In this document: one piece after another, positions 1 to 64,000 of the stretch
Position numbering within the stretch: the stretch's first letter is position 1
How the letters are laid out: each line of letters opens with the position of its first letter
Origin: Clostridia bacterium
Lineage (GTDB): Bacteria; Bacillota; Clostridia; TANB77; CAG-508
Direction of reading: 5' to 3'
DNA: 64,000 nucleotides
Assembly: GCA_017511265.1 (NCBI GenBank)
Contig: JAFWKV010000001.1
Span: forward strand, 64,553-128,552
The notes under the pieces: model-generated
The model's database searches: none
Seen by the model: only the letters and a program-made list of their open reading frames with translations
Told to the model about the DNA's origin: nothing
Program-made: the position numbers and the translations under genes

Positions 1-891
1 TTTAAATAGATGATCCCTTCCTCCAAATTCAACCCTTGAGCCTATTGCTAACATTTGATTATATCCATTTTTTTGAAGGATTTCTCCTAATCCCATAGCC
101 CCTGGTAAAAAGCTTTTATAATCACCATAGGAATTGCGGTCTATTGGTATTTTTAGTGGTAATCCAAGCGTTTGTGCTGTCATGGCACCTGTCGTCCATG
201 TTGCACCTGGTAATGCATACAATCCTTTAAAAGTATCTGAATTTGAAAATACTATATTCTCTTTTGCTAATTCCTCTAAATCTTCAATTAAGCTATCTTC
301 AAAAGCTCCTCCATTTTCTTTTGAATAAAATGTTGCTTCCATTGACTCTAAGTATATATATATTAAGTTTCTTTTTTCTTCTGGAAACAATATGTTAACA
401 TCTTTTGTATTGATATATTCATTTTTTATTAATGTAGATTCAGATAATATTTGACGTACATATTGTATAAAATCAGTTTTTTGTATTGTATATGTAAAAC
501 TAATAATTAATACTATTAATGATGAAATCAATTTACCTATATATTTTTTGTCTATTCTACATTTTTTGTATACTGTTAATCTCTTTTCATTTACTCCCTT
601 CATTCTTTTGGGATATATTTTTTTTACTCTTTTTTTAAAAATAAAGCATATTAGTGTAAAAGTTATAATAGTACATAAAAGTATATATGGGAGTGCATTT
701 TGTGCATAATCATAATAATAATCTGTATTTGCATTTGTTAGTGGCACATTTATTTGAAACATTATTTCTTCTAGTCCAATATTTCCAAAATTTTTAAATA
801 TCCAGTTCATTGAAAATGCTAATGTATATGAAAACAATATTATTATGAAAACCAATACTTGTTTAATTATGTTTATTGTTTTTTTTATCAT
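1..891 (-). CDS. LtaS/sulfatase-family phosphoglycerol transferase (GacH-like), partial: C-terminus lies beyond the window edge
   Basis: Hand translation of minus strand (absent from ORF track because open at the edge). ATG at 891-889 follows AGAGG. TM-rich N-terminus (MIKKTINIIKQVLVFIIILF...), then IYLESMEATF and LPGATWTTGAMTAQTLGLPLK, typical of LtaS-type ectodomains. Frame stays open to nt 1. Confidence 0.65.
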   Translation of the reverse strand, partial: MIKKTINIIKQVLVFIIILFSYTLAFSMNWIFKNFGNIGLEEIMFQINVPLTNANTDYYYDYAQNALPYILLCTIITFTLICFIFKKRVKKIYPKRMKGVNEKRLTVYKKCRIDKKYIGKLISSLIVLIISFTYTIQKTDFIQYVRQILSESTLIKNEYINTKDVNILFPEEKRNLIYIYLESMEATFYSKENGGAFEDSLIEDLEELAKENIVFSNSDTFKGLYALPGATWTTGAMTAQTLGLPLKIPIDRNSYGDYKSFLPGAMGLGEILQKNGYNQMLAIGSRVEFGGRDHLFK

Positions 892-1012
892 TTTTTTCAA
901 ACCTCTTATTTCAACATACTTCACAAACTTTATTATACTATTTTTTTGTTTAATAGTCAATAATTTTAGAGGTTTTAATTTACATAATTCAAGTGGTGCT
1001 ACTTTATGATTA

Positions 1013-2800
1013 TTACTCTGTTTTATTATCTACATCTGCTATAGCAGGTATTGCAATCATAATTGGTAATGCATACGCTAATACAAATACATATCTTAAA
1101 CTAAATGCTACTGGAGTTGAAATCATAATTGTAATCCAAGTTAATATTGCTGGTAACAAAGAAATTATATACTTTGTTTTTCCGTTGATTATAAGAATAG
1201 CTATTATTAAAAGCATTATCCAAAACAATGTTCCACTGCCAATGTAAGTAGGCTCTTTAAAATATTTTTCAATTGAATGTCCAAAATATTTTTCAATTAA
1301 GTCAACTCTATGAATATTATAATCATTATTTGATTCTATTTTATCCCATATTATATAAGTATCTGCTAGCCCATACCAATTTTGCATATGTGTACTCCAA
1401 AAACCAAAAGTATTCATTAAATAAGCCTTGACATAGATACTAAAATTTGGAATTAGCATTTCTGCCCATACCTTAAAAAATTCTATTTTATTTTCATATA
1501 AAAAGTTTTTATTAAATTCAGGGTCCCATTTTACAGAATCAACAATCATCGGTTCATAAGTTTCCTTAAATTTTTCCTCTGGTAATAATTGATTTATAAA
1601 TTCTTTTTGTTTTTCAGTAATTTTTCCATCATATGCAACTGATCTTGCTATTTGTTGTAATGGTATTGCTACAGCTTCTTCAAATGGTGAATTTATGTTT
1701 AGTTTTGAATATACGGGTCCCTGTATTAATGCAATAAGTATAATAGTAGCACCTAATATAATATTAAACTTTAATGTTTTTTTTCTGTATACTAGTAATA
1801 AAATAATATATATACAAAATATAATCAAAAATCCATTATTTCTAAAAAAAGCAATAAGTAAGGAAAGAATTGTAAATCTAAAAATTGTAAATTTATTTTT
1901 TAACACTTCGCCATTACTTTTAACTACATCAAATAATAATAAAATCATTAAAAATAAAAATGAACAAAATAGTGGATCTTTCCACATAATAATAGCATAT
2001 CTAGCAAATATACTATTAGCTACAAAATATAACCAACTAAGTAAAATATAAATTAATTTAACATTTTTCTTTTTTAGCCATAGCATAGCATATCCTATTA
2101 TTCCCGACATAATTATAAGCTGAGTAAATGAATATAAAGCTACACCTAAATTATAGTTGTTAAATGCTCTACCTATTCTCATAAAAAATCCTACATAGAT
2201 TGAATATAATACCGGATGATGATTATTTAGTAGGCTGTAATTTAGCCCTTGTGCTATTGATGCTGTCGAATCCCCTAAAACTGATCCTGGTGCATACGTT
2301 AAAAAAAATGGTGACCAACAAGTAATTGTAATTATAGTAAAAATAGTCCAAAATAATAAATCATTTTTTAGGGTTGTTTTTTCTGTATTGTTAACTGTTA
2401 ATATATTAATTTTTCTTGTTGCTATCATTATTCCTATATTTAAGCATACTATATAACTTATTATAAATACAAGTACAAGTTTTAATAAATCAGTTGCCTC
2501 AAATTCAAGAAATACATTCTTTATATATGAGTCTCCTACATCTCCAGTAAAAACTATTTTATTATCTAAAATAATAGCTATATCTATAAGAAAAGAAAAA
2601 ATCCCTAAAACTATTGCAATTTTCTTACTTCTTAATAAATAACCATTTTTAATGATATTTTCTATAGCAATTATTAGAAAGAATGTGCATATAACTATAT
2701 AAATAGGATTATTAGGAATATTGAACATACAGAATACTAATTTTGATACTATTGTGCTTATTAAAAAAACTATTATTGTTTGTAAATTTTTATTTCTCAT
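1013..2800 (-). CDS. Polytopic membrane protein, putative GT-C-type glycosyltransferase (GtrC/YfhO-like position)
   Basis: 595-aa ORF with many predicted TM helices, immediately downstream of GtrB-like and GtrA-like genes. Function inferred from gene order only. Confidence 0.5.
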   Translation of the reverse strand: MRNKNLQTIIVFLISTIVSKLVFCMFNIPNNPIYIVICTFFLIIAIENIIKNGYLLRSKKIAIVLGIFSFLIDIAIILDNKIVFTGDVGDSYIKNVFLEFEATDLLKLVLVFIISYIVCLNIGIMIATRKINILTVNNTEKTTLKNDLLFWTIFTIITITCWSPFFLTYAPGSVLGDSTASIAQGLNYSLLNNHHPVLYSIYVGFFMRIGRAFNNYNLGVALYSFTQLIIMSGIIGYAMLWLKKKNVKLIYILLSWLYFVANSIFARYAIIMWKDPLFCSFLFLMILLLFDVVKSNGEVLKNKFTIFRFTILSLLIAFFRNNGFLIIFCIYIILLLVYRKKTLKFNIILGATIILIALIQGPVYSKLNINSPFEEAVAIPLQQIARSVAYDGKITEKQKEFINQLLPEEKFKETYEPMIVDSVKWDPEFNKNFLYENKIEFFKVWAEMLIPNFSIYVKAYLMNTFGFWSTHMQNWYGLADTYIIWDKIESNNDYNIHRVDLIEKYFGHSIEKYFKEPTYIGSGTLFWIMLLIIAILIINGKTKYIISLLPAILTWITIMISTPVAFSLRYVFVLAYALPIMIAIPAIADVDNKTE

Positions 2801-2815
2801 AACTTTTATTTTCTC

Positions 2816-3226
2816 CTATTTAAATGCAAAATATTTACTTATAAAAAAGTTCAGTATTACTACTAAGACAGTTATTATTCCTTTACTAATAATATTAGGT
2901 ATTGGAAATTTAAAAAGAATATATCCTCCTACAAATTCAACTATCATAGTAAAAGCTCTTCCAGCCATAAATTTTATGAATTCTTTTAATTTTTTATCTA
3001 ATGTGTTTGCATTTGAATGAAATACCATATCTTTATTTGTTAAATATGCCAATATAACAGCTACAAATATAGCAATAATATTTGATACATTTTCATTCCA
3101 TTTTAATATATTAGCCATTATATAAAAAGCGACAAAATTTACAATTGTTGTAAGCACTCCAAATAGAATATATAATATTACATCTTTTACCAGTAATTTT
3201 CTAATAATTCTTTTTATTTTATCCAT
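2816..3226 (-). CDS. GtrA-family membrane protein (lipid-linked sugar translocation)
   Basis: 136 aa with 4 TM segments; sequence pattern VILYILFGVLTTIVNFVAFYI...LTNKDMVFHS resembles the GtrA family; lies between GT2 and GT-C-like genes. Confidence 0.75.
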   Translation of the reverse strand: MDKIKRIIRKLLVKDVILYILFGVLTTIVNFVAFYIMANILKWNENVSNIIAIFVAVILAYLTNKDMVFHSNANTLDKKLKEFIKFMAGRAFTMIVEFVGGYILFKFPIPNIISKGIITVLVVILNFFISKYFAFK

Positions 3227-3260
3227 ATTTCTCTATGCTAGTATTGTTATACTTTCCTTT

Positions 3261-4199
3261 CTATTTTTTTAAGTTTTTAAACTTATCCTCATATTCATTT
3301 AATTTTATTTCAAAATCTTGTTTGCCTTTATTAACTATTGTTTGCAATACAAGTCCTCCAAAGAAAGATTGAATACCACATATAAAAAAGAATATACTTG
3401 CAACAAATGATGGCATTTTAGGTACTAAACCTGTTTGTACATAATCAATTAATACTGGTAATAAAAAAACTGTTCCTACTAAACATAAAAATACAGATAA
3501 CCATGTAAAAAAAGAAAAAGGCTTGTAGTTTTTATATAATTTTACTATTGTTTTTATAACTTTAAACCCATCTGAATATGTATTCAATTTTGATTCACTT
3601 CCATCAGGCCTATCTCTATATTCAATTATTATATTTTCTACTCCCATATTTTTGTCTAGTGTATGAATTGTCATTTCTGTCTCTATTTCAAATCCTTTTG
3701 ATAGTATTGGAAATGTTTTTACAAATTCATAGCTAAATGCTCTATATCCTGTCATTACATCTCTAATGTCACTCTTGTAAATCATATTTATTAGTTTTCT
3801 TACCAATACATTTCCTGTATTATGAAACGGTCTTTTATTCTCTGTAAAATATGTTGAAGAAAGTCTATCTCCTATAACCATATCAACATTTCTTTCTAAT
3901 ACAGCATTACACATTTCTCTTGCATATTCAGCAGGATATGTATCATCACCATCTGTCATTATATAACACTCTGCATCAATTTCACGAAACATAGTTCTAA
4001 TAACGTTTCCTTTTCCTTGCTTTCTTTCATATCTAACTATTGCTCCAGCATCTTTAGCTATTTTGTCAGTTTCATCTTTAGAATTATTATCATATACATA
4101 TATTGTTGCTTCTGGTAATGCACTCTTAAAATCCTCTACTACTTTTTTTATTGTTTTACTTTCATTATAACATGGTATCAATACTGCTATTTTATCCAT
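3261..4199 (-). CDS. GT2 polyprenyl-phosphate glycosyltransferase (GtrB/CsbB-like)
   Basis: N-terminus IAVLIPCYNESKTI, DNNSKDET and TDGDDTYP (DXD) motifs of the GT2/DPM1-like fold, plus two C-terminal TM helices. Confidence 0.85.
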   Translation of the reverse strand: MDKIAVLIPCYNESKTIKKVVEDFKSALPEATIYVYDNNSKDETDKIAKDAGAIVRYERKQGKGNVIRTMFREIDAECYIMTDGDDTYPAEYAREMCNAVLERNVDMVIGDRLSSTYFTENKRPFHNTGNVLVRKLINMIYKSDIRDVMTGYRAFSYEFVKTFPILSKGFEIETEMTIHTLDKNMGVENIIIEYRDRPDGSESKLNTYSDGFKVIKTIVKLYKNYKPFSFFTWLSVFLCLVGTVFLLPVLIDYVQTGLVPKMPSFVASIFFFICGIQSFFGGLVLQTIVNKGKQDFEIKLNEYEDKFKNLKK

Positions 4200-4225
4200 T
4201 TCAACTTTTCCTTTCTCTTTTATTT

Positions 4226-4870
4226 TTAATGTTTCCCTTTGTTCTGTTTTTTCGTCCTTATAACAACTATTGCTACTAAAGCAATCACTATACTTAAAGC
4301 TGTATAAATTATTATATTATTGTTTCTTTTGTCCTCTTCTGTTTGCACATTTTCTGTATTAGGATTTTCTAAGTTATTTGAATTGATGTTTTCTATGTCT
4401 GTATTTTTTTCACTATTTTCTTTTGAAATTGTTTCATCATTTCCTATTTTAATTATATATGTTCTTACAGTTCCTGACTCCGCAGTTACGTCTATTCTAT
4501 ATTCTTCTTTTCCTTGTTCTATTTTTAAGGTGCCTATTCCCTCAACTTTTGCTTTGTCATCATCTGTTTTTGCCTTAATTGTTATTTCTTCTGACTTTAT
4601 TTTTTCTCTAACGATATATTCTAATGTTTGTTTATCAAAGTTAGGGGTAAGCTCATACCCCTCAACTTCTAAATATTCTAAATAATTATTTGTTGATTTA
4701 CCGATAGATGGTTCTTCTTTTTTTTGTTCTTCTATTAATTTATTTGTATCTTCTGCTGCTTGTTCATCACTATAATCAGCAAAAGCTGCAAATACTTTGC
4801 AAAAGTAGTTTATGCTTGATATATTTATAATTACTAAAAATAGAATTAACAATTTTTGAAATATTTTCAT
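4226..4870 (-). CDS. Secreted, C-terminally membrane-anchored protein with cadherin-like beta-sandwich domain
   Basis: Signal peptide. LEYLEVEGYELTPNFDKQTLEYIV...YRIDVTAESGTVRTYIIKI matches the cadherin-like beta-sandwich pattern. C-terminal hydrophobic helix followed by RTKKQNKGKH. Confidence 0.5.
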   Translation of the reverse strand: MKIFQKLLILFLVIINISSINYFCKVFAAFADYSDEQAAEDTNKLIEEQKKEEPSIGKSTNNYLEYLEVEGYELTPNFDKQTLEYIVREKIKSEEITIKAKTDDDKAKVEGIGTLKIEQGKEEYRIDVTAESGTVRTYIIKIGNDETISKENSEKNTDIENINSNNLENPNTENVQTEEDKRNNNIIIYTALSIVIALVAIVVIRTKKQNKGKH

Positions 4871-4895
4871 TTTTATACTTCCTTAGTTTATATTA

Positions 4896-7802
4896 TTATC
4901 TTGTTAAAAACTTTGACGGCATAAATGCTTGTCTACCATCATTTAGTTGTATTCTAAGCCAATCAAATCCATCTATATTGTTATATGTACCTTGATTAAT
5001 TACAGTAACACTCGTTCCATCTGACAATGCTGTTATTTTGTCCAAACGTGTACTAGGTCCTACTCTAACATTACATCCAATTCCATCAGCTGTTTTTACT
5101 TTTGCTGTGTAATTACAGTTTGTTACATCTGCCACTTGTTTTAAGTAAGTACCAGACATATAGCCTATGGTTCCATCTGTCATTATTACTTTTTGCCAAT
5201 TACTATTTATTCCTCTTTGTACTGATAATACAATTTCTCCCTGTGCAACTGTTCTTAATTTTTCTGAATTTGTATCAGCCTCTTTTCTAAGTCTTAATCC
5301 TCCATTGGCAGTTATTTGTACATTAATAGGTGATGTTTCAGAATTATTTGTTGGTAGTTGTGAACCTTTGTTATCTATATTATCAATATTTTCATACAGT
5401 GGTATAACAAATGTAAATCCTGAATCAATTTTTCCTGTATTTACATACATTCCCCTTAATGTTCTAGCTTCACTGTATGCTGCCATTAGATTTTGCATAT
5501 ATTGATGTTGATATAATGGCGTTCCATTTTGTTTATCAATATCAAATTTATTTTGATATAGAGTATTTTGGTAATTCTCTAACCAATTATCCTTGCAGAA
5601 AGATATTCCTCCTTCTAATGCTTTTTGCATCGTATCCCATCCATATGCCTTTGCTTTTGCTAATGCATTATTATATATTGCAGTTTTTCCATTTCCTGAA
5701 GCACCTATATTAAATGGATTATAATACGTCTTTCCATCTCCTCCATTCATTCCTGTTCCTATTGTTGTTCCTTTAGTTCCTTGCTCCTGAATAACTCTTG
5801 CAATTATGTAGTATGGATTTACATTTTGATTTTTGCATGCATTATCAATTGCTGCTGCATAATTTGCTAAAAATGTATTCGAGACTTTTTGTTGTATTCC
5901 TTCTAATGTGCAAATTCCTTGCAAATATTCATTTAGTTTTTGGAATTGGAATACATTTGTATCATCTAAAAAATTACGTGGATCCATATAGTATGCTATT
6001 GCTTTTTCAGAAGCACAATACCAGCCGCTATCATAAAGCTTTGTTCCACATATTGGACAAACCCATTCTCCTGAATAAGATGAAGGCACCAAGTTTCTTG
6101 AATGAACTGCATATTCTCCCTTTATTGCTTCATCAAATGTAAGTCCTGTATATAATAGTTCGAAGTTCCATTCAGGATGTAAATTAATTAACCCTTCTAT
6201 TTTTTCCTTATATCCCGGATATTTTGAAATATCTATTGTGTTTACAATAGCAGATGGTTTTATAAATTTAAATTTTTGAGCATTTGTTCCATTTCCATCA
6301 TATACTTGTATATTGTTGCCATTGTATGCCATTCCAGCTCCTAAATCTAAATATAACTGGTTGCATTTTGATATTATTGAATACGTGTCATCTGAATTTT
6401 TTTGTATTATCCATTTTTGAGCATCTGTATTGTTGTATTCATACTGCCATACATTGGTTCCAGCTTTTTTTAATCCACAATATACATCTAATACTTTGTT
6501 TGAGCATTGTGCTGTTATTACGTAATAGCCATCAATATATTCTACTTTAAATTTTTGGCTGGTTGTTGAATTTTTTTCATATATCTGAACATTAGCCTCA
6601 TTTTCTTTCGAACCTCCACTAACATCTAATACATAATTGCTTGATACTGCTGTTTCTATTATATATGTTCCATCTTCTATTGTTTTGTGACTTTCAATTT
6701 GTTTTTGTTCTTCTTTTATTGGTTCCACACTAATATTGTTGTTTTCTCTTTTTTCTTCTTTTTCTATTTTTTCTGTATCTTCACTTTGGTCATTGTCTTC
6801 AACATTTTCAAGAATAAACTTCTGAGCTTTTGTTCCATTTCCATTATATACCTGTATATTGCTTCCATTTTGTGCTAAGCCACAATCTACATCTAGACAT
6901 AATCCATTACATTTTGATATTATTGAATATGTGTTATCTGAATTTTTTTGTATTATCCATTTTTGGGCATCCGAGTTATTAAATTCATATTGCCATACAT
7001 TAGTTCCTGCAGTTTTTTGTGCTGCATATACATCTAATACTTTATTTGAACCAATTGATGTTATTTTGTAATATCTATTATCTATCTTTTCTATTTTCCA
7101 TTTTTGGGCATTTGTGTCATTTCTTTCATATAATTGCACATTAGCACCATCGGTTTTTGCCCCCCCATTTACATCTAATACATAATCTTGGTTTAATGCT
7201 GATTTTATTATATACGTCTCTTCAGCTATGTCTGCTGAAATCGTATTTTTTGAATTTAATGACTCTATATAGTATTTTTGTGCTTTTGTTCCGTTTCCAT
7301 CATATACTTGTATGTTTCCTCCATTTTGTGCTATTCCACAATCAAGATCTAAACATAATCCATTACATTTCGATATAATTGAATATGTGTTATCAGCATT
7401 TTTCTGTATAGTCCATTTTTGAGCATCCGAGTTATTAAATTCATATTGCCATACATTAGTTCCTGCAGTTTTTTGTGCTGCATATACATCTAATACTTTA
7501 TTTGAACCAACTGATGTTATTTTGTAATATCTATTATCTATCTTTTCTATTTTCCATTTTTGGGCGTTTGTATCATTTCTTTCATATAATTGCACATTGG
7601 CTTCATTTGCTTTAGATCCACCGTCTACATCTAACACATAGTCTTGATTCACTGATGATTTTATGATATATACTCCTTCTTCTATGTCTTGTGTGCTTAT
7701 ATTTTCTCCTGCAAAAGAAATAATAGCATTAATACTAAGTATTTGAAATAAAACAAATACTATTAATGCTATTATTGACTTTGTTTTTATATTATCTTTC
7801 AT
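4896..7802 (-). CDS. Cell-wall hydrolase: three ricin-type (QxW) beta-trefoil lectin modules, GH73-like N-acetylglucosaminidase, two SH3b domains
   Basis: Likely start is ATG 7802, preceded by AAGGAGGG; signal peptide follows. Repeated ...NAQKW...YSIISKCNGLCLD... trefoil units. NPYYIIARVIQEQG...YNPFNIGA glucosaminidase-like block. C-terminal SH3b-like repeats (GYMSGTYLK, RQAFMPSKFL). Confidence 0.7.
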   Translation of the reverse strand: MKDNIKTKSIIALIVFVLFQILSINAIISFAGENISTQDIEEGVYIIKSSVNQDYVLDVDGGSKANEANVQLYERNDTNAQKWKIEKIDNRYYKITSVGSNKVLDVYAAQKTAGTNVWQYEFNNSDAQKWTIQKNADNTYSIISKCNGLCLDLDCGIAQNGGNIQVYDGNGTKAQKYYIESLNSKNTISADIAEETYIIKSALNQDYVLDVNGGAKTDGANVQLYERNDTNAQKWKIEKIDNRYYKITSIGSNKVLDVYAAQKTAGTNVWQYEFNNSDAQKWIIQKNSDNTYSIISKCNGLCLDVDCGLAQNGSNIQVYNGNGTKAQKFILENVEDNDQSEDTEKIEKEEKRENNNISVEPIKEEQKQIESHKTIEDGTYIIETAVSSNYVLDVSGGSKENEANVQIYEKNSTTSQKFKVEYIDGYYVITAQCSNKVLDVYCGLKKAGTNVWQYEYNNTDAQKWIIQKNSDDTYSIISKCNQLYLDLGAGMAYNGNNIQVYDGNGTNAQKFKFIKPSAIVNTIDISKYPGYKEKIEGLINLHPEWNFELLYTGLTFDEAIKGEYAVHSRNLVPSSYSGEWVCPICGTKLYDSGWYCASEKAIAYYMDPRNFLDDTNVFQFQKLNEYLQGICTLEGIQQKVSNTFLANYAAAIDNACKNQNVNPYYIIARVIQEQGTKGTTIGTGMNGGDGKTYYNPFNIGASGNGKTAIYNNALAKAKAYGWDTMQKALEGGISFCKDNWLENYQNTLYQNKFDIDKQNGTPLYQHQYMQNLMAAYSEARTLRGMYVNTGKIDSGFTFVIPLYENIDNIDNKGSQLPTNNSETSPINVQITANGGLRLRKEADTNSEKLRTVAQGEIVLSVQRGINSNWQKVIMTDGTIGYMSGTYLKQVADVTNCNYTAKVKTADGIGCNVRVGPSTRLDKITALSDGTSVTVINQGTYNNIDGFDWLRIQLNDGRQAFMPSKFLTR
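6812..7723. repeat. Near-identical tandem duplication (period 456 bp) inside the lectin-hydrolase gene
   Basis: The block starting GAATATGTGTTATC at 6925 recurs at 7381, with only scattered substitutions over more than 200 nt. The encoded ~152-aa double-trefoil units differ at a handful of residues. Boundaries approximate. Confidence 0.85.
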
Positions 7803-7891
7803 TTGTATTTCCCTCCTTCTTTTGGTACAATCATATTTTATCATATAATGTAGAAAAAGGGAATACTTTTTTTATGGATATTTTAGGTAAA

Positions 7892-10800
7892 TTAATAATT
7901 TTTATAGCATATATTCATATCAACTACTGTATTTATACCAGGTATCCATCCAGAGCTTGTATATTGCCACATATCATATTTATTTCTATAATCTGTTTGT
8001 TTATCACTACTACCTGTATAATGAGCAACCCAAATATCATATCCTCCTAATTGTGATAAATCTAAATCATTATAAAACCAATATTTACTTGCATAAATTC
8101 CTGGTATATATCCAGCATTGCGTATTGTATCACAAAATGCCCTACATACGGCTGTTCTTGTGTATCTATCTAAGTTATCAGCTCTTCCTGGATTATCTGC
8201 TGCTGCTGTAGACCTTTCTGTATCTATGTATATTGGATATTTTAAATACAATCCATATTGCTTTGCTAAATTTATAACATAGTTTGCCTCTTCAACTGCT
8301 TCTTGTGTATTAACTGCTTGCGTATAAAAATATAAACCAATATCTACTTTATTTTCTTTTATTCCTGCAATATTTTCTTCAAAGTTGCTATCTGTTACTA
8401 TTTTTCCTGTTCTGTATCCTCTATATCCTGTTCTTATTATTGCATAATCTACATTTCCAAATCGTTTTACTATTTGCCAATTAATGTCACCATTGTAACT
8501 ACTAACATCTATACCTCTTCTGTTTAATAGTGTATTAAATTTAAACATTTGTGCTATAGAAGTATTTCCCTTATAAACATGTACATTAGTTCCGTTAGCA
8601 GTTCCATTTCCTACAACATCTAAATAAAATCCTATGGCTTTATTTTTTATTTTGTAATAACCATTTCCTGCAATTTCTATACTCCACTGCTGATTATCTT
8701 CATTTTTATCTGATGCTTGTACAACATTATTATTACCTAATGCAGTTAAAACTTTATTAGAATGTCTTGCGATAATTTTATAATAAATGCCATCTATATT
8801 TTCAAATGAATACACTTGTTGATTTACATTATCTTGAGTCCATATTTGTAAATTTGCATTTTCACTATTTGAACCACCATCAATGTCTAAACATTTATTT
8901 TCATCTTTTTTTATTGATACTTTATAATAATTTTCTTCGATTACAAGAGCTGGCTCAAAAATAAATTTTTGAGCTTTGCTTTCATTGCCTTCATATATTT
9001 GAACATTAGTACCATTCGTAGTTTTTCCTCCACTAATGTCTAAATATAAATTTGAATTCAATGCAACTATGTAATAGCTTCCATTATCTGCTTTTTGAAT
9101 CGCCCATCTTTGAGCTATAGTATTATTGCCCTGATACTGCATTACATTTGTTCCATCTGTTTTTCCATTTCCGCACACATCTATATATTTTCCTGAATTA
9201 ACTGATTGTATTGTATAATACTTTTCGCCATTGTTGTAAGTTACTTTATATTTTTGTTGTTGGACATATGCTCTATCCCATATTTGAAGATTTGCACTAT
9301 TATTAAAACTTCCACCTGATATATCTAAAACTTTATTATTGTTTAGCATTGAACTTATGGTATAATAACCATCTTCTATAGTTTTTTCACTATTTAGTTC
9401 ATTTTCTAGTTTTAGAAATTTAAATTTTTGAGCGTTTGTGTTATTACCTTCATACATTTGTAATTTTGTTCCATTTTCTGCTCTACCTCCTGGAACATCT
9501 AAATATAACGCATTGCATCTTGAAATTAAATAATAATAATCATTTTCTGCTTTTTTTATAATCCACTGTTGCATATTGGAACCATTTTCATCATTTTGTT
9601 GTATTTGTGCTCCATTTGAATGTGATCCATTTACTACCTCTAATGCTTTTTCTGATTTTAATGATTGAATTTTATAATACCCATCACCTATGTATGCAAC
9701 TTTAAAACCTTGGCTTTTATTTATAACTCCTAGTTTTTTAGCAATTTGAATTTTTTTGTTATTTGCTGTTGATTGACCTTCCATTTCTATAACTTTATCA
9801 TTATTGCATTTTGGTACTATATTGTAAATTCCATCATCTATTGTTTGTTCCCCAACATTTACTTCTGCTTTAAGAAATTTGAATTTTTGTGCTTTTGTAC
9901 CATTACCTTCATATGTTTGCACATTTGTTCCATTTTCTGTTCTAGCTCCACTAATATCTAAATATAATTCATTACATTTTGATATTATACTATAATATCC
10001 ATCTTCTGTTTTCTTTAAAACCCATCTTTGAGCATCTGTATTATTACTTTCATATTGTGCAACATTTGTTCCATTATCTTGTCCTGCAGCAGAAACATCT
10101 AATACTTTTCCTGAATGGATTGCTGTAATAATATATGCCTTTTTGCTAGAATCATAAGAAATATTAAATTTTTGATATTCTTTGTCAATTTTATCCCATA
10201 TATTTACATTAGAGTTATTTTCATAGTTGCCATTACCTACTCGTAATACCTTGTTTTTTGATAATGCAGAACAGATATAATAGTCTCCTTCTTGTAAAAT
10301 ATTTTCACATTGTAATTTTTCAACTTTATTAAGCATAAATTTTTGTGCATTAGTACCATTTTGTTCAAATATCTGTATATTTGAACCATCTTGAATATTT
10401 CCGCCATAAGATATCTAAACATTTATTAGTATTTTTTGAAATTATGTTATAATTTTGACTGTCTATCTTCTTTATTTCCCATTGTTGTGCTAAAGTACCA
10501 TTATACTCATATAATTGAACATTCGTATAGTTTTCTTTTCTTCCGGCATTCAATATCTAGCACTTTATTTCCTTGTAGTGCTTTTATAATATATGCCTTT
10601 TTTTCTTTATCATATATAATATAAAATTTTTGTTTTTTTAAATGTTTATTCGTCCCTATATTTATATTTGTTCCATTGCTATATGTAGTATTAGAAATAT
10701 TTATTATTTTACTATTGTCCACACTTGAGCAAATTTCATATATTCCATCTTCTATCGTTTTTTCTTCATTTTTTTGTTCAGCTAGCTTTTTATGTTCATC

Positions 10801-11109
10801 AATACTATCTTCACTTTCTTGATTCTCTGTTTCTTTTTGTTCATTATTATTAGTTTCTTCTTTTAACATTTCTTTTCTGTCTAAATTAACAAGTTCATCA
10901 CTGTTTACATTATTAAGACTATTCTCTATAGCTTCTTTCTTTTCTGTAGAACTTTCTTGGTTTAATTTAGTAGTTTCATCTATTTTTTCTTGTTCTTTAT
11001 TCTCTATATTTGTTTCTTTTGATTCAACGTTAGTTGCTAAACTTATTGGTGCTATTAAAAGTGAAATAATTAATACAATAATAGCAAAAGTGAACACTTT
11101 ATTTTTCAT
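7892..11109 (-). pseudogene. Ricin-lectin-repeat GH25 muramidase, interrupted by two frameshifts near the 5' end
   Basis: ORFs 10507-11109 (signal peptide, linker, first trefoil), 10365-10553 and 7892-10336 are consecutive pieces of one protein. The repeat consensus ...VLDI|NAGRKENYTNVQLYEYNG... resumes in another frame near 10549-10556, and ...KCLDI|SYGGNIQDGSNIQIFEQNG... near 10405-10418. C-terminus RGIDVSSYNGDINW...YIDTE is GH25-like. Confidence 0.75.
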
Positions 11110-11124
11110 ATATTTTTTCTCCTT

Positions 11125-12387
11125 CTATGCATCTTTATTATTATTCTCTTTTATTGTTAGGCACATTGCTGAAAGTACTGCGAATACACTTACAGCTTGA
11201 ATTCTATATGTAAACCAAAAATGTATTGATGAATGTCCTGCAAATATAATATACCACAAATATGGTACTATTGCAATGAGTAATAATGGTAATACTACCT
11301 TAATTTTGCTAATGTTTTTTCTAAAAAATGCAAATAGCCCAATCCAAATAACAAATGCAACTCCCATAATATATTTTGCTATTGGAACAAAGAAACAATT
11401 GAAATTTCTTTTTAACATTTCTATTCTTGTTACAGGATACTGTTCATTTCCATTTACTCTAAATACAAAAGCATCTAACGCAATTTCAATTGCATTTTTA
11501 TGTAATACAATTGATGCTACTATCCATTTAGTAACAAATAATGTTCCATATCCTAATCCCCATAACATTCCATATTCAATGGTTTTTATTATTAATGAAG
11601 ATAACTTTGTGTCTTTTTTATTTTCAAGTAATAGAGTTAATACTAGTGGTAATCCAAGCGTTACTAACGGATATGTTAATAAGTCAAAGTAAGTAGATAA
11701 TGCTCCTATTACAAAAAATAAATATGGTAATAATTTTTCCTTTTTCATGCTTTCCATTATGCATACTGAGATAATTGAAAGCAACGTAATAATAAACATT
11801 GCACTAAATTGTAATGACATTGGTATTATAATTACATACATAAATGAAATAGTTATTGAAAAACAAATTATGTATCGTATTCCTAATCTTTTTCCAATAA
11901 CATAAATTGCTATACCTAAAAGTGTTGTTATAACTATCATCAAAATATATCGTATTTCTGTATAATTAAAAAACAGTAATAATGGCCTTAGCATTACCTG
12001 AATTCCATGCCAATATCTTGAATATTCATGATTATTAAAATCATCTGATTGAACTGTTGTATTTAAAGCTTCAACCATTGATGGTTCTTCATAAAATGAA
12101 CATTCCATTGCTTTTGAAAGTGTTCCCTCATTTTCAAACATTTCTTTATTTAGTGCAATATTTAACATTAGGGCATCAGTATGTGTATCTAGAAGAGCGC
12201 CTTCTTGACTAAAAAATGGTATATACCCAATTCCTTCATCTTTTAATTGTTTAACTGACTCTGCTACATGTCCTCTTATTCTTTCATTTGGTAATTTAAA
12301 GCTCACATATATAAGCACAATAAAAGACACAGCTAGTACTATATATAATAATATAAATGACATTATTTTTTTAAGAAGTTTTGGCAT
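11125..12387 (-). CDS. Polytopic membrane protein of unknown function in glycopolymer locus
   Basis: 420 aa, about 10 hydrophobic segments, one extracytoplasmic loop near the N-terminus (YSRYWHG motif). No family recognised with confidence. Confidence 0.35.
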   Translation of the reverse strand: MPKLLKKIMSFILLYIVLAVSFIVLIYVSFKLPNERIRGHVAESVKQLKDEGIGYIPFFSQEGALLDTHTDALMLNIALNKEMFENEGTLSKAMECSFYEEPSMVEALNTTVQSDDFNNHEYSRYWHGIQVMLRPLLLFFNYTEIRYILMIVITTLLGIAIYVIGKRLGIRYIICFSITISFMYVIIIPMSLQFSAMFIITLLSIISVCIMESMKKEKLLPYLFFVIGALSTYFDLLTYPLVTLGLPLVLTLLLENKKDTKLSSLIIKTIEYGMLWGLGYGTLFVTKWIVASIVLHKNAIEIALDAFVFRVNGNEQYPVTRIEMLKRNFNCFFVPIAKYIMGVAFVIWIGLFAFFRKNISKIKVVLPLLLIAIVPYLWYIIFAGHSSIHFWFTYRIQAVSVFAVLSAMCLTIKENNNKDA

Positions 12388-12774
12388 TTATACTTTCCTC
12401 CAATTCATTATTATTAATCCTAATATAATAATGCTTGCACCTATGATTCCTTGAATTGATATATTTTCTTTAAACACTACTTTTGAAGCAATCAAGGTTA
12501 AAATTTGTACAATACCTGTACATAGTGGAGTTATGTAGCTTAAGTCAAACATAACAACCATTCTTGTATATACAAAAAAACTTCCTATATAACATATAAA
12601 GCCTATAAGACTTATAGGGCTTATTCCAAAATTTATATTTCCATTTTCCATTGCAAAAGATCCAGTATTTCCTCCAAGCTTCATTAAGATTAGTCCTGAC
12701 ATAGTAAGTGCCAAATATATTCCAATTATTAAAAACTGCATTTTAAAATTACTCCCTTTATCTATTTTTTCCAT
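12388..12774 (-). CDS. Small 4-TM DMT/EamA-like membrane protein (possible lipid-linked sugar flippase subunit)
   Basis: Preferred start is ATG 12774, preceded by AAAGGAGA with 5-nt spacing. About 128 aa, four hydrophobic helices, embedded between GT genes. Confidence 0.45.
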   Translation of the reverse strand: MEKIDKGSNFKMQFLIIGIYLALTMSGLILMKLGGNTGSFAMENGNINFGISPISLIGFICYIGSFFVYTRMVVMFDLSYITPLCTGIVQILTLIASKVVFKENISIQGIIGASIIILGLIIMNWRKV

Positions 12775-12787
12775 TAATATCTCCTTT

Positions 12788-13834
12788 TTACCATTTAATA
12801 TCAATCTTTAATTTATTAATCATAAAGTTATATGATGCCATAAATGGTCTAAATAATCCACATACATATATTTTTTTCATAATAGCTACTTTTGTATTGC
12901 ATTTGTGCTTGATGCAATACGAAACGTTTAAATATTTTGATTTTCTCCAACTTGGAAAATTAGTATTTAAGTATTCTTTATTTTTTCTTAGTTCTTCTTT
13001 AAAGTTACTTGTTTTATCTGCTGAAATTCTAAACATTAATGAAATACCAAAATGTAAAAATGCCATTGAATCTATAACAGGAATGAGTTTTTTTCCATTT
13101 TCGTCATTTTCATATATTTCTTTAATCTTTAGCATTGCGTTTTGAGTTGCTTGTATTTGTTCTTTTTTTATTGTTGCCATTATTGAATCTTGCCTTACCA
13201 TATAATAGTAAAGACTATCTTTTATAAAGCTAATTTTTTTAGTGTTTAAATAAGCTAATAATAGAAACATCATATCGTCAAAAACTCTAGGTGGATTTTC
13301 TAGATTTTTCATATTCTTTAGTACTTCTGCTTTATACAACTTATTCCATAGAGCTGTATTAATAGAAATTATATCTTCTGGGTTTTTATCCATATCTATT
13401 ACTTTTCCTTCAAATTGTGTCATTTCTGTTGAATATACATGCCCAGTGTCTACGTCCATTCTATCAAATCCGCAAACAGATATATCTGCATCACTATCCT
13501 TAGCAGCTTTATACAGTTTTTCTGCATAGTCTAATGCTATATAATCATCAGAATCTGTAAAACCGATATATTCTCCTTTTGCTTTTTCAATTCCATCAAA
13601 TCTACCTTTCCATACTCCTTCGTTCTGTTTATCTATAATCACTATATTCTTATCAGGATATTTTTCTTTATATTCTTTAAGTATATTTAGGCAATTATCT
13701 GGTGAGCCATCATTAATGCAAATAATTTCAACACCATCGAGTGTTTGATTTATAAGAGAATCCATACTTCTATTCAAATATTTTTCTACTTTATACACTG
13801 GTACAATAATACTAACTTTTATTTTTTTTTCCAT
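12788..13834 (-). CDS. GT2 glycosyltransferase
   Basis: VSIIVPVYKVEKYLNRSMDSLINQT...INDGSPD...FTDSDDY: canonical GT2 N-terminal domain with DXD motif. Confidence 0.85.
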   Translation of the reverse strand: MEKKIKVSIIVPVYKVEKYLNRSMDSLINQTLDGVEIICINDGSPDNCLNILKEYKEKYPDKNIVIIDKQNEGVWKGRFDGIEKAKGEYIGFTDSDDYIALDYAEKLYKAAKDSDADISVCGFDRMDVDTGHVYSTEMTQFEGKVIDMDKNPEDIISINTALWNKLYKAEVLKNMKNLENPPRVFDDMMFLLLAYLNTKKISFIKDSLYYYMVRQDSIMATIKKEQIQATQNAMLKIKEIYENDENGKKLIPVIDSMAFLHFGISLMFRISADKTSNFKEELRKNKEYLNTNFPSWRKSKYLNVSYCIKHKCNTKVAIMKKIYVCGLFRPFMASYNFMINKLKIDIKW

Positions 13835-13846
13835 TTTTTTCTCCCT

Positions 13847-14983
13847 TTATATTATTTTTTCATTTCTTAGCGTGTTTAAAGCTTCTTCTATAACCTTGTC
13901 CATATCGTAATATTTATAAGTTCCTAATCTTCCACCAAAAATTATATTACTATCTTTTTTAGCTTGTTGGTTATATTTTATATATAAGTTGTTGTTTTTT
14001 TCGTTGTTTATAGGATAATATGGTTCTTTTGTATCGTCCCATGTAATAGGATATTCTTTTGTAATTATTGTATGATTTTGTGTCTCTTCATTTTCTTCAT
14101 TTCCAAGGCTTTTTCCATATTCAAAATGCTTATGTTCTATAATTCTTGTATATGGTGTTTCAAAATCGGTGTAGTTTATGACTGCATTACCTTGATAATT
14201 ATTTATATTTATCTCTTCTGTTTCAAATTTTAAACTTCTATATTCTAATTTTCCAAACCTATAATCATAATATTTATCTATTGGACCTGTAAATACTATT
14301 TTTTTTGCAATTTTTTCTAATTCTTTCTTATGTTCAAAGTAATCATAGTTTAACCAAACCTCAACATCTTTAAGCATTTTTTCAATTATACATGTATATC
14401 CTCCAATTGGAATGCCTTGATATTTGCAATTAAAATAATTATTGTCATATATTAATCTAACAGGTAATCTTTTAATTATAAAATTAGGCAATTCACTACA
14501 CTTTTTTCCCCATTGTTTCTCTGTATAACCTTTTATTAGTTTTTCATAAATTGTTGTTCCTACTAAGCTAATTGCTTGTTCTTCTAAATTTTTAGGCTCT
14601 TTTATTCTAGCTTCTGCTTTTTCTTCTTCTATTTTTCTTCTAGCCTCTTCCGGAGTAATTACCCCCCAAAGTCTATTAAATGTATTCATATTAAATGGTA
14701 AATTATATAATTCATTTTTATAATTTGCTACTGGTGAATTTGTATATCTGTTAAACTCACTAAACTGGTTTATATAATCCCATATTTCTTTATTGTTTGT
14801 ATGAAATATATGAGCTCCATATTTATGTACATTTATTCCATGAATTTTTTCAGTATATATATTTCCACCTATGTTGTTTCTTTTTTCAATTAATAAACAT
14901 TTCTTTCCTTTTTTTGTTGCTTCATATGCAAATATAGAACCAAACAATCCACTTCCAACAATTAAGTAATCATATTTTTCCAT
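13847..14983 (-). CDS. glf: UDP-galactopyranose mutase
   Basis: YDYLIVGSGLFGSIFA FAD-binding motif, NIGGNIYTE, VHKYGAHIFHTNN, GGRLGTYKYYDMD. Start at ATG 14983, preceded by AAGGAGG. Confidence 0.9.
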   Translation of the reverse strand: MEKYDYLIVGSGLFGSIFAYEATKKGKKCLLIEKRNNIGGNIYTEKIHGINVHKYGAHIFHTNNKEIWDYINQFSEFNRYTNSPVANYKNELYNLPFNMNTFNRLWGVITPEEARRKIEEEKAEARIKEPKNLEEQAISLVGTTIYEKLIKGYTEKQWGKKCSELPNFIIKRLPVRLIYDNNYFNCKYQGIPIGGYTCIIEKMLKDVEVWLNYDYFEHKKELEKIAKKIVFTGPIDKYYDYRFGKLEYRSLKFETEEININNYQGNAVINYTDFETPYTRIIEHKHFEYGKSLGNEENEETQNHTIITKEYPITWDDTKEPYYPINNEKNNNLYIKYNQQAKKDSNIIFGGRLGTYKYYDMDKVIEEALNTLRNEKII

Positions 14984-14984
14984 T

Positions 14985-15338
14985 TTATTCCTCCTTGTGT
15001 TTTTTATTTTCATCATATTCTTTTAATGCAATATAATGATCTAGGTCTTTTATTTTTTCATTTAAAGTAGATATTCTTATATTATCCATAAAAGTTTGTA
15101 TAAGTAAGAAAAATATTACTACTAGAAAAACAAAATTAACCGGTGCCATAAAACCTAGTTTTGCAGATATCCATTCAACAGCATTGTAGAAAATGCTCAT
15201 TAATATAAGGATTATACTTCCAATTAGCCAAACTACTGAACTTTCAATTTTTAATTTTGCTTGTTTTATTCTTGTCACGCATAAAAAACATGAAAACAGA
15301 GAAGCAATTATTAATATTATTCTTAGTGTTAATGTCAT
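14985..15338 (-). CDS. Small membrane protein, DUF2304/GacJ-like partner of the adjacent GT2
   Basis: 117 aa, 3-4 TM helices and a charged tail, immediately downstream of a ~230-aa GT2, as in streptococcal gacI-gacJ. Confidence 0.55.
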   Translation of the reverse strand: MTLTLRIILIIASLFSCFLCVTRIKQAKLKIESSVVWLIGSIILILMSIFYNAVEWISAKLGFMAPVNFVFLVVIFFLLIQTFMDNIRISTLNEKIKDLDHYIALKEYDENKKHKEE

Positions 15339-15353
15339 ATATTTTTCCTCCTT

Positions 15354-16043
15354 TTATTTATTTTTTCTTGTAATAGCTCTTATAAAAATAATTGAAAAAA
15401 ACATATTTGTCATATATTGCATAGATTTTATTGGGTTTAAATAGCTTTCTCCGAATTCTCTTTCTTTCATTTCTACTTGTACTTCTTCTACTTTCATCTG
15501 TTTTTTTATCATATAAACCATAGTATCTGGTTCTGGTGATAAACTTGCATTGTCAACAAACATTTTTATAGCTTTTTTATTGTAAGCTCTCATTCCAGAA
15601 GTTGGATCTTTAATTGTTTTTCCTGTTACCATTTTAATTGCAATACTAATTAAATTACTTCCTAGCATTCTCATTGTTTTTGGCTTTTTTTCAGTTACGA
15701 ATCTTGATCCTATTGCTATATCGCACTTATTTTCTTCTATCTTTTTTACTAAATCTTTAATATACTTTGCTTGGTGTTGTCCATCTCCATCAAATTGAAT
15801 TGCTATATCATAATCATTTTTAGCTGCATATTTCATTCCTATTTGTATTGCACTTGTTAGACCATAATTAATCGGTAATGAAATAAAGTTGAAATTATTT
15901 TTTTCACATACTTCTTTTGTATTATCTTTAGAGCAATCATTAATTATAATATAGTCAAATTCTGTGTTATTTTTAATATCGTTAATTGTTTTTTCAATAT
16001 TTAATTCCTCATTGTATGCAGGTACTATTATTAATACTTTCAT
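15354..16043 (-). CDS. GT2 polyprenyl-phosphate sugar synthase (GacI-like)
   Basis: VLIIVPAYNEELNIEKTI, INDCSKDNT, QFDGDGQH: short soluble GT2 of the DPM1-like class. Confidence 0.8.
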   Translation of the reverse strand: MKVLIIVPAYNEELNIEKTINDIKNNTEFDYIIINDCSKDNTKEVCEKNNFNFISLPINYGLTSAIQIGMKYAAKNDYDIAIQFDGDGQHQAKYIKDLVKKIEENKCDIAIGSRFVTEKKPKTMRMLGSNLISIAIKMVTGKTIKDPTSGMRAYNKKAIKMFVDNASLSPEPDTMVYMIKKQMKVEEVQVEMKEREFGESYLNPIKSMQYMTNMFFSIIFIRAITRKNK

Positions 16044-16055
16044 ATATCCTCCTAA

Positions 16056-17780
16056 TTACTTTACTATAATATTTTGTAAAATGCTTATTCCAATAAATAT
16101 TGTACTTACGATTGCAATATTTATATTTCTATTTTCTTTATTCATATATTTTACTTTGTTATTTGATACACATATAAGTACTAATGGTAAAACTGGTAAT
16201 ATATATCTAGTTTGGTAACCTGCCACATGCATTGTTCCCACTTCAGTAAATGATAAATACAGTACCATACTTGTCATTAAATATACCATAAAAAATGAAA
16301 TTGTCATAATTAGCTTGTCCTTTATTTTTAAATTCTTGTCATCTTCCGTAAGTGACACATATAAAATAAATAGTGCTAATGGCATAAATAAACATTGAGC
16401 ATCATTTGTAAAAAATACATTTTGGTGTAATAGTAGCCACCAATTAAAATTTAAAATTGTTTCTTTTATTTGCGTTAAAATTAGTTTTATATCAAATATT
16501 GGATGATATAATAATACATTTAATTGTTCTGTAGGATTAATAGTTCCTTGGGCTCTTGTGTCACTTATTATATATGTTTTTTTCACCATTATAACTGCTA
16601 TGATAAAAATTATTACAGAAACAATAGTGGCAAATATCATCCATGGTATGTATTTTCTATTGCTTTTTATTGTTTTTATTATAGGTAACATTAAGAAAAT
16701 TCCTGCTACTAATATATAAGCCATAGATTTAGCAAATAGTGTTAGTCCAAAAATAAGTGTTAATTTAATAAAGTCTTTTAAGCTTATAGTTTCTTTTTCT
16801 TCTTTCAGCTTTAAACAGTATGCAATTAAAATTGAAACCATTCCTATGCAATATCCATCTATTGAATATGTTCCTGCTAATAATAAAGCCATTGGCATCA
16901 TAAAAACTACAGCAAATATATTTTTCTTATAAGGTAATAGCTTAATTGCTATACATATTAATATACAATACTCAATTAAGTTAAATATTCTTCCTAAGAT
17001 ATATAAATCAATTATACTACCGCCTAATACTTTAGCAATAAAAATTCCTGTTGCAGAAAATAAATATGGAACAAAATTATATATTGCTGGTGTTGATGGT
17101 GTGTCTTCCATGTTGACATCATCTGTTAATTCTGGTATGTATCTCTCACTAAAGAATTCATCAATATTGGTATATCTTGTAAGTTGAGGCAAATCATTTA
17201 CTTTTTTATCTGTGATTGGATGATTCTTATAATCAAAGTTTCCTGAAGCAATGTTAAAAGCTGTCATAAAGTGTTTTTTCTCATCTATAGCATGATTATA
17301 ATTAGCTGATATGCTAAATACTATTCCAACAGAAAATGTAATTACAATAACATTTTTGATAATATTATTTGAAACATTTAATACAAATACTCCTGACATT
17401 AATATAGTAATAATTCCTATAGACATAGCTCTAATAATTATAGGATTTTTTAATATAATATATAAAGCTACAATTGTTATTATAACACTACAGCTTAAAT
17501 ATAAATATATTAATATTCTTTTTAGTTTATATTCTAATGATTTTTCTGTATCATTATTGAATGATTTTCTTTTAATAAAAAGTATTAAAAGAAATCCCAA
17601 AAATACTAAGAATCTACATAAAGAAAAGTTATAATTTATGTCATCTTTATTTCCATTTAAAAAGTTTATGACATTCGCTGAGTTACAATATCCTATTTCA
17701 AAAACTACAAATGCCATTATATATAAAATGAATGTAGTTACTTGTATGAATTTCTTATTTAATATATTTTTTATAATCAT
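16056..17780 (-). CDS. Polytopic membrane protein, DUF2142/GacL-like putative GT-C glycosyltransferase
   Basis: 574 aa with more than 10 TM helices. Order relative to the GacI-like and GacJ-like genes matches known side-chain addition modules. Confidence 0.5.
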   Translation of the reverse strand: MIIKNILNKKFIQVTTFILYIMAFVVFEIGYCNSANVINFLNGNKDDINYNFSLCRFLVFLGFLLILFIKRKSFNNDTEKSLEYKLKRILIYLYLSCSVIITIVALYIILKNPIIIRAMSIGIITILMSGVFVLNVSNNIIKNVIVITFSVGIVFSISANYNHAIDEKKHFMTAFNIASGNFDYKNHPITDKKVNDLPQLTRYTNIDEFFSERYIPELTDDVNMEDTPSTPAIYNFVPYLFSATGIFIAKVLGGSIIDLYILGRIFNLIEYCILICIAIKLLPYKKNIFAVVFMMPMALLLAGTYSIDGYCIGMVSILIAYCLKLKEEKETISLKDFIKLTLIFGLTLFAKSMAYILVAGIFLMLPIIKTIKSNRKYIPWMIFATIVSVIIFIIAVIMVKKTYIISDTRAQGTINPTEQLNVLLYHPIFDIKLILTQIKETILNFNWWLLLHQNVFFTNDAQCLFMPLALFILYVSLTEDDKNLKIKDKLIMTISFFMVYLMTSMVLYLSFTEVGTMHVAGYQTRYILPVLPLVLICVSNNKVKYMNKENRNINIAIVSTIFIGISILQNIIVK

Positions 17781-17802
17781 TTTTAAGTTTCTTTCCCCTT
17801 AA

Positions 17803-19710
17803 TTATTTATCATCTACACATTCTGCTTTTATTGCATATTGGTCATTGTCTAATCTTAAATTTTTGTTATAGTAAGGATCTCCTTTATCTAAAAAACATT
17901 TCCATCTTTCATCAAATCTATCAATTTCTGATTTAAATCTTATTTGTTTTTCTGGAGTATCTTCAAATCCTCTGCTCTTTGATTCATAGTGAGTAAATTG
18001 AACATATGGATCATATACTATTAATTTTCCTTTTTCTCTTATTTTTAAACAAAAGTCTACATCATTAAATGCTACTTTAAAACCTTCGTCCATATATCCA
18101 ACTTCATCATAGATAGATTTCTTGGTCATTATACAAGCTGCTGTAACAGCACTTAAATTTTGTATCATTGCATCTTTAGAAAAATATCCATGTCTTTCTC
18201 TAGGAAGATTTTTAAATACATGTCCAGCTATTCCACCTATTCCTATGATAATTCCAGCATGTTGAATAGTATTGTCTGGATAAAATAGTTCTACTCCTAC
18301 TGCTCCAACGTCTTCTCTTTGAGCAAATCCAAGCATTTCTTCTATCCAATTTGGTGTTAACAACTTTGTATCATTATTTAATTGAATTATGTATTCTCCT
18401 TGTGAATTTTGTACTCCAAAGTTTATTATTTTAGAATAATTAAATCCTTTTTCTGGATAATATACTACTTTTATGTTATCAATATTATCTATTTCTTTAT
18501 AGTATTCAAATGTTTCATTTTCTTCACTATTATTTTCTACAACTATTATTTCATAATTCTTATAGGTTGTAAGCTTTTTTATGGATTTTAAACATACTCT
18601 TAGTGTTGAAATGTAATCTTTATTCGGAATAACTATAGAAACCTTTGGATTACCTATTACTTCATAGTCAATTTTATATGTTCCTAATGTATTTCCATGT
18701 TTTACTTTTCCCTTTAAATTCAGTCTATCTATATGATCTTGTAAAGCTTTAATTCCCGCATCATATGCATACGGTTTAGCTGTTCCACCAGATTTAGAAG
18801 TTGATTTTTCATGTACTCTCCAATGATACAGTATTTTAGAAATATGTGCTATTTTATTTGTTGTTTCACTCATTCTCAAAAATAAGTCATAATCTTGTGC
18901 ACCATCATATTCACTTCTAAATCCACCCAGCTTGTCCATTAATCCTTTTTTCAAAATACTAAAATGACAAATGTAGTTGTTTGCCCTTAATGTGTCCGGA
19001 GCAAAATCTGATTTAAAATATGGATTATATCTTCTTCCATCAATTTTTTCAAATTTGTCTTCATCTGAGTATATAAAATCTACATCTGGATTCTCATTTA
19101 TATATTTTACAACTTCATATAATGCAAATTCAGCCAATAAGTCGTCATGATCTAATAATGCTATAAACTGCCCCGTTGTCATATTCAATGCTTCGTTTGT
19201 ATTTTGAGCTATACCTTTATTTTCATTTAAAAACTTATATTTTATTCTTTGGTCTTTATTGCATATTTGTTCTATCTTTTCATTTTTTTCTGGACTTCCA
19301 TCTGCTAAGCATAATTCCCAATTAGAATATGTTTGATTTATTAAGCAGTTTATAAGTTCTTCAAAAAAGTTTACAGGTGTATTATACATTGGTACAATTA
19401 CACTTATTTTTGGCATAAACTGAAATTGAGTATTTTTTTGTTTAAGTAGTTCTTCTTCATTAGGTTCGTTTTTTGCTATCCAAATTTGATAAATATCATC
19501 TTGCGATGTTGAGAATTCTCCATTAATTAAGTATATTTTTAATTCTTTTAATGCATAATTCCATCCCTTTTCATTTGCCTTTTGTTTTATCTTTCTTAAA
19601 AATTTTATATTAAACATGCTCTGTATAAATCTATTTGCTATTCTTAGAATTGTTCTGATTTTTCCACCTTCCGGGAATAGCTTATCTCTTATTCTTTTTT
19701 TCTCCGTCAT
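17803..19710 (-). CDS. Two-domain GT2 glycosyltransferase (paralogue 1 of 3)
   Basis: ISVIVPMYNTPVNFFEELINCLINQTYSNWELCLADGSP...LLDHDD, then a second GT2 domain VSIVIPNKD...QLNNDT. Strongly similar to 26295-28010 and 28012-29772. Confidence 0.85.
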   Translation of the reverse strand: MTEKKRIRDKLFPEGGKIRTILRIANRFIQSMFNIKFLRKIKQKANEKGWNYALKELKIYLINGEFSTSQDDIYQIWIAKNEPNEEELLKQKNTQFQFMPKISVIVPMYNTPVNFFEELINCLINQTYSNWELCLADGSPEKNEKIEQICNKDQRIKYKFLNENKGIAQNTNEALNMTTGQFIALLDHDDLLAEFALYEVVKYINENPDVDFIYSDEDKFEKIDGRRYNPYFKSDFAPDTLRANNYICHFSILKKGLMDKLGGFRSEYDGAQDYDLFLRMSETTNKIAHISKILYHWRVHEKSTSKSGGTAKPYAYDAGIKALQDHIDRLNLKGKVKHGNTLGTYKIDYEVIGNPKVSIVIPNKDYISTLRVCLKSIKKLTTYKNYEIIVVENNSEENETFEYYKEIDNIDNIKVVYYPEKGFNYSKIINFGVQNSQGEYIIQLNNDTKLLTPNWIEEMLGFAQREDVGAVGVELFYPDNTIQHAGIIIGIGGIAGHVFKNLPRERHGYFSKDAMIQNLSAVTAACIMTKKSIYDEVGYMDEGFKVAFNDVDFCLKIREKGKLIVYDPYVQFTHYESKSRGFEDTPEKQIRFKSEIDRFDERWKCFLDKGDPYYNKNLRLDNDQYAIKAECVDDK

Positions 19711-19725
19711 TTTGCATTCCTTTCT

Positions 19726-22266
19726 TTATTTTAATGTCCTTCTAATTTTTCTTACAGGTTCCATCATTTTCCAACTTCTTGAATTTTTTATTCCTCTCAA
19801 TTCATCTTCTAGTTCAGAAATTCTGTGTTTTAACTCTTCTATTTTTTTCATGTTTTTTTCTACTTTTTCTTTTTCTAAACTATATATATTTCTATAATGA
19901 ATTTTAGAATCATATATATTTTTTACAGTAGTTCTGTTTTCTGCATGTGCTTGCCAAATTATAGGATCCTTTATTGTATCTTGTATTTTTTCTTCTAAAA
20001 CTTGGAATAAATCAATAAATTGGGTTAATTTTAATTTTTCAAAAATATTGTCTTTATCTACTTTCGATGAAGATACTGCCAAATACTCTATAGCTCTATA
20101 TGCAATAAATTGAACTGGAAGATTATATTCTATCCATTCTTGATCATAAAAGAAAAATTCACCCTTTTCATAGAAACAGTTTTGGAAAATTAAATCAAAA
20201 AAGCCATATTTAGTGTAGTCAAATTTGTTTTCTGTTTCTTTATCAACTTCAATTCCATATTTTTCAAAAACAGTTTGTCCTTCTTTTTTATATGGAAGTA
20301 GTTTCTCATTTATTGTAAATATAAACTTTTCAATAAATTTGATAGCTTCTTCTTCATTATTTTCAAATTTATCAATTAAAATTTTGTCAAATTGTTTATT
20401 TTCACTCATAATTTTACTGTATATAATGTTTTCTTGATAAGTATCTAGTAAATTAATATTAATCTTTCTTAAAATATCTATATTATTTTTTATATTGTTA
20501 AAGTGTTGCTTACTTTCTATATTTGCTTTTTTATAAGCTTGAGTATCTGTTACTATAGTTTTTATTCTATATTCCTCTTTTCTTGAATTGTTAAAAGAAA
20601 CAAATTCAATTCCATTTTCTTCATTATTTATTTCTACTAAAAATGAATTTGCAAAAAACGGAAAAAGATTAGGATCTTCATTAATTATTTCTTTGTATTT
20701 TTTTATTTCATCTGTTGTAAGTATTTCATCTTCATTAAAAATAGTCAAGTCTCTCGTTATTGATTCTTTATCTGGTAGTTGTTTGTCTGTAAAAATCACA
20801 TTCGGTAAATTACAATTTGGTAAAGGATAATAATATTTAAACTTACTTATATTTAAAGATTTTAAAATTTTTTCTATTTCTTTTTTACTATAGTAACTAT
20901 GTTCTTTTTTTATACTATTATAATTTTGATTTTCTAATCCATATTTATTGTTAGCAGAAAACAATATTACTCCATTTTGTTTTAAATGCATTCTAGAAAA
21001 CTGTATAGCTTTTTCTAAAAGATTTTTTTCTTTGTCAATATTACCTATAAAAATCAAATCATATTTATCTAGTTTTTCTTTGCTTTTCAAATCTTTAATT
21101 TTTGTTATGTTTAATTTCTTACGGTTTTGTTGTTCATTAAATACATCTATGTCACTATTAATAATTAGCATATCTGTATGTTTTTCTGTTGGATACCAAC
21201 TAATAATGTTATTCCTTATTTTCTTTAGTTTATTATCATCTATTTTAATACTGTTTTTTTGTTCTGTGTTAATACTGTTTTTTATTTTATAATGTTCCTT
21301 ATAAAAGTTTAACATAGATTCATCTATTTTTATTAATTCTTGATTTTCTAAATTTACATTTGTTTCAATTTCATTGCATGAAGCTTCTATAAAAAATGAA
21401 TTAGCAAAAAAATCAAACTTTTTATTTTTTATAATTTCTTTGTAAGCTTCTTTTTCATCATATTGAACTTCTGCATTTTCATCAGATAAATATGGTGAAT
21501 ATTCTTTTATTGAGTCTTGTGTTGGTAAATATTCATCTGAAAAAATTATATTAGGCAATTTATAATCAGGCATTGGATAATAAAATTTTGTGTATTTAAA
21601 ACCACTTTGTTTTAGAATTTGTTTTAATTCTTCTTTTCCAAATGTTCTTATTCCATTTTTGTTCTCATATCCTAAAATTCCATCATATTTTTTTCCTGTG
21701 TGGTCCTCAGCTACTCCCGAAAAATATTTCATTCCAAATTGATTTTCAATTGCAATTAATAATTTTCCATCTTCTTTTAATAAGCTTTTTATATAATCTA
21801 AGAAATCTTTATATGGTTGTTCTGTAGAAGTATATAAAGAAGCATATTCTAGAACTCCAATTAACGTAATATAATCAAATTTTTTTTCAAATTTTATGTC
21901 ATTAAAATTTCCCACTATTATTTCTAGATTTTTTTTGTTTTTACATCTTTCTTCAATTGCTGAAGCTCTTTGTTTTGATAGTTCAACTGCAGTAACACTC
22001 TTGGCTTTGTCGCACAAAATCCCAGTTATTGCACCCATCCCTGCACCAATTTCTAAAACATCACTATTTTTCTTAAATGGATACCAATTTAAAATGTTTT
22101 TTCTAATAGGCGTAATATGATAAAATACTGGCCAACTAATGTCATTTTCAAATATTTCTTTATATCCTTCTTCTCCATAAACTTTTAAATAATCTATTAT
22201 ATCTTTTTCGATTTCTCCATCACAATAAGTATCTTCACCTGTATAAAAATCATAATTAACTTTCAT
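19726..22266 (-). CDS. Tandem class-I SAM methyltransferase-like protein with C-terminal coiled coil (WbdD-like chain terminator candidate)
   Basis: First module carries VLEIGAGMGAITG. Second module repeats the fold landmarks (WYP..K, YYPLPN..LPNVIFTD, FFANSFLVE) but lacks GxGxG. C-terminus EELKHRISELEDELRGIKNSRSW is coiled-coil-like. Confidence 0.65.
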   Translation of the reverse strand: MKVNYDFYTGEDTYCDGEIEKDIIDYLKVYGEEGYKEIFENDISWPVFYHITPIRKNILNWYPFKKNSDVLEIGAGMGAITGILCDKAKSVTAVELSKQRASAIEERCKNKKNLEIIVGNFNDIKFEKKFDYITLIGVLEYASLYTSTEQPYKDFLDYIKSLLKEDGKLLIAIENQFGMKYFSGVAEDHTGKKYDGILGYENKNGIRTFGKEELKQILKQSGFKYTKFYYPMPDYKLPNIIFSDEYLPTQDSIKEYSPYLSDENAEVQYDEKEAYKEIIKNKKFDFFANSFFIEASCNEIETNVNLENQELIKIDESMLNFYKEHYKIKNSINTEQKNSIKIDDNKLKKIRNNIISWYPTEKHTDMLIINSDIDVFNEQQNRKKLNITKIKDLKSKEKLDKYDLIFIGNIDKEKNLLEKAIQFSRMHLKQNGVILFSANNKYGLENQNYNSIKKEHSYYSKKEIEKILKSLNISKFKYYYPLPNCNLPNVIFTDKQLPDKESITRDLTIFNEDEILTTDEIKKYKEIINEDPNLFPFFANSFLVEINNEENGIEFVSFNNSRKEEYRIKTIVTDTQAYKKANIESKQHFNNIKNNIDILRKININLLDTYQENIIYSKIMSENKQFDKILIDKFENNEEEAIKFIEKFIFTINEKLLPYKKEGQTVFEKYGIEVDKETENKFDYTKYGFFDLIFQNCFYEKGEFFFYDQEWIEYNLPVQFIAYRAIEYLAVSSSKVDKDNIFEKLKLTQFIDLFQVLEEKIQDTIKDPIIWQAHAENRTTVKNIYDSKIHYRNIYSLEKEKVEKNMKKIEELKHRISELEDELRGIKNSRSWKMMEPVRKIRRTLK

Positions 22267-22268
22267 AT

Positions 22269-24125
22269 TTACTCCTTAATTTTTAACAAATAATTAATTT
22301 CATTTTCAGCACTGATATTATATTTTATATTATCATTTAATTTTAATTTTTTAGGTATAATAATCCAATTTACATTGTATTGAGATACTAATTCATCTAT
22401 TAGAGGTATATCAATTTCTACATTGTTATCATAATATATTTTATTATAAATTTCAATACATTTATCTTCTATTGGATTAACTTGTTTGTATATATTTCTT
22501 GAATACAATAAATTAATATCATTTGTATATTGTCTTAACATGCATGATTCCCATGGTTCCGGTGGTGCCACTACAATTACTTTTGAGAATGAATTTTTAG
22601 AAATATAGTCTGCTTCATCTAATATATATTGAGGTATCTTTTCTATTGTTTGAAACTTAGAAAATCCTCTATCTTCTGAATATACATATTTTCCACTTAT
22701 ACATATTATACATATTACACATATTATATAAATAAATTTTGTGTTTTTTTCTTTTATTATATCATAAATAATTGTTGTGGCTAATGATATAGTTAACTCA
22801 ATAGGTACCAACCAAAATAATCTCCAATACGTCGAAGCTGTAACAAGTCTTAAATATATTTTTGTAAGTATTGGGTTAAAGACAAGAATTATCATTATTA
22901 CAGGAAAATATATTCCTATAGCTTTCTGTGTCTCTGTTCCTTTTATAAAAGTTATAAATATACTAATTAAATATATGATTACTATAGGTTTTCCATCGCC
23001 AATAAAAGCAATCAATTCATTTGATTGGCTAAATTCATCTATTAGAGTATTTTCATTTAGTGTATTAGAGTTTATATAATTTAGTGCTACATACGTTACA
23101 CCAAAAATAATAATTGGAATAAATATCCATAGCAGTTTTAGAATTTTTTTATACTCTCTTTTCAACAATATCATTGCTAAAAACAATCCATAAATCAATG
23201 ATAACAAAGAAATAGTCATCGGCGTTAATGCTAACGATGCTATATAAATATTACATAAGATGATAATATTACTAGTTTTATTTTCTTTATATTCTAATAT
23301 CTTATATATAAACAAAGGAATTGCAATATTTAAAAATATTGATTTTCCCTGATGAATTCTGCCTAATAAAAAGGGTCCTTTAAATTTTTCAGATACACCT
23401 GTAAATAAAAATAAAAGTGTTAGTATAAAGAATGCAAAACCAAGGTTTTCTTTTTTTACTATTTTTTTTAAAACAGAATAATAAGCACAATAGGCTAATA
23501 TTATATATAATGGCTGTAAAATTGTATGCATAAAAGTTGTAACATTAATATTGAAAAATCTCGCTATAAATCCATTATATATTTCCCATGTATTAAAAAC
23601 GTATATATAGTTAAACTTTGAATTTTGTAAACCTGTACTAGGATCTGTATCATAAAAATTTTCTAGTTCACATGCTTCTTCAGCCCAGGAAATATAAAAT
23701 GAATCATCTGCATCTTGTTTGAAAAGAAGAGATGAATTTATAGTCTGGAACATTATCATTCCAATTGCTAAAACATAAAATACAATATTTTTAATTTTTA
23801 AGTTCTTTATCTTTTCTTTATTTTCTTGTATTAAACTAGTTACATTATATTTCTTTGTATGTCTATAAATAACATATGATAGTACAATAAGCAGAACATT
23901 TATAATTAAAAATAGTATATATATGATTCTAGAAGAATGTTTAAAAAGCAGTATAAATGGAATATTTAATAGTTCGAATATTGAAAGTTCAGTAATAAAA
24001 CCATACAATAAAGTAGTTATTAGTACATTTTCTTTATATCTTATAGTTTTTTTTAATAGTATTCCTATTCTGTAATATAAAAATATTAATAACAGTACTG
24101 TCATAGATCCTTTAAGTAGTATCAT
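22269..24125 (-). CDS. Polytopic membrane protein with C-terminal soluble domain, unknown function
   Basis: 618 aa, about 12 hydrophobic segments followed by a ~140-aa hydrophilic C-terminus. Located between the exporter ATPase and the methyltransferase. Confidence 0.35.
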   Translation of the reverse strand: MILLKGSMTVLLLIFLYYRIGILLKKTIRYKENVLITTLLYGFITELSIFELLNIPFILLFKHSSRIIYILFLIINVLLIVLSYVIYRHTKKYNVTSLIQENKEKIKNLKIKNIVFYVLAIGMIMFQTINSSLLFKQDADDSFYISWAEEACELENFYDTDPSTGLQNSKFNYIYVFNTWEIYNGFIARFFNINVTTFMHTILQPLYIILAYCAYYSVLKKIVKKENLGFAFFILTLLFLFTGVSEKFKGPFLLGRIHQGKSIFLNIAIPLFIYKILEYKENKTSNIIILCNIYIASLALTPMTISLLSLIYGLFLAMILLKREYKKILKLLWIFIPIIIFGVTYVALNYINSNTLNENTLIDEFSQSNELIAFIGDGKPIVIIYLISIFITFIKGTETQKAIGIYFPVIMIILVFNPILTKIYLRLVTASTYWRLFWLVPIELTISLATTIIYDIIKEKNTKFIYIICVICIICISGKYVYSEDRGFSKFQTIEKIPQYILDEADYISKNSFSKVIVVAPPEPWESCMLRQYTNDINLLYSRNIYKQVNPIEDKCIEIYNKIYYDNNVEIDIPLIDELVSQYNVNWIIIPKKLKLNDNIKYNISAENEINYLLKIKE

Positions 24126-24126
24126 T

Positions 24127-25401
24127 TTATTTACTCCTAATTATATTAATATCACTTTTTAAATCTATTAATCCCAAGCAATCTCTATATGAAATTATCT
24201 CAACTAAAAAAGCATCATACTTTCTATCAAACACCTCTAAGTCTCCATTATTATTGTATTTTGTACATCCAAACGAAAAAGCATATTTCTCTGGTAAAAA
24301 TGGAAATGTTTGTTTGAACTCTATCGTCACTATTTCTCCTGCTTTATATTTCCCTGTTTTCTTTTTATATACTTTTGTATTAACTCCGCCAAGTTCTAAA
24401 CCTTTAAAATCTTTAATTGACATTGCAAAAATTGGCTCATCAATGTCTTTATTAAATTTTACTCTTATTTTTACAATATATTCATCTTGATTATTTATTA
24501 TAGTCTGATATTCTCCATTTAAGTTTAATAAGCCATAATCTATTATTTCTGCATCCCCATTTCCATATGTTAGCATCTCCGGATTCAATTGGAAGTTATC
24601 TTTTATGCTATTATTTGTTTTAACTTTTTTTAATTCTATTGGATTTTTCTCTATCTTTTCGTCATCAAGTCCAACTATTATTTTTTTATATTTATCAACA
24701 CCCGTTTTTACATCTCCATCAAATATTTTTGTGCCTGATGATAAAATTATTGCTCTATTACAGTTTCTTATTACATCTGCAACATTATGAGTAACAAATA
24801 ATAATGTCTTTCCTTGTTTTTTAAAATCTTCAAATTTTTTAAAACATTTTAATTGAAATGCCATATCACCTACTGATAGTACTTCATCAACAATTAGTAT
24901 ATCTGGATTTACATTTATTGCACAGGCAAAAGCTAATCTAGCAAACATTCCTGATGAATACGTTTTTACCGGTTGAAATATGTGTTCTCCAATATCTGCA
25001 AAATCAATAATATCTTGTTTTTTGTTTTCAATTTCCTTCATAGTTAATCCCATTACTTGTCCATGTTGATATATGTTTTCTTCTCCCGTCAGTTCCGGAT
25101 TAAAAGCTGCTCCTAATTCAAGTAATGAACTTATTTTTCCTGTTACATTTATTTCTCCTGAAGATGGTGTTACAACTCCTGTAATCATCTTTAATAATGT
25201 TGACTTTCCTGCACCATTTTTTCCTAGTATTCCTATTGATTCGCCTTTTTGAATAGTTAAATTTAAATCTTTTATGGCATTAAACTCTATATGTCTGTTA
25301 ACCATTGGAATAATAGTTTCAATTAATCTATCTCTTTTTCTGGTAAACATTTTATAGTTTTTGCATAAATCTTTGATTTCTATTGCAATTTCTTCATTCA
25401 C
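24127..25401 (-). CDS. Polysaccharide/teichoic-acid ABC exporter ATPase (Wzt/TagH-like) with C-terminal extension
   Basis: Walker A GKNGAGKST, signature YSSGMFARL, Walker B ILIVDE. About 170 extra C-terminal residues in the position of Wzt carbohydrate-binding domains. Confidence 0.9.
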   Translation of the reverse strand: MNEEIAIEIKDLCKNYKMFTRKRDRLIETIIPMVNRHIEFNAIKDLNLTIQKGESIGILGKNGAGKSTLLKMITGVVTPSSGEINVTGKISSLLELGAAFNPELTGEENIYQHGQVMGLTMKEIENKKQDIIDFADIGEHIFQPVKTYSSGMFARLAFACAINVNPDILIVDEVLSVGDMAFQLKCFKKFEDFKKQGKTLLFVTHNVADVIRNCNRAIILSSGTKIFDGDVKTGVDKYKKIIVGLDDEKIEKNPIELKKVKTNNSIKDNFQLNPEMLTYGNGDAEIIDYGLLNLNGEYQTIINNQDEYIVKIRVKFNKDIDEPIFAMSIKDFKGLELGGVNTKVYKKKTGKYKAGEIVTIEFKQTFPFLPEKYAFSFGCTKYNNNGDLEVFDRKYDAFLVEIISYRDCLGLIDLKSDINIIRSK

Positions 25402-25416
25402 TTATTTTTCTCTCCT

Positions 25417-26208
25417 TTATAATACATCCGCGAAATCCTTTTTACTTTTCTTAAATATATAATTTCCCCATAGAAACATTAATACCGTTATTACCCAAAA
25501 AATAATTGTGTATATAAAATTATCTTGAAAAATTATGTTACCTTCCATAAAACTATTTCTAAATGATGTCACTAAATAAGTAAAAGGCATGCTCTGAATT
25601 ATTTTAGTTATTATTTGATGTTCTGAGATCATTGATATATCCCATACAATAGGTGTTGCCCAGAAAAATAGTTGCATTACAATACTTAGTAAATTCGAGA
25701 AATCTGGCACTAATGTAGAAATAGCCGATGTAAATCTAGTAAATACCATTAAAAATATATATGCTGAAAAAATTGTGTAAAAAATCATTAAAGCATTGGG
25801 AATAAATCCATATATTGCGCATACTATTGTTGCTATTATAAATAAAAATATTGCTACAAATGCATTTGCAAATAACGAAATTAAAGGGATAATATCAACC
25901 GGAAAAACTACTTTTTTCACCAAATAACTATATGCTCTAATTGAACTGCTTGCCCCCATAATTCCATCATTTATGCACATCCACATAGCCATTCCTGGCA
26001 TGAACCATACTACATATGGAGCACCTTTTGGACCTGTTTGCTTAAATATAAATTGAAATACTATTACATACATCATCATAAAAATAAATGGTTGTAAAAA
26101 TCCCCATATGCTTCCTAGGCTAGTGCTGGCAAATCTATTTCTAAAGTCATTTTTTCCTAGTGTCCAAATCAATTTTCTGTTTTTTATTACTGTTTTTATA
26201 AATTCCAT
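25417..26208 (-). CDS. ABC-2 type polysaccharide exporter permease (Wzm/TagG-like)
   Basis: 263 aa, 6 TM helices, N-terminus NDFRNRFASTSLGSIWGFLQP typical of ABC-2 permeases; directly upstream of the ATPase. Confidence 0.85.
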   Translation of the reverse strand: MEFIKTVIKNRKLIWTLGKNDFRNRFASTSLGSIWGFLQPFIFMMMYVIVFQFIFKQTGPKGAPYVVWFMPGMAMWMCINDGIMGASSSIRAYSYLVKKVVFPVDIIPLISLFANAFVAIFLFIIATIVCAIYGFIPNALMIFYTIFSAYIFLMVFTRFTSAISTLVPDFSNLLSIVMQLFFWATPIVWDISMISEHQIITKIIQSMPFTYLVTSFRNSFMEGNIIFQDNFIYTIIFWVITVLMFLWGNYIFKKSKKDFADVL

Positions 26209-26294
26209 ATTCTTCTTTTATTTAAGCCTCCTTGCTTTTCTTGTGTTTCAGATGATTATAATCATATATTAAAACAATCATTTTGTCAATAAAA

Positions 26295-28010
26295 TTAAGT
26301 ATTAACGTTATTATCCTTGATTTTATTTTTTATTTCTATGTTATAGTTGTATGAGTTTAAGCTGAAATTTCGATTGTAGTATGGGTCACAAATTTTGTAA
26401 TAATTTTCCCATTGTTCCAAAAATTTTTTAATATATAAGTCTTTCGTTTGATAATACTCTTTATGTTTTATATTATAATTCACTACTTCTACAAAAGGAT
26501 TATAAACAATTAATTTATTGTTATCTCTTAGTTTCAAGCAAAAATCTATATTGCTAACATTTTCCATTTTTTCATCAAAAAAGCCTATTTCATCATAATC
26601 ATTCTTTTTAAACATCATACAATCTTCTGAAACAGCACTAAAATTCTGGATTGTACCTTCTCTTGCAAAATACCCATGCACATAACGTTTTAAGCCCCTA
26701 AACAATTCAAATCCAATCTTATCTCCGCCTAAAATAATCCCTGCATGTTTAATCCTATTATTGGGGTAATAAATTCTAACACCAACCGCTCCAACATCAT
26801 TCCTTTGAGCAAATCCCAACATTTCCTCAATCCAATTGTTACTAATTATTTTTACTGTACTATCTAGTAAAATAACATATTCTCCTGTGCAATTTTGAAT
26901 ACTTTTATTTAATTCTTTTATATTACTAGATTGAACATACATTATTTCATAGTTATTATAATCAGTCCTTCTCGAAATTGATTTTATACATCTTTTTAGT
27001 TCCTTTTTTTCTCCTGCATTTCTAATTATTATAGAAACCCTTTGATTACCTTTTATTTTATAATGAATTCTATATGTTCCTAAACTTTCACCATTTTCAA
27101 CTACTGCAGGTAAATTCATTCTTTTTAGGTGATCTTCTATGGCCTTTATTCCCGCTTCGAATGCATAAGGTTTAGCATCAAAATCAGACTGAGCTGTTGA
27201 ATTTGGATGTGCTCTCCAGTGATATAATATTTTTGGAATATGTAAAATATTTTTTGGCTTAACTATTTCTGACATTCTTAATATTAAATCAAAGTCCTGT
27301 GCTCCATCATATTCGCTTCTTTCTCCTTCTAGCTTGTCCATTAATTCTTTTTTAAACACACTAAAATGACATATATAATTATTGGCTCTTAAAAAATCTA
27401 TTGAAAAATCTGGCTTAAAGTGTGGATCAAACCTTTGTCCATCTTTCATTGATATTTTATCTTCGTCTGTATAAATAAATTCTATATTTGGATTTTCATT
27501 TACAGCTTTTACAATTTCAAACAGACTATTCTGTGGTAATAAATCATCATGGTCAAACAATGCAATGTATTCACCGGTTGCCATTTTAATGCATTCATTT
27601 GTATTGCCAGCAATCCCTTTATTTTCTTTTAAGAATTTATATTTTATCCTCTTATCACTTTGTATAATTTCTTGCAATTTCTCATCCTGATTTTCACTAC
27701 CATCAGCTAAACAGAGCTCCCAATTAGAATATGTTTGATTTATTAAACATTCTATTAATTCTTTAAAAAAATTATAAGGTGTATTATACATTGGAACTAG
27801 AATGCTAATTTTAGGTTCATACTCAAACCTTGTTTTTCTTTGTTGTTCTAATATTTCAAAACTTGGATTATTATTTTTCATCCAAATTTTATACTGTTCT
27901 TCTCTTTTTAGCTGTTCTTCTATCTGTTTTTTCCTATTTACAATTTTAATTATTGTACCTTTTATACCTATTTTTTTTATACTATTGATTATTTTTTTTA
28001 TTATCTTCAA
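26295..28010 (-). CDS. Two-domain GT2 glycosyltransferase (paralogue 2; second domain looks degenerate)
   Basis: ISILVPMYNTPYNFFKELIECLINQTYSNWELCLADGS...LFDHDD. The second domain reads LLDSTV where its paralogues have QLNNDT. Confidence 0.8.
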   Translation of the reverse strand: MKIIKKIINSIKKIGIKGTIIKIVNRKKQIEEQLKREEQYKIWMKNNNPSFEILEQQRKTRFEYEPKISILVPMYNTPYNFFKELIECLINQTYSNWELCLADGSENQDEKLQEIIQSDKRIKYKFLKENKGIAGNTNECIKMATGEYIALFDHDDLLPQNSLFEIVKAVNENPNIEFIYTDEDKISMKDGQRFDPHFKPDFSIDFLRANNYICHFSVFKKELMDKLEGERSEYDGAQDFDLILRMSEIVKPKNILHIPKILYHWRAHPNSTAQSDFDAKPYAFEAGIKAIEDHLKRMNLPAVVENGESLGTYRIHYKIKGNQRVSIIIRNAGEKKELKRCIKSISRRTDYNNYEIMYVQSSNIKELNKSIQNCTGEYVILLDSTVKIISNNWIEEMLGFAQRNDVGAVGVRIYYPNNRIKHAGIILGGDKIGFELFRGLKRYVHGYFAREGTIQNFSAVSEDCMMFKKNDYDEIGFFDEKMENVSNIDFCLKLRDNNKLIVYNPFVEVVNYNIKHKEYYQTKDLYIKKFLEQWENYYKICDPYYNRNFSLNSYNYNIEIKNKIKDNNVNT

Positions 28011-28011
28011 A

Positions 28012-29772
28012 TCATCTTTTCTCGCTTTCTTTATCTGTTCTTATTGCACAATTTCCATTATCTAACCTTAAATTTTTATTATAATATGGATCTCCCATTT
28101 TTATCTCTTTATTCCAAATCTTTTCAAAAAGACATTTTTCGTTTTCGTACCCATTATCTTTTTTCATCTTTTTACTTTCATAAATATATAATTTTACATT
28201 AGGTTCATATACAACTAAATGCCCTTTTCCTCTAGCTCTTAAGCAAAAATCTATATCACTAAAATATTGTGCAAAATTATCATTTAGCCCTTGTATTTCT
28301 TCATATACTGCTCTTTTAGTTAACAAACATTCCTTTGAAACAGCAGTAACATTTTGTCTTATTAAATTTCTTGAAAAATACCCAAAATCAGTATCTCTCA
28401 TTCCTCTATGTATATATCCTCTATTCGCTGTCATTCCAAGTATTAATCCAGCATGTTGTATGGTAGTATCTGGATATAAAACTTTTGCGCCAACTACTCC
28501 TACGTCCTTTCTATTGCATATTCCTAGCATTATTTCTAGCCACTCTGGATTTATTACTTCTGTTCTTTTACTTAATTGCAATATAAATTCGCCATCTGTT
28601 AATTTCACTCCATAGTTAATTTTTTTTGAATAATTTTCTGTTTTTTCTGAAAAATATAATATTTTTATTTTAGTATTTTTTTGTAGTTCTTTATAATAGC
28701 TAAATGTTTTACTTTCTTTGCTATTATTTTCTATAATATCAATTTCATAATTTTGATATGTTGTTTTCTCTATAATAGAATTAATACATCTTTTTAAATC
28801 TTCTGTTCCATCTGTATTTGGAATTAATATATTAATTTTAGGATTACCTTTAATGCTATATGTTGTGTTATATATTCCATAATAATGACTCTTTTTTACA
28901 GTTGCATCTATTTTCATTCTATTCAAGTGATCTTGCACTGCTTTCTCTCCAGATACGTATGCATACGGTTTTGCCTCTTCGTTTTTTGCTGTAGATTCAT
29001 TGGATATTCTCCAATGATATAATATCTTTGGAATGTGGATAATATTTTTAGGTTCTACAATTTCTGCCATTCTTAGTACTAAATCAAAATCTTGTGCTCC
29101 ATCATATTGGCTTCTTTCTCCTTCTAATTTATCCATTACATCCTTTTTAAAAACACTAAAATGACATATATAGTTTCCGCTTCTTAATGTATCTATTGCA
29201 AAATTTGGTTTAAAATATGGCTCAAATCTTTTTCTGCTGTTTGAAGAAATTTTGTCTTCATCTGTATAAATAAATTCTACATTTGGATTTTCATTTATTG
29301 TTTTTACTATTTCATATAGAGCAAATTCAGGTAATAAGTCGTCATGATCAAATAATGCAATAAAATCGCCTGTTGCTATTTTTATACATTCATTAGTGTT
29401 TCCAGCAATTCCTTTATTTTCATTTAAAAATTTGTATTTTATTCTTTTATCACTTTGTATTATCGTTTTTAATTTTTCGTTTTGCTCTTCACTTCCATCA
29501 GCTAAGCACAATTCCCAATTGCTATAAGTTTGTTTTATTAAACATTTTACCAGTTCATAGAAAAAATTGTATGGTGTATTATACATTGGTACTATAATGC
29601 TAATTTTGGGTTCAAACTCAAATTTGATTTTTCTTTGTTTCTCTTGTTCTTCGCCTTTTGGCTCATAAATTTTTATCCATTTTTTATAATTACTTCTTTG
29701 CTTTAAATTAAAAATTATATTTTTTAATCTTATGGTATAATCCTTGCATATATTTAATTTCTTCGTTTTCAT
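28012..29772 (-). CDS. Two-domain GT2 glycosyltransferase (paralogue 3)
   Basis: ISIIVPMYNTPYNFFYELVKCLIKQTYSNWELCLADGS...LFDHDD, plus a second GT2 domain INILIPNTD. Confidence 0.85.
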   Translation of the reverse strand: MKTKKLNICKDYTIRLKNIIFNLKQRSNYKKWIKIYEPKGEEQEKQRKIKFEFEPKISIIVPMYNTPYNFFYELVKCLIKQTYSNWELCLADGSEEQNEKLKTIIQSDKRIKYKFLNENKGIAGNTNECIKIATGDFIALFDHDDLLPEFALYEIVKTINENPNVEFIYTDEDKISSNSRKRFEPYFKPNFAIDTLRSGNYICHFSVFKKDVMDKLEGERSQYDGAQDFDLVLRMAEIVEPKNIIHIPKILYHWRISNESTAKNEEAKPYAYVSGEKAVQDHLNRMKIDATVKKSHYYGIYNTTYSIKGNPKINILIPNTDGTEDLKRCINSIIEKTTYQNYEIDIIENNSKESKTFSYYKELQKNTKIKILYFSEKTENYSKKINYGVKLTDGEFILQLSKRTEVINPEWLEIMLGICNRKDVGVVGAKVLYPDTTIQHAGLILGMTANRGYIHRGMRDTDFGYFSRNLIRQNVTAVSKECLLTKRAVYEEIQGLNDNFAQYFSDIDFCLRARGKGHLVVYEPNVKLYIYESKKMKKDNGYENEKCLFEKIWNKEIKMGDPYYNKNLRLDNGNCAIRTDKESEKR

Positions 29773-29826
29773 GTTTTACCTGCCTTGCTTATGTTCTTTT
29801 ACTTCTGAACATATTATTTCAATATC

Positions 29827-30828
29827 TTAGTTTATTTTAAATGCTAAAAAAGCAATGAATGGTAAATGAAATAACACAATTTCTTTGCACATTTTTTTTA
29901 TTAGATTTTTTCCACCTAAAAGTTTAAAATACCTAATAAAGTGTATATTCATAATTCTTGTTTTTGAAATCATTTCATAATAAGCTATTAATTGTTTGCA
30001 AAGCAACTTGTCCTCGTTATTTTCTGCGTAGTCAAAGCACATTTTAGCTGCATCTAGATAGCAATTCTCAATTGCCCATTTTCTATATTTTCTAAAAGTA
30101 TCATAATTATTACCATACTTTTCTTTCCATCTTGCCAAATTTTGATTTAAACTTCTACCTCCAAAAACATTAGAGGTATGAAGTCTATAATCAAATAACT
30201 CATCATAAATATAATCAATACCATTCAATTCATTCGCAATAAATCCAGCTAACCAATCATGAGCTATAACGTCTGTTTTGAATGGAATCATTTTTTCTTT
30301 TACTTCTTTTGTAATTATTTGCGAACAACCTATTCCTGCATATCTTGATATAGCAAGCTTACTTTTTCCCTTTATAAGTGGTATATTCTTATGCTTAAAG
30401 TAATCTGTGCATATTACATTTCCATTTTCGTCAATTTGCCTACAATTAACATATACTAAACTACTATTTGTTTCTTTTATTTTTATTAAACTTTTTTCTA
30501 CCTTGTCATTGTGCCATACATCATCATGGTCACAAAACATTATATAATCTGCGGTTGATTGTTTTAAAAGAAATTCAAAATTACTATTGAATCCAATATT
30601 TTTTTCTTGCATAAAAATAATTACTCTGTCATCTTTTTCTTCATATTCTTTTAAAACTTGTCCCACATTTTTTTCAGTTGATGCATCATCACTAATGTAA
30701 ATTTTTATATTTTTGTGTGTCTGATTAAGTAAGCTATCAATTTGCTCTCGCAAAAAATTCTCATTTGAATTATAAGTTGCAAGCAAAATATCAACTAAAT
30801 CGTCATTCATACACTTTCTTTCCCTCAT
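29827..30828 (-). CDS. GT2 glycosyltransferase (rhamnosyltransferase-like family)
   Basis: VDILLATYNSNENFLREQIDSLLNQT...ISDDAST...CDHDDVW. The true start may be ATG 30810 (MNDDL). Confidence 0.8.
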   Translation of the reverse strand: MRERKCMNDDLVDILLATYNSNENFLREQIDSLLNQTHKNIKIYISDDASTEKNVGQVLKEYEEKDDRVIIFMQEKNIGFNSNFEFLLKQSTADYIMFCDHDDVWHNDKVEKSLIKIKETNSSLVYVNCRQIDENGNVICTDYFKHKNIPLIKGKSKLAISRYAGIGCSQIITKEVKEKMIPFKTDVIAHDWLAGFIANELNGIDYIYDELFDYRLHTSNVFGGRSLNQNLARWKEKYGNNYDTFRKYRKWAIENCYLDAAKMCFDYAENNEDKLLCKQLIAYYEMISKTRIMNIHFIRYFKLLGGKNLIKKMCKEIVLFHLPFIAFLAFKIN

Positions 30829-30840
30829 TTTTTAATTTTC

Positions 30841-31003
30841 TTTAGATGTTGATATATAAATATATAAATACGAAAATCTTTGTGTGTCGCAAGCTACGAA
30901 CTAAAAGTACTAGTCTGTAGCTTGCTCCAATCGCACTCGTTTCACTCGTTTGGTCGCTTACGCAGATTTTCTTTATTTATATATTTATATATCAACATCT
31001 AAA
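30841..31003. repeat. Hairpin element HP-A1 (family A): 30-bp perfect arms plus 101-nt conserved core
   Basis: Arms 30841-30870 and 30972-31003 are exact reverse complements. Inner helix GAAAATCT/AGATTTTC. Core 30871-30971 is the reverse complement of the HP-A2 core (about 90% identical by eye). Confidence 0.95.
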
Positions 31004-31020
31004 ACAATATCTAAAAAATT

Positions 31021-31992
31021 CTATTTAAATAATCTATAAGTAAATTTCGCCACAATTGGTAAATTAAGCATTACAAAAGTTTTTAGTCTCATCATTGGAT
31101 ATTCCATATTGTATAAATCAAAAAATGTTTTGTAATTTTTAAAATTTACTATTTTTTTTCTTTTTATGTCTTCCATATATGCTATTCCTCTTTTTGCTAA
31201 ATTAGGTATATCTTTATTTTCAAACTTGTCTTCATTTTCAACATAAATACTAAATTGGTCTAGCTTTAACTTTATATAGTTTTGCCTGTATTCATCTGCT
31301 GATTTAATTTTTTGTTTCATCCCATATATGCCTACTTGATTATTCTTATGTTGTCTATATTTTATTGTAGTTTCATCTAAAAAACTTAGTTTACCGTTTT
31401 GTCCTATCATTAATGCCATCCACCAGTCATGAACCATTGGTTTCTTCTGTGGTATCGGAATGTATTTGTTAATATGCTCTTTTTTTGTTATAATTGTACA
31501 CCCTGTCACACCACAATTATGTAAAAATACTAATTTGTAATCATTGTGCATATCTATATTTTTTTTATATCCTCTAAATTTGACAACAGATGAAGTTATT
31601 GTTTTTAAATTTTCATCTACTGCTTCTAAGTCAGTAAATACCAAGTCTGCCTTGTCTTCGATAATCTTATTTAATGACTTTTCTACTTTGTCAGGCATCC
31701 AGTAATCATCTTGATCTGCGAGCATAAAGTATTCGTTTTCTACTCTTTTTAATAAATTCTCAAAGTTTTTTATATATCCTAAATTTTTTTCATTAAAATG
31801 TAGGTTTATTCTGTTGTCTTTTTTTGCATATTCTTTTAAAATTTCTGCCGTTCCATCTGTTGATGCATCATCATTTATTACTATTCTAATATTTTTGTAT
31901 GTTTGGTTTAATATACTGTCTAGTTGGCATTTTAAATATTTTTCTCCATTATATGTAGCAAGTAAAATATCTACTCTGTGTAGATTTTCCAT
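31021..31992 (-). CDS. GT2 glycosyltransferase, paralogue of 29827-30828
   Basis: VDILLATYNGEKYLKCQLDSILNQT...INDDASTDGT...ADQDDYW. Preferred start is ATG 31992, preceded by GGGAGTG; the ORF track extends it to 32052. Confidence 0.8.
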   Translation of the reverse strand: MENLHRVDILLATYNGEKYLKCQLDSILNQTYKNIRIVINDDASTDGTAEILKEYAKKDNRINLHFNEKNLGYIKNFENLLKRVENEYFMLADQDDYWMPDKVEKSLNKIIEDKADLVFTDLEAVDENLKTITSSVVKFRGYKKNIDMHNDYKLVFLHNCGVTGCTIITKKEHINKYIPIPQKKPMVHDWWMALMIGQNGKLSFLDETTIKYRQHKNNQVGIYGMKQKIKSADEYRQNYIKLKLDQFSIYVENEDKFENKDIPNLAKRGIAYMEDIKRKKIVNFKNYKTFFDLYNMEYPMMRLKTFVMLNLPIVAKFTYRLFK

Positions 31993-32080
31993 ATGTTTCA
32001 CTCCCATATTATTAGATAGTGTAATTTTACCTTTTTTAGTGAGTTTTGTCAATATGTTGGATTTTTTATAAAGGTTGCTT

Positions 32081-32320
32081 TATGTAGATAGTTGTTACAG
32101 GAAAGGTTAAAGTTAGATAAATGCGTTCAGATGCCAATATGTATAAATAAAGAAAATCTGCGTAAGCGACCAAACGAGCAAAGCGAGTGCGATTGGAGCA
32201 AGCTACATACTAGTATTTTTATTTGGAGCTTGCGACACACAAAGATTTTCGTATTTATACATATTGGCATCTGAACGCATTTATCTAACTTTAACCTTTC
32301 CTGTAACAACTATCTACATA
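32081..32320. repeat. Hairpin element HP-A2 (family A): 69-bp perfect arms plus conserved core
   Basis: Arms 32081-32149 and 32252-32320 are exact reverse complements. Core is 32150-32251. The right arm contains the last codons and stop of uppP (32310-32320). Confidence 0.95.
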
Positions 32321-33110
32321 TGTATAGCCAAATGACAGCCAATCCTAATAATACTCTATAAACTGCAAAAACTTTAAAATCTCCCTTTTTAAGATAATCT
32401 AGCAAAAATTTAATTACAAGTATTCCAGAAATAGCACTTGTAATAACACCTACTAAAAAAGGAATATCAAACCCAAAATCTTTAAACTTGTATAAAGTGG
32501 CACCTAAAACTATAGGAGTTGAAAGCATAAACGAATACTTTGCAGCTCCCTCTCTAGAAACGCCTAGCATTCTACCTGTTGTCATAGTTATACCTGACCT
32601 TGAAACCCCTGGTATAAAAGCTAAAGCTTGTGATAAACCAATAAGAAAGCTTTGCTTAAAAGACATGTTTTCATACTCGTTTTTGGTTGGAGCATATTTA
32701 TCTACTAAATATAGTATTACTCCCATAACAATTAACATTATTGCAATAAGTATAGGCATATTTGCTAGTTTCTCACCAATAAAATGATCTAGCAAAAAGC
32801 CTATTACACCTCCTGGTATTGTTGCAATGGCAATAAGCCAAAACATTTTTCCTTCTTTAGATAAATGTACATTTTTTTTTGATTTACATTTAAAAATCTT
32901 CATGCCTTCCTTTATTAACTCTATCCAATCATTATAAAAAAATAAACAAATTGCTATAAGTGTGCCAAAATGTAAAGCCACATCAAAGCTTTCTGTTACA
33001 TTCCATCCACACATCCATGGTATGAGATTTAGATGTGCAGAACTCGAAATAGGCAAAAGTTCTGTTACTCCTTGCACTATTCCTAAAATTATCGCTTGAA
33101 AAATAGTCAT
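32310..33110 (-). CDS. uppP: Undecaprenyl-diphosphate phosphatase
   Basis: MTIFQAIILGIVQGVTELLPISSSAHL, PGVSRSGITM: BacA/UppP signature motifs. RBS AAAGGAGAAAAA precedes the ATG. Confidence 0.9.
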   Translation of the reverse strand: MTIFQAIILGIVQGVTELLPISSSAHLNLIPWMCGWNVTESFDVALHFGTLIAICLFFYNDWIELIKEGMKIFKCKSKKNVHLSKEGKMFWLIAIATIPGGVIGFLLDHFIGEKLANMPILIAIMLIVMGVILYLVDKYAPTKNEYENMSFKQSFLIGLSQALAFIPGVSRSGITMTTGRMLGVSREGAAKYSFMLSTPIVLGATLYKFKDFGFDIPFLVGVITSAISGILVIKFLLDYLKKGDFKVFAVYRVLLGLAVIWLYICR

Positions 33111-33133
33111 TTTTTCTCCTTTCGATGGTTAAT

Positions 33134-33424
33134 GGGCGTGTCAATGGGGACGGGTTTAATTGACACACTGATGATTTTTGGGTTGGTGTGAAAAAGTATC
33201 ACTTGAATAGCACTCTTATTGTTAAAAAATGAAGACCGCGTAGGCGGAGCGAAGCGTAGTCGGCTGGAGCTTTCGTTTCATTAATACATTTCAATGAAAA
33301 AAAGCGACAACAAGGTCGTAATGTTTAACAATAAGAATGATACTCTAGTTGATGCTTTTTCACCCCAACCCAAAAATCATCATCAGTGTGTCATTTAAGC
33401 CCGTCCCCATTGACACACGTCCCC
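33134..33424. repeat. Hairpin element HP-B1 (family B): imperfect ~100-nt arms plus conserved core
   Basis: Arms contain inverted copies of the 31-nt motif TGTGTCAATTAAGCCCGTCCCCATTGACACA (33137-33167 reversed, 33387-33417). Core 33234-33317 is about 90% identical to 52641-52726. The right arm encodes the last 12 codons of dpaA. Confidence 0.9.
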
Positions 33425-34266
33425 AAAATTAAATCAATTGTTCTTTTTATATGTTCTGCTGCAGTAAGTGGAGCAACCTTGCCAGGTAAAGCCAAAGCCC
33501 ATTCAAAATTAATATCTAATTCTTTTGCTGCGTCTCTATCAACGCCTCCAGGTCTTGAGGCTAAATCTATAACTAAGCAATCTTTCTTAATCATTTTCAA
33601 TTTGTTTCTATTTAAAATCAATGTTGGAGGAGTATTAATTATAATGTCATATTCTTTCAAGTTATCTCCTAATTCATTTATATTTGCAACTTTATAGCCA
33701 GATGCCTCAATCCAAGCAAATGCTTCTTGTTTTCTTGCTGCACATGTTACATCTGCTGACAGTTTTGCAAATTTATCGGCTACAACTTTTGCTACTCTGC
33801 CAAAGCCTAGTATTAGCACTTTGCTTCCATGTATTATTTTTTGTGTCCTTCTTATTGCAATTTCAACAGTTCCTTCTGCTGTAGCTATTGTATTTAAAAC
33901 TGCAAGGCTTTCACTTTGCATTAAATCTTTTACAATTACATCATAAGTTTGTGCAATGTCATATATTTCTTTTGAAATTGCACCAGCTATTAATGTTTTG
34001 CCTTTAGCATTTTGCATTAATACTTTTATTGGTATCTTATCTTCTCCATCTTCTGTATATACATTTTCTCCATCTTTTGAAAAAGGAATAGGCCCGATTA
34101 TCACTTCTGATTTCTTCACCGCATTTTCTAAATTATTTGCCTGTATTATGTGTTCATTTTTGAAATTGTTTTGCCCATACACAATAACCTCATTTTCTTC
34201 TGACATCATCTTCGCCAAGTATACCATTCTTTTGTCTCCACCTATTATTGCTATTTTTCTATCCAT
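33391..34266 (-). CDS. dpaA: Dipicolinate synthase subunit A
   Basis: MDRKIAIIGGDKRMVYLAKMM, Rossmann motif VLILGFGRVAKVVADKF; overall SpoVFA-like pattern. No dpaB-like gene is adjacent. Confidence 0.75.
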   Translation of the reverse strand: MDRKIAIIGGDKRMVYLAKMMSEENEVIVYGQNNFKNEHIIQANNLENAVKKSEVIIGPIPFSKDGENVYTEDGEDKIPIKVLMQNAKGKTLIAGAISKEIYDIAQTYDVIVKDLMQSESLAVLNTIATAEGTVEIAIRRTQKIIHGSKVLILGFGRVAKVVADKFAKLSADVTCAARKQEAFAWIEASGYKVANINELGDNLKEYDIIINTPPTLILNRNKLKMIKKDCLVIDLASRPGGVDRDAAKELDINFEWALALPGKVAPLTAAEHIKRTIDLILGTCVNGDGLK

Positions 34267-34325
34267 ACAAAAATCTCCTTCAAAAATATCTAGTTACTTA
34301 ATTATATTTAAATAATCTATATTTA

Positions 34326-35129
34326 TTAACTACTTTCTAAGGAACTTGAAATCATCCAGCTTAAAGCAAAAAGCAATATACATAAAATTCCATTCAGGTC
34401 AAATGTTATTCCTGGATATAGTACAAATACTGAGCCAAGTGTAAAGCCTATAATTGAATAAAAAGTTTGCGAATGAAATTTGTTAAGTAGTATTTTTATA
34501 ATTCTCATGCAAATTAGTGAACCTGTAATTAACCCTATTCCAATTGGCATTAACACAGGTAAATATGCTCCTGCAATAGAATTTAAATATATATTATATA
34601 CGCCAAGAAGCATTAAAATCACTGTGCTACTAACTCCTGGAATTATAACTCCAAGTGACATACACATTCCTGAAATTATTAAATATATTGTACTATGTTC
34701 AGTATTACAGGAAGTTATTATATTTCTTTCTAGTATAACCATAACTAAACCTATGCCTAGAGCTATAAATAAAAAGAATAAATTTGATATTTTAAATCTT
34801 CCCATACTATTTGCTTGCTTGAATAAAGACGGTACACATCCTATTACTAATCCTATAAATACAAAATTTATTTCATTTGGATATGCATTTAATAAGCAAT
34901 TTAAGACTTTACCCACAATAATCATTCCAATTATTATTCCTATACTTAATGGCAATAATAGTTTAATACTTTTTTTAAAATTCTTAAATAAATTCAAAAC
35001 ACAATCTATTAGTTTTTCATAAATACCCAGAATAACACATATTACTCCACTACTTACCCCTGGAACTATTGCTCCAGCACCAATCGCAATTCCCTTAATA
35101 ATATAAGAAAAAAATTCCATAGTCTTCAC
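34326..35129 (-). CDS. DUF368-family membrane protein (undecaprenyl-phosphate translocase family)
   Basis: Two internal repeats, each with the PGVSS motif (IVPGVSSGVICVILG, IIPGVSSTVILMLLG). About 8 TM helices. Confidence 0.75.
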   Translation of the reverse strand: MKTMEFFSYIIKGIAIGAGAIVPGVSSGVICVILGIYEKLIDCVLNLFKNFKKSIKLLLPLSIGIIIGMIIVGKVLNCLLNAYPNEINFVFIGLVIGCVPSLFKQANSMGRFKISNLFFLFIALGIGLVMVILERNIITSCNTEHSTIYLIISGMCMSLGVIIPGVSSTVILMLLGVYNIYLNSIAGAYLPVLMPIGIGLITGSLICMRIIKILLNKFHSQTFYSIIGFTLGSVFVLYPGITFDLNGILCILLFALSWMISSSLESS

Positions 35130-35182
35130 CTACAGAATTATATTCAAATCACTATATATAATATGTGTATTTCATTTTAATA

Positions 35183-36133
35183 TTAAGAAATTTCTAGTCC
35201 ACAGTTTGTACTAATATCATCAAAAAGTATAATTTCTTTTCTTTTTAATGTAACAGAAATTACTGAATTTATATTTTCGAAAACTTTTCTATCCATTTTC
35301 CCTTTTACTGGTGCAGAAAGCTTTAAACCTTTATCATATTCTGATTTTATCCTTAAGCTAGTTTTCCCCTTTTTCAATATTATGTCTAAATAATTTTCTC
35401 CAATTTCATATTTTGCAATTTTTGTATTATTATATGTTGTAAATTTATGCTCTTTATTATCTATTATTAAAGCACAAATAAGCCCTTTAAAATGCATAAT
35501 TTTAAAAGGTATATCCGCTATTGAAAGCATAAAACTTGCCTCTTTTGTTTTTTTAAAACAATTTCCCTGACACCAAATATAAGATTTAGGAAAAGAATAT
35601 CCCCAGTCCTTCTCTATATAACCTTTATTATCATTAAACCTGATTTTTTTATTATTAATTTCAATACTTCCATTTACGCAATTTTGCATACTAAGTATTG
35701 CATGATTGCATTCCATAGCTGGAACATACGAAAATGGTCCCATTATATTAGGTTTAAATAAATTTGTAATAATATTTTTACTATCAGAATACTTTATATT
35801 TCCATATATTTCAATATTTTGAGTGACTTCTGAAATTTCTATATGCAAGCCTTCTTTTGAAAAAAAGTTATTTCCAATCTTAATATAAAAAGGATTATGC
35901 ATAAATCTAAAATCAGAAATATTATAATCAACAAAATATGATGATTGGTCTGTAATAACCTGTATAAAAGCCTCTTTGAATTTATGATTTATATTAATTC
36001 CAGGAATAAAAGCAATACTATTTTTATCACCTGAATTTTTAAAATACCATCCTTCAAAATAGTTCAAATTTTTCTTTAAATAATTCTCTCCCTGAAAAAC
36101 TTCAGGTTTTCTCTTTAACCATAACTTATTCAT
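35183..36133 (-). CDS. Tocopherol-cyclase-like family protein, function unknown
   Basis: N-terminal YFEGWYFK motif and a ~316-aa beta-rich sequence resemble bacterial tocopherol-cyclase-like proteins. Weak call from memory of the motif. Confidence 0.35.
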   Translation of the reverse strand: MNKLWLKRKPEVFQGENYLKKNLNYFEGWYFKNSGDKNSIAFIPGININHKFKEAFIQVITDQSSYFVDYNISDFRFMHNPFYIKIGNNFFSKEGLHIEISEVTQNIEIYGNIKYSDSKNIITNLFKPNIMGPFSYVPAMECNHAILSMQNCVNGSIEINNKKIRFNDNKGYIEKDWGYSFPKSYIWCQGNCFKKTKEASFMLSIADIPFKIMHFKGLICALIIDNKEHKFTTYNNTKIAKYEIGENYLDIILKKGKTSLRIKSEYDKGLKLSAPVKGKMDRKVFENINSVISVTLKRKEIILFDDISTNCGLEIS

Positions 36134-36261
36134 ATTAAAATTATTATCACATTACACATTCTTATTCAATTAACTTTTTGGTTGTACTTTTTAAACTGGT
36201 CAGGCACTTTTGTTTTTCTAGCACATATAATTTTAAATATAAAACTTATGGAGGTGCTACG

Positions 36262-36961
36262 ATGTTATCACTTTGTTTAACAGGTTTTTTAGAATTTTTT
36301 AAAATCGCTACATTTTGCGTTCGGCTATATACAAGGAGGCAATTTATTTCCAGAACCATTGACTATGGAAGAAGAAAAGCTTTGCCTTGAAAAATTTAAA
36401 AATGGAGATGATGAAGCCAGAAATATATTAATAGAGCGAAATTTAAGATTAGTTGCACACGTTTGTAAAAAATACGCTAATACAAATGTTGATCAAGATG
36501 ACTTAATTTCAATTGGAACTATTGGATTAATTAAAGGGATAAATAGTTTTAATGTTGATAAAGGTTCAAAGCTTTCTACATATGTTTCTCGCTGCATTGA
36601 TAATGAAATTTTAATGCATTTACGTGCTACGAAGAAATTGAGTAATGAGGTTTATTTAAATGAGCCTATTGGAAAAGATAAAGATGATAATGTTATAACT
36701 CTTCAGGAAATTTTGGAAAATGATGATAGAGATATTGAGGAAGTTGTAGATATACGAATGAAAATAAAAGAATTATATCGTAAAATGAAAGAAATTTTAA
36801 AAGATAGAGAAAAAACTATCTTAGAACTGCGTTTTGGCTTAGGTGGACAAAAGCCAAAAACGCAAAATGAAATTGCTAAAATGTTAGGTATTAGTAGAAG
36901 CTATGTTTCAAGAATTGAAACAAAAGCAATTAACAAACTAAGTCATGAAATTCGAGAATAA
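36262..36961 (+). CDS. sigK: Sporulation sigma factor SigK with pro-sequence; needs a +1 frame change at the T4 run 36313-36316
   Basis: 36359-36961 encodes LIERNLRLVAHVCKKY, DLISIGTIGLIKGI, CIDNEILMHLRATKK, ISRSYVSRIE (SigK-like). In-frame upstream codons give FGYIQGGNLFPEPLT (mature N-terminus) but have no start. ATG 36262, with GGAGGTG 5 nt upstream, encodes MLSLCLTGFLEFFKIATF in the adjacent frame. Removing one T joins the two frames. Confidence 0.8.
36313..36316 (+). other. T4 run where the sigK pro-sequence and body frames meet
   Basis: GCT ACA TTT TGC in frame 1 versus CAT TTT GCG TTC GGC TAT in frame 2. Confidence 0.7.
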
Positions 36962-37158
36962 TTATTACAATTCACAGCTTTTTATATTAATATGTCCTGC
37001 CACGTGGTGAATACATAAAATTTTTTTCAAAACCTACGTCTTTGCCTTCGGCAAAAACATAGCTGGGGTCTTCCTACCGGTTTTGATTTAAAAAAATTTT
37101 ATTGTATTAACCACGGTCGCGGACTTTAAGTTAAATTGGCTGTGAATTGTAACAATTA
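36959..37158. repeat. Hairpin element HP-C1 (family C), degenerate arms
   Basis: Outer arms 36959-36978 and 37139-37158 pair with one A.C mismatch. Inner arms are imperfect. Apex has a TTTGCC-TTCG-GGCAAA hairpin, then AAAACATAGCTGGGGTCTTCCTA (37054-37076), identical to 56088-56110. The left arm starts at the sigK stop codon. Confidence 0.85.
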
Positions 37159-37178
37159 ATTTTTATTATCTAAAGTCA

Positions 37179-37207
37179 TTGATTTTGTTATAGAATAGTG
37201 TTAAAAT
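37179..37207 (+). promoter_or_regulatory. Sigma-A-type promoter candidate for the CNNM/TlyC gene
   Basis: TTGATT (37179-37184), 17-nt spacer, extended -10 TGtTAAAAT (37199-37207), about 40 nt upstream of ATG 37246. Confidence 0.5.
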
Positions 37208-37245
37208 ATTAATGTTAAATTTTAATTTTAGGAGCGATTTATTTT

Positions 37246-38577
37246 ATGCAAATTGTAACATTAATCATACTTGTAGCAATCAATGCCTTTTTTGCAGCAT
37301 CAGAAATGGCATTTGTAACACTAAATGATGCAAAAATTGCCTCACTGGCAAAAGAAGGAAACAAAAAAGCAAAAAAAATTCAAAAAATGTTAAATAAACC
37401 TAGTAAATTTTTAGCAACAATTCAAATAGGAATAACTCTTGCAGGATTTTTATCAAGTGCCTTTGCAGCAGACACATTTGTTAGTGTTCTAGCACCTGTT
37501 TTACAAAAAAGTATGCCATTTTTCAGCATAGAAATATGGCAAGGAATTTCACTAGTACTTATCACTATTTTGCTTTCATTTTTCACACTTATCTTTGGCG
37601 AATTAGTGCCAAAAAGAATAGCTATGAAATTTTCAGAAAAGGTTGCATTTTTTGCTGTAGGACCAATTCATTTTGTTTCTGTCATTACTGCACCTTTTGT
37701 AGCATTTTTAACAGCATCAACAAACTTCATTTCTAAATTATTTGGTATTAGCGAAACAGATGAAGAAACAGTTACTGAAGAAGAAATAAGAATGATGGTC
37801 AATCAAGGTGGAGAAAATGGAGCAATAGATGATAGTGAACAAGAAATGATAAATAATGTGTTTGAATTCAATGACAAAGAAGTTTCTGAAATAATGATTT
37901 ATAGAACTGAAATTTTTGCAGTTGATGGAGACACTACAGTAGCAGAATTTGAAAAAATTATTGAAAAAGAAAATTATAGATATAGTAGAATCCCTGTATA
38001 TGATAAAACTATTGATAATATGCAAGGCGTTGTATATTTAAAAGATATTCTAAAGGCAAAAGATAATAAAAATGATAGCAGTACAAGAATCAAAAAAATT
38101 ACTAGAAAAATTTTATTCTTCCCAGAATCTAAATTTATTAATGATGCATTTAAAGAAATGCAAGTAAATAAAATTCAAATGGCTGTTGTTCTAGATGAAT
38201 ATGGTGGAACTACTGGTATTGTAACAATGGAAGATATTCTTGAAGAACTCGTTGGCGATATTTATGATGAATATGATAAGGTTGAATTTAAATATGAAAA
38301 ATTAGATGATAATACTTTTAGACTTGATGGTTCTATGCCAATATTTGATGTAAATAAAATAATGGAAATAGAACTTCCTGAAGGTGATTATGATACTTTA
38401 TCTGGATTTATTATAAATGAATTAGATAGAATTCCTGAAGACAATGAGCGTCCAACTGTTGAAACACCACAAGCTGTATTTAAAGTTACAAAAATTCAAA
38501 ATAGAAAAATTGAACGCGTTAAGGCTTGTAGAACTAAAACTTTAGAAGGAAAAAATGAATCTGTCGATGAAGGCTAA
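37246..38577 (+). CDS. CNNM/TlyC-family membrane protein (DUF21, CBS pair, CorC_HlyC domains)
   Basis: N-terminal 4-TM DUF21 (GELVPKRIA), a CBS pair, and a C-terminal TGIVTMEDILEELVGDIYDEYD transporter-associated domain. The last 9 codons lie in the HP-D arm. Confidence 0.85.
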   Translation: MQIVTLIILVAINAFFAASEMAFVTLNDAKIASLAKEGNKKAKKIQKMLNKPSKFLATIQIGITLAGFLSSAFAADTFVSVLAPVLQKSMPFFSIEIWQGISLVLITILLSFFTLIFGELVPKRIAMKFSEKVAFFAVGPIHFVSVITAPFVAFLTASTNFISKLFGISETDEETVTEEEIRMMVNQGGENGAIDDSEQEMINNVFEFNDKEVSEIMIYRTEIFAVDGDTTVAEFEKIIEKENYRYSRIPVYDKTIDNMQGVVYLKDILKAKDNKNDSSTRIKKITRKILFFPESKFINDAFKEMQVNKIQMAVVLDEYGGTTGIVTMEDILEELVGDIYDEYDKVEFKYEKLDDNTFRLDGSMPIFDVNKIMEIELPEGDYDTLSGFIINELDRIPEDNERPTVETPQAVFKVTKIQNRKIERVKACRTKTLEGKNESVDEG

Positions 38578-38822
38578 GCTTTTTGATGGTTTGGCTAGAG
38601 CAGATGATTAGTTAAATTATTGAAATTTCGAATGTGCAGTGGAGCAATTGTACAAAATATTAAAGAGAAGTCAAAAAGGGTCCTGTCTTCGGGTATAGTT
38701 TTGACTTCTCTTTTAGATTTTGTAAATTGTGTAGCAAGCCGAGAAATGTAAATAATTTAACTAATCATCTGCTCTAGCCAAACCATCAAAAAGCTTAGCC
38801 TTCATCGACAGATTCATTTTTT
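38550..38822. repeat. Hairpin element HP-D: 71-bp perfect outer arms, imperfect inner stem, GC-rich apical loop
   Basis: 38550-38620 is the exact reverse complement of 38752-38822. The inner stem includes AAAGAGAAGTCAAAA/TTTTGACTTCTCTTT around the loop AGGGTCCTGTCTTCGGGTAT (about 38677-38696). The arms cover the stops of both convergent genes. Confidence 0.95.
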
Positions 38823-40043
38823 TCTTCTAATTATCCAATCTTTCTCACACTTTATAGGTAAATGCATAAATACCTTTTGTCCTTGTCTTCCGGGATTTAC
38901 AGTATCAATTTCTTCTTGTGTTTCAATATCCCATAGTCTATCAATTACAAATTTATATGGCTCTATCTTACTTGGAATAATAATTTCAAGCATATCTCCC
39001 ACTTGTAATCTATTACGTATTTCTATTACAGATTTATCATCATTATACTCTACTACTTTTCCTCCAAATTGATATTCTGCATTATACTGTTTTCCTGCAT
39101 ATTCTTGTATGTCTTTGTTCTCTCTATCATTGAAATAAAATGTAGTTAATCCTCTTGTTTTAACCTTTTCTATTTCTTTTAAATATTTAGTATAATCATA
39201 ATTTTCATGGTCTTTTTCATAATCGTCTATTGCATTTCTATATACATTTATTATGCTTGCTAAATAATATTCTGTTTTTAATCTTCCTTCAATTTTTAAG
39301 CTATCTACACCCATCTCAATTATTTCAGGAAGTTCTTTTATTAGGCATAAATCTTTTGAAGAAAAAATGCTTGTACCATATTCATTTGTTTCAATTGGCA
39401 TTAACTCCCCTGGATTGTTTGCTTCTTCTGCATATAAATTATATGACCATCTACAGCTTTGTGCACAATCTCCTAAATTTGCACTTCTGCCTGTCATAAA
39501 ATCACTTAAAAAGCATCTGCCAGAAAAAGCAAAGCAAATTGCGCCATGAATGAATATTTCAATTTCCATATCTTTGCTTTTGTTTTCTACAATGTACTTT
39601 AGCTGTTCTTTATTCATTTCTCTTGCCATTATCATTCTTTTCGCACCTTGCTTATGCCAGAAGTTGCAAGTATGTAGACTAACAAGATTTGCCTGTGTAC
39701 TCATGTGTATGTCAATACTTGGAGCATACTGTTTTACAATTTCTACTACTCCACCATCTGCTACAATAACTGCATCTGCTTTTAATTCTTCTAGCATTTT
39801 AACTTGCTCAATTATTTCTTCATATTTGTCGTCCCAAGCATAAATGTTTAATGTAACATATACTTTTTTACCTATACTATGTGCATATTTTATTGTGTTT
39901 GCTAAATCTTCGTTTTCCATATCTGCTCTGGTTCTTAATGATAATGAAGATGTACCACAATAGACTGCATCTGCTCCATACAAAAAGGCTATTTTTGCTT
40001 TTTCGAATGAACCGGCTGGTGCTAACAATTCAATTTTTTTCAT
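38814..40043 (-). CDS. Peptidase U32 family protein (YrrO/TrhP-like)
   Basis: ELLAPAGSFEKAKIAFLYGADAVYCG, EIFIHGAICFAFSGRCFLS: U32 hallmarks. Start at ATG 40043, preceded by AAGGAGG. Sits next to a YrrM-like methyltransferase, as in B. subtilis yrrMNO. Confidence 0.85.
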   Translation of the reverse strand: MKKIELLAPAGSFEKAKIAFLYGADAVYCGTSSLSLRTRADMENEDLANTIKYAHSIGKKVYVTLNIYAWDDKYEEIIEQVKMLEELKADAVIVADGGVVEIVKQYAPSIDIHMSTQANLVSLHTCNFWHKQGAKRMIMAREMNKEQLKYIVENKSKDMEIEIFIHGAICFAFSGRCFLSDFMTGRSANLGDCAQSCRWSYNLYAEEANNPGELMPIETNEYGTSIFSSKDLCLIKELPEIIEMGVDSLKIEGRLKTEYYLASIINVYRNAIDDYEKDHENYDYTKYLKEIEKVKTRGLTTFYFNDRENKDIQEYAGKQYNAEYQFGGKVVEYNDDKSVIEIRNRLQVGDMLEIIIPSKIEPYKFVIDRLWDIETQEEIDTVNPGRQGQKVFMHLPIKCEKDWIIRRKK

Positions 40044-40059
40044 CTTTTTCCTCCTTTGA

Positions 40060-40128
40060 GTTGTCAATTAGGTCGGGATGTGTCAATTAAGCCCGTCCCC
40101 ATTGACACACCCCGACCTAATTGACAAC
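40060..40128. repeat. REP-like hairpin HP-R1 (28-bp stem, 13-nt loop) containing the 31-nt motif
   Basis: GTTGTCAATTAGGTCGGGATGTGTCAAT / ATTGACACACCCCGACCTAATTGACAAC with one A.C mismatch. Motif copy at 40079-40109. Fills the gap between the methyltransferase stop (40130) and the U32 RBS (40050-40056). Confidence 0.9.
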
Positions 40129-40129
40129 T

Positions 40130-40720
40130 TCATTCACAGATTCTACTTATCGCTAAGCCATCTCCTACTTCAAGTATTTCTGTTTCAATTTTAGGATTTT
40201 CGGTAACTTCTTTGATGTATTCTCTTAAATTTCTTACAGCTGTGCGCTGTTTATGCTTGTTATAATCACTCATAACATATCCCTTGTATAAAATATTATC
40301 TGCTAAAATTATTCCATTATTTTTTATAAGTCTCATTGATTCCTTTAAAAAAAGTGGATATTTACCTTTTGCCGCATCTATAAAAATAATATCATATTCA
40401 TCGTTCAAATTTGGAAGAATTTCTACTGCATCTCCCTCAATAATGTTTATTTTATTTTCAACTTCAACTAATTTTATATTTTCTTTTGCTTCTTTGACTT
40501 TGTCACTTTCTCTTTCAATAGTATCAATTTTTCCGTTTTCAGATAAATACTTAGAAAAACACAGCGCAGAATATCCTACAGCTGTGCCTATTTCTAGAAT
40601 TTTTTCTGGTTTTTCTTGAATAAGAATTTTATCAATTACTTCTAGGGTATCATCCATTATTATAGGAATATGTCTTTTTAATGCATCTTCTTTTATTTCT
40701 TTTAATTTGTTCTCATTCAT
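40130..40720 (-). CDS. Class I SAM-dependent O-methyltransferase, family 3 (YrrM/TrmR-like)
   Basis: ILEIGTAVGYSALCF, IIFIDAAKGKYPLF, LADNILYKGYV: caffeoyl-CoA O-MT-like fold as in YrrM. Confidence 0.8.
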   Translation of the reverse strand: MNENKLKEIKEDALKRHIPIIMDDTLEVIDKILIQEKPEKILEIGTAVGYSALCFSKYLSENGKIDTIERESDKVKEAKENIKLVEVENKINIIEGDAVEILPNLNDEYDIIFIDAAKGKYPLFLKESMRLIKNNGIILADNILYKGYVMSDYNKHKQRTAVRNLREYIKEVTENPKIETEILEVGDGLAISRICE

Positions 40721-40730
40721 TATTTACCCC

Positions 40731-42551
40731 CTATTTATTGTTTGCTCTTGCTGCTCTTTCACGTTCTTTACTATCTAATATTTTCTTTCTTAGTCTAATT
40801 GATTTTGGTGTAACTTCAACTAATTCATCATCTTGAATAAATTCAATCGCTTTTTCTAGTGACATTTGAAGTGGTGGCACTAAACGTAAAGCTTCATCTG
40901 ATCCTGATGCTCTAGTATTTGTTAAATGCTTTTCTTTACATACATTTATTGCTAAGTCCTCTCCTCTTGAATTTAGTCCAACAATCATACCTTCATAAAC
41001 TTCTACACCTGGTCCAATAAATAGCTCACCTTTATCTTGTGCATTATATAATCCATATGTTACAGATTTTCCAGCTTCAAAAGCAACTATCGTTCCTCTA
41101 ACACGGGCAACCACATCACCTTTATATGGTTCGTATGAATCAAATATATGATTCATAGTGCCTTCACCTTTTGTATCTGTTAGGAATTCTGTTCTATATC
41201 CAATTAGTCCTCTTGCAGGAATTTTAAACTCAACTTTTGTGTGTCCATCTTCAGCTGGTTCCATATTAACCATTTCTGCTTTTCTTTGTCCCAATTTTTC
41301 TATTACATTTCCAATGCAATCATCAGGTACATTTACTACTAGTCTTTCTATTGGCTCACATTTTACTCCATCTATTTCTTTATAAATAACCTTTGGACGA
41401 GATACTAATAGTTCAAATCCTTCTCTTCTCATTGTTTCTATCAATACAGATAAATGAAGTTCTCCTCTTCCTGATACTTCAAATGAATCTGGTGAATCTG
41501 TTTCTTTTACTCTTAAAGATACATTTCTTTCTAACTCTTTAAACAGTCTGTCACGAATGTGTCTTGAAGTTACAAATTCTCCCTCTTTTCCTGCAAATGG
41601 TCCATTATTTACGCTAAATGTCATTGAAACTGTTGGCTCATCTATGTCTACAAATGGTATTTTTTCTGGATTATTAAAGTCACAAATTGTATCTCCTATA
41701 TTAATGTCTGAAATCCCAGAAAGTTCAATTATATCTCCCGCTTTTGCTTCTTCAACTTCTTGTTTTTCTAGTCCCACATGTGTATATACTTTTGCAATTC
41801 TTCCTTGAGCAACTACATCGTCTTTTTTACAAATGCTTACAGGCATTCCTGCTGTAATTGTTCCTCTTTCAATTCTTCCTACAGCTATTCTTCCTACATA
41901 GTCATCATAATCTATATTTGAAACTAGCATTTGCGCAGGTCCCTCTTCGTCACAATTTGGAGCCTGAATTGTATTTACTATTGTTTCAAAAAGGCATGTT
42001 AAATCTTCTGATTCTTCAGCTAAGTTCATTTTGCCTATTCCTTGTTTTGCTGAAGCAAATACAACAGGAAAATCCAATTGCTCATCTGATGCATCTAATT
42101 CTATAAATAGTTCTATAACTTGGTCTACAACCTTTAGAGGTTCTGCTCCTGGTCTGTCTATTTTATTTATTACAACAATTGGTTTTAAATTTAATGCTAA
42201 AGATTTTTTTAGCACTTCTCTTGTTTGAGGCATTGCTCCTTCAAATGCATCTACTAATAAAAGTACTCCGTCAACTGTTTTTAGTACTCTTTCAACCTCT
42301 CCTCCAAAGTCAGCATGTCCTGGTGTATCAACTATATTTATTTTTATATCTTTATACATTACTGATGTATTTTTAGAAAGAATTGTTATTCCTCTCTCTT
42401 TTTCTAAGTCGTTTGAATCCATTATTCTTTCTTGCACTTGCTCATTTTCTCTAAATACATGACTTTGTTTTAATAGTGCATCTACTAATGTAGTTTTTCC
42501 ATGGTCTACGTGTGCTATTATTGCTATATTTCTTATTTTTTCATTATTCAT
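40731..42551 (-). CDS. typA: Translational GTPase TypA/BipA
   Basis: IRNIAIIAHVDHGKTTLVD, NIVDTPGHADFGGEVER, NKIDR, full-length 606 aa. Confidence 0.95.
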   Translation of the reverse strand: MNNEKIRNIAIIAHVDHGKTTLVDALLKQSHVFRENEQVQERIMDSNDLEKERGITILSKNTSVMYKDIKINIVDTPGHADFGGEVERVLKTVDGVLLLVDAFEGAMPQTREVLKKSLALNLKPIVVINKIDRPGAEPLKVVDQVIELFIELDASDEQLDFPVVFASAKQGIGKMNLAEESEDLTCLFETIVNTIQAPNCDEEGPAQMLVSNIDYDDYVGRIAVGRIERGTITAGMPVSICKKDDVVAQGRIAKVYTHVGLEKQEVEEAKAGDIIELSGISDINIGDTICDFNNPEKIPFVDIDEPTVSMTFSVNNGPFAGKEGEFVTSRHIRDRLFKELERNVSLRVKETDSPDSFEVSGRGELHLSVLIETMRREGFELLVSRPKVIYKEIDGVKCEPIERLVVNVPDDCIGNVIEKLGQRKAEMVNMEPAEDGHTKVEFKIPARGLIGYRTEFLTDTKGEGTMNHIFDSYEPYKGDVVARVRGTIVAFEAGKSVTYGLYNAQDKGELFIGPGVEVYEGMIVGLNSRGEDLAINVCKEKHLTNTRASGSDEALRLVPPLQMSLEKAIEFIQDDELVEVTPKSIRLRKKILDSKERERAARANNK

Positions 42552-42585
42552 TTTTTCTTACCTCTTTTTAATTTTTACCTGAAAA

Positions 42586-42614
42586 ATTATACTATAAAAT
42601 CAGTATTTTGTCAA
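42586..42614 (-). promoter_or_regulatory. Consensus sigma-A promoter for typA
   Basis: On the minus strand: TTGACA (42614-42609), exactly 17-nt spacer, TATAAT (42591-42586), about 35 nt upstream of the typA ATG. Confidence 0.65.
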
Positions 42615-42682
42615 ATTTGACTTCTTTTTTTAATTAACATTCATACTATAATTTGCATATAATAAATATGAGGTGAGAATCT

Positions 42683-43186
42683 ATGCAATTATTCCGAATT
42701 ATTTATGAAGATGCAAAAAATATTGTGAATAAAGATCCTGCTTGTAGAAATTTATTTGAAGCAATTTTACTCTATCCTGGTTTTCATGCTATATTATTCC
42801 ATAGAATATCACATTTTTTGTATGAAAAAAGATTATTTTTTTTTGCAAGATTAAACTCTCAAATTGCTAGACACCTTACAGGAATAGAAATACATCCAGG
42901 TGCTAAAATAGGTAAAAGACTATTTATTGATCATGGTATGGGTATAGTTATAGGAGAAACTACCACTATTGGTAATGATTGCACTATATATCATAATAGT
43001 ACACTAGGTGGAACTGGAAAAGATAAAAATAAAAGACATCCAGATATAGGTAACAATGTTATGGTTGGGTCTGGTGCAAAAATTTTAGGTCCAATCAAAA
43101 TTGGAAACAACGTAAAAGTTGGTGCAAATAGTGTAGTATTAACTAATATACCTGATAATTCGACTGTAGTAGGTATACCCCGGTAA
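42683..43186 (+). CDS. cysE: Serine O-acetyltransferase
   Basis: [41 protein letters not shown] hexapeptide repeats, KRHPDIG. Confidence 0.85.
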
Positions 43187-43265
43187 AGTTTTATAATTGC
43201 TGGAATTGTATTGAACATAGCCTATTTTAATGATATAATTATTCAAAAAAATAGAGGTAAAATTT

Positions 43266-43712
43266 ATGGAAACAAAATTAATTGCTAAAAATCCAACAGC
43301 ATATCATAATTATACAATTGAAAATAAATTAGAAGTTGGAATTGTTCTTTCTGGAACTGAAATTAAGTCAATTCGTGCAGGAAAGGTTAATTTAAAAGAT
43401 AGCTATGCTTCTATAAAAGATGGAGAATGTTTTATTTATGGATTACATATTAGTCCTTATGAACATGGTAATATTTATAATAAAGATCCTTTGCGTACGA
43501 GAAAACTTTTGTTAAATAAAAGAGAAATAAACAAGTTATTTGGTTTGATTAAACAAAAAGGTTATAGCCTTATTCCTATTAGTATGTATTTTAAAGGTAG
43601 TTTTGTTAAAATTGATTTAGGTATTGGAAAAGGTAAGAAGCTTTATGATAAACGTGAAGATATTGCTAAAAAAGATGCTCAAAGAAAAATGGAAAGAGCT
43701 TTAAAAAATTGA
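43266..43712 (+). CDS. smpB: SsrA-binding protein SmpB
   Basis: [39 protein letters not shown]. Confidence 0.95.
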
Positions 43713-43726
43713 GTCAATAATAATAT

Positions 43727-43753
43727 CCCAAAGCTTTTAAATAAAGCTTTGGG
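43727..43753. terminator. Hairpin between convergent smpB and 43773-44225 ORF (candidate bidirectional terminator)
   Basis: CCCAAAGCTTT-TAAAT-AAAGCTTTGGG, 11-bp perfect stem. Flanking U-tracts are weak. Confidence 0.5.
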
Positions 43754-43772
43754 TAAAGAACTTAAAGATTAC

Positions 43773-44225
43773 TTATAAAAACTTGCAGATAAATAATGAA
43801 ATTCTCCATTGTATCATATGTGCATTTAGGGTAAAACTGTCAGCTCCATATATCAATCTAGGAATATAAATTTCACTATCCTGAATGTAGTTATCACTTG
43901 CAATTATAGATATAGCTTTTTCGCTATATGGAATAAAGAAAATTCCCTTATTCTCTATATTCTCTATTATTACTATTACATCACTATTAAAGTTAAATGT
44001 TCTAGGTTGTGTATTATAAAAACAACACATAGTAACCTGATATAATATTGGAATTGCTTGATAAACTAATTCCTCCTTATCATTTTTTTTCACATTTTGT
44101 AATTCAATTATTTCATGAATATCTATGCCGTCAAGTGGATCTATGGGTATTCCTATTTTTTTTAATTTAGAAACACTGTTAATTTTCCGTTTCACTATAT
44201 TGTGTATTATGTTATAAATAAGCAT
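43773..44225 (-). CDS. Hypothetical protein
   Basis: 150-aa ORF with no recognisable motif. Coding status supported only by length and its intergenic position. Confidence 0.3.
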   Translation of the reverse strand: MLIYNIIHNIVKRKINSVSKLKKIGIPIDPLDGIDIHEIIELQNVKKNDKEELVYQAIPILYQVTMCCFYNTQPRTFNFNSDVIVIIENIENKGIFFIPYSEKAISIIASDNYIQDSEIYIPRLIYGADSFTLNAHMIQWRISLFICKFL

Positions 44226-44303
44226 CTAAGTCCCTTTCAATAATTAGGTTTTCCTAAACACTCTGATTATAGCATATAATAAATTCATTGTCAAAAGCCT
44301 TAC

Positions 44304-45248
<945 letters not shown>

Positions 45249-45389
45249 CTAAAAATTTTTTTCTAGAGTTATTTTATTGCTAATTTTTTTTAATGTCAAG
45301 TTTAAATTTAGGATATAACCATTTTTGAGTCCTTACCCTATGTACATAGCCTATCCGTATACTATTTTATGTAAATTGTCACTTTTAAT

Positions 45390-45421
45390 AAAACATAGAG
45401 GAAATTTAACCTCTATGTTTT
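45390..45421. terminator. Stem-loop immediately downstream of the DUF1540 gene
   Basis: AAAACATAGAGG-(8 nt)-CCTCTATGTTTT, 12-bp perfect stem whose outer A/T runs provide U-tracts on either strand. Confidence 0.55.
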
Positions 45422-45422
45422 A

Positions 45423-45587
45423 TTAATCAACATTTTCATAGCTTGAGCACATCGATTCATCTTCTTTTTTAGATGAATTATTTTCTGTTGGTGTAACCAT
45501 TATCGATTCTAGAATGCATTTTTTATCTTGTGTATTATTATATTTACAACTTTGTACTGTACAATGAATTTTCTGTCTATTTTCCAT
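45423..45587 (-). CDS. DUF1540-like small cysteine-rich protein
   Basis: IHCTVQSCKYNN...KCILESIMV...SMCSSYE. Start at ATG 45587, preceded by GGAGGAAACAAA. Confidence 0.55.
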   Translation of the reverse strand: MENRQKIHCTVQSCKYNNTQDKKCILESIMVTPTENNSSKKEDESMCSSYENVD

Positions 45588-45655
45588 TTTGTTTCCTCCC
45601 CATAAACTTATTTTGAAGTGATCCTTCACTATTATTATGTAAAAAAATCTGAAAA

Positions 45656-46768
45656 TTAATCACTAATATCCACATCTAGTGTTATATTTATTTTATAATC
45701 ATTGTACTTTTCTTCAACTTCTTCATAAATATGTTTAAACAACTCTTCTCTTTCTTTAACATTAAAATCAATTATAATATCAAAACTAATGCTTTTTTCT
45801 CTCTCGTCTAAATAAAAGCCATGCATCTGTAAAATACCATCATGTGAAAATACAATATTTTTTATATCTTGCCTTACTTTTATTACATCCTCATCTTTTG
45901 TATTTATGGAATATACTCCTATTGTATGTAAAATTACTCCATATTTTTCCATCACTTTTTTTGTAATATTTCTAGAAATTTTATCTACTTCTGCAACTGT
46001 TAATGTGTCAGGAACCTCAATATGAATTGAGCCTAAGTATTGGTCTGGTCCATAATCATTTAGTATTAAATCAAAAGCTCCTTGAACATTTTCTTCTTTA
46101 GTTACTTCTTTTTTTATCTGCCTTGCTAAGTCACTTTCAACTCTAGTTCCTATCACATTATCTACAGCTTCTTTTATAAGTTCTAGCCCAGATTTTATAA
46201 TTACAACAGAAAGTAATATTCCAACATAAGCTTCTAAACTTATGTTAAATATCATATAAACTATTGCCGATACTAATACTGAAATTGATAAAATTGCGTC
46301 ATTAAAAGCATCTGATCCACTTGCAACTAATGAATCAGAATTTACCTCTTTTCCTTTTTTCTTAACATATATTCCTAATATAAATTTTACGATTATACCT
46401 GCTATTATTATAATAAGTGTTACTGTTGTATAATCAGGTGTTTCTGGATGAATTATCTTTTTTATTGATTCTATAAATGCAGTAGCTCCCGCATATAGCA
46501 CGATTACTGATACAATTAATGATGTCATATATTCAATTCTACCATGACCATATGGATGCTCTTTGTCTGGAGCTTTACCAGCTAATTTTGTTCCAATTAT
46601 TGTTATTATACTTGATAAAGCATCACTTAAATTGTTTACCGAATCTGATACTATTGCAATTGAATTTGCAAATAACCCAACTAATGCTTTAAATCCAGCT
46701 AAAACGATATTTGCAATAATACTTATAATACTTGTTCTTATTACAGTTTTTTCTCTGTGATTTTTCAC
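45656..46768 (-). CDS. Cation diffusion facilitator family transporter
   Basis: Six TM helices, IVSDSVNNLSDALSS, HPYGHGRIEY, C-terminal cytoplasmic domain. Confidence 0.85.
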   Translation of the reverse strand: MKNHREKTVIRTSIISIIANIVLAGFKALVGLFANSIAIVSDSVNNLSDALSSIITIIGTKLAGKAPDKEHPYGHGRIEYMTSLIVSVIVLYAGATAFIESIKKIIHPETPDYTTVTLIIIIAGIIVKFILGIYVKKKGKEVNSDSLVASGSDAFNDAILSISVLVSAIVYMIFNISLEAYVGILLSVVIIKSGLELIKEAVDNVIGTRVESDLARQIKKEVTKEENVQGAFDLILNDYGPDQYLGSIHIEVPDTLTVAEVDKISRNITKKVMEKYGVILHTIGVYSINTKDEDVIKVRQDIKNIVFSHDGILQMHGFYLDEREKSISFDIIIDFNVKEREELFKHIYEEVEEKYNDYKINITLDVDISD

Positions 46769-46835
46769 ATTACCACTCCCTTATATTAAATAATATGTTT
46801 AATTATTGCTTTTTTTACTGTGCATCGGTAATTTT

Positions 46836-47258
46836 TTAAATCATTTTGTCTAAAGTTTTCCAAGCAAGTAATGCACATTTTACTCTTGCTGGCATATTTG
46901 CTACATTCTTAAATGCAATTGCTTCTTCTAACTTCTCTAACTCTTTCTCATCAGTTGTTTCCCTTTTTATCATATCAATAAAAGTTTTGATAATTATTTT
47001 CGCTTCTTCTACAGTTTTGCCACGAAGCACATCTGCCATAATAGAAGTTGAGCTTTGAGAAATTGCACATCCAGAGCCAGTAAATGCTATATCTTCAATT
47101 ATATTGTTATTCATTTTAATTTCTATTTCTATTTCATCACCACAGCTTGGATTATGACCGTGTTCACATTTATCAGCATTCTCCAGCTTGTGTTTATTAT
47201 AGCTATTCATACTATGTTCCATTATTAATTCATTATATATTTCATCTAAATTTTCCAA
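46836..47258 (-). CDS. sufU: SUF-system Fe-S scaffold SufU (IscU-like)
   Basis: LDEIYNELIMEHS, HNPSCGDEIEIEI, FTGSGCAISQSS, ARVKCALLAW. Preferred start is TTG 47258, preceded by AAAGGAGAA. The ORF-track N-terminus (to 47306) reads into hairpin HP-R2. Confidence 0.85.
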   Translation of the reverse strand: MENLDEIYNELIMEHSMNSYNKHKLENADKCEHGHNPSCGDEIEIEIKMNNNIIEDIAFTGSGCAISQSSTSIMADVLRGKTVEEAKIIIKTFIDMIKRETTDEKELEKLEEAIAFKNVANMPARVKCALLAWKTLDKMI

Positions 47259-47279
47259 TTTCAGTTCTCCTTTTTTAGT

Positions 47280-47421
47280 GATGTTTTTTGGGACGTGTTG
47301 TGTCAATGGGGACGGGCTTAATTGACACGCTTGATGCCTTAGTAGAAATTTTTAAGTCACCAAAGCATTAGTGTGTCAATTAAGCCCGTCCCCATTGACA
47401 CAACCCATTCCCAAAATCATC
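47280..47421. repeat. REPIN-like doublet HP-R2: two inverted copies of the 31-nt motif forming a ~65-bp imperfect hairpin
   Basis: Motif copies at 47299-47328 (reversed) and 47372-47402. The flanks GATG..TTTTGGGA.. and ..TCCCAAAATCATC also pair. The element occupies the whole sufS-sufU spacer and includes the first bases of the sufS stop codon. Confidence 0.9.
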
Positions 47422-48643
47422 ACTTCTTTATAAATTTTTCAAACATACTATAGGCTTTTTTTAAAGCCTCAACTAGCCTATCCACGTCCTCTTTATTATT
47501 ATAGATATAAAAGCTTGCTCTACATGTTGCAGGAAGTTTTAAAAATCTAATTAATGGTTGTGCACAATGGTCTCCCGCACGCACTGCTATGCCTTGACTA
47601 TCTAGAATTGTTGCTAAATCATGTGGATGTACTCCTTTTATATTAAAAGAAATTACTCCACAATGATTATCTTCATTTGGTGTATAGTAAGTTTCTACAA
47701 AATCAAGTTTTGCAAGTTCTTGTTTAGCATAGCCTACTACTTCTTCCTCTATTTTTGCAATTGTATCATACCCAATACTTTCAATATAATCAATTGCAGC
47801 TCCTAAACCTACAACGCCTTCTACATTTTGAGTTCCTGCTTCAAATTTATTTGGAAGTGGTGCAAAAGTAGTTTTATCTTCATACACATATTCTATCATA
47901 TCTCCACCCATTAGAAATGGATTCATATCATTTAATAATCTCTTTTTACCATACAACACGCCAATTCCAAGAGGGCCAAGCATTTTATGTCCTGAAAATA
48001 CTAAAAAGTCTGCATCTAAGTCTTGGACATCCACCTTCATGTGAGGAATACTTTGTGATGCGTCAACAACAACTATAGCACCTTTTTTATGAGCATATTT
48101 AATTATCTCTTTTACATTATTTATAGTTCCTAACACATTAGAAACATGTGTAATGCCAACAATTTTAGTATTGTCTGTTATTTTTGCTTTTATCTCTTCT
48201 TCAGATAATTCGTATTCATCATTTATATACATGTATTCTAGTTTGCTACCTGTTTTTTTTGTTACAAATTGCCAGGGTACTAAATTTGAATGATGCTCCA
48301 TTATAGAAATTATCACAGAATCATCTTCACCTAAATTTTCTAATCCATACGAATATGCAATTAAATTTAAAGCTTCACTTGCATTTTTAGTAAAAATAAT
48401 TTGTTCCGATTTTTCAGCATTTATAAACTTAGCAATCTTTTTTCTTGTATTTTCATATACATCAGTTGCTTCTATACTTAATTCATACGCTCCTCTATGA
48501 GGATTAGCATTTTTTGTTTTATAAAAATTATCAATTGCATCTATAACGCACTGAGGTCTTTGTGAAGTAGCCCCACTATCTAAGTAAGCTATGTCGATTT
48601 TTTCAAAGATTGGAAAATCTTTTTTTATTTTATCTACATTCAT
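47420..48643 (-). CDS. sufS: Cysteine desulfurase SufS
   Basis: AYLDSGATSQRP, SGHKMLGPLGIGVLYG (PLP lysine), RAGDHCAQP. Confidence 0.9.
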   Translation of the reverse strand: MNVDKIKKDFPIFEKIDIAYLDSGATSQRPQCVIDAIDNFYKTKNANPHRGAYELSIEATDVYENTRKKIAKFINAEKSEQIIFTKNASEALNLIAYSYGLENLGEDDSVIISIMEHHSNLVPWQFVTKKTGSKLEYMYINDEYELSEEEIKAKITDNTKIVGITHVSNVLGTINNVKEIIKYAHKKGAIVVVDASQSIPHMKVDVQDLDADFLVFSGHKMLGPLGIGVLYGKKRLLNDMNPFLMGGDMIEYVYEDKTTFAPLPNKFEAGTQNVEGVVGLGAAIDYIESIGYDTIAKIEEEVVGYAKQELAKLDFVETYYTPNEDNHCGVISFNIKGVHPHDLATILDSQGIAVRAGDHCAQPLIRFLKLPATCRASFYIYNNKEDVDRLVEALKKAYSMFEKFIKK

Positions 48644-48731
48644 TTTTCAATACTCCTATTTAATTATTAACAGAAAATTATAAATATATAAATATTAGGA
48701 GACGATGCTTGATTGGAATAAGTAATAGAAA

Positions 48732-49784
48732 TTAAACCAAACGTTTATCAATTTCTTCAATTAGCTCATTTTTCAAGTCCTCGTCTTGCAATTTTTCAAG
48801 CACACCACTAAACTTAGCCTTAACAATAAGCTTTTGAGCCTCTTTTTTAGAAATTCCTCTAGCCATTATGTAATAAAGTTTATCCTCATCAATCTTGCCA
48901 GCACTATTACTGTGATTACCTTGCACATCATCTTCACTACACAAAAGCATAGGTAAAGCCTTTGATTTAGCAGTTTTTGATAAAAGCATACAATACTCGT
49001 TTTCATTACCTATAGCTTTTTTACAGCCAGTTTTAAAATCAATTGTTCCTTTAAAATTCTTTTTTGCTGTATCTTTTAATGCTCCATAAACTTCAATATC
49101 AATATTTGCCTTTTTTCCATATACTTCAGCAATATAATTTTGGTCTAATTCTTGCGTTCCAGTTCCAATATACATAGTATTTACACTATTATTCGAAGTA
49201 TTACCAATTAAATTAGAATAATAATTTGTAACAGTTCTTCTGCCTCCAAAATCAGCAATAATATACTCTAAAATTGCATTCTCTTCTGTTTTATTATTCA
49301 TAGAATAATAATTTTCGCTATTTTTGTTTAATAAATTTAAAATGATAACTTTTAATTTTGAATTAGCTTTAGCAGTTACATTACATACACCATTATGAAA
49401 TGCATCTACAGCATCATTTTGAGTTTTATATTTTAATATTACTGTTGCATTTGTGCCTTCTTCAGCTTTAATTGTCACATTATCTATCAATACATTTTGT
49501 TTATCATCTAGTTCAAAATCTATTACAATTGGCTCATTGACATTTTTATCTATATTTATATATAATTTTTGATTTCCATTATTTAATTGGTTTACTAATT
49601 TATTACCAATGCTAAACTTTGGTTTAAAATCATAGGTATCGTGTTCTATTTCAATTTCTGAATCAATAGTAACATTAGTAAATTCTTTTACTTCAGGCAA
49701 TTCAAAATCTTCTATTTTATAATTATTAATGCCAAATGACTTAGAAGTCCTTCTAGGAGTTTCGTTTAAAGTTACTTTTTCCAT
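48732..49784 (-). CDS. sufD: Fe-S cluster assembly protein SufD
   Basis: Beta-helix-type sequence with C-terminus LLCSEDDVQGNHSNSAGKIDEDKLYYIMARGISKKEA, between sufB and sufS. Confidence 0.8.
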   Translation of the reverse strand: MEKVTLNETPRRTSKSFGINNYKIEDFELPEVKEFTNVTIDSEIEIEHDTYDFKPKFSIGNKLVNQLNNGNQKLYINIDKNVNEPIVIDFELDDKQNVLIDNVTIKAEEGTNATVILKYKTQNDAVDAFHNGVCNVTAKANSKLKVIILNLLNKNSENYYSMNNKTEENAILEYIIADFGGRRTVTNYYSNLIGNTSNNSVNTMYIGTGTQELDQNYIAEVYGKKANIDIEVYGALKDTAKKNFKGTIDFKTGCKKAIGNENEYCMLLSKTAKSKALPMLLCSEDDVQGNHSNSAGKIDEDKLYYIMARGISKKEAQKLIVKAKFSGVLEKLQDEDLKNELIEEIDKRLV

Positions 49785-51184
49785 TATCCTATCGCTCCTT
49801 CCAATTCAAGATTAATTAAATTATTCATTTCTGCTGCATATTCAACAGGAAGTTCTTTAGAAATTGGTGAAGCAAATCCTCTAACAATCATTGCTTTGGC
49901 TTCTTCTTCTGATAAGCCTCTAGACATTAAATAAAAAATTGCCTCATCACTTATTTTTCCAATTTTAGCTTCGTGTGAAAATTCTACATCATCTGTACCA
50001 ATATTACTTACAGGTATAGTATCTGAAACAGACCAGTCATCTAACATAAGTGATTCACAAGATATATTTGATTTTGAGCCATCTGCATTTGGTGCTACAA
50101 CAACATTACTTCTAAATGTTGCAATTCCACCTGATTTTGAAATTGATTTTGAGCTTACAACAGATGCAGTATTTTTGGCTCCATGCACTACTTTCAGTCC
50201 TGTATCTAGGTTTTGTCCTTCTCCTGCAAAAGAAATTCCTGTATACTCCATTTTTGCATTGTCACCTTTTAAAATACTCATTGGATATAGCATTGAAATT
50301 CTTGAACCAAATGAACCTGTTACCCATTCCATTACACCATTTTTTTCTACTATAACCTTTTTAGTATTTAAATTAAGCATATTTTTTGACCAGTTTTCAA
50401 TTGTACTATAACGTAAACGTGCATTTTCTTTAACAAATAATTCAACACAACCTGCATGTAAATTTACTTTGTTATATTTGGGTGCAGAACATCCTTCAAT
50501 AAAATGTAAATTTGCTCCTTCGTCTACTATTATTAATGTATGCTCAAATTGACCTGATTCTGGTGAATTAAGTCTAAAATATGATTGTAAAGGTATTTCT
50601 ACGTTTACACCTTTTGGAACATATACAAAAGATCCACCAGACCATACAGCATAGTGTAGTGCTGCAAATTTATGGTCTTCAGCTGGAACACATTTCATAA
50701 AATACTTTTTTACAATATTCTCATATTTCTTTACTGCTGTTTCAAAATCTGTGTAAATAACTCCTTGTTTTAATAAATCTTCTTGTAAACTATGATACAC
50801 AACCTCTGAATCATATTGTGCACCAACTCCTGCTAATGATTTTTTTTCTGCTTCTGGTATTCCTAAAGCATCAAATGTATTTTTTATTTCTTCAGGCACA
50901 TCTTCCCAACTGGTGTTTAATTCTGATTTTGGTTTTACATATGTTGAGATTTCATCCATATTTAAAACTGATAAGTCAGGTCCCCAAGTTGGCATTTCAA
51001 GCTTGTTATACATTTCTAGCCCTTTTAATCTGCACTCTAGCATCCATGTTGGCTCATTTTTCATACTTGATATTTCTCTAACTATCTTTTCATCAAGGCC
51101 TTTTTGCATTTTGTAGCTATAGTTGTCCTCATTTTTTATATTATAAATACTCCTATTTATATCATCTACTTGAGTTTTAGCCAT
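49784..51184 (-). CDS. sufB: Fe-S cluster assembly protein SufB
   Basis: GVIYTDFETAVKKY, FEHTLIIVDEGANLHFIEGCSAP, FSHEAKIGKISDEAIFYLMSRGLSEEEA. Likely start is MAKTQ at 51184, overlapping the sufC stop. Confidence 0.9.
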   Translation of the reverse strand: MAKTQVDDINRSIYNIKNEDNYSYKMQKGLDEKIVREISSMKNEPTWMLECRLKGLEMYNKLEMPTWGPDLSVLNMDEISTYVKPKSELNTSWEDVPEEIKNTFDALGIPEAEKKSLAGVGAQYDSEVVYHSLQEDLLKQGVIYTDFETAVKKYENIVKKYFMKCVPAEDHKFAALHYAVWSGGSFVYVPKGVNVEIPLQSYFRLNSPESGQFEHTLIIVDEGANLHFIEGCSAPKYNKVNLHAGCVELFVKENARLRYSTIENWSKNMLNLNTKKVIVEKNGVMEWVTGSFGSRISMLYPMSILKGDNAKMEYTGISFAGEGQNLDTGLKVVHGAKNTASVVSSKSISKSGGIATFRSNVVVAPNADGSKSNISCESLMLDDWSVSDTIPVSNIGTDDVEFSHEAKIGKISDEAIFYLMSRGLSEEEAKAMIVRGFASPISKELPVEYAAEMNNLINLELEGAIG

Positions 51185-51929
51185 TAGCTTTCTCCTCTCT
51201 ATATGCTTCATATCCTTGTTTCTCAATCTCTTGTGCTAAACTTCCATCAGCTGTTTTTATTATTTTTCCATTTACTAAAATATGAACATAATCAACATGT
51301 AAATTTTCTAAAATTTTAGTTCCGTGTGTTATTATTAAAACTCCATTATTTTCATTATGATACATATTAATTCCTTTTGAAACCGTTTTGATTGCATCAA
51401 CATCAAGCCCAGAGTCTGTTTCATCAAGTATTGCAAGTTTTGGCTCTAACATAAGCATTTGCAAAATTTCATTCTTTTTCTTTTCTCCTCCTGAAAAGCC
51501 CACATTTAAATCGCGATTTGAATATTCTACGTTCATATTTAAATCTTTCATTGTCTGTTCTAGGTTTTTCTTAAATTCAAATATTCTAACTGGCTTTTCG
51601 TCTTTTGCAACTTTTGCTGATTTTATAAAATTTTGTACTGATATTCCAGGTATTTCCTCAGGTGATTGGAATGACATAAATATTCCTTTTTTTGCTCTTT
51701 CGTCTGTACGTAAATCATTTATATTTTCGTTTTCAAATATTATGTCTCCTTCTGTTCTCGTATATTCTGGGTTGTTTAAAATTACATTTGCTAGAGTGGA
51801 TTTTCCTGCTCCATTTGGCCCCATTATGACATGAACTTCTCCCTTGTTTATTTGTAAGTTTAGCCCTTTTAATATTTCTTTTTCTCCTGCATTTACATGT
51901 AAATCCTTGATTTTTAATAAATTTTCCAT
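51177..51929 (-). CDS. sufC: Fe-S cluster assembly ATPase SufC
   Basis: GPNGAGKSTL, FSGGEKKKNEILQM, LAILDETDSGLD. Confidence 0.95.
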   Translation of the reverse strand: MENLLKIKDLHVNAGEKEILKGLNLQINKGEVHVIMGPNGAGKSTLANVILNNPEYTRTEGDIIFENENINDLRTDERAKKGIFMSFQSPEEIPGISVQNFIKSAKVAKDEKPVRIFEFKKNLEQTMKDLNMNVEYSNRDLNVGFSGGEKKKNEILQMLMLEPKLAILDETDSGLDVDAIKTVSKGINMYHNENNGVLIITHGTKILENLHVDYVHILVNGKIIKTADGSLAQEIEKQGYEAYREEKANG

Positions 51930-51992
51930 TTTTAGTTCCTTTCTTTATAATTAAATTAGAATACAATAGTTAATATATAGGAAATTTATATA

Positions 51993-52448
51993 TTAGCTAG
52001 TTGCATTTTTATTTTTTACGCGTATACAATTTTGGCATTGGTTGTTTCCTAAATCAAAATTACATTTTAAATCATCTAATCCTAGTACTTTTATTATATA
52101 ATTTTCTAATTTTGAAACTGTTTCTTCAGATATAGCATGCTTCATTGCTATTGCTTCTTTTTCAGCAGTTTGATTATCAACATCAATTATTTGAATTAAA
52201 AATAATTTTAAAATATCTTCTCTCTTGACTGCTGATTTTGCCAACTTCTCTCCATCTTCAGTAATTTCTATATTACCATAAGCTTCATATAAAATAAGTC
52301 CTTCATCTTTTAAACATTTAAGTGCTCGATTTACACTAGGCTTACTACAATTAAGCTTTTTTGATATATCTGTAACGCGAACTTGTCCCTCACTGTTTTT
52401 CAATATATATATTGTTTTTAAATATTCTTCTAAAGAATTTGTCAGCAT
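51993..52448 (-). CDS. DtxR/MntR-family metal-dependent transcriptional repressor
   Basis: LEEYLKTIYIL, VRVTDISKKLNCSKPSVNRALKCLKDEGLI winged-HTH, metal-binding/dimerisation helix region. Heads the suf operon. Confidence 0.8.
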   Translation of the reverse strand: MLTNSLEEYLKTIYILKNSEGQVRVTDISKKLNCSKPSVNRALKCLKDEGLILYEAYGNIEITEDGEKLAKSAVKREDILKLFLIQIIDVDNQTAEKEAIAMKHAISEETVSKLENYIIKVLGLDDLKCNFDLGNNQCQNCIRVKNKNATS

Positions 52449-52464
52449 ACATTCACCTCACATT

Positions 52465-52482
52465 TGTTAGCTTACCCTAACA
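52465..52482. promoter_or_regulatory. Candidate DtxR-type operator upstream of the repressor-suf operon
   Basis: TGTTAGCTTACCCTAACA: GTTAG-N6-CTAAC inverted repeat resembling the core of the DtxR box (TTAGGTTAGCCTAACCTAA), 17-34 nt upstream of the repressor start. Confidence 0.4.
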
Positions 52483-52538
52483 TTATAAAGGTTATACTTC
52501 AATTTGTCAAGAGGAATACAACTATTTTGGACGGGGGA

Positions 52539-52827
52539 TGCTGTCTTTTGGGACGGGGCAAAAAAACATCACCTGCTGTCTTTTGGGACGGGGTTAAAAA
52601 ACATCATCATCTCCATTAGCTATATTTATTAAAAAATGTAGACCGCGTAGGCGGAGCGAAGCGTAGTCGTCTGGAGCTTTCTCTTCACTAATATAAATTT
52701 CAATGAAAGAAAGCGACAACAAGGTCGTAATGTTTAATAAATATAACCAATGGAGATGATGATGTTTTTTAACCCCGTCCCAAAAGACAGCAGGTGATGT
52801 TTTTTTGCCCCGTCCCAAAAGACAGCA
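52539..52827. repeat. Hairpin element HP-B2 (family B): ~92-bp near-perfect arms plus conserved core
   Basis: Arms pair from 52539/52827 inward with only two mismatches (52618.52748, 52620.52746). Each arm carries two copies of CTGTCTTTTGGGACGGGG (52541-52558, 52576-52593; reversed at 52773-52790, 52808-52825). Core is 52641-52726. Confidence 0.95.
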
Positions 52828-52834
52828 AAATGCA

Positions 52835-53728
52835 TCATCTTTCATTGTATTTTTCTAATTCAGTTTGAAATTCTTCAAGTAATCTGGCAAGTCTACTTTG
52901 TTGTTCTATATCTTCAGCTCTTTCCTGTAAACTTGTAATTCTTCTTATATAAGCATCAGCATTTTGCATTATTTCTTCTCTATTCCTTTGTCTATAAAAG
53001 TCAATAGCTTCTCTTGATGATGCAAATCTGCTATCTCCACTTTGCCATACAAGTTCAGGCTTATCTTCAACATAGCCACGTTTAAATGCACAAGTTCTAG
53101 AAATAAGGTTTCTTCTTTCTATTTCATCTAATGTTTCTAGCATTCTAACATATGAGTCATCATGATATCTAGGTTGAACAATACGAGGTGTTAAGCCATT
53201 TTCTCTATAGTACTGTTCACGCTCATAACACGATAATAAGCTTTCATATCTATCTACCGCTAGAATCGCCACATCAATATCATATCCTCCATTTTTTTGA
53301 TAATCTAGTATTGACAAATATCCATCCTTGCTTGCAAAAGTACCTTCTTGAACAACATTTACCTTTAAATCTACTCCTTTTCTCCTTAAGTGTTCATCTA
53401 ATGCAGGTCTAATAAATCTTTGCAAAATTTGAAAGCTGTCATCTGGATAATGTCTCATTATCTCTGCATAATGTTCATGATAAGGTCCAATATTATCTGG
53501 ATTAAATTCTACAAATGATGCTAATCTACCAGTATTTTGTCCTTGATTAATAACATATGTTTTTAACCCAGTTTTACCAGCTCCTGGCTGAGCAACAACA
53601 AATACTGAATATGGATGTTTACTTGGCTTACATGTCATAAACACACCCATTTCTGCTCTACTTAAGCTACTAATATATTCTTCTTCTGTTAAATCGTATT
53701 CTGAGCCTATTGGCATTTCTTCTTTCAT
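52835..53728 (-). CDS. Zeta-toxin-family kinase
   Basis: Walker A VVAQPGAGKTG, FNPDNIGPYHEHY, VVQEGTF, helical C-terminal tail. Preferred start is ATG 53728, preceded by GGAGG; the ORF track starts at 53740. Visibly more G+C than its neighbours. Confidence 0.75.
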   Translation of the reverse strand: MKEEMPIGSEYDLTEEEYISSLSRAEMGVFMTCKPSKHPYSVFVVAQPGAGKTGLKTYVINQGQNTGRLASFVEFNPDNIGPYHEHYAEIMRHYPDDSFQILQRFIRPALDEHLRRKGVDLKVNVVQEGTFASKDGYLSILDYQKNGGYDIDVAILAVDRYESLLSCYEREQYYRENGLTPRIVQPRYHDDSYVRMLETLDEIERRNLISRTCAFKRGYVEDKPELVWQSGDSRFASSREAIDFYRQRNREEIMQNADAYIRRITSLQERAEDIEQQSRLARLLEEFQTELEKYNER

Positions 53729-53739
53729 ACAATCCTCCA

Positions 53740-53943
53740 TTATTTATTTTTGACTTCTTCCAAATATACTGTTAGAACTTTTTCTATTATCTGTTCATTA
53801 TTATTGTATATTTCATTTTTTTCATCATATAATATTTGCATATTTTCTTTGAATTTATTAAAATCTTTTTCTTGATTATTTTTTATTGAATTTGCAATCT
53901 TTAAATTAATTATATATAATGCTAGTTCTTTTCTATTATTCAT
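53740..53943 (-). CDS. Small helical protein, candidate epsilon-like antitoxin
   Basis: 67-aa K/E/N-rich ORF whose stop abuts or overlaps the zeta start (TAATG). No sequence similarity recognised; call rests on position only. Confidence 0.4.
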   Translation of the reverse strand: MNNRKELALYIINLKIANSIKNNQEKDFNKFKENMQILYDEKNEIYNNNEQIIEKVLTVYLEEVKNK

Positions 53944-53966
53944 ATTTCCTCCTAATAATCTCTTAA

Positions 53967-54428
53967 TTAGTCTATTAAAGTTGTTTCTTTTAATAATAGT
54001 ATATTTTCACAATTTTCGTCTATTTTTCTCAAAATTGATGGATCATCATCAATAAATATAATTTGCGAATCTTTTTGTTCTAAACTTGTAATAAATTCAT
54101 ATTTTAAATCAATTGCATTTTTTTCAAAATTATATTGCTCTCTAGATAATATATTTCTATTTTCTTTTTTAAAAAAAGGTGCAAACTCATCTAGCCATTT
54201 ATTTTTTTGTTCAATTCCCTCTGACATTCTTGTAACTGATAAAATATGTAATTTAACATTTGGCATTTTAGAAATTTCTTCTAACTTAGAAAGAATACTA
54301 ACTAGAGGTCTCTTTTTGTCATATCTTGCTGGTACCCCAACTTCATAGTCTGCAATAACTCCATCCATATCAACATACATGTCTACATTTTTATTGTCTA
54401 AATCTTTTAAAATATCAAAAATAATCAT
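53967..54428 (-). CDS. HAD-superfamily 5'(3')-deoxyribonucleotidase-like protein (NT5C family)
   Basis: Motif I VDMDGVIADY near the N-terminus, late IFIDDD motif, about 150 aa. RBS AGGAGA 7 nt upstream. Confidence 0.6.
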   Translation of the reverse strand: MIIFDILKDLDNKNVDMYVDMDGVIADYEVGVPARYDKKRPLVSILSKLEEISKMPNVKLHILSVTRMSEGIEQKNKWLDEFAPFFKKENRNILSREQYNFEKNAIDLKYEFITSLEQKDSQIIFIDDDPSILRKIDENCENILLLKETTLID

Positions 54429-54519
54429 ATTATATTCTCCTAACTTTTATAATATCTTTTGCTATTATAACACCTTAATTACTTTTTTGCAAATTTCGAT
54501 GGATTTTTTATATTTTTTA

Positions 54520-54528
54520 TGCTAAAAT
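54520..54528 (+). promoter_or_regulatory. Extended -10 element upstream of the RelA/SpoT-like gene
   Basis: TGcTAAAAT about 28 nt upstream of ATG 54556. The -35 region is weak (TGGATT). Confidence 0.3.
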
Positions 54529-54555
54529 ATTGTGTTGGTGGAGGTGAATTACTAT

Positions 54556-56002
54556 ATGTCATTAGATAGTAACACATTTAGAGAACGAAATAAACAACAT
54601 CCTATTAGAAAAAACGCATTAGAAAATTTTAGTAAAGTTACAAATTTTTCTGTAAGCAAAGATGTAAGAAGATATATGTATCAAGTTATGGCAACAATTG
54701 GCTTAGAGCTTGAGCGAAAATTCCCAAATACAGTACATTTTGATGATAACCGGTTTTAAAATGTTCGGTCGTATAAAATCTGAAAAGAGTACATCTGAAA
54801 AAAAAGCATCGAATATACAAGATTATGATGATAAATTTCAAACTGCTATAGAAGAGCAAAAAGACATACCTACAGAAGTAAGACCTATTTTTGATTTTTA
54901 TGCTTACAAATTAGTATGTCCTGAAATTACAAACTCTCATGATGTAATAAATACTGTAATTTCAGATATTTTAACTGATATTGGAAAACATTCACCCAAA
55001 TATCTATCATACATAACTGAATTAAAAAGTAGTATTGATATATCGCGTTTTCCTTCATTAGAATTTATTACTAACAATTTTTCAGATAAATATCCTAATT
55101 TAAAAGATAAGTTAGCAGCTGTAATGTATACTCAAAATGAGGCAAATAAAACTCAAGAATTTTTGGATAATGCTCCTAAAGATGTATCAAATCTTACTTA
55201 TTCAGAATATTATTCAAAAATAATTGAATGTTATCAACTTTTAATTAATCTTTCGTATGATGATTCTATTGAAGAATATACTCGTATTGCAAAATTAGCT
55301 AAGCAGTCTAGAGAGCAATTACATCAAATAATTGAACAAGGTAAAAGTCATCAAAAAATTGATAAACAGTTCCATAAAGAATACGGAGATACTTTAGAAA
55401 AACTATTAAAACATGTTTCAAAAAAGCGAACAAACAGGCTTGACCTAACAATTTGTGATTTGATGGTCTTCGATGTTTTAACTACTTGTGAATCATTAAA
55501 AAAGTTAGGAGTGTCTTATTCAAAGGATCCTACTAGAACTAAGAAAAAGAGGAAGCAAAATGGCTACATAGCAAATTTTTATAGTTTAGATATGCCAAAT
55601 GGATTAACATCTGAAATTCAATTACAATCACTTTATAGATATGAATATGGTGAGTATGGACCTGCAGCACATCATAAAATGGAAAATGGATTAAAGAAAA
55701 GAACTTTATTTAAAAGACCTAAAAACAAAAGTAAATATGCAGATTGGGCTGAGAAGCAATTTAAAGCATTACCTAGATATTTTACCTATAGAGGTAATGG
55801 TTATGTTGAAGTACATAGCACTCTTCAAAATTTTAGAAAATATTATGACTGCAAAGATAAAAGTGAGGTTCAAACATATGTTGAATTTATTGCACAGCAT
55901 GATGTTGATTTATTAGATAGCCATCTTATACAATTTTCTTTGGATGATACTTCTCCTTTAAATAAATCAACAAAAGCAAATAATTCCGCAGAAGAACGCT
56001 AA
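54556..56002 (+). CDS. Atypical RelA/SpoT-homologue (RSH) nucleotidyltransferase-like protein; needs a +1 frame change at 54754-54759
   Basis: ATG 54556 follows GGAGGTGA. FGRIKSEKSTSEKK, FDFYAYKLVC, NGYIANFYSL...SEIQLQS...AAHHKM follow the order of RelA_SpoT synthetase motifs but are degenerate, and about 190 aa are inserted between them. The N-terminal 67 codons end at TAA 54757-54759. Skipping one T restores ...DDNRFKMFGRIKS. Confidence 0.55.
54754..54759 (+). other. TTT_TAA site joining the two RSH reading frames
   Basis: CGG TTT TAA AAT G in frame 0. Re-pairing Phe-tRNA on the overlapping TTT (+1) gives AAA ATG TTC GGT CGT = KMFGR. Confidence 0.6.
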
Positions 56003-56207
56003 GAACAATTTTTATAAATAAATAATAACTCATATACTATATAAATATAGAATCGCATGAATGTTGAATTATAAATATATTTGGAACAAAACATAGCTGG
56101 GGTCTTCCTATTGGTCTTGTTCCGACAATATATTTATAATTCAACATTTATGCGATTCTATATTTATATAGTATATGAGTTATTATTTATTTATAAAAAT
56201 TGTTCTT
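56001..56207. repeat. Hairpin element HP-C2 (family C): ~81-bp arms with a single G.T mismatch
   Basis: 56001-56081 pairs with 56127-56207 (mismatch 56059.56149). Apex GGAACAA/TTGTTCC encloses AAAACATAGCTGGGGTCTTCCTA (56088-56110). The right arm contains the last 7 sense codons and stop of the SEDS gene. The left arm starts at the last base of the RSH stop codon. Confidence 0.95.
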
Positions 56208-57292
56208 TGTCGTTTGCTGCTTATATTAAGTAATAGTCCTATACATACAAAGCTTGTTATTAATGAGCTTCCTCCATAACTAATAAACAAAAGCGGTATA
56301 CCTGTAATTGGAAGCAATCCAATTGTCATACCTATATTTTCAGCCATATGGAAGAAGAAAATTCCAGCAATGCCTATAGCAATATATGATCCCAAATTAT
56401 CATGTGCAGTTTTTGCTACATAAATTGCCTTTGTTATCAGAAATACATATAAAATAACAATTAAAGCAGCCATAATAAATCCTAATTCTTCTCCAATTGC
56501 CGCAAAAATGAAGTCTGTAGTTTTTGGATGTAAATAGCCTAATTGAGTTTGATTTCCTTGTAATAACCCCATTCCTAAAAGTTCACCTGCACCAACTGCT
56601 AATTTAGATTGAATTATATTATAGCCTGCTCCTCTTGGATCTAGCTCTGGATTTAAATATACATTTATTCTATTTTTTGCATAATCTGGTAAAACGAAAT
56701 TATATATTAGCGGTACAGCGACTGCAACAAGTACTGCTACAGTAATTATATATTTTTTATCTATTCCTGCTGTAAATAATATACATAATAATGCAATAAT
56801 GTATGCCATAGCAGTTCCATTGTCTGGTTCTTTAACAACTAGTCCTATCGGAATTCCAGCTATTAATAATATAAGTAATAACCATCCAAATTTATTTATT
56901 CTACTTATTCCTCTTTCTTGTATTTTCGAGATAGTAAAACTAAGAACTAATATTAAAAAAATTTTTGTAAATTCTGCTGGCTGAAATGTAAATGAACCTA
57001 AGTCAAACCAGCTTCTTGCTCCATTTACTGGCGTGGTAAATAAAACTCCCACCAGTAATGCACAAAAAAATACATACCATATCGGTGAAACTTTAGCTAT
57101 TACTTCATAATCAATTATTCCTACTATTAGCATTGCTACTACACTTATTCCAAGCCATATTGCTTGTTTTTTTAATTCTGAAAATTCTGTATTATACGAA
57201 ACTGTATATAATGCTATCATTCCAATTATAGTCAATGCTACTGCACAAATTAAAATTGCCCATTCTGTATTTTTTAGTCGTTGTCTTCCCAT
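56183..57292 (-). CDS. SEDS-family peptidoglycan glycosyltransferase (FtsW/RodA/SpoVE)
   Basis: 10-TM protein with GARSWFDLG, FQPAEFTKI, PDNGTA, LPITGIPLLFISYGGSS. Start at ATG 57292, preceded by AAAGGAGAAAAA. Confidence 0.85.
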   Translation of the reverse strand: MGRQRLKNTEWAILICAVALTIIGMIALYTVSYNTEFSELKKQAIWLGISVVAMLIVGIIDYEVIAKVSPIWYVFFCALLVGVLFTTPVNGARSWFDLGSFTFQPAEFTKIFLILVLSFTISKIQERGISRINKFGWLLLILLIAGIPIGLVVKEPDNGTAMAYIIALLCILFTAGIDKKYIITVAVLVAVAVPLIYNFVLPDYAKNRINVYLNPELDPRGAGYNIIQSKLAVGAGELLGMGLLQGNQTQLGYLHPKTTDFIFAAIGEELGFIMAALIVILYVFLITKAIYVAKTAHDNLGSYIAIGIAGIFFFHMAENIGMTIGLLPITGIPLLFISYGGSSLITSFVCIGLLLNISSKRQRTIFINK

Positions 57293-57339
57293 TTTTTCTC
57301 CTTTATGATTTTGGGAAACTGCCAAAATCATCTCTTTTA

Positions 57340-58239
57340 TTATAAAATAATTTCTCTTTTTAATCTATTGCTTCTGACTTCTCCAATTCCAATAAATTTA
57401 TTTGAATTATCATAAATTTTATACAAATCATCTTGCAATTCTACATTCAATTTTATTCCATTTAAAAACCTTCTTAAATCTTTGTTAGTCATTGTTATAC
57501 TTTTATTTTTAGAAAAAAATTTTTTAAAAGTATAAAAATTTTTATTCATAAATTCTGTATTATGAATATTTTCTTGTAGTTGTTCTATAGTTACGGCATC
57601 TTCTATATTAAATTTTCCTACTTTGATTCTATTTAATTCCTTCATATATCCTATTGTGCCTAATTTTTTTGCAATGTCTTCACATAAACTCCTTATGTAT
57701 GTTCCCTTTGAACATTCAACCTTAAATGAAATTTCATTTTCTTTTTTATTTAGTTTTAGTAATTCTATTGAATATATTTCAATTTGCCTAGGTTTTAAAT
57801 CAAGTTTTTCTCCATTTCGTGCATATTCATATAGTTTTTTACCATTTACCTTTATTGCTGAATATATTGGTGGTATTTGTTCTTGTTTGCCTTGAAAATT
57901 TGATAAAACATTTATAACGTTTTTATCGGTTAATAGGTTGCTTTTAATTGATTGTTCTTCTATAATTTTACCTTCACTATCTGCAGTGTCTGTTTTTATT
58001 CCAATCTTGAGAACTACTTCATATATTTTATCGTGATTTATCAAATATTTTGAAAGTTTTGTTCCTTTTCCTATTAAAAGGGGCAATACTCCAGTTGCAT
58101 TTGGATCTAATGTTCCTGTATGACCTACCCTTTCATTAAATATTTTTTTTACTTTATATACTACATCATGAGATGTGCATCCTTTTGGCTTATTTATTAC
58201 TATAATTCCATCCATTTTTGTAAGCTCATTTCTTTTCAT
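57340..58239 (-). CDS. truB: tRNA pseudouridine(55) synthase
   Basis: GIIVINKPKGCTSHDVV, GHTGTLDPNATGVLPLLIG, YSAIKVNGKKLYEYAR. Confidence 0.9.
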   Translation of the reverse strand: MKRNELTKMDGIIVINKPKGCTSHDVVYKVKKIFNERVGHTGTLDPNATGVLPLLIGKGTKLSKYLINHDKIYEVVLKIGIKTDTADSEGKIIEEQSIKSNLLTDKNVINVLSNFQGKQEQIPPIYSAIKVNGKKLYEYARNGEKLDLKPRQIEIYSIELLKLNKKENEISFKVECSKGTYIRSLCEDIAKKLGTIGYMKELNRIKVGKFNIEDAVTIEQLQENIHNTEFMNKNFYTFKKFFSKNKSITMTNKDLRRFLNGIKLNVELQDDLYKIYDNSNKFIGIGEVRSNRLKREIIL

Positions 58240-59245
58240 TTAACTTTTTACTAACATATTTCATAACTGAAATAACTTTTGAATAGTCCATTCTTTTAGG
58301 TCCAATTATTCCTATTGTACCTAAATCTTTGTCTCCCACTTTATGTTTAAAAGTAACTATACTAAAATCTTTTAGCTCGTCTTTTTCGTTTTCATCTCCA
58401 ATATATACATTTATATCTTGAGCAAAGCCTGAATTTAGCATATCTGACACAAGCTCTTTTGTATCAAGTATATTGATAAAATTTTTAGCAACCTCTAGGC
58501 TATTAAATTCTGGCAATTCAAAAGCTTTATTTGCTCCTTCTAGATATATTGTGTCATCTTCTGCAATAACTTTTTTTAGCTGTTCTATTATTGGTTTTAT
58601 AACTTTTACACTATATGTCATTTCATCAAATAAGTATTCTTCTAATGGTCTATCTATTTTTTCAATTGGCTCACCTTTTAATTTATTATTAAACATATAG
58701 TTTAGTGTTTCAACTTGTTTGTCTGTAATGTCTTCATCAAATTTAATTATTGTTTCTTTTACCATTCCTGTGTCTGTTAATATCACAGCCATAAGCATTC
58801 TATTGCCTAATAGAATAAATTTTATTTCTTTTATAATTTGATAATTTACATTTGGTCCAATTGATACTGTTGTATAGTGTGTTACTTCTGATATTGTACT
58901 TGTTGCAATTTTAGTTAAATCTTCTATTTCATTTACTTTTGTTTCTAGTTTTGAACTTATATATTTGATTTCTTCTAAGCTAATGTCATCATCTTTAACT
59001 AATTCATTTACATATAGTCTATATCCTTTTTCTGATGGTATTCTTCCTGATGATGTATGTGTTTTTTCAAGTAAACCTTCTTTTTCTAAACTTGCCATTT
59101 CATTTCTTATTGTTGCACTACTATAGTTTAGGCCATAGTTTTCTACAATAGCCTTTGAACTTACTGGCTCTGCTGTATTTATGTATTCTTCTATTATAGC
59201 TTGTAATACTTTTTTCTTTCTGTCGTCTATCAATATTAACACCAC
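58226..59245 (-). CDS. hrcA: Heat-inducible transcription repressor HrcA
   Basis: DDRKKKVLQAIIEEYINTAEPVSSKAI, SSATIRNEMASLEKEGLLEKTHTSSGRIPSEKGYRLYV. Confidence 0.9.
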   Translation of the reverse strand: MVLILIDDRKKKVLQAIIEEYINTAEPVSSKAIVENYGLNYSSATIRNEMASLEKEGLLEKTHTSSGRIPSEKGYRLYVNELVKDDDISLEEIKYISSKLETKVNEIEDLTKIATSTISEVTHYTTVSIGPNVNYQIIKEIKFILLGNRMLMAVILTDTGMVKETIIKFDEDITDKQVETLNYMFNNKLKGEPIEKIDRPLEEYLFDEMTYSVKVIKPIIEQLKKVIAEDDTIYLEGANKAFELPEFNSLEVAKNFINILDTKELVSDMLNSGFAQDINVYIGDENEKDELKDFSIVTFKHKVGDKDLGTIGIIGPKRMDYSKVISVMKYVSKKLNEKK

Positions 59246-59350
59246 CTATTTTTATATATAGTTTTTATTTATTTTATATTATTTTCTTTATAATATCAAT
59301 AATATTAAATAAAAAAATAGTAATACTGTATTTTTATCACTTTCGTCAAG

Positions 59351-60517
59351 TTAAATAAATTTTATCCAAACCTGGTTTGCCAAGTCTAGTCCTCTATTTG
59401 TTAATTTTATTATGTCACCATCAATGCTTATAAGTTTAGCATTTACCAATTCGTTCAACTCTTTGTTAAATATATAAATAGGATTTTCTTCAAATTTATT
59501 TTTGAAATCTTTTACGTTAATTCCTTCAGTCATTCTTAACCCTAATATCATAAATTCTTTTTGTTTATCTATTTCATCTTGTTGCTCTTCAATTATTTTA
59601 TTTTCTTCAAATCTTTCTACTTCAATATTTTTAATATATTTTTTTATATTTTCAATATTAGAATAACGTTCACTATCAATATAAGAAGAAGCATTTAAAC
59701 CAATACCAATATATTCTTTTTGCTTCCAGCAATTTACATTATGTTTTGATTCATACCCTGACTTTGCAAAATTAGAAATTTCATAATGCCTATAACCATT
59801 TAATTCTAGAGTGTTTTTAACAAACCAATACATTTGCCTTTCTTGTTCTTCATCAGGTAAAGTAACTTGTTTTTTTTCTACTAAATCATATAATTTTGTA
59901 TTCTCTTCTAATATTAAAGAATATACTGAAATATGTTCAATGTTTAGATTAATCAATTTATTTAAACTTAGTTTTAAGTCTTGGATGGTCTGTTTTGGCA
60001 AACCTAGCATTAAATCTACATTTATATTATTGAATCCAACATCTCTTGCCATACTATATGTATCTAAAAATTGCTCATATGTATGTATTCTTCCTATGGC
60101 TTTTAACAATTCATTATTGCAACTTTGCAATCCTATACTTAATCTATTTATTCCCGCTTCTTTATATTCTATAAGTTTTTGTTTTGTTACAGTTCCTGGA
60201 TTAACTTCAATTGTAATTTCAGCATTATCTAATTTGACATTCTTGCTTTTTATTATTTGTAGTATTTCTTTTATATACTTGCTATCTATATAAGATGGTG
60301 TTCCACCACCTATATAAACAGTTGTTATGTTATATCTTCCATTAACTTCTTCAAGTTTGTGTTTTAATTCCTTTTTCAAGCAATGCACATACTTTTCTTG
60401 CATCTGCTTAATCCCTGCAAATGAAACAAAATCACAATAGTAGCATTTGCTCTTACAAAAAGGAATATGTATATATATTCCTAATTCTCTTGTGATATTT
60501 CTATTATCTTCTTTAAT
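59351..60517 (-). CDS. hemW: Radical SAM heme chaperone HemW (HemN-like); probable non-canonical ATT start
   Basis: The ORF-track start (60403) removes the radical-SAM motif. The same frame upstream reads ELGIYIHIPFCKSKCYYCDF with no ATG/GTG/TTG. ATT at 60517-60515 lies 7 nt after AGGGGTGA. 1167 nt = 389 codons. Confidence 0.75.
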   Translation of the reverse strand: MKEDNRNITRELGIYIHIPFCKSKCYYCDFVSFAGIKQMQEKYVHCLKKELKHKLEEVNGRYNITTVYIGGGTPSYIDSKYIKEILQIIKSKNVKLDNAEITIEVNPGTVTKQKLIEYKEAGINRLSIGLQSCNNELLKAIGRIHTYEQFLDTYSMARDVGFNNINVDLMLGLPKQTIQDLKLSLNKLINLNIEHISVYSLILEENTKLYDLVEKKQVTLPDEEQERQMYWFVKNTLELNGYRHYEISNFAKSGYESKHNVNCWKQKEYIGIGLNASSYIDSERYSNIENIKKYIKNIEVERFEENKIIEEQQDEIDKQKEFMILGLRMTEGINVKDFKNKFEENPIYIFNKELNELVNAKLISIDGDIIKLTNRGLDLANQVWIKFI

Positions 60518-61362
60518 CTGTAATTCACCCCTGACTTTCCTATAGGATTTTTCAAGTAATTTCCAAGTTCTGATAAAGGCTCATTTGGATGCTCTAGCCT
60601 AATCTCTGCTATTTCTTTTAATGAATCTTCTAATTTATCAAATTTTTTTGCTTTTTTAAGCTTTTGTATTGCATTTATTTGTTCTACTGCTGCATTTATA
60701 GTTTTGTTCATGTTTGCAGTTTCACAATTTACTAATCTGTTTACTTTATTATTCATTTGTCTTACTACTCTAACTTCTTCAAATTTCAGTACTGCTTGAT
60801 TTGCACCTATAAAAGCTAAAAATTTAGATATTTCTTCTCCATCTTTTATGTATACAGGATATGAATTTTTGCCATCTAGCGTTTTAACAATTATTCCATT
60901 TTCAAATAATTTGTTTGAAATAATTTCACGATTTTCTTTAGTTGATAATGAAATTTCTAAATGATATTTTGCTTTAGGATTATTAATAGATCCAGACCCT
61001 AAAAAAGCTCCCCTAATTAAAGCTTTAAAATAGTTTTCTTTAAATTCTTTTGTTTTTAGATTTATACAGTCTTTATTTATAATTAGTAGTTTTTCAAATT
61101 TTTCAATTTCTTTTTCTTCAAATGTTATAACAAATAATTTTCCTTGTAAATTAATTTGATAATCTAATATTTGCATATTGTTTAGTAATTTTGAAAACCT
61201 ATTAATATTATATTCACTTTCTGTAGCATACTTTATTTCTTGGTTTACTATGCTTGTGTTACTGCTAATTAAGTATCCAATAAATTCTGCTTGTACTTGT
61301 TCTTTATTAGCTAAATTATTAGTTTTACTTAATTCTTCTTTTGTTTCTGTTGAGAAAGACAT
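60481..61362 (-). CDS. whiA: Sporulation/cell-division regulator WhiA
   Basis: MSFSTETKEEL, LAGLIDADG-like repeats (RGAFLGSGSINNP), C-terminal HTH LSELGNYLKNPIGKSGVNYRLKKI. Start at ATG 61362, preceded by AGGTGA. Confidence 0.9.
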   Translation of the reverse strand: MSFSTETKEELSKTNNLANKEQVQAEFIGYLISSNTSIVNQEIKYATESEYNINRFSKLLNNMQILDYQINLQGKLFVITFEEKEIEKFEKLLIINKDCINLKTKEFKENYFKALIRGAFLGSGSINNPKAKYHLEISLSTKENREIISNKLFENGIIVKTLDGKNSYPVYIKDGEEISKFLAFIGANQAVLKFEEVRVVRQMNNKVNRLVNCETANMNKTINAAVEQINAIQKLKKAKKFDKLEDSLKEIAEIRLEHPNEPLSELGNYLKNPIGKSGVNYRLKKIIEISQEN

Positions 61363-61363
61363 A

Positions 61364-62212
61364 TTAATCACCTACTCTTGTTACTATTATTCTATCATTG
61401 TCATATAAATCTTTTTTACAATATGTTTTACTATACCTTTTTTCATATTCTAGTATATCCATAACAAACTCTCTTTGGTCATAACCAATTTCCATGCATA
61501 AATATCCATTATATTTTAAATAATCATATGCTTTACCTGAAATTTTTCTGTAAAAGTCATATCCATCAATTCCACCATCTAATGCTATTTTGGGTTCATT
61601 TTGAACTTCCTTTTGTAATTTTTTTATATCTACTGTTCTTATGTATGGCGGATTTGTTACTATTATATCAAATTTCATTTTTGGAATATTTTCAAATAAA
61701 TCTGATTCAATAAATTGTATTCTATCGTATACATCATTATTTTGTGCATTTTTTTTTGCTATTTTTAATGCTTTTTTGCTAATATCTGATGCATATAAAA
61801 TTGCATTTTTTGCATATTTTGCAATCGAGATTGCTATTGCTCCACTGCCTGTACATAAATCTAATATGCGTGGTCTTGTTAGTCTTTTGGTAATGCTTAA
61901 GACTTCTTCAACTAGTATTTCTGTATCTGGTCTTGGTATAAGTACGTCTTCATTAACATAGAAATTTAACTTCATAAATTCTTGTGCTTGGGTAATGTGT
62001 TGTATTGGTACACCTGAAATTAGCTTTTCTACATTTTTCATGTATTCTTTTTCTTGCTCTTTTGTTATTTCTTTTTGATCATATATTATTAAGTATTCTC
62101 TTGGCTTGTTTATTGTGTATTGCATTAGCATTCTTGCTTTTAATATTGGCTTTTCTATTTTTGCACTTTTTAATTTGTATACTGCTCTATTTAGTAAATC
62201 TTTTAGCTTCAC
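61364..62212 (-). CDS. prmC: Peptide-chain-release-factor N5-glutamine methyltransferase
   Basis: ILDLCTGSGAIAI, IVTNPPYI, EPKIALDGGIDG. Confidence 0.9.
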   Translation of the reverse strand: MKLKDLLNRAVYKLKSAKIEKPILKARMLMQYTINKPREYLIIYDQKEITKEQEKEYMKNVEKLISGVPIQHITQAQEFMKLNFYVNEDVLIPRPDTEILVEEVLSITKRLTRPRILDLCTGSGAIAISIAKYAKNAILYASDISKKALKIAKKNAQNNDVYDRIQFIESDLFENIPKMKFDIIVTNPPYIRTVDIKKLQKEVQNEPKIALDGGIDGYDFYRKISGKAYDYLKYNGYLCMEIGYDQREFVMDILEYEKRYSKTYCKKDLYDNDRIIVTRVGD

Positions 62213-62235
62213 ATTCCCACTTCCTTAGCAAAAAT

Positions 62236-62425
62236 TATACCCCACTGGGCCGTAAGACTAGTTGAATTTTTAAGGACCTGCTCCTAAAAACAGGTGGGTG
62301 CCTACCTAAATATTCCTGGGCTTCTTACTGTACTGTAAGCTTGCACGCCATATTTGAGAGTTCGGCCCCTCTTAATGTGTGTTGGTTCTAAAAATTCCGT
62401 CTTTACAAACTTTGTAGGGTATATA
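62236..62425 (+). ncRNA. Candidate ~190-nt structured RNA, 6S-RNA-like long irregular hairpin (strand tentative)
   Basis: GC-enriched intergenic block. Paired ends TATACCC/GGGTATA, GTAAGAC/GTCTTTAC, AATTTTTA/TAAAAATT and GGACC/GGTTC enclose a central region with small hairpins (AGGTGG-GTGC-CTACCT; GAGAG-N8-CTCTT; CTTAC-N6-GTAAG). G.T pairs favour the plus strand. No sequence-level match to 6S can be asserted from memory. Confidence 0.35.
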
Positions 62426-62498
62426 AAAAACATATTTAATTGTTATATTAATAATAGCACATTAGTATTATTTTTGCAAGCGTTTTTATAAAATATTT

Positions 62499-63128
62499 TT
62501 AATCGTCATATTGAGTATAATCAATTTCGTCCTCTTCATCTTTTATATCATCAATTTCATCATATTCAAATTCATCTGCATCATCTTTTTTACGATTTTC
62601 AATTTTATGCTTTTTTTCTTGTTTGGCTTGTTTCTTTTTCTTTTCTTTTTGTTTTTCTTCTTCTTTTTTTACATTTTTTTGAATCTCTTTAACTATTTTT
62701 TGTGCATCTTCTCTTTTATTTTGTATACATTTACTCATTGTATTGCTAGCCTTTTCTATCATTTCAGGCACATAGTCTAAAAGCTTGTCTATACTTGATG
62801 AATATTCTACTGGTAACAATTTTACATTATTGGATTGTACTACTAAAAATGCAATAGGATTTATTGAAACTCCTGCACCTGATCCACCGCCAAATGGTAA
62901 TCTGTATTGAATAGCCTCTTCCTTATCCTTTTTAGTATATTCATCTAATGTTTCTCCTTTAAATTCACTTCCTCCTGCCGCAAAGCCAAAAGATACTTTT
63001 GATATAGGAATTATAATTACATTGTTTGCTGTTTCAATAGGTTCACCTATTATGGTATTTACATCAATCATATCTTGTATACTATTCATAGCTGTAACCA
63101 TAAGCCCTTCTATTGGATGTTCTGACAT
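62499..63128 (-). CDS. ytfJ: Sporulation protein YtfJ (GerW family) with long charged C-terminal tail
   Basis: IEGLMVTAMNSIQDMIDVNTIIGEPI, IIPISKVSFGFAAGGSEF, LPFGGGSGAGVSINPIAFLVV. About 80 extra K/E-rich then D/E-rich residues. Start at ATG 63128. Confidence 0.75.
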   Translation of the reverse strand: MSEHPIEGLMVTAMNSIQDMIDVNTIIGEPIETANNVIIIPISKVSFGFAAGGSEFKGETLDEYTKKDKEEAIQYRLPFGGGSGAGVSINPIAFLVVQSNNVKLLPVEYSSSIDKLLDYVPEMIEKASNTMSKCIQNKREDAQKIVKEIQKNVKKEEEKQKEKKKKQAKQEKKHKIENRKKDDADEFEYDEIDDIKDEEDEIDYTQYDD

Positions 63129-63741
63129 TTTTATCATCTCTCCTTTTCTTATTTAAGATATATATTATATAAATAATATGTATCATTTTCATCTCAATTA
63201 TACAGTTAAGTTTCAATTTTAATAAGTTTTTGTTATATACTGGATGTATAATAAATTTATTATCTTTAAATTTTTTCAATGTGTCTTTTAACATAATTCC
63301 TAGTATACTTGATAATAGTGCTACTAAATATGATGTAATTACTACATCTTCTAATCCTATATTAATAAATAAATTTATATATTTTATTTTAGGTCTAAAT
63401 CTATTTATTTTTTTTATTTGCTCTTTATCTATTTTTTCAAATTTAAATCTTTTAATATTAACTTTCTTTATCTTTTCTTTTATTCTTAATTTTGCTAATT
63501 TATCTTTAGTGATATCAATTTTAATTATAGGTATTAATTTTAAAACATATAAAATTATAGATATTTTATATGTATCAGCTATTAAATTTTCTTTTAGGTT
63601 TTCTGTTGATAAATTAAGATTCTTAATTTCAACTTTTAAATTAGAAAAAAGCAATATTACCACCAGTATTGCTAAAATTATCAAAATATAAAAAAACAAT
63701 ACTATCACCTCTATGTAAGGATCTAGTATTATTTTTTCCAT
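63082..63741 (-). CDS. DUF2953/YtfI-like membrane protein
   Basis: N-terminal TM helix, lysine-rich repeats, position immediately upstream of ytfJ as in Bacillus ytfI-ytfJ. Confidence 0.5.
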   Translation of the reverse strand: MEKIILDPYIEVIVLFFYILIILAILVVILLFSNLKVEIKNLNLSTENLKENLIADTYKISIILYVLKLIPIIKIDITKDKLAKLRIKEKIKKVNIKRFKFEKIDKEQIKKINRFRPKIKYINLFINIGLEDVVITSYLVALLSSILGIMLKDTLKKFKDNKFIIHPVYNKNLLKLKLNCIIEMKMIHIIYIIYILNKKRRDDKNVRTSNRRAYGYSYE

Positions 63742-63765
63742 TTATTTCTTTTTTAATCACTATAT

Positions 63766-64000
63766 CTATGCAGATTTTTCTTTTCGTGCTCTTTCAACTG
63801 TTATATCTCCAAATGTTTCTTTTTGAACTGTTGCAACTTTATTTCTTCTTGATAATTCAAGCAGTCCTGAAAATGCAGTTACTACCTCTTGTTTATTATG
63901 TTTTTTTATTGAGAAAAGTTTGTTAAATACAAATTTTTTATTTTTTACTAATACTTTAAACATTTCTCTTACTTTACTTGCTACTGAATATGTTTCTGTT
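63766..64000 (-). CDS. scpA: Segregation and condensation protein A, C-terminal part (5' end beyond window)
   Basis: EVVTAFSGLLELSRRNKVATVQKETFGDITVE resembles the ScpA C-terminal winged helix. The frame stays open upstream of the ORF-track Met through nt 64000. Confidence 0.55.
   Translation of the reverse strand, partial: TETYSVASKVREMFKVLVKNKKFVFNKLFSIKKHNKQEVVTAFSGLLELSRRNKVATVQKETFGDITVERARKEKSA

Follow-up and report, generated by a model that had tools for sequence, protein, structure and literature searches.

In C. difficile, flgB and cwpV are controlled by switches that work at a step later than transcription initiation, and the recombinase RecV is encoded far away from them. Invertons are frequent near surface genes (PMC11892184). 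The REPIN enzyme, RAYT, is the product of one distant gene and works in trans (PMC3116915, PMC3337134), and in a survey of HuH enzymes Clostridia are not among the groups named for REP-associated classes (PMC6006769). The hairpins of Correia elements (CREE) of Neisseria are co-transcribed with their neighbours and are cleaved or protected by RNase III, or block it (PMC2649163), and in clostridial operons intergenic stem-loops set mRNA processing and stability (PMC4423207). At the DNA level, template switching between the arms of inverted repeats is described (PMC8604942, PMC13100816) as homogenising the arms, inverting the spacer and expanding the repeats.

The window, a stretch of 64,000 nucleotides from a Clostridia bacterium, contains a Wzm/Wzt-type glycan cluster of about 32 kb in which two long hairpins, A1 and A2, flank a GT2 glycosyltransferase gene. 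The preliminary description had reported this arrangement and its surface-glycan setting, and both were confirmed, the gene and its setting by Pfam searches. The features of the locus are as follows.

29827 to 30810, minus strand: second GT2 gene (GT2 domain), downstream of A1
30828 to 31016, minus strand: element A1, hairpin arms and core, with its perfect part at 30841-31003
31021 to 31992, minus strand: GT2 glycosyltransferase gene between A2 and A1 (Pfam PF00535, E 1.6e-29)
32024 to 32052, minus strand: promoter-like site of sigma-70 type, TTGACA-17-TAAAAT, between A2 and the start codon of the GT gene
32081 to 32320, plus strand: element A2, hairpin arms and core
32310 to 33110, minus strand: uppP/bacA, upstream of A2 (Pfam PF02673, E 1e-80), with its last codons within the A2 arm

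The A1 arms (30841-30870 and 30974-31003) are perfectly complementary over 30 nt, and when extended outward to 30828-31016 they reach 43 nt with 86% complementarity, leaving only 18 nt, which carry the ribosome-binding site, before the start codon of the second GT2 gene. The A2 arms (32081-32149 and 32252-32320) are 69 nt long and 100% complementary, and the right arm covers the final 11 nt of uppP, including its stop codon. The arm lengths given earlier, 30 and 69 bp, were thus exact. Folded as RNA, the 189 nt of A1 yielded -69.7 kcal/mol, and the fold energy of A2 was -135 kcal/mol. The A1 core (30871-30973) has its G-rich strand, GCGTAAGCG...GACACACAA, on the minus strand, and the A2 core (32150-32251) has it on the plus strand. 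With one core reverse-complemented, 93 of 101 positions are identical (92%), in line with the identity of about 90% on opposite strands first estimated by eye, and the terminal motifs GAAAATCT...AGATTTTC are common to both. The two elements scored 127.6 bits (A1) and 125.6 bits (A2) against a covariance model, R1.

The inner arms are homologous as well, TTTAGATGTTGATATATAAATATATAAATA in A1 corresponding to TTCAGATGCCAATATG and TATAAATA in A2 with a six-position gap between them. As first described, they differ by about five substitutions and a 6-nt indel, every one of which is mirrored in the partner arm, since within either element this part pairs perfectly with itself. Between A1 and A2 the outer arms have no relation in sequence. 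Where arm and core meet there is a 2-nt asymmetry (..ATAC|GAAAATCT.. versus ..GATTTTC|TTTAT..), which moves with the core in both copies, so that entire units, and not the cores alone, are oppositely oriented. MEGAHIT contigs built with k=141 (L010, L011 and L016) anchor each arm separately in unique flanking sequence and show it at 100% identity; the hairpins are not an assembly artefact.

How the arms change was seen by comparing A2 with its orthologue in a related locus, L028, where UppP shares 85% amino acid identity with that of the window. The A2 arms have diverged to 69% identity, and all 20 of their 20 differences are mirrored, so that the claim that pairing rather than arm sequence has been kept now stands on firmer ground than when it was made. 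As judged from these alignments, the arms are shown to evolve at a neutral rate yet strictly in concert. Mismatches in the arms of the wider family have no strand bias towards G.T pairs (22 versus 21, manual tally), which points to copying at the DNA level; selection on the arms at the RNA level was rejected on the same ground, the wobble-type mismatches being without strand bias. A single substitution at 32134 in the A2 arm of one contig (L019) is not mirrored, and is uninformative because another contig from the same sample, L009, contradicts it. The family offers a clean natural case of inverted-repeat arms that change at a neutral rate and stay perfectly complementary.

The core behaves differently from the arms. 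Between the window and L028 its identity is 89-92%, against 62-75% at 4-fold sites, and by this comparison the core is shown to be under purifying selection. The whole module of about 120 nt consists of short imperfect terminal inverted repeats (TATAAATAMRGAAAATCT here) around a GC-richer core of about 85 nt, and occupies the loop of a longer intergenic stem, AT-rich and specific to its locus, that abuts the stop codon of the upstream gene. The core reads GCGTAAGCG-AYCAAACGA-[RY-RAA-RY mini-hairpin]-GAGTGCGATTGGA-GCAA[variable hairpin]TTGC-GACACACAA and contains two covarying hairpins. In the core alignment 94.1% of cells are paired, compared with 82.5 +/- 1.2% in shuffles (none of 500 reached the observed value) and 26-35% in slid controls; 54 cells are changed on both sides, compared with 19.9 +/- 3.8 in shuffles. 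A purely selfish element would not obviously be expected to keep its core selected at orthologous sites, and the core therefore probably has some role of its own.

These properties raise the question whether the core is a structured RNA that serves as a small RNA or regulates in cis, with the long arms as an RNase III processing stem that releases the core in the manner of the stems flanking rRNA. The two covarying hairpins, the purifying selection and the position of the elements inside co-directional operons would all fit, as would a third helix in which all changes (9/9) are G-U-compatible on the G-rich strand only. However, core orientation relative to transcription is mixed, with about 4 G-sense and about 8 C-sense independent loci (manual tally), and differs even between orthologues; the arms are perfectly Watson-Crick paired, with no strand-biased wobble; and Rfam 15 gave no match to the elements, whether at the gathering threshold or with E relaxed to 10 for the window region and to 1 for 12 related loci. 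We regard this explanation as distinctly unlikely.

Signals of other kinds were also sought in the elements. A promoter scan returned 9 promoter-like sites against 11.9 expected, none of them convincing in the cores, and no terminator-like site (GC-rich stem plus T tract) was present in 30600-32500. A candidate promoter noted by eye in gut-type copies, TTGCGA-17-AATAAT, is not conserved in the window type or the B type. The 60-aa ORF across A2 (32092-32274) was rejected as coding because a stop codon interrupts its frame in A1 (GAG TGA). By-eye resemblances to CIRCE, cre, the Spo0A box, sigma-54 promoters, CRISPR repeats and a plasmid sso were only partial and were likewise rejected.

A1 and A2 are two resident copies of an intergenic repeat, modular and built as a nested hairpin, of which AT-rich Clostridia of gut and rumen have many. 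Model R1 recognised four members in the window, namely A1, A2 and two distant relatives, B1 and B2. Across 109 kb of related loci it gave 23 hits, 3 of them within a single 11-kb contig. Two further long hairpins of the window, C and D, are included here with the B elements.

33138 to 33416, plus strand: element B1, distant A-family relative (R1 26.1 bits, E 5.8e-4), core at 33223-33328
38542 to 38830, plus strand: element C, long hairpin between convergent genes, 88-nt arms at 97% complementarity
52539 to 52827, plus strand: element B2 (R1 28.0 bits, E 1.9e-4), core at 52630-52737
55988 to 56220, plus strand: element D, long hairpin with 94-nt arms at 93% and a different, 45-nt core at 56083-56126

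The B1 arms are made of modules containing GGGGACG, and the element covers 26 nt of the 3' end of dpaA; it is missing from the orthologous spacer in L028. The B2 arms are 95 nt long with 98% complementarity. The core of C is itself a nested palindrome with a loose resemblance to the A/B layout, and C was not detected by R1. Searching with an exact 20-mer and a degenerate pattern of the core brought up 5 loci in 3 metagenome-assembled genomes of Clostridia and 12 metagenome loci, with near-perfect arms of 28-114 nt, and more than 20 further copies were found beside housekeeping genes in rumen and gut Clostridia metagenomes. All copies found are intergenic, amid housekeeping genes. The inner 18-37 nt of the arms are common within lineages or subfamilies and the outer arms are not conserved, while some copies (L002 and L005) have arms of about 95 nt in common. 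A contig that resembled an empty B2 site, L049, proved to be a chimera with GC-rich foreign DNA. No match, and no parent insertion sequence, was found in viral contigs, INPHARED phages or PLSDB, so that a phage or plasmid origin is not indicated by these collections; searches for two proteins that flank other elements returned no record. Literature searches found no description of the repeat, and the family, common in uncultured gut and rumen Clostridia, appears to be uncatalogued.

With the family in view, the two elements around the GT gene can be reconsidered. The preliminary description had proposed that the inverted A1 and A2 sites let the 1.1-kb GT segment invert or be excised, switching glycan structure. 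The proposal drew on the approximately 120 nt common to the two elements (92% identity), which are inverted around the gene, and on the surface-glycan cluster in which they lie. Contigs that run from A2 through the GT gene to A1 were available from five samples (L006, L007, L015/L020, L016 and L019), and all are colinear with the window at 99.3-100% identity, none being inverted or deleted; the comparison with metagenome data suggested at the outset therefore returned only the arrangement of the window. In L028 the two cores are in direct orientation, so the inverted bracket is not fixed, and in L030 A2 is absent. The promoter-like site of the GT gene, which matches 11 of 12 consensus positions, lies downstream of A2, where flipping leaves it untouched, and is kept in L028 and in the 95-nt spacer of L030. 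Nor are the elements specific to glycan genes, as relatives lie beside dpaA, a DtxR-type repressor gene, secY, smc, dnaE, serS, the RNase J gene, der and others. The Pfam scan of the window found no recombinase or transposase domain in ORFs of at least 120 aa, which bears out the reported lack of a recombinase nearby, and found none among 20 genes flanking other copies; no RAYT gene lies within the 64 kb. The GT gene, for which independent contigs give the same 323-aa product, is an ordinary member of its operon and no cassette. The cassette reading is already largely refuted and must be considered extremely unlikely, and the switching of glycan structure that was to follow from it falls with it, which removes a tempting false lead. 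The idea of DNA inversion at the locus survives in a different form, for what inverts is the core of each element between its own arms, and not the GT segment between the elements.

The A1 core of the window matches that of L028 at 64 of 101 positions as aligned and at 90 of 101 when reverse-complemented, between flanks that are colinear (55/60 and 56/60). The A1 core is inverted between the species, though replacement of the module could have produced the difference in place of an inversion on the spot. At A2, both junction types occur among the k=141 contigs of a single sample (flipped in L010, as in the window in L016), and in L012 the entire A2 core is flipped; chimeric reads or low-k scaffolding may be responsible. 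A1, B1 and B2 have a single orientation in every contig of the window species that crosses them, and for B1, B2 and C contigs show one orientation or break inside the element, as they do in C.

Could the flips be artefacts, the hairpins being static and the flipped junctions arising from assembler ambiguity or from chimeric reads formed at hairpins? With 69-nt arms on either side, the orientation of a loop is beyond scaffolds apparently built with k of at most 55 (L008 and L015 have exactly 55 nt in common). In L049, plainly a chimera, the join is at the boundary of a hairpin, and flipping within a population is known from assemblies, while template switching during PCR gives exactly such a flipped junction. 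However, the A1 flip between species has colinear flanks and involves arms of at most 30 nt, which no assembler k would fail to exceed; the paths of L010 and L016 were built with k=141, requiring reads across flank, arm and core; and the mirrored evolution of the arms requires arm-to-arm copying in vivo in any case. We consider an artefact very unlikely. The hairpins do break or mis-orient short-read assemblies, many contigs stopping exactly there, and can produce false "inverton" calls. They also change the C-termini of neighbouring genes.

True invertons would account for both orientations in another way, an invertase encoded elsewhere flipping the core at conserved inner repeats and the orientation setting downstream read-through or expression, for instance through Rho loading on the C-rich strand, as a form of genome-wide phase variation. 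The inverted repeats around a conserved segment, the conservation of the inner ~18-37 nt of the arms within subfamilies, the occurrence of both orientations and a core with one C-rich, G-poor strand are consistent with this. Against it, the neighbours are mostly essential housekeeping genes, which would be odd for phase variation, promoter and terminator signals stay within chance, conservation does not extend to the outer arms, a flip of A2 leaves the sequence beside the GT promoter unchanged, and the crossing contigs of the window species hold A1, B1 and B2 in one orientation only. We consider it unlikely.

The orthologous position of A1, between the two GT genes, showed that the loop content also changes. 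A stem is kept there across five related genomes, but in L053 homologous arms surround a D-type core, and in L056 the stem has a 10-nt loop only and no core. The different core in the one and the lack of any in the other indicate that stem loops acquire and lose cores as modules; as far as these alignments reach, gain, loss or exchange of core modules in the loop of a conserved stem is shown. We infer the mobility of the modules solely from presence and absence and from arms common to different loci. No direct repeat that could be a target-site duplication flanks A1, A2 or the L028 copies, and the insertion point is not definable because the empty sites (L030 and L056) are too diverged or palindromic. 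Orthologous sites of the family display loop inversion and module exchange together with concerted arms.

The explanation that we favour, as a probable one, is a nested-hairpin repeat of the MITE/REPIN/Correia-like kind in which template switching between inverted repeats homogenises the arms and flips the loop. Copying of DNA from arm to arm, likely by intramolecular template switching or gene conversion, would keep the arms complementary; the same copying would flip the loop and would extend the arms outward as far as sequence under constraint, for example the end of a gene, a ribosome-binding site or a promoter. As for the module, it may spread non-autonomously by targeting the loops of AT-rich hairpins or recombining into them, its conserved core being recognised by an enzyme whose gene would lie elsewhere in the genome. 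For the host, the chief effect would be independent of orientation and come from a very stable stem of 30-69 bp in the uppP-GT-GT transcript, putatively a 3'-end protector, a processing site or a barrier to read-through between cistrons.

A bolder reading, which we put forward tentatively as a possibility, is that the cores (types A, B, D and E) are a class of undescribed structure-targeted modules that colonise intergenic hairpin loops in AT-rich Clostridia, are recognised by a trans-acting enzyme and are flipped in place, so that each genome would have two-state sites by the hundred, serving a function selected in the host. Such an enzyme would see the folded core as single-stranded DNA, in an extruded or replicating hairpin, or as RNA, and the function would be, for example, stochastic control of operon read-through or strand-specific priming or processing. 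Should the conserved core have a partner acting in trans, Firmicutes would have a new system analogous to REP/RAYT.

Compared with described repeats, CREE are, like the present family, small, non-coding, intergenic and multicopy, with inverted repeats around a conserved core. They differ in having conserved terminal repeats and TA target duplications, whereas here the core is the most conserved part and no duplication is visible, the much longer outer arms differ from locus to locus, and the core flips; similarity in sequence to CREE was not detected. REPINs and BIMEs are also extragenic at the 3' ends of genes, have two inverted arms and a spacer that form a long hairpin, and persist as vertically inherited, long-lived sequence populations within a genome. 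In REPINs, however, the arms (REPs) are conserved and the spacer is variable, and the reverse holds here, with a conserved loop, variable arms and no conserved palindromic unit of 20-40 nt serving as arms. A conserved central motif is also present in the RIB/RIP units of E. coli. The GC clusters of yeast mitochondria are GC-richer, self-folding mobile modules scattered in AT-rich intergenic DNA, a trait that they share with the present repeat by analogy only, the host and sequences being different; we know of no documented preference of theirs for hairpin loops. The general description of MITEs as small, non-coding, AT-rich, intergenic and multicopy applies to the family (four in 64 kb, three in an 11-kb contig), but a target-site duplication was not seen at the copies inspected.

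Invertons, such as C. difficile cwpV/flgB and the Mpi-controlled promoters of Bacteroides, share with the repeat a short segment flanked by inverted repeats (30 and 69 nt here, 28-114 nt in the family) and present in both orientations; their recombinase need not adjoin them, and they are often in surface-glycan loci (PMC11892184). The present segments differ in that no promoter or terminator is evident in them, the arms are far longer and have no conserved recombinase site, the neighbours are mostly housekeeping genes and the number of copies per genome appears much higher. Stem-loops for processing and stabilisation in Clostridia are, like these hairpins, stable and placed directly after cistrons within operons (PMC4423207, PMC10311766), but they are simple hairpins that are not dispersed and have no repeated conserved loop module. 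Template switching, known also as quasi-palindrome correction, predicts homogenised arms, inverted spacers and outward arm growth, as here (PMC8604942, PMC13100816, PMC5941160); it is described mainly for short repeats and single events, whereas here it would act continuously on arms of 30-110 nt around a selected loop of about 100 nt.

Two long-armed hairpins with a conserved core in the loop, A1 and A2, lie on either side of a GT2 gene. The gene order on the minus strand is dpaA, uppP/bacA, A2, GT2, A1, GT2, then more GT2 genes, Wzm/Wzt, Glf and others, for which the term surface-glycan operon used in the preliminary description is a fair one.

Elements A1 and A2 and adjoining features (window coordinates)
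32310–33110, minus strand: uppP/bacA, upstream of A2
32081–32149 and 32252–32320: arms of A2, perfect over 69 nt
32052..32024: promoter-like site TTGACA-17-TAAAAT between A2 and the GT gene, conserved in relatives
31021–31992, minus strand: GT2 gene between A2 and A1
30841–30870 and 30974–31003: arms of A1, perfect over 30 nt (43 nt at 86% when extended)
29827–30810, minus strand: GT2 gene after A1 in gene order

The cores lie on opposite strands as previously described, with 93 of 101 positions identical after reverse-complementing one of them, and share the ends GAAAATCT...AGATTTTC. The inner arms of A1 and A2 are also homologous, with about five substitutions and a 6-nt indel between them; since each element is perfectly self-complementary, every difference is mirrored in the partner arm, again as described. 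The G + C content is 42–45% in the cores and 10–29% in the arms (window, 27.5%), and the computed RNA folds are -70 kcal/mol for A1 (189 nt) and -135 kcal/mol for A2 (240 nt). Three MEGAHIT contigs assembled at k = 141 (L010, L011 and L016) tie each A2 arm, independently of the other, to unique flanking sequence and recover it with 100% identity. Therefore, the perfect complementarity of the A2 arms did not result from collapse of the two.

The glycan cluster also encodes two very large proteins with 6–8 ricin-type lectin repeats (4896–10336, minus strand), one with a GH25 lysozyme domain and the other with SH3 domains, which may be cell-wall-binding autolysins. A 6S/SsrS RNA gene was found at 62235–62423 on the minus strand (Rfam RF00013, 74.7 bits).

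The preliminary description took A1 and A2 to bracket the GT gene as an invertible or excisable cassette. Contigs from five samples crossing A2-GT-A1 were all colinear; at the orthologous loci of related species, the cores are in direct orientation in L028 and the bracket is incomplete in L030. On this evidence, a phase-variable GT cassette is extremely improbable. The preliminary statement that no recombinase gene lies nearby was borne out, with no recombinase or transposase domain found in any ORF of at least 120 aa in the 64 kb; a true inverton would have its invertase encoded at a distance, which we consider unlikely.

Further long hairpins with GC-richer centres were found in the window at 33138–33416 (B1, a distant relative of the A family), 52539–52827 (B2), 38542–38830 (C), 55988–56220 (D), 47277–47424 and 40059–40129. 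Scans with the core detected five loci in three Clostridia MAGs and a further 12 in metagenomes, whose sources include rumen, marmot gut and shrew gut; every complete copy has its core enclosed by near-perfect inverted repeats of 28–114 nt. A covariance model built from 17 distinct copies gives A1 and A2 scores of about 126 bits, detects B1 (E 6e-4) and B2 (E 2e-4), and yields 23 matches across 109 kb of related loci, with three on a single 11-kb contig. The genes flanking copies are housekeeping genes (secY, smc, dnaE, serS, RNase J, der, spoIIIAH, mutS2 and a cation-efflux gene), and no mobile-element genes were found among those flanking the other copies. No matching Rfam family was found, and there were no matches in viral contigs, phage genomes or plasmids. 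Rather than forming a local pair, A1 and A2 belong to a dispersed family. On the 11-kb contig (L038), a T-box leader upstream of serS (6953–7158, minus strand; Rfam RF00230, 103.8 bits) directly adjoins one of the three A-type elements.

On its G-rich strand the core has the consensus GCGTAAGCG-AYCAAACGA-RY-RAA-RY-GAGTGCGATTGGA-GCAA[variable hairpin]TTGC-GACACACAA, with both-side changes in a 2-bp mini-hairpin and in the variable hairpin. Pairing was observed in 94.1% of cells versus 82.5 ± 1.2% in shuffles (0 of 500 reached the observed value) and 26–35% in a slid-partner control. A third helix, CCAAACG/CGATTGG, shows solely G-U-compatible changes and is tentative. Core identity to the window is 89–92% in L028 and 85–87% in L030, above that of 4-fold degenerate sites (62–75% and 48–61%, respectively); the core is thus structured and under constraint. 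Paralogous cores are as alike as orthologous ones. In the A1 copy of L028 (3691–3791) the mini-hairpin loop GC-AAA-GC is changed to GC-TTTA-GC, and in L030 (2029–2112) GCTACCTCCGC stands in place of GCGATTGGAGC, breaking the putative third helix; both variants resemble the products of small template-switch events.

Between the window and L028 the A1 flanks are colinear (55/60 and 56/60), and the A1 core matches at 64/101 as aligned versus 90/101 when reverse-complemented; the L030 core is oriented as in the window. With arms of no more than 30 nt at this site, below any assembler k, the orientation change is real, though it could be module replacement instead of inversion in situ. At A2, contig L010 (k = 141) runs from uppP through an arm into a flipped core, and L016 from the same sample runs from the GT gene through an arm into the same core end, the two ending on one shared 141-mer; L012 carries the entire core flipped, and L011 ends exactly at the inner end of an arm. 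A mixed population would give this pattern, which is suggestive of population-level flipping, although PCR chimeras also generate the same junction. The XIEF21-1 scaffolds were apparently built with k of at most 55, as L008 and L015 share a 55-nt overlap, and a loop lying between 69-nt arms cannot be oriented at such a k. Artefacts as the sole source of the flips are very unlikely.

In the L028 species (UppP 85% identical) the A2 position is occupied by an element whose arms are equally long. Forty-five aligned arm columns are identical in all four arms and 20 differ between species yet agree between both arms of each element, upholding the earlier claim that pairing rather than sequence was kept; the remaining 12 comprise two mismatches within L028, junction asymmetry and outer-end columns. 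Arm identity is 69%, a drift as rapid as that of silent sites, yet never out of register: the arms evolve in concert and at the neutral rate. Transition-type mismatches tallied across the family are balanced, with G.T on the G-rich strand in 22 cases versus 21 on the C-rich strand, and we therefore read the arms as copied into each other at the DNA level rather than as one RNA strand under selection. Template switching between the arms of inverted repeats has been documented as homogenising the arms, inverting the spacer and expanding the repeats (PMC8604942, PMC13100816). Such expansion would explain why arms reach into the stop codons of upstream genes, overlapping uppP by 11 nt and dpaA by 26 nt, and similarly in L028, L031 and L042. 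A C>A change at 32134 in the left A2 arm, seen in one contig (L019, position 18), is not mirrored and is contradicted by L009 from the same sample; it is either a transient strain mutation not yet homogenised or an error. Arms can be lost on one side: of orthologous copies in two MAGs, L002 (2463–2805) has arms of about 100 nt, and L004 (3951–4135) retains just 28 nt of one arm, beyond which the sequence is unrelated and includes a terminator-like hairpin.

In the orthologous GT-GT spacer of L053 (UppP 76%), the stem is built of homologues of the A1 arms (CTTAGATGATTATATATAAATATATTT), and its loop is a D-type core of 42 nt that shares about 90% identity with window 56083–56126. In L056 (UppP 72%) the same stem closes on a loop of just about 10 nt; evidently, the A1 stem predates the loop it now carries. 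The uppP-GT spacer holds another core in L053 (ends AAGAAAATG...CATTTTCTT, arms with GGGGACG), no element in L030, and in L056, as read by eye, a simple hairpin of terminator-like form with a T-rich tract after it. B1 is missing from L028, with one small GGGGACG hairpin at its site, and L002 and L005, different loci of one MAG, have arms of about 95 nt in common. These differing or absent cores at orthologous stems, and arms shared between loci, show that modules move or are exchanged.

The D-type core (GGAACAAAACATAGCTGG.GTCTTCCTA..GGTCTTGTTC), which occupies the orthologous A1 stem in L053 (6150–6260), lies in the window (55988–56220) between an unannotated 430-aa ORF and ftsW, with arms overlapping both convergent gene ends. 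Element C (38542–38830), whose core is a nested palindrome, lies between convergent CNNM/CorC and peptidase U32 genes; its 88-nt arms overlap both 3′ ends, so that both proteins end in arm-encoded residues. Small hairpin modules with loop GGGGACG or GGGACGGGG, e.g. GTGTCAAT-GGGGACGGGTTTA-ATTGACAC, make up the outer arms of B1 and B2 and also occur as stand-alone palindromes at 40059–40129 and 47277–47424.

GGGGACG-type modules in the window: 33146–33152, 33402–33424, 40094–40100, 47308–47314, 47387–47393, also 52539–52633

GGGGACG occurs six times in the window against 0.21 expected, and also in arms of L001, L002, L005, L041 and L053 and in the single hairpin of the L028 dpaA-uppP spacer. These modules look like a separate REP-like family. 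All four independent contigs at element C break inside it, and many others stop at arm boundaries. The MEGAHIT contig L049 was rejected as a chimeric assembly at a hairpin: its first 223 nt are GC-rich foreign DNA, fused to window sequence at a point some 10 nt beyond the outer end of the B2 arm. Thus the elements fragment and confuse short-read assemblies.

We propose that template switching or gene conversion between inverted repeats would copy arm to arm, maintaining and extending the stem and flipping the loop. The module may spread into AT-rich hairpin loops, helped by a factor encoded elsewhere that would recognise the folded core. In the transcript, the 30–69-bp duplex might sit between cistrons as a barrier, a site of processing or a stabiliser, whichever way the core is oriented; that the element yields a processed small RNA is quite unlikely. 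For this putative RNA-level effect, the closest analogues are Correia elements, which are either cut by RNase III or shielded against it (PMC2649163), and the intergenic stem-loops of Clostridia (PMC4423207). Compared with MITEs and REPINs the architecture is reversed, the loop of A-type elements being conserved and the arms variable. What is new within nested palindromic intergenic repeats is the combination of conserved loop and variable arms with loop flipping and module exchange.

Follow-up and report, generated by a model that had tools for sequence, protein, structure and literature searches.

A covarying folded core as the probable conserved centre of a non-autonomous MITE in uncultured gut Clostridia

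Genes and inverted repeats at the locus

The window, that is the whole 64,000-nucleotide stretch of DNA analysed here, has about 27% G+C. Its genes, nearly all on the minus strand, include those for DpaA, BacA and a series of family-2 glycosyltransferases. This gene content points to a spore-forming member of the Clostridia. A 6S/SsrS RNA gene at 62235-62423 on the minus strand was the sole Rfam match in the window (74.7 bits against a gathering score of 46.4).

An initial annotation had flagged the core A1 (32150-32251, plus strand) and compared it with two B-type cores, B1 (33234-33317) and B2 (52641-52726), both also on the plus strand. When the sequence was re-read, all of them were found at these positions and as it had written them. 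A second A-type copy, A2, occupies 30871-30973 on the minus strand. The covariance model R1, scanned over the 64-kb window, matched these four places only, with 103 bits for A1 (E 1e-28), 95 bits for A2, 56 bits for B1 and 57 bits for B2. The blocks said to be common to A and B were borne out too: the pattern GCGTARGCG-N(0-12)-GAGNNAANCG-N(6-10)-TGGAGC occurs at exactly four places in the window and in 0 of 100 shuffles. The second shared block needs a 1-nt indel to align A with B, and a 7-nt insert, ACCAAAC, is present in the A cores and absent from the B cores. The G+C content of the core is 0.40-0.43, against about 0.27 in the window, so the core is indeed richer than its surroundings.

Each of the four cores is the centre of a long inverted repeat, a feature absent from the initial annotation. 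The unit is about 190-290 bp long and consists of inverted arms around an asymmetric core of about 100 nt; the arms in the window measure 33-95 nt and are 86-100% complementary. The left arm of A1 (32081-32149), which is identical in all contigs of the same strain, has 69 nt and is 100% complementary to the right arm (32252-32320). The whole A2 element (30828-31016) has 43-nt arms with 86% complementarity and has orthologues in two sister species, one of them inverted. The B1 composite (33138-33416) has arms made of REP-like GGGACGGGG modules, and B1 is flanked by two shorter inverted repeats, one of 38 nt at 95% and one of 33 nt at 94%. The B2 element (52539-52827) has 95-nt arms at 98%, with two tandem modules of 33-35 nt per arm. 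The inner arms of B are similar to A-type arms, and the outer arms are separate REP-like modules. Because the core is central in a long palindrome, what had been called its closing helix is the innermost part of that palindrome.

The arms reach into the neighbouring genes. The outer 11 nt of the right A1 arm (32310-32320) form the end of the BacA gene, with its final codons and stop (…YICR*), and the B1 composite supplies the C-terminus of DpaA (…GTCVNGDGLK*, 33391-33416). The corresponding C-termini in the sister species are different (…HGFKI* and …IDLLL*). A near-consensus promoter, TTGACA-17-TAAAAT, lies at 32024-32052 on the minus strand between A1 and the downstream glycosyltransferase gene, and is kept in both sister species, with or without the element.

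REP-like modules of about 30-35 nt are also found as single copies, tandem copies or inverted doublets. They are of two kinds, TGAT..TTTTGGG..GGGG..AAAAA..ATCA and GTGTCAATGGGGACGGGcTTAATTGACAC, and were located at 47277-47424, 40079-40113, 33138-33233 and 52539-52640, and at 1507-1540 of the sister-species contig L143. At the site that the entire B1 composite occupies in the window, a sister species has a single REP-like module, so the palindromes may grow by inverted duplication of flanking modules.

Three more long inverted-repeat elements were found in the window, with centres unrelated to the core. Two of them, 38542-38830 (88-nt arms, 97%) and 55988-56220 (94-nt arms, 93%), have different centres, which were in no other fetched locus; both are situated between convergent genes, whose 3' ends they overlap. 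The centre of 55988-56220, TTGGA-stem-CCGACAA, has a faint likeness to the apical helix of the core (CM 14 bits, E 0.12). The window elements C and D were considered as distant relatives of the core and were rejected, as their CM scores were not significant.

Metagenome contigs of the source species (L115, L118, L120, L121, L129-L136 and L140-L142) very often end in the arms of the elements or at their edge, which means that the elements fragment assemblies. One of these, L134, is a chimeric contig in which G+C-rich foreign DNA is joined just beside B2.

The family and the fold of its core

A pattern scan of species-representative genomes gave at least 112 matching loci, one of which (L073, Planctomycetota) is a chance match. 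Among the matches listed, the A-type homologues in Clostridia number more than 110; they belong to about 37 MAGs of uncultured Clostridia or Clostridium, which came from the guts of rabbit, human (Hadza, Nepal), mouse and ruminants. The genome bins are incomplete, and up to 15 copies per MAG were counted among the matches listed. The initial annotation had proposed that homologues be collected; from these A-type copies the covariance model R1 was built, and it detected extra copies within the fetched loci. The elements are intergenic, multi-copy and in either orientation. Copies within one MAG have about 30-60 nt of each arm in common, and then continue into unrelated DNA.

Decayed or rearranged members were also seen, at L145:2018-2125, L031:846-1007 and L087:6293-6363, and as 5' halves in L100 and L112. 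Among such members are an orthologue without the TGGAGC block, a copy whose 5' domain has grown by over 50 nt, and several copies truncated at the apical helix next to genes. Conserved blocks have been lost from the orthologue of A2 in L145. Four loci with large inserts (L100, L112, L104 and L007) were considered as autonomous elements, and are actually truncations or longer hairpins.

The core did not match any family of Rfam 15 when the whole window was searched at gathering thresholds, and at E<=10 only chance matches or matches to long hairpins were obtained, far under threshold. The MITE at L054:7122-7319 gave a sub-threshold Rfam match to plant miRNA precursors (MIR2619, 51 bits against a gathering score of 113); matches of this type probably reflect a generic likeness of long A+T-rich hairpins and not homology. 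BLAST against plasmid and phage collections gave no real match, and the pattern scan of viral contigs gave 0. A tRNA- or tmRNA-like origin was rejected because ARAGORN found none. One reading frame is open through A1, yet members differ by indels of 1, 2 or 3 nt, and since the indels in the conserved part are not multiples of 3, an ORF is ruled out. Literature searches by sequence strings and by topic returned nothing relevant to the element. The family is undescribed, and its kind is a known one, that of MITE or REP-like intergenic repeats that have an RNA-type structure.

The purine-rich strand of the core folds as a junction of three hairpins, P1a, P2 and P3, on a closing helix, P1. In A1, on the plus strand, pair counts place P1 at 32152-32159 with 32243-32250, P1a (GCGUAAGC) at 32160-32167 and P2 at 32174-32188; the junction GCGAU follows at 32189-32193, the apical helix P3 at 32194-32237, with tandem G·A at 32196-97 with 32234-35, and the 3' junction CACAA at 32238-32242. 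The invariant GCGUAAGC would form a 2-bp hairpin with a GUAA loop. P2, which was not in the initial annotation, reads AC-GA-GC-RAA-GC-GA-GU: two Watson-Crick pairs are followed by tandem G·A, then by another two pairs, and a triloop closes the hairpin. Its outer pairs alternate between AC/GU, AU/AU and CC/GG, and its inner pair is C:G or U:A in variants of the 5' block; three P2 pairs have compensatory changes. The start of P3 is like P2, with U-G / G-A / G-C on one side and G-C / G-A / C-A on the other.

The fold was examined with 102 distinct copies aligned by MAFFT, in which 28 columns are invariant, many of them in the junctions. Mutual information and RNAalifold both recovered P1 and P3 from this alignment. 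Over P1, P2 and P3, 91.8% of the cells are paired against 78.8% in shuffles, and there are 343 double-change cells against 108, values that none of 500 shuffles reached. Double changes occur at 16 of the 23 pairs of the core fold, and pairing falls to 22-40% in a control with slid partners. An alignment made with the covariance model gave the same picture and corrected a one-column offset in P2 of the MAFFT alignment; in it, the P2 pair 28:109 is AU in 80 copies, CG in 28, GU in 1 and other in 0, and the pair 35:103 is CG in 94, UA in 11, UG in 3 and other in 2. At a P2 pair that does not vary among the 102 copies, the orthologue in L143 has changed on both sides, from G:C to A:U. RNAalifold offered an alternative for the 5' domain (14-16:38-40 and 19-20:33-34), and this was dropped for P1a and P2 in view of the covariation at 27:43 and 28:42 and of the change from G:C to A:U that L143 has at 33:39. 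The stem covariation that had been proposed from few copies is therefore real, and conservation of a single-strand fold of the core is well supported.

The mismatches tell which strand folds. In the core helices, purine-purine mismatches (AG+GA+AA+GG) number 117 against 25 pyrimidine-pyrimidine mismatches (CT+TC+TT+CC), a ratio of about 4.6:1, and in the arms the numbers are 312 and 156. This excess, which includes the recurrent tandem G·A, points to the GCGUAAGCG strand as the folding strand, and selection on the core seems to act on one strand. G·U is not in excess in the core helices (19 vs 25, with one misaligned pair set aside), so RNA is not favoured over single-stranded DNA by this measure.

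The B cores share part of this architecture. Common to B and A are P1, P3 with the tandem G·A at its base, and the junction blocks, among them GACA-CAA; both types also have the GCG-loop-GCG hairpin and the mini-hairpin GCGAAGC. A tetraloop on a GCG-type stem is present in both types as had been described, GUAA in A and GUAG in B. The outer P2 pairs are missing from B because B has no ACCAAAC segment. No B-type core was found outside the source species by pattern scans, among the matches listed, and a metagenome scan gave six chance matches in G+C-rich DNA. As B was in no other genome, the claim of a common architecture, which seems reasonable, rests for B on two near-identical copies.

Arms and core have evolved differently. 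When the A1 element of the window is compared with its orthologue in L143, identity is 90% in the core, 65-70% in the arms and 77% at the third codon positions of BacA. Conservation is thus three to four times higher in the core than in the arms, and is about that of first codon positions. The arms are nevertheless self-complementary at 100% in A1 of the window and at 97% in its L143 orthologue. Arm mismatches over 104 copies are 132 G-T against 162 A-C, with no wobble bias. Arms that diverge fast and stay complementary, without a bias of G-T over A-C, mean that their complementarity is kept at DNA level: the two arms exchange sequence with each other and diverge between species about as fast as synonymous sites. 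Covarying stems had been taken as the signature of a functional fold, but much of the covariation, in the closing helix and arms, is due to concerted evolution of DNA. The conservation of the core could also come partly from gene conversion among copies and not from selection at each locus.

Mobility and inversion of the elements

Over 104 copies, arm length ranges from 30 to 124 nt with a median of 55. A sharp-ended unit of 215 bp (TTCAAGTTTCGAC ... GTCGAAACTTGAA) is common to seven copies that have unrelated flanks and come from several genomes. Some copies lie between perfect 9-bp direct repeats (AGGTCTAAA, TCGTGACAA, CGACATTTT, TTCATTATT). A 9-bp target site duplication (TSD) with at most one mismatch was found at the inverted-repeat ends of 9 of 99 copies against 1.0% of displaced controls (p = 8e-7), most clearly in the subfamily of L038, L054, L077 and L106. 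The four copies in the window are old insertions, and no TSD could be detected at them.

Empty sites were found in both sister species. In L145 (BacA 79% identical) the spacer between BacA and GT2 is 95 nt long and has no A1, and in L143 (BacA 85% identical) the spacer between DpaA and BacA is 46 nt long and has no B1, while orthologues of A1 and A2 are present there. So the elements have terminal inverted repeats and a TSD of fixed length, are small, non-coding and multi-copy, and are present or absent at orthologous sites, as is expected of MITEs.

About 0.9 Mb of related DNA and the collections of plasmids and phages yielded no autonomous IS whose ends match those of the element. BLAST with the terminal inverted repeats against all fetched loci gave paired ends around cores and one solo end only, and no linked gene family (transposase, RAYT, RT or invertase) recurred in an all-against-all clustering of 1,623 ORFs from the loci. 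From the 9-bp duplication we infer a DDE-type transposase, which would act in trans on the element with 9-bp staggered cuts. The duplications and the lack of a recurrent linked gene in these loci argue against a PATE derived from IS200/IS605 and a REP-RAYT system. Against the MITE reading is that only 9% of copies have a TSD; moreover, conservation is highest in the centre and not at the termini, which would be unusual in a DDE-type MITE.

The A1 core was found in both orientations in one strain. Among same-strain contigs with identical BacA, and with identical A1 flank and arm, the core has the window orientation in L113, L114 and L116 and is inverted in L119 and L117. Assemblies with k below 69 cannot orient the A1 core, so the firm evidence of flipping is from the MEGAHIT k=141 contigs L117 and L139. 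These two are from one sample and both end at 141 nt made of the arm (69 nt) and core positions 1-72; L117 enters from the BacA flank and L139 from the GT2 flank, and in both the 5' block of the core adjoins the arm. Such ends are the de Bruijn junction expected when reads of both orientations are in the sample. B1 (7 contigs), B2 (3) and A2 (4), whose arms are imperfect, kept the same orientation in all these contigs of the species. Between species, however, the A2 orthologue of L143 lies the other way round, and the distinguishable outer halves of its arms have changed places.

Because within-population flipping is seen only in the copy with perfect arms, it points to homology-driven exchange. 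The arms would be homogenised, and the core flipped, by homologous recombination or template switching between the arms, with no dedicated invertase; arm-to-arm exchange of this kind would account for flipping and for concerted evolution alike. A core that inverts relative to its flanks does not act as a cis-regulator of fixed orientation. Its orientation is near random to its neighbours, with 27 sense and 38 antisense copies where both neighbours are co-directional, and the folding strand coincides twice as often with the strand of negative GC skew as with the other. The gene contexts of the copies (71% co-directional, 19% divergent and 10% convergent) look unremarkable by eye, with no baseline for the comparison.

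Possible role of the core and comparison with known elements

We estimate with a probability of roughly 60% that the core is the conserved centre of a non-autonomous MITE in uncultured low-G+C spore-forming gut Clostridia, which is moved, flipped and selected as proposed here. For the structured motif that had been suggested, it means that a conserved fold with real covariation and no Rfam match stands, and that the motif is no free-standing RNA gene and is better placed as the central module of a MITE-like transposon. The initial annotation had itself counted an IS end among the outcomes that would refute its reading; the transposon proposed here is of the foldback type. Selection probably acts on the core in the form of a folded single strand, and RNA from transcription of the element is the likeliest such form. 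This RNA could be recognised by a trans-acting protein, or could serve as a processing or stability module, and would not regulate particular neighbours. The proposed role is by analogy with bcr1, ERIC and Correia elements, and a folded transcript module like their RNA structures is the function we favour. A promoter and terminator scan found no convincing internal promoter or terminator in the core, and no enrichment.

A rather unlikely alternative is that the core is a small RNA gene family of its own, such as a self-cleaving ribozyme or a protein sponge or scaffold, with the arms as an RNase III-type stalk and the MITE features secondary. It would fit with the invariant columns being shared across about 37 species, with the presence of a multi-helix junction, of tandem G·A at two places and of a GUAA loop, of GNRA type, that sits on a C-G pair, and with core conservation equal to that of first codon positions while purine-purine mismatches are kept. 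The layout of closing stem, hairpin(s) and UGGA-[helix]-GACA is also loosely hammerhead-like; a hammerhead itself was rejected on reading the sequence, as UGGA...GACA comes without the CUGANGA/GAAA core. But there is no match to any Rfam ribozyme or other RNA family even at E<=10, no promoter or terminator is conserved, the orientation to the flanks is free and actually flips, and some orthologues, like A2 in L145, are without conserved blocks. Moreover, the TSDs and the empty sites mean that the moving unit is the whole element including its arms.

Even less probably, the fold would act as single-stranded DNA or as a cruciform hairpin signal in transposition, replication or repair, for example for an HUH enzyme, with flipping as a by-product. 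The core contains GCGAAGC and GCGTAAGC, which Hirao et al. are said to have described as classic, very stable DNA mini-hairpins. Consistent with a DNA signal are the lack of G·U bias, the long palindrome that could extrude, and an orientation independent of transcription with the observed flip-flop, which may be compared with hairpin termini. However, HUH transposases of the IS200/IS605 or IS91 type do not make 9-bp TSDs, and no such enzyme gene was linked in the ORF clustering of the loci. The third base of the mini-hairpin is freely G or A (GCGAAGC or GCAAAGC), and A would weaken a DNA hairpin. Finally, the 2:1 excess by GC skew puts the folding strand on the inferred leading-strand template and not on the exposed lagging-strand template.

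It is very doubtful that the core is a new functional RNA class, as a self-processing ribozyme or a protein-recruiting module, that rides on the MITE and is made phase-variable by arm recombination. If it were true, host transcripts that cross the element in one orientation would contain the sense core in its folded form, and would be cut, stabilised or bound through it; those from the opposite orientation would carry an inert complement only.

Four readings of the core were set aside: a cis-regulator of fixed orientation, a coding sequence, a known RNA family and inert filler. The last of these, in which the core is filler of an ancestral IS without a functional fold and covaries through palindrome-correcting template switching and gene conversion, is equally doubtful: the complementarity of arms and P1 is clearly at DNA level, template switching can mimic compensatory change and some copies are truncated or degenerate, but the tandem G·A and the A·G mismatch of P3 have been kept on one strand in dozens of lineages where correction would erase them, P2 covaries outside any larger palindrome, the unpaired junction blocks are invariant, and the core is far better conserved than arms and third codon positions.

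For the MITE reading, the consequences are practical as well as conceptual. An abundant, undescribed repeat family is documented in a poorly known clade of uncultured gut bacteria, and a candidate structured nucleic-acid module is available with its alignment and covariance model. Two sources of covariation could be separated, concerted evolution of DNA in the arms and strand-specific structural constraint in the core, which is a caution for scans that take compensating stems as proof of RNA. The elements break metagenome assemblies, rewrite the 3' ends of genes (BacA, DpaA) and create orientation polymorphism beside cell-envelope genes.

Several known systems can be compared. Like the invertons of gut bacteria, A1 has inverted repeats around a short segment that occurs in either orientation in one population, and it adjoins cell-envelope glycosyltransferase genes. 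Unlike them, the A1-type core has no promoter-like site, its repeats are long and differ between loci and species, and no invertase is linked, whereas invertons have short repeats recognised by an invertase; an inverton was rejected on this ground.

REPs are G+C-rich hairpins of 20-40 nt with a GTAG or CGTC tag, and their mobilisation leaves no 9-bp duplication. The present elements resemble the REP/REPIN-RAYT systems as dispersed extragenic palindromes, and the arms of B1, B2 and element E are REP-like modules of about 33 nt in inverted doublets; unlike in those systems, no RAYT gene flanked by REPs was seen here.

ERIC/IRU sequences of Enterobacteriaceae are imperfect palindromes of about 127 bp, intergenic, in either orientation and strikingly conserved across species, and they affect mRNA stability at the RNA level (PMC3184786). 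ERIC is conserved over the whole palindrome and duplicates TA, whereas here the arms diverge fast, the centre alone is conserved and the duplication is of 9 bp.

The bcr1 repeat belongs to the group A bcr repeats of the Bacillus cereus group, and we know of no report of its inversion. It is a transcribed, mobile and non-autonomous intergenic repeat of Firmicutes of about 155 bp, with short direct repeats, a position that varies between related strains, and a predicted cruciform-like multi-hairpin fold with compensatory changes (PMC3184786, after Klevan 2007 and Kristoffersen 2011). The present element is likewise multi-copy and intergenic with a fold that has compensatory changes. It has no sequence similarity to bcr1, whose direct repeats are of 5 bp against 9 bp here and which is without long perfect arms; transcription was demonstrated for bcr1, whereas for the present element it is proposed.

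Correia elements (CREE/NEMIS) of Neisseria are from a different phylum and have no sequence similarity to the present element. Their ends are short (about 26 bp), their duplication is TA, and their centre holds an IHF site and promoters where the present element has a covarying asymmetric junction. They are reported to invert in situ (PMC10969869, citing Elbeyioglu 2017), which is a precedent for the inversion seen here. Like the present element, Correia elements are MITEs with inverted ends and many intergenic copies in both orientations, and their transcripts form long hairpins.

What the first reader, a model, noticed from the sequence alone, without database searches (positions are those of the whole stretch)
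52539..52827. HP-B2: ~92-bp near-perfect stem built from a duplicated 18-nt GGGACGGGG motif, bounding the accessory islet
Each arm contains CTGTCTTTTGGGACGGGG twice, and a fifth partial copy (TTTTGGACGGGGG, 52525-52537) lies just outside. The same TTTTGGG(G)ACG signature flanks the 31-nt REP-like motif at 33415-33424 and 47287-47296, linking the families. The only two arm mismatches (A.C and C.A on the plus strand) become U.G and G.U on the minus strand, which is the transcribed strand here. The element lies 8 nt after the zeta-toxin stop and marks the left edge of the inserted zeta/RSH islet. HP-C2 marks the right edge.
Basis: partly seen in the sequence, partly recalled or inferred. Interest (0 to 1): 0.65.

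Follow-up and report, generated by a model that had tools for sequence, protein, structure and literature searches.

The report
Composite palindromic repeat, not islet marker
The 289-bp hairpin is real, but it is one copy of a multi-copy family of nested palindromic repeats in an uncultured gut Clostridia bacterium, and a sister lineage carries the same toxin islet without it, so it does not mark the islet.

Summary
Arms 52539-52633 and 52733-52827 are 95 nt with 2 mismatches, the loop is 99 nt, the 18-mer occurs 4 times, and a fifth partial copy lies just outside.

The "islet boundary" reading fails on three counts:
- A sister lineage (about 92% nt identity) has the same zeta islet and hairpin HP-C2, but only one simple 40-nt hairpin where this element sits.
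- The 430-aa "RSH" gene is ancestral to the locus.
- Sibling elements lie between housekeeping genes.

The element is a composite. A conserved core of about 120 nt (second copy at 33216-33334; distant homologues at 32138-32264 and 30862-30985) sits at the centre of mirrored arrays of an 18-nt module, [C/G]TGTC-WWTK-GGGACGG. The 31-nt REP-like motif is the same module. K-mer depth in metagenomes puts the parts at about 50-100 times flank depth.

At this site and at the 33138-33416 site, the composite starts right after the GGGACGG loop motif of an ancestral single hairpin. No transposase, target duplication, Rfam family or canonical terminator was found.

Related elements in the window have high-copy cores inside long locus-specific inverted repeats. 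Those repeats co-evolve, and the cores flip between samples. The closest known kinds are REP/BIME/REPIN and MITEs; this is a new variant.

The parts
52539..52827 (.). Element A: the whole 289-bp composite palindromic element, which is the finding
   Evidence: Other copies of its parts break away at 52537-52539 and at 52827 (loose ends).
52539..52633 (+). Left arm (DtxR side): units 52539-52571 and 52574-52606, plus the inner arm 52607-52633
   Evidence: Depth is about 75x flank for the unit and about 8-19x for the inner arm.
52733..52827 (-). Right arm (zeta side): mirror copy, with units at 52760-52792 and 52795-52827
   Evidence: 2 mismatches.
52623..52744 (+). A/F-type core: conserved and strand-asymmetric, with a GC-rich segment AGACCGCGTAGGCGGAGCGAAGCGTAGTCG, a central hairpin, and short AT-rich terminal inverted repeats
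   Evidence: About 92% identical to 33222-33328. Covariance model R1 scores 125 bits. Depth of the GC-rich part is about 83x flank.
52525..52537 (+). The 'fifth partial copy': a remnant of the loop of an ancestral single hairpin. The sister lineage has AGGGACGGAGA at the matching place.
   Evidence: Other copies of the unit do not carry it (loose ends).
52482..52510 (-). Promoter of the DtxR-suf operon, TTGACA-17-TATAAT, a 12/12 match. It lies 28 nt beyond the element and is conserved in relatives that lack the element.
33138..33416 (.). Element F: sibling copy with the same core (33216-33334) and different arm modules (31-nt REP plus a 33-nt U unit). The sister lineage has one hairpin, GTGATACTTT-GGGGACGGAGG-AAAAAGTATCAC, in a 46-nt spacer.
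32081..32320 (.). Element D: a distant homologue of the core (32138-32264) inside 69-nt, 100% complementary, single-copy arms. The core is found in both orientations in different samples.
30828..31016 (.). Element D2: a second D-type core (30862-30985, opposite orientation) inside unrelated 43-nt arms. The core is inverted in the sister lineage.
47277..47424 (.). Element E: an inverted doublet of the 31-nt REP module with half-modules outside it, between SufS and SufU. It is absent from relatives, which have 62-70-nt spacers.
40059..40129 (.). Element G: one REP module (40080-40109, about 20-28x depth) nested in a local 21-nt inverted repeat
55988..56220 (.).

Best explanation
Element A is a non-coding, non-autonomous, multi-copy composite repeat. 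It is not a component of the toxin islet.

Shown:
- It consists of a conserved core of about 120 nt at the centre of two mirrored arrays of an 18-nt module, [C/G]TGTC-WWTK-GGGACGG. The same module forms the genome's 31-nt REP-like hairpins.
- Its parts occur at tens of copies per genome.
- At this site, and at the site of sibling F, a sister lineage has only one simple hairpin whose loop carries GGGACGG. In the window the composite begins 1-3 nt after that motif.

Inferred:
1. Modules and cores spread in trans by a site-specific reaction that inserts them 3' of the G-rich loop motif of an existing hairpin. This gives nested, BIME-like clusters with no direct target duplication. The enzyme is unidentified; a single-strand HUH/Y1-type transposase is the best guess.
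2. The array on one side (here the DtxR side, which continues into the ancestral remnant) was then copied in inverted orientation to the other side. The two arms are kept near-identical by polymerase template switching or by recombination between the arms. The same process builds and maintains the long locus-specific arms around cores elsewhere in the window and allows the cores to flip.
3. Locally, the element puts a hairpin of about 111 bp at the 3' end of the zeta transcript, 28 nt before the -35 box of the DtxR-suf promoter. At most it acts as a 3' stabiliser, an RNase III substrate or a read-through barrier. That would be a side effect, not its reason for being there.
For: Multi-copy status. 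Flank depth is 23-27 (run X1). The unit reaches about 1800, the GC-rich core about 2000 and the inner arm about 200-460, with many alternative joints and loose ends. Many short-read contigs break inside the element.

Family. The core of A and the core of F are about 92% identical, but the arms are only about 65% identical, and each copy is 95-98% self-complementary. The D and D2 cores are homologous, with compensatory changes in the central helix.

Gain at an ancestral hairpin. The L021 alignment breaks exactly at 52513-52832, and the remnant matches the loop of the L021 hairpin. L041 shows the same for F.

Module-after-G-motif rule. It holds at A, F, E, G, L016 and the L031 palindrome.

Mirror copying and homogenisation.
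- The CA/TT unit order is mirrored.
- The arm of B contains conserved RodA codons, and their inverted copy follows the stop of the other gene.
- The arms of D are 63-66% identical between lineages, against 90% for the core and 90% for BacA coding sequence, yet they are 97-100% complementary within each lineage.
- At the G site the sister lineage has TAATTGACAACT once, where the window has it on both sides in inverted orientation.
- Template switching is known to homogenise and expand inverted repeats (PMC5941160; abstract of PMC13100816).

Core inversion. D flips between samples. D2 is inverted between lineages.

No conserved ORF lies in the element. There is no direct target duplication. None of 57 window proteins scanned is a transposase.
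Against: - No mobilising enzyme or autonomous parent was found, so the transposition step is pure inference.
- Gain in the window lineage cannot be told from loss in the sister lineage. The flanks differ by more than a clean insertion: about 25 nt of the ancestral 3' stem is replaced.
- Depth ratios come from metagenome unitigs. Perfect inverted repeats double the k-mer depth, and co-resident relatives could inflate the counts.
- Every part of A is multi-copy, so A could move as one unit rather than being built in place.
- The isolated 33-nt unit folds weakly (z = -1.1), so calling it a hairpin module rests on its homology to the 29-nt REP.
- No expression data exist.
Confidence: 0.62

Rival explanations
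1. Classical MITE. The whole 289 bp is a deletion derivative of a DDE insertion sequence. Its 95-nt terminal inverted repeats carry repeated transposase-binding sites, as in IS21, Tn7 or Mu ends, and it moves as a unit by cut-and-paste.
For: The termini read TG...CA. Each end holds two direct subterminal repeats. Other copies share the same outer boundaries. All parts, including the inner arm, are multi-copy.
Against: No direct target duplication at A, F, E or any other element. Copies with the same core have different arm modules. Related cores sit in single-copy, locus-specific arms, which terminal repeats carried by an element cannot explain. No transposase in 64 kb plus 10 kb.
Confidence: 0.15
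2. A true REP/REPIN-RAYT system. The modules are REPs, the inverted doublets are REPINs, and a single-copy RAYT (Y1 HUH transposase) elsewhere in the genome replicates them.
For: Imperfect palindromes of 29-33 nt, extragenic, tens of copies, arranged as inverted doublets and mosaic clusters, with no target duplication. Insertion 3' of a short conserved motif is typical of IS200/IS605-type chemistry (established knowledge; PMC3333891).
Against: There is no terminal GTAG tag. CGTC is present but lies inside the loop, not at an unpaired end as tagged REPs are defined (PMC3733652). That survey does not mention Firmicutes among the phyla with tagged REPs. No RAYT gene was seen. The 120-nt cores and the locus-specific arms are not REPIN features.
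Confidence: 0.2
3. One reading: a functional boundary or terminator element of the zeta islet, paired with HP-C2.
For: It starts 8 nt after the zeta stop and forms a very stable hairpin on the transcribed strand.
Against: The sister lineage has the islet and HP-C2 without it. The 430-aa gene is ancestral. Family members sit among housekeeping genes. There is no U-tract. In L021 a canonical terminator-like hairpin with a T-run already does that job.
Confidence: 0.04
4. The conserved core is a small structured RNA gene or ribozyme, and the long arms are a processing stem, like rRNA or pri-miRNA stems. Its multi-copy status would reflect function rather than selfish spread.
For: The core is strand-asymmetric and more conserved than its arms. 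Its central helix shows compensatory changes between the A/F and D types. Arm complementarity persists while arm sequence diverges.
Against: No Rfam family matches beyond sub-threshold generic hairpin hits. The D and D2 cores occur in both orientations relative to host transcription. Arm mismatches show no G.U strand bias. The covariation rests on only two independent lineages. No RNA data exist.
Confidence: 0.1

Closest known systems
REP / BIME / REPIN elements of Proteobacteria, mobilised by RAYT (PMC3116915, PMC2817692, PMC3333891)
   Same: Short imperfect palindromes, extragenic and often just after stop codons, at tens to hundreds of copies. They form inverted doublets that fold into long hairpins and mosaic clusters, and they make no target duplication.
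   Different: No GTAG tag and no RAYT seen. The host is an AT-rich uncultured Clostridia bacterium. The conserved motif (GGGACGG) lies in the loop. Clusters are nested and mirrored into near-perfect palindromes of 190-235 bp and carry a 120-nt core.
CGTC-tagged REPs (Di Nocera et al. 2013, PMC3733652)
   Same: They contain CGTC (the complement of GACG) and have no dedicated transposase found next to them.
   Different: In that family CGTC is an unpaired terminal tag, stems are 8-9 bp and loops 4-5 nt. Here CGTC lies inside an 11-13-nt loop. The phyla reported there are Proteobacteria, Chlorobi, Bacteroidetes, Spirochaetes and Thermotogae.
Bacterial MITEs and modular repeats (Correia/NEMIS, RUP, pneumococcal BOX; review PMC10969869)
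   Same: Small, non-coding, multi-copy, intergenic and hairpin-forming. BOX is modular with a variable number of internal units (my own knowledge).
   Different: No direct target duplication and no parent insertion sequence. Arms differ between copies that share a core. In related elements the arms are host sequence.
Insertion sequences that target REP hairpins (IS1397, ISPpu9 and others; PMC1525189)
   Same: Insertion into an existing palindromic repeat, giving nested structures.
   Different: Here the inserted pieces are themselves tiny non-coding repeats, and the insertion point is defined by a loop motif.
Quasi-palindrome correction and inverted-repeat expansion by template switching (PMC5941160; abstract of PMC13100816)
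   Same: It explains arms that stay perfect while their sequence drifts, and arms that grow into flanking host DNA.
   Different: The described cases are mostly short repeats. Here the arms are 43-116 nt and are seeded systematically at mobile cores.

Membership tests
REP/REPIN-RAYT | Imperfect palindromic unit of 20-40 nt, extragenic, high copy | tested here: met
   The 29-nt REP has an 8-bp stem (z = -4.6 to -5.0). All motif copies that lie inside hairpin elements are intergenic. Depth is 20-75x flank.
REP/REPIN-RAYT | Conserved unpaired terminal tetranucleotide tag, GTAG or CGTC | tested here: not met
   No GTAG at either end of the units. CGTC is inside the loop. Definition taken from PMC3733652.
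REP/REPIN-RAYT | Inverted doublets that fold as one hairpin | tested here: met
   Elements E, F and A. Alternative doublets with other spacers appear in the reads.
REP/REPIN-RAYT | Cognate RAYT (Y1 HUH transposase) gene flanked by the repeats | not testable with these tools
   None among 57 window proteins or in the adjacent 10 kb. The rest of the genome could not be reached.
MITE | Terminal inverted repeats, small size, no ORF, multi-copy | tested here: met
MITE | Direct target-site duplication | tested here: not met
   Only chance matches of 2-4 nt at 8 elements. The single longer match, 6 nt (TATATA), is at the D2 core in AT-rich low-complexity flank.
MITE | Autonomous insertion sequence sharing the ends | not testable with these tools
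   No hit in plasmids, phages, viral contigs, GTDB representative genomes or JGI metagenomes.
Intrinsic terminator | GC-rich stem followed by a U-tract | tested here: not met
   No U-run after the stem on either strand, and the scan finds nothing matching the hairpin. The hairpin in L021 does have an 11-bp stem plus TTTTT.
Inverton (invertible segment) | The segment between the inverted repeats is found in both orientations | tested here: inconclusive
   For A, the window and all three contigs that reach the core have the same orientation, and unitigs cannot resolve 95-nt arms. For D and D2, both orientations are found.
Known RNA family (Rfam 15) | Match at or above the gathering score | tested here: not met
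   Only plant and animal miRNA-precursor models below threshold.

The most novel reading that the evidence does not exclude
This Clostridia lineage may harbour an undescribed kind of mobile DNA. Small structured cores and 18-nt modules would insert site-specifically into hairpin loops, 3' of GGGACGG. They would then provoke an inverted, not direct, duplication of the adjoining DNA. The result would be hundreds of long, co-evolving, invertible palindromes that reach into the 3' ends of genes.
Probability: 0.3. Interest if true: 0.72.

Novelty: new variant of a known kind. Interest (0 to 1): 0.48.

Why it matters
For annotation, hairpins like this should be masked as repeats and not read as islet borders or regulators.

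For biology, REP/MITE-like repeats are poorly described in Clostridia and in uncultured gut bacteria. Short-read MAG assemblies break at them: most contigs here end inside the element.

The window offers a compact natural series in which growth of nested palindromes, concerted evolution of repeat arms and spontaneous inversion can all be read from strain comparisons. The stages seen are a single hairpin, nested modules, a mirrored palindrome, a palindrome with a core, and a flipped core. If the inverted flank duplication is tied to insertion, it would be a new transposition footprint.

Tried and rejected
- GTDB representative genomes scanned with a 20-mer from the core: 5 chance hits, all in GC-rich genomes.
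- JGI metagenomes scanned with a 24-mer from the core: 0 hits.
- Viral contigs scanned with the unit, the REP and the B-core: 0 hits each.
- BLAST of the element against plasmids and phages: no match.
- Rfam at gathering and E-value thresholds: only generic hairpin hits.
- RNA-seq runs: none listed.
- Covariance model of the core: no further copies in about 88 kb of relatives.
- Small ORFs inside A and F: different frames, not conserved.
- G.U strand bias in the arm mismatches: none.
- Direct target duplications: none.
- Whether the mirror copy overwrote the C-terminal tail of CNNM: inconclusive, because that tail varies in all relatives.
- Assembly artefact: rejected, because identical structures occur in independent assemblies.
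- Same-strain contigs around BacA: no presence/absence polymorphism.

Full report
**1. Observation**

The region 52539-52827 is an inverted repeat with 95-nt arms, 2 mismatches and a 99-nt spacer. As minus-strand RNA it folds at -200.6 kcal/mol, z = -30 against shuffles. The 18-mer CTGTCTTTTGGGACGGGG occurs four times, against 0 expected. Each arm is two tandem 33-nt units whose CA/TT difference is mirrored in the other arm. The partial copy at 52525-52537, the gap after the zeta stop, and the G.U-on-minus nature of both mismatches are all correct. The G.U point has no weight, because across all hairpins in the window the mismatches show no strand bias. Independent assemblies carry the identical element.

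**2. Context**

The window is 27.5% GC. It comes from an uncultured Clostridia bacterium of animal (bovine and sheep) gut metagenomes. A short-read MAG, GCA_017511085.1, shares part of it.

Gene order on the minus strand is:
- SufU, SufS, SufD, SufB, SufC and a DtxR-like repressor
- element A
- zeta toxin, a 67-aa ORF and an NT5C-like gene
- a 430-aa gene on the plus strand
- RodA, TruB and HrcA

A perfect sigma-70 promoter for DtxR-suf lies at 52510-52482, 28 nt from the element.

**3. The islet reading fails**

Locus L021 comes from a sister lineage with RodA 99% aa identity and 92% nt identity over 8.6 kb. It has the zeta toxin, the 67-aa gene, the NT5C-like gene, the 418-aa gene and element B. 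Its alignment to the window breaks exactly at 52513-52832. In place of that stretch it has 48 nt containing one hairpin, AAAACTGCCAA-AATTCTCCGTCCCT-ATTGGCAGTTTT, followed by a T-run.

The 430-aa gene is the orthologue of the only gene between RodA and DtxR in more distant relatives. Another relative has two different zeta genes at that locus. The locus is therefore a hot spot for toxin-antitoxin cassettes, and element B lies between two ancestral genes. A and B differ in age and in family.

**4. What the element is**

The window holds at least nine long hairpin elements, all intergenic.

Element F (33138-33416) shares a core of about 110-120 nt with A at about 92% identity. Its arms are built from other units, a 31-nt REP and a 33-nt U unit. 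Those arms align to the units of A at about 65%, while each copy is 95-98% self-complementary.

The cores of D and D2 are distant homologues of the A/F core, with compensatory changes in the central helix. A covariance model finds exactly these four copies in the window and none in about 88 kb of relatives.

The unit of A and the REP are variants of one 18-nt module, [C/G]TGTC-WWTK-GGGACGG. The clearest example is a 235-bp near-perfect palindrome just outside the window, with four modules per arm, 99% complementarity and a 3-nt spacer.

Laying metagenome unitigs on A gives these depths:

| Part | Depth (run X1) |
|---|---|
| Flanks | 23-27 |
| Unit | about 1800 |
| GC-rich core | about 2000 |
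| Inner arm | 200-460 |

Many alternative joints and loose ends appear as well. This means tens of copies, which agrees with 2-7 copies of each part per 64 kb. The caveats are that inverted repeats double k-mer depth and that co-resident relatives could contribute.

No conserved ORF, Rfam family, plasmid hit, phage hit or direct target duplication was found. None of 57 window proteins scanned is a transposase.

**5. How it got there**

At both the A site and the F site, the sister lineage has one simple hairpin whose loop carries GGGACGG. In the window the composite begins 1-3 nt after that motif:
- GGACGGGGGA|TGCTGTC at A
- GGGGACGT|GTGTCAAT at F

The same rule, a new module starting just after a G-rich loop motif, holds at E, G, L016 and the L031 palindrome. 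From this I infer site-specific, self-targeting insertion. That behaviour is typical of single-strand HUH/Y1 systems, but no enzyme was found.

**6. Mirror copying**

Nested insertion alone cannot make both arms fully complementary, G-motif included. Four observations point to an inverted copy of one side being written onto the other:
- In elements B, C and D a high-copy core sits between single-copy arms. B: core at about 115-145 times flank depth. D: core at about 48-140 times. C: a repeated segment at about 10 times.
- The RodA-side arm of B contains the conserved RodA codons RTIFINK*. Their inverted copy follows the stop of the opposite gene.
- The arms of D are only 63-66% identical between the two lineages, while the core and BacA are both 90% identical. 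Within each lineage the arms are 97-100% complementary.
- At the G site the sister lineage has TAATTGACAACT once, where the window has it on both sides in inverted orientation.

Template switching between repeat arms is an established way to homogenise and expand inverted repeats (PMC5941160; abstract of PMC13100816).

The cores also flip. D is inverted in two assemblies from other samples that have identical arms. D2 is inverted between lineages.

For A, the arm on the DtxR side continues into the ancestral remnant, so I take it as the original and the zeta-side arm as the copy. This step is an inference.

**7. Function**

No U-tract follows the stem, and D-type cores occur in both orientations. 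A dedicated terminator or a strand-specific RNA role is therefore unlikely. A hairpin of about 111 bp at the 3' end of the zeta transcript may stabilise it or be cut by RNase III. This is untested, and no RNA runs are available.

**8. Comparison and verdict**

The nearest known kinds are REP/BIME/REPIN elements and MITEs. Defining features of each fail or cannot be tested: no GTAG or terminal CGTC tag, no RAYT seen, no target duplication and no parent insertion sequence (see the membership table; PMC3733652, PMC3116915).

I file it as a new variant of a known kind. The hairpin itself is an ordinary selfish repeat. The way this genome builds, maintains and flips long palindromes around small cores is the part worth following.

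Noticed in passing
window 32081-32320; L026, L028 versus L023, L025: The D core lies between 69-nt perfect arms. It is found in both orientations in assemblies from different samples, with identical arms and BacA flank. This is natural DNA inversion just upstream of a glycosyltransferase gene.
   Followed up: yes
window 30828-31016; L041:3660-3823: The D2 core is inverted in the sister lineage (88% identity when inverted, 57% in the same orientation), while its arms are about 87% conserved. The arms of D differ by about 35% between lineages but stay 97-100% complementary within each.
   Followed up: yes
window 55988-56220 (core 56062-56122): HP-C2 has a core of about 60 nt, GGAACAAAACATAGCTGGGGTCTTCC..., at about 115-145 times flank depth. 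Its arms are single-copy and include the last RodA codons. In L021 the outer part of the distal arm (roughly 20-36 nt) and the middle of the loop differ.
   Followed up: partly
window 36962-37162; L034, L035, L019:802-971: A further hairpin element has a centre, CAAAACC-..-TTTGCC-TTCG-GGCAAA-AACATAGCTGGGGTCTTCCTACC-GGTTTTG, that belongs to the same core family as B. The family recurs in other species and in two JGI contigs, always inside local inverted repeats. The two inner helices differ by paired changes. No Rfam match.
   Followed up: partly
window 38542-38830: Element C has arms that overlap the last 12 codons of the CNNM gene and the last codons of the U32 peptidase gene. The same sequence is read in two frames. 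Only the inner 38617-38755 is repeated, at about 10x. The sister lineage (L040) has an unrelated 248-nt spacer there.
   Followed up: partly
L031:13496-13730 (about 1.7-1.9 kb beyond the window's left end): A 235-bp near-perfect palindrome with 116-nt arms, 99% complementarity and a 3-nt spacer. It is made of four tandem GGGACGG modules per arm and lies between a sulfatase gene and cotJA. A palindrome like this would be expected to be unstable in E. coli.
   Followed up: partly
window 54532-56002: The conserved 430-aa gene is frameshifted near 54750, with its N-terminus in another frame. It is also split in L006 and L021 but intact (479-517 aa) in relatives. It has no Pfam or PDB match. A stretch SEIQLQS..YGEYGPAAHHKME recalls the RelA/SpoT synthetase motif (from memory, not tested).
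   Followed up: partly
window 52466-52481 (minus strand): The palindrome GTTAGGGTAAGCTAAC lies directly after the -10 box of the DtxR-suf promoter and is conserved in all relatives. It is probably the auto-regulatory operator of the DtxR-family repressor.
   Followed up: no
window 52835-54428; L020:4366-7016: The RodA-DtxR interval is a hot spot for zeta-type cassettes. This lineage has zeta, a 67-aa ORF and an NT5C-like gene. Another relative has two unrelated zeta paralogues (23% identity) and lacks the 430-aa gene.
   Followed up: partly
L016:8906-8985 and L016:17676-17735: A relative with RodA 81% identical has long hairpins carrying the same GGGGACGG motif on different stems. One is a nested pair in the SufS-SufU spacer, the site of element E in the window.
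   Followed up: partly
L031:14574-19979: Downstream of cotJA and cotJB, a 127-aa ORF of unknown family and a Mn-catalase (CotJC-like) fragment are separated by about 4.6 kb. That stretch carries an ABC/FtsX gene and a large serine recombinase. It may be an intervening element in a sporulation gene.
   Followed up: no
window 62235-62423 (minus strand): 6S RNA, Rfam RF00013, 74.7 bits.
   Followed up: no

Follow-up and report, generated by a model that had tools for sequence, protein, structure and literature searches.

Introduction

The kinases zeta and PezT represent a major toxin-antitoxin family, typified by the epsilon/zeta system of pSM19035 and the PezAT system of Streptococcus pneumoniae. 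To our knowledge, the only antidotes of these kinases are proteins that bind them, and we know of no established route by which their phosphorylated product is cleared from cells. In other systems, such as DarT/DarG and the toxSAS toxins with their small alarmone hydrolase antitoxins, an enzyme reverses or degrades the product of the toxin. An unexplained phosphatase activity has also been reported in assays of zeta itself (PMC5923241).

Here we analyze a zeta gene in a 64,000-nucleotide stretch of DNA from a Clostridia bacterium (the whole stretch is referred to below as the window). The gene shares a predicted operon with a small ORF and a gene for a phosphatase of the HAD superfamily. A pairing of a zeta-type kinase with a linked phosphatase is apparently undescribed; we found no account of one in the literature. 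An earlier reading, made from the sequence only, had joined these three genes with a divergent RSH-like gene into a four-gene islet. We find that the locus is a composite, in which an inserted HAD-small-zeta cassette lies beside an unrelated, resident RSH-like gene.

Results

The ORFs of the locus lie where the sequence-only reading placed them. At the left border, the gene for a DtxR-type iron-dependent repressor (51993..52448, minus strand; Pfam Fe_dep_repress, 1.6e-15, and Fe_dep_repr_C, 1.1e-12) heads the suf operon, with a promoter-like site at 52482..52510 on the same strand (TTGACA-17-TATAAT, 12/12 matches). Relatives, too, have this gene beside the RSH-like gene. In the loci L001–L004 and L171, the suf operon and dtxR are separated from the RSH-like gene by 143 nt, and zeta, HAD, and the small ORF are absent; in L001–L004, rodA-truB comes after the RSH-like gene. 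Both flanks in the window align with the 143-nt intergenic regions of L001, L004, and L171, the left one up to ~52512, and the alignment delimits an insertion of ~2 kb with approximate boundaries at 52513..54495. The insertion contains a palindromic element, the zeta-small-HAD operon, and the promoter-like site of that operon (54464..54493, minus strand; TTGCAA-17-TATAAT with a TG extension, a consensus match only).

The two hairpins that had been named as the bounds of the locus are both real. The palindromic repeat element (52539..52827, 289 nt) has 95-nt arms that are 98% complementary around a centre of 99 nt, and each arm is built of two tandem 33–35-nt units with TTTGGGACGGGG. The centre has a second copy in the window at ~33222–33328 (92% identity), and metagenome contigs of the same species end at this element. 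The second long inverted repeat (55988..56220), with 94-nt arms that are 93% complementary, lies where the RSH-like gene converges, 3' end to 3' end, with the gene for an FtsW/RodA/SpoVE-family protein (56183..57331, minus strand; Pfam 6.5e-88), a neighbor that synteny shows to be conserved. The repeat is present in all same-species contigs that extend so far, whereas only 30 nt separate the RSH-like gene from rodA/ftsW in relatives. Matches of the palindromic elements to miRNA precursors of plants and animals in Rfam (MIR2670, MIR5998, MIR8562, and mir-548) fall below the gathering score and are of the generic kind that long hairpins give; we rejected them. Foreign base composition was likewise rejected as a mark of the trio: against a mean of 27.5% G+C for the window, zeta stands at 32.9%, HAD at 24.2%, and the small ORF at 16.7%. 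The zeta gene is G+C-richer than its surroundings, as had been remarked, but 6% of 900-nt windows are as high, which makes the point a weak one.

To the right of the insertion, the RSH-like gene is present on the plus strand as two ORFs, an N-terminal piece of 67 codons (54556..54759, ending with TAA at 54757–54759) and a C-terminal piece of 413 codons (54761..56002). DNA alignment with intact homologues shows that the two are split by a 1-base insertion at 54754..54763 (TTT-TAA-A-ATG, one base more than in relatives). The protein alignment is continuous across this site, and the first piece aligns to residues 1–67 of intact homologues of 477–490 aa. The frameshift is found in 7/7 same-species contigs fetched, in which the N-terminal piece is called as a 67-aa gene. 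All candidate catalytic motifs lie in the C-terminal piece, together with a ~200-aa helical insertion.

The RSH label given to this gene reflects a remote similarity. The frameshift-corrected window protein matches RelA_SpoT (PF04607) at E=0.15, and 13/25 family members match it at E<=1, the best at 2.3e-7. The top Foldseek matches are all Rel, RelA, or SAS proteins, but with E values of 0.06–1. The family profile retrieved no canonical RSH proteins from 1.84 billion representative sequences or from the PDB, and its one PDB match, telomerase protein p65, is spurious. The family numbers 71 proteins among the same 1.84 billion representatives, and its sequences suggest a rare, remote RelA/SpoT-synthetase-like protein.

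Relatives of the RSH-like gene at 38–58% identity have dtxR-suf and/or rodA-truB as neighbors, with zeta and HAD absent nearby. At 45–58% identity the gene lies beside dtxR-suf; in one relative, at 38%, it is directly downstream of truB-rodA (order truB, rodA, RSH-like on one strand in L173). The gene is absent from all of the ~150 loci of zeta or HAD in other species. Because relatives keep these housekeeping neighbors without zeta or HAD, the RSH-like gene stands outside the module; it is a resident chromosomal gene that occupied the site before the insertion. The inserted part of the supposed four-gene islet thus holds three genes, and of the co-occurrence in other genomes on which the four-gene reading was to be judged, the part linking HAD with zeta is borne out and the part concerning the RSH-like gene is not.

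The zeta gene (52835..53740, minus strand) encodes a P-loop kinase of 301 aa, or of 297 aa from the next ATG. Its identification as zeta was correct: the ORF matches Pfam Zeta_toxin (PF06414) at 2e-30 with 106.2 bits (cutoff 22.3) over profile positions 10–187 of 199, and the only PDB matches of the subfamily profile are PezT (4e-16) and zeta (2e-15). We looked for the Walker A Lys, an Asp like zeta Asp67, which is the proposed catalytic base (PMC5923241), and the Arg residues of the zeta segments ERYE and ARATP. The residues K56, D82, R174, and R186 do not vary across 37 sequences and align with their zeta/PezT counterparts, and the window copy keeps 33/33 invariant columns of the subfamily alignment, in which it is itself included. 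Identity to annotated plasmid zeta toxins is ~25–29%. By sequence, the window kinase can be placed in the Zeta_toxin/PezT family and is a putative toxin. In place of the GTxR of zeta and PezT, the mark of UDP-GlcNAc kinases, the subfamily reads QEGTF[AG]S. Given this replacement, UDP-GlcNAc can be no more than a candidate substrate of the kinase, which weighs against the explanation that we favor below.

The start codon of zeta overlaps the stop codon of the small ORF (53740..53943, minus strand; 67 aa) in the sequence TAATG. In nearly all subfamily loci whose upstream sequence is long enough, a conserved ORF of 62–79 aa immediately precedes zeta. We detected no homology of the small protein to epsilon or PezA and no relatives in Pfam or the PDB, where its profile gave chance helical matches only; neither Omega_Repress nor helix-turn-helix domains of Pfam matched any ORF of the locus. 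Taken together, the small protein, as a putative epsilon-like antitoxin, and the kinase would make up an epsilon/zeta-like type II toxin-antitoxin pair.

The first gene of the operon (53967..54428, minus strand; 153 aa) has the HAD motifs DMDGV, S, K, and DDD, all conserved across 35 homologues, and the residues D20, D22, S64, K109, D127, and D128 are invariant (S64 was assigned as motif II and K109 as motif III by eye). It had been described as an NT5C-type HAD protein. The window protein scores 18.6 bits against Pfam NT5C (PF06941), below the cutoff of 24.8, though many homologues at 55–60% identity have a precomputed match to PF06941. Against the PDB, the HAD profile finds mitochondrial and cytosolic 5'(3')-deoxyribonucleotidases at 4e-4, and the protein matches PHROG 415, "polynucleotide kinase", at 6e-4. 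The AF2 model (pLDDT 87.7) matches HAD phosphatases, the best Foldseek matches being HisB-N and the 3'-phosphatase of T4 Pnkp (Pnkp TM 0.54–0.59). Motifs I–IV and the Rossmann-like fold of the model place the protein in the HAD phosphatase superfamily, as a member without a cap. For the ORFs of the locus generally, NCBIfam and PHROGs gave weak hints only.

Other genomes carry the HAD-small-zeta trio as well, at different places in the chromosome. At one such site, L012, the order is clpX, HAD, small, zeta; in L013, L047, and L098 it is small, zeta, HAD, followed by thiF and polA; and in a relative with an intact RSH-like gene we find clpX, small2, zeta2, HAD, and then an aminoacyl-tRNA synthetase gene. 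Clustering of the zeta subfamily loci at 90% identity left 24 that are non-redundant, 5 of them on contigs that are too short and 19 informative. A phosphoesterase gene adjoins zeta in 17 of the 19: a HAD gene in 10 and a gene for a PHP-domain enzyme in 7, with neither in the other 2. The HAD gene in first position, which the earlier reading had singled out, is thus a conserved feature. The PHP partner scores 36–41 bits against Pfam (cutoff 26.4), and the named families closest to it are RNase RNM and 3',5'-nucleoside bisphosphate phosphatase; in a human-gut cluster (L110–L124) its gene overlaps the 3' end of zeta, as seen by tblastn and HMM searches. HAD and PHP partners belong to different zeta clades, the HADs linked to zeta are scattered over at least 5 separate positions of the HAD tree, and a phosphoesterase is linked to the zeta2 type (27% identity) as well. 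Three different arrangements of the adjacent genes occur, amid many flanking contexts.

Viewed from the other side, zeta adjoins HAD in ~5/77 species-representative HAD loci, and ~93% are without zeta. The HAD family is mostly stand-alone and exists independently of zeta. The loci L016 and L021 share their flanks, and the toxin pair is what distinguishes them; HAD looks resident there and the toxin pair inserted beside it. In L015, L017, L097, and L123, split zeta genes lie beside an intact HAD or PHP gene; therefore, the phosphatase outlives the toxin.

Finally, no family in PADLOC-DB 2.0 matched any of the five ORFs at E<=0.1. Searches of collections of phages, plasmids, and viral contigs turned up no close relatives of zeta (<=29% identity), and a scan of viral contigs found no relatives of the RSH-like gene. 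A defense role of the locus, proposed earlier as abortive infection, is not supported by these searches.

Discussion

The explanation that we favor, with confidence evenly balanced for and against, is a toxin-antitoxin-like pair with a linked phosphatase that acts on the product of the kinase, the RSH-like gene being an unrelated resident. One operon with its own promoter would encode the capless HAD phosphatase, the 67-aa helical protein, and the zeta/PezT-family kinase. The small protein would inhibit the kinase by binding, and HAD would take the phosphate off the nucleotide or nucleotide-sugar that the kinase has phosphorylated, an action that may limit or reset intoxication. Characterized relatives of both phosphoesterases strip phosphate from nucleotides, notably 3'-phosphates. 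Therefore, removal of phosphate from the kinase product is the most likely role for the partner, and the occurrence of two unrelated phosphatase folds in the same position argues for a functional link between kinase and phosphatase. The sequence comparisons establish the family-level gene identities, the insertion, the recurring trio, the alternation of HAD and PHP, the synteny of the RSH-like gene, and its frameshift. We infer that the kinase is toxic, what its substrate is, that the small protein serves as antitoxin, and that the phosphatase acts on the kinase product. To make a product-reversing enzyme always beside a protein antitoxin looks redundant, which counts against this explanation. 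The enzymatic antidote suggested by the sequence-only reading stays plausible as an enzymatic partner for the kinase, given the adjacency in 17/19 loci, but without a part for the RSH-like gene.

A stronger form of the favored explanation, which we put forward tentatively, makes the phosphoesterase a required third component of an undescribed toxin-antitoxin architecture of small inhibitor, zeta kinase, and phosphoesterase, with HAD and PHP enzymes interchangeable and acting on a phosphorylated nucleotide. In this three-component version, the phosphoesterase would either reset intoxication or form an ATP-burning cycle with the kinase. The link might also be a sign of a zeta substrate of a new kind, for example, a nucleotide 3'-phosphate.

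It is unlikely that the locus holds an ordinary epsilon/zeta-type pair next to a functionally unrelated phosphoesterase, whether through insertion beside a housekeeping nucleotidase or through hitch-hiking. Toxin pairs could simply tend to insert beside HAD, and the large majority of HAD loci without zeta, the shared flanks of L016 and L021, and the split zeta genes beside intact partners all fit this account. The same account has to accommodate an adjacent phosphoesterase in 17 of 19 informative zeta loci, with two folds, three arrangements, and many contexts, and the window trio moved to its new site as a block. An insertion hotspot alone, moreover, leaves the PHP enzyme in the position of HAD unexplained.

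Quite unlikely is a futile cycle in which kinase and phosphatase together burn ATP after loss of the inhibitor, so that the phosphatase would enhance growth arrest and cure nothing. The genes are co-transcribed and tightly spaced, and according to two reports, zeta is an ATPase that depends on UDP-GlcNAc and reduces ATP pools (PMC5481361, PMC6356619). The adjacency data speak for such a cycle as they do for the favored explanation, but HAD is common without zeta, as would be expected of a general nucleotidase more than of a partner dedicated to the cycle. We regard as distinctly improbable a non-toxin role, namely, a split Pnkp-like module for healing nucleic-acid ends with a P-loop 5'-kinase and a 3'-phosphatase. 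The match of the HAD model to the T4 Pnkp phosphatase domain, the PHROG 415 match, and the presence of an RNase, RNase RNM, among the nearest families of the PHP partner lean toward it; on the other side, PezT and zeta are the sole PDB matches of the kinase profile, which finds no polynucleotide kinases there, toxin-antitoxin pairs typically have a small upstream ORF with translational coupling, and ligase or Hen1-type partners are absent nearby. That HAD, the small ORF, zeta, and the RSH-like gene form one nucleotide-based toxin/antidote or abortive-infection module is scarcely credible, since adjacency with divergent transcription in this species and three nucleotide-related enzymes are set against an RSH-like gene that lies beside dtxR-suf or truB-rodA in relatives without zeta or HAD, occurs in 0 of ~150 zeta/HAD loci of other species, and is frameshifted here, and against the lack of any PADLOC match.

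The conserved association of nucleotide phosphatases with a zeta clade, which is independent of fold, yields a testable hypothesis of either product reversal or a kinase/phosphatase cycle, and the association may identify the substrate of this clade. Removal of the RSH-like gene from the module clears a false lead and flags a very rare RelA/SpoT-like family that is syntenic with rodA and suf genes.

Among known systems, the RSH-like family resembles RSH synthetases in an invariant R-x-K-S-x-x-S-x-x-x-K, a D-x-x-[AG]-x-K strand, G-Y, E-x-Q, and H, as aligned by eye. It differs from them in the ~200-aa helical insertion that splits the domain and in the absence of hydrolase and TGS/ACT domains, and from toxSAS in that its conserved neighbors are the housekeeping genes dtxR-suf and rodA-truB rather than an antitoxin-like gene. 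The window HAD shares the DxDGV, S, K, and DDD motifs and weak sequence similarity with the NT5C 5'(3')-deoxyribonucleotidases, and its predicted fold is like that of HisB-N and the T4 Pnkp phosphatase; unlike NT5C, it is much shorter and has almost no cap domain.

The closest counterparts of the cassette are epsilon/zeta and PezAT, with which it shares the aligned Walker A, catalytic Asp, and two Arg residues of the kinase and a small upstream ORF translationally coupled to it. As in omega-epsilon-zeta, the operon has three genes, but the omega (ribbon-helix-helix) and PezA (helix-turn-helix) repressors are absent, and the first gene encodes HAD. Here a phosphoesterase, of HAD or PHP type, accompanies the pair as the third gene; no sequence similarity connects the small protein with epsilon or PezA; and the window subfamily has GTF[AG]S in place of GTxR. 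By analogy with DarT/DarG and toxSAS (compare PMC7229694), a hydrolase encoded beside the toxin would remove the toxic product, a role to which gene neighborhoods alone point here. The protein families are unrelated to those of DarT/DarG and toxSAS, and the cassette differs further in having an extra small, presumably binding antitoxin.

Organization of the Locus

The ORFs that the sequence-only reading placed between the DtxR-type repressor gene heading the suf operon (51993–52448, minus strand) and the FtsW/RodA gene (56183–57331, minus strand) are present as described, as evidenced by ORF calls and Pfam searches. The zeta gene (52835–53740, minus strand) encodes a Zeta_toxin family kinase (Pfam 2e-30), and its start is overlapped by the stop codon of a small ORF of 67 aa (53740–53943, minus strand), the product of which gave no match in database searches. 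The gene for a 153-aa HAD phosphatase follows at 53967–54428 on the minus strand. On the plus strand, the divergent RelA/SpoT-like (RSH-like) gene comprises two ORFs in different frames (54556–54759 and 54761–56002) rather than the single one initially proposed. A PADLOC search recognised none of these ORFs (zeta, small ORF, HAD, or RSH-like pieces). The NT5C-type assignment of the HAD protein is borne out to the extent that it is a HAD phosphatase with invariant motifs I–IV, but its NT5C match of 18.6 bits is under the Pfam cutoff of 24.8. Similarly, zeta is richer in G+C (32.9%) than this AT-rich window (27.5% on average), but only to the level of the top 6% of windows, and the small ORF and HAD gene fall below the average. 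Base composition says little about the origin of the cassette.

The two hairpins reported to bound these genes are both real long inverted repeats. The first is a palindromic element at 52539–52827 with a second copy at about 33125–33425 (centre about 33222–33328). Both elements are ~300 nt long with 105-nt centres that are 92% identical, while their arms differ in sequence between copies, each being self-complementary and containing GGGACGGG-like motifs. The element may be MITE-like and mobile, or it may form a structured RNA; Rfam miRNA matches to the repeats were rejected as long-hairpin artefacts. Same-species metagenome assemblies break at the 52539–52827 copy. The second hairpin (55988–56220, 94-nt arms, 93% complementary) enters the last codons of the convergent RSH-like and rodA/ftsW genes, which are only 30 nt apart in relatives.

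The RSH-like Gene Is a Resident

The proposal that all of these genes form one four-gene toxin/antidote islet is not supported for the RSH-like gene. Homologues P0004 (L001–L003) and P0007 (L004), with 58% and 56% identity to the window protein, lie in the order suf operon, dtxR, RSH-like, rodA, truB. P0018 (L171, 45%) retains dtxR-suf on its left, with different genes on its right, P0027 (L173, 38%) lies in the order truB, rodA, RSH-like, all on one strand, and P0025 (L172, 46%) has a different gene context. Zeta and HAD genes are absent from all of these loci, and no RSH-like gene is found in ~150 zeta or HAD loci of other species. Co-occurrence across genomes holds for HAD and zeta, but not for the RSH-like gene. 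The dtxR to RSH-like spacing in L001–L004 is only 143 nt, and alignment of both window flanks to this intergenic region reveals a ~2-kb insertion at roughly 52513–54495, within which the 52539–52827 palindrome lies; the dtxR promoter and the RSH-like -10 region are kept, one on each side. The RSH-like gene is a resident, frameshifted in this species and outside the inserted islet.

The persistent linkage of this rare family to rodA-truB and dtxR-suf (L001–L004, L171, L173) hints at a role in cell-envelope growth or iron-sulfur metabolism; in L173, the gene begins 15 nt 3' of rodA on the same strand. Just 5' of the dtxR-like gene, at 52466–52482, is a DtxR/IdeR-box-like palindrome, TTAGCTTACCCTAAC, which is conserved in relatives (the L001 copy is at about 7872–7890) and suggests that the dtxR-suf operon may be autoregulated.

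Joined across TTT-TAA-A-ATG, the two RSH-like ORFs encode a 489-aa protein that can be aligned over its whole length with 24 homologues (454–545 aa, 38–61% identity). Compared with three intact relatives in a DNA alignment, the window carries one additional base. The 44 invariant columns of the protein alignment, which includes the window copy, hence all hold in both of its pieces. A sequencing error is ruled out because the identical split into 67 and 413 aa occurs in 7/7 same-species contigs fetched, which come from different samples. At the site itself (UUU-UAA-A-AUG, 54754–54763, plus strand), if the P-site tRNA slipped by +1 on UUU_U while the UAA stop occupied the A site, the product would read F-K-M-F-G-R, the exact family consensus.

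The family is tiny, with 27 clusters among 5.8 billion proteins and 71 members at E ≤ 1e-3 when 1.84 billion representatives were searched exhaustively with a profile. AlphaFold models the intact homologue P0004 with confidence (pLDDT 89, pTM 0.87) as a beta-strand core broken by a ~200-residue helical insertion. Compared with the PDB by Foldseek, this model has only Rel, RelA, or SAS synthetase domains as its top matches, with weak E-values of 0.06–1. Pfam RelA_SpoT matches 13/25 family members (best 2.3e-7; window protein E = 0.15), and the invariant residues can be aligned by eye with synthetase motifs (RxKSxxSxxxK, a D-containing strand, GY, ExQ, and H). On this basis, we call the protein a putative remote RelA/SpoT-synthetase-like nucleotidyltransferase.

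A Recurrent Kinase-Phosphoesterase Cassette

The three-gene cassette is a real unit that recurs elsewhere, at several sites in the chromosome and with its genes in differing orders. Locus L012 reads clpX, HAD, small, zeta, a second small-zeta pair, and an aminoacyl-tRNA synthetase gene, with identities to the window of 76% (HAD), 73% (small protein), and about 55% (zeta). L013, L047, and L098 read small, zeta, HAD, thiF, polA, and a relative with an intact RSH-like gene carries clpX, small2, zeta2 (a second, divergent type), HAD, and then an aminoacyl-tRNA synthetase gene. The two small-zeta pairs of L012 (4297–7242) are distinct and stand in tandem behind one HAD; the related L019/L174 has, at that site, the second pair only, followed by a HAD of a different clade. 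Zeta is split in two ORFs, probable pseudogenes, in L015 (4562–5456), L017 (1291–2188), L097 (696–1664), and L123 (1077–2032), where the small ORF and the adjoining HAD or PHP gene are intact; in these loci, the toxin gene decays faster than its partners.

Seen from the HAD side, the link to zeta is weak, as the HAD family has 868 clusters and zeta adjoins HAD in only ~5 of 77 species-representative HAD loci. Seen from the zeta side, the link to a phosphoesterase is strong. A metagenome scan centred on zeta, dereplicated at 90% identity, gave 24 clusters, and the small ORF is directly 5' of zeta in nearly all loci whose upstream sequence is long enough to show it. HAD is the partner in 10 clusters, lying upstream, downstream, or convergent; a PHP-domain phosphoesterase is the partner in 7, neither in 2 (L108, L125), and the contig is too short to tell in 5. 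The PHP partner is a ~294-aa protein encoded directly 3' of zeta, with a gap of 10–26 nt in most loci and an overlap with the zeta 3' end in the L110–L124 cluster. Its N-terminus reads DLHxHTxxSDG...ITDHD, and its PHP score is over the Pfam cutoff. Among named families, RNase RNM and 3',5'-nucleoside bisphosphate phosphatase come closest to it, and among PDB entries 9etk, 7ug9, and 2yb1. The idea of HAD as a functional partner of zeta gains real comparative support, and can be widened to include a second family of phosphatases. When zeta sequences are arranged by neighbour joining, loci with HAD and loci with PHP fall into clades of their own; the link reaches the zeta2 type at 27% identity, and the zeta-linked HADs lie in at least five places in the HAD tree. 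A distant HAD branch of 165 aa in Bacilli MAGs (L072–L085) heads a conserved five-gene block (~505, 218, 255, 165, and 530 aa) without zeta.

The best reading is that the small protein and zeta would form a toxin-antitoxin pair, with the linked phosphoesterase dephosphorylating the product of the kinase. Alternatively, the two enzymes might be halves of a split Pnkp-like end-healing module; for the HAD model (pLDDT 87.7, almost no cap domain), the closest structures are HisB-N and the T4 Pnkp 3'-phosphatase domain, followed by mitochondrial 5'(3')-deoxyribonucleotidases. A kinase/phosphatase cycle that burns ATP is a further rival, as is adjacency by chance or at an insertion hotspot, the likeliest of these three. 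The strongest argument for a functional link is that two unrelated phosphatase folds share one operon position across many flanking contexts. Unexplained phosphatase activity has been noted in zeta assays in one paper (PMC5923241).

Comparison with Known Systems

In the papers found in a literature search on zeta toxins with HAD, phosphatase, nucleotidase, or PHP, no zeta-phosphatase link is described, and the words "phosphatase" and "nucleotidase" are absent from a 2023 PezAT review. Searches of known phages, plasmids, and viral contigs yielded no close relatives of the window zeta. The RSH-like gene behaves unlike toxSAS, the toxic small alarmone synthetases, in that its loci have no conserved antitoxin-like neighbour and a viral-contig scan found no relatives on viral contigs. 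Its frameshift site resembles the programmed +1 type of prfB, with a stop codon in the A site and a +1 slip, but unlike prfB has no visible upstream Shine-Dalgarno-like stimulator.

Zeta retains the invariant Walker A Lys, two Arg residues, and an Asp aligned to Asp67 of zeta, the proposed catalytic base (PMC5923241). In this subfamily, GTF[AG]S replaces the GTxR of zeta and PezT. The GTxR motif is a mark of UDP-GlcNAc kinases, so the substrate may differ from that of zeta/PezT. Known zeta-family kinases phosphorylate sugar hydroxyls of nucleotide-sugars or NAD. Characterised relatives of both the HAD and the PHP partners hydrolyse nucleotide phosphomonoesters, notably 3'-phosphates.
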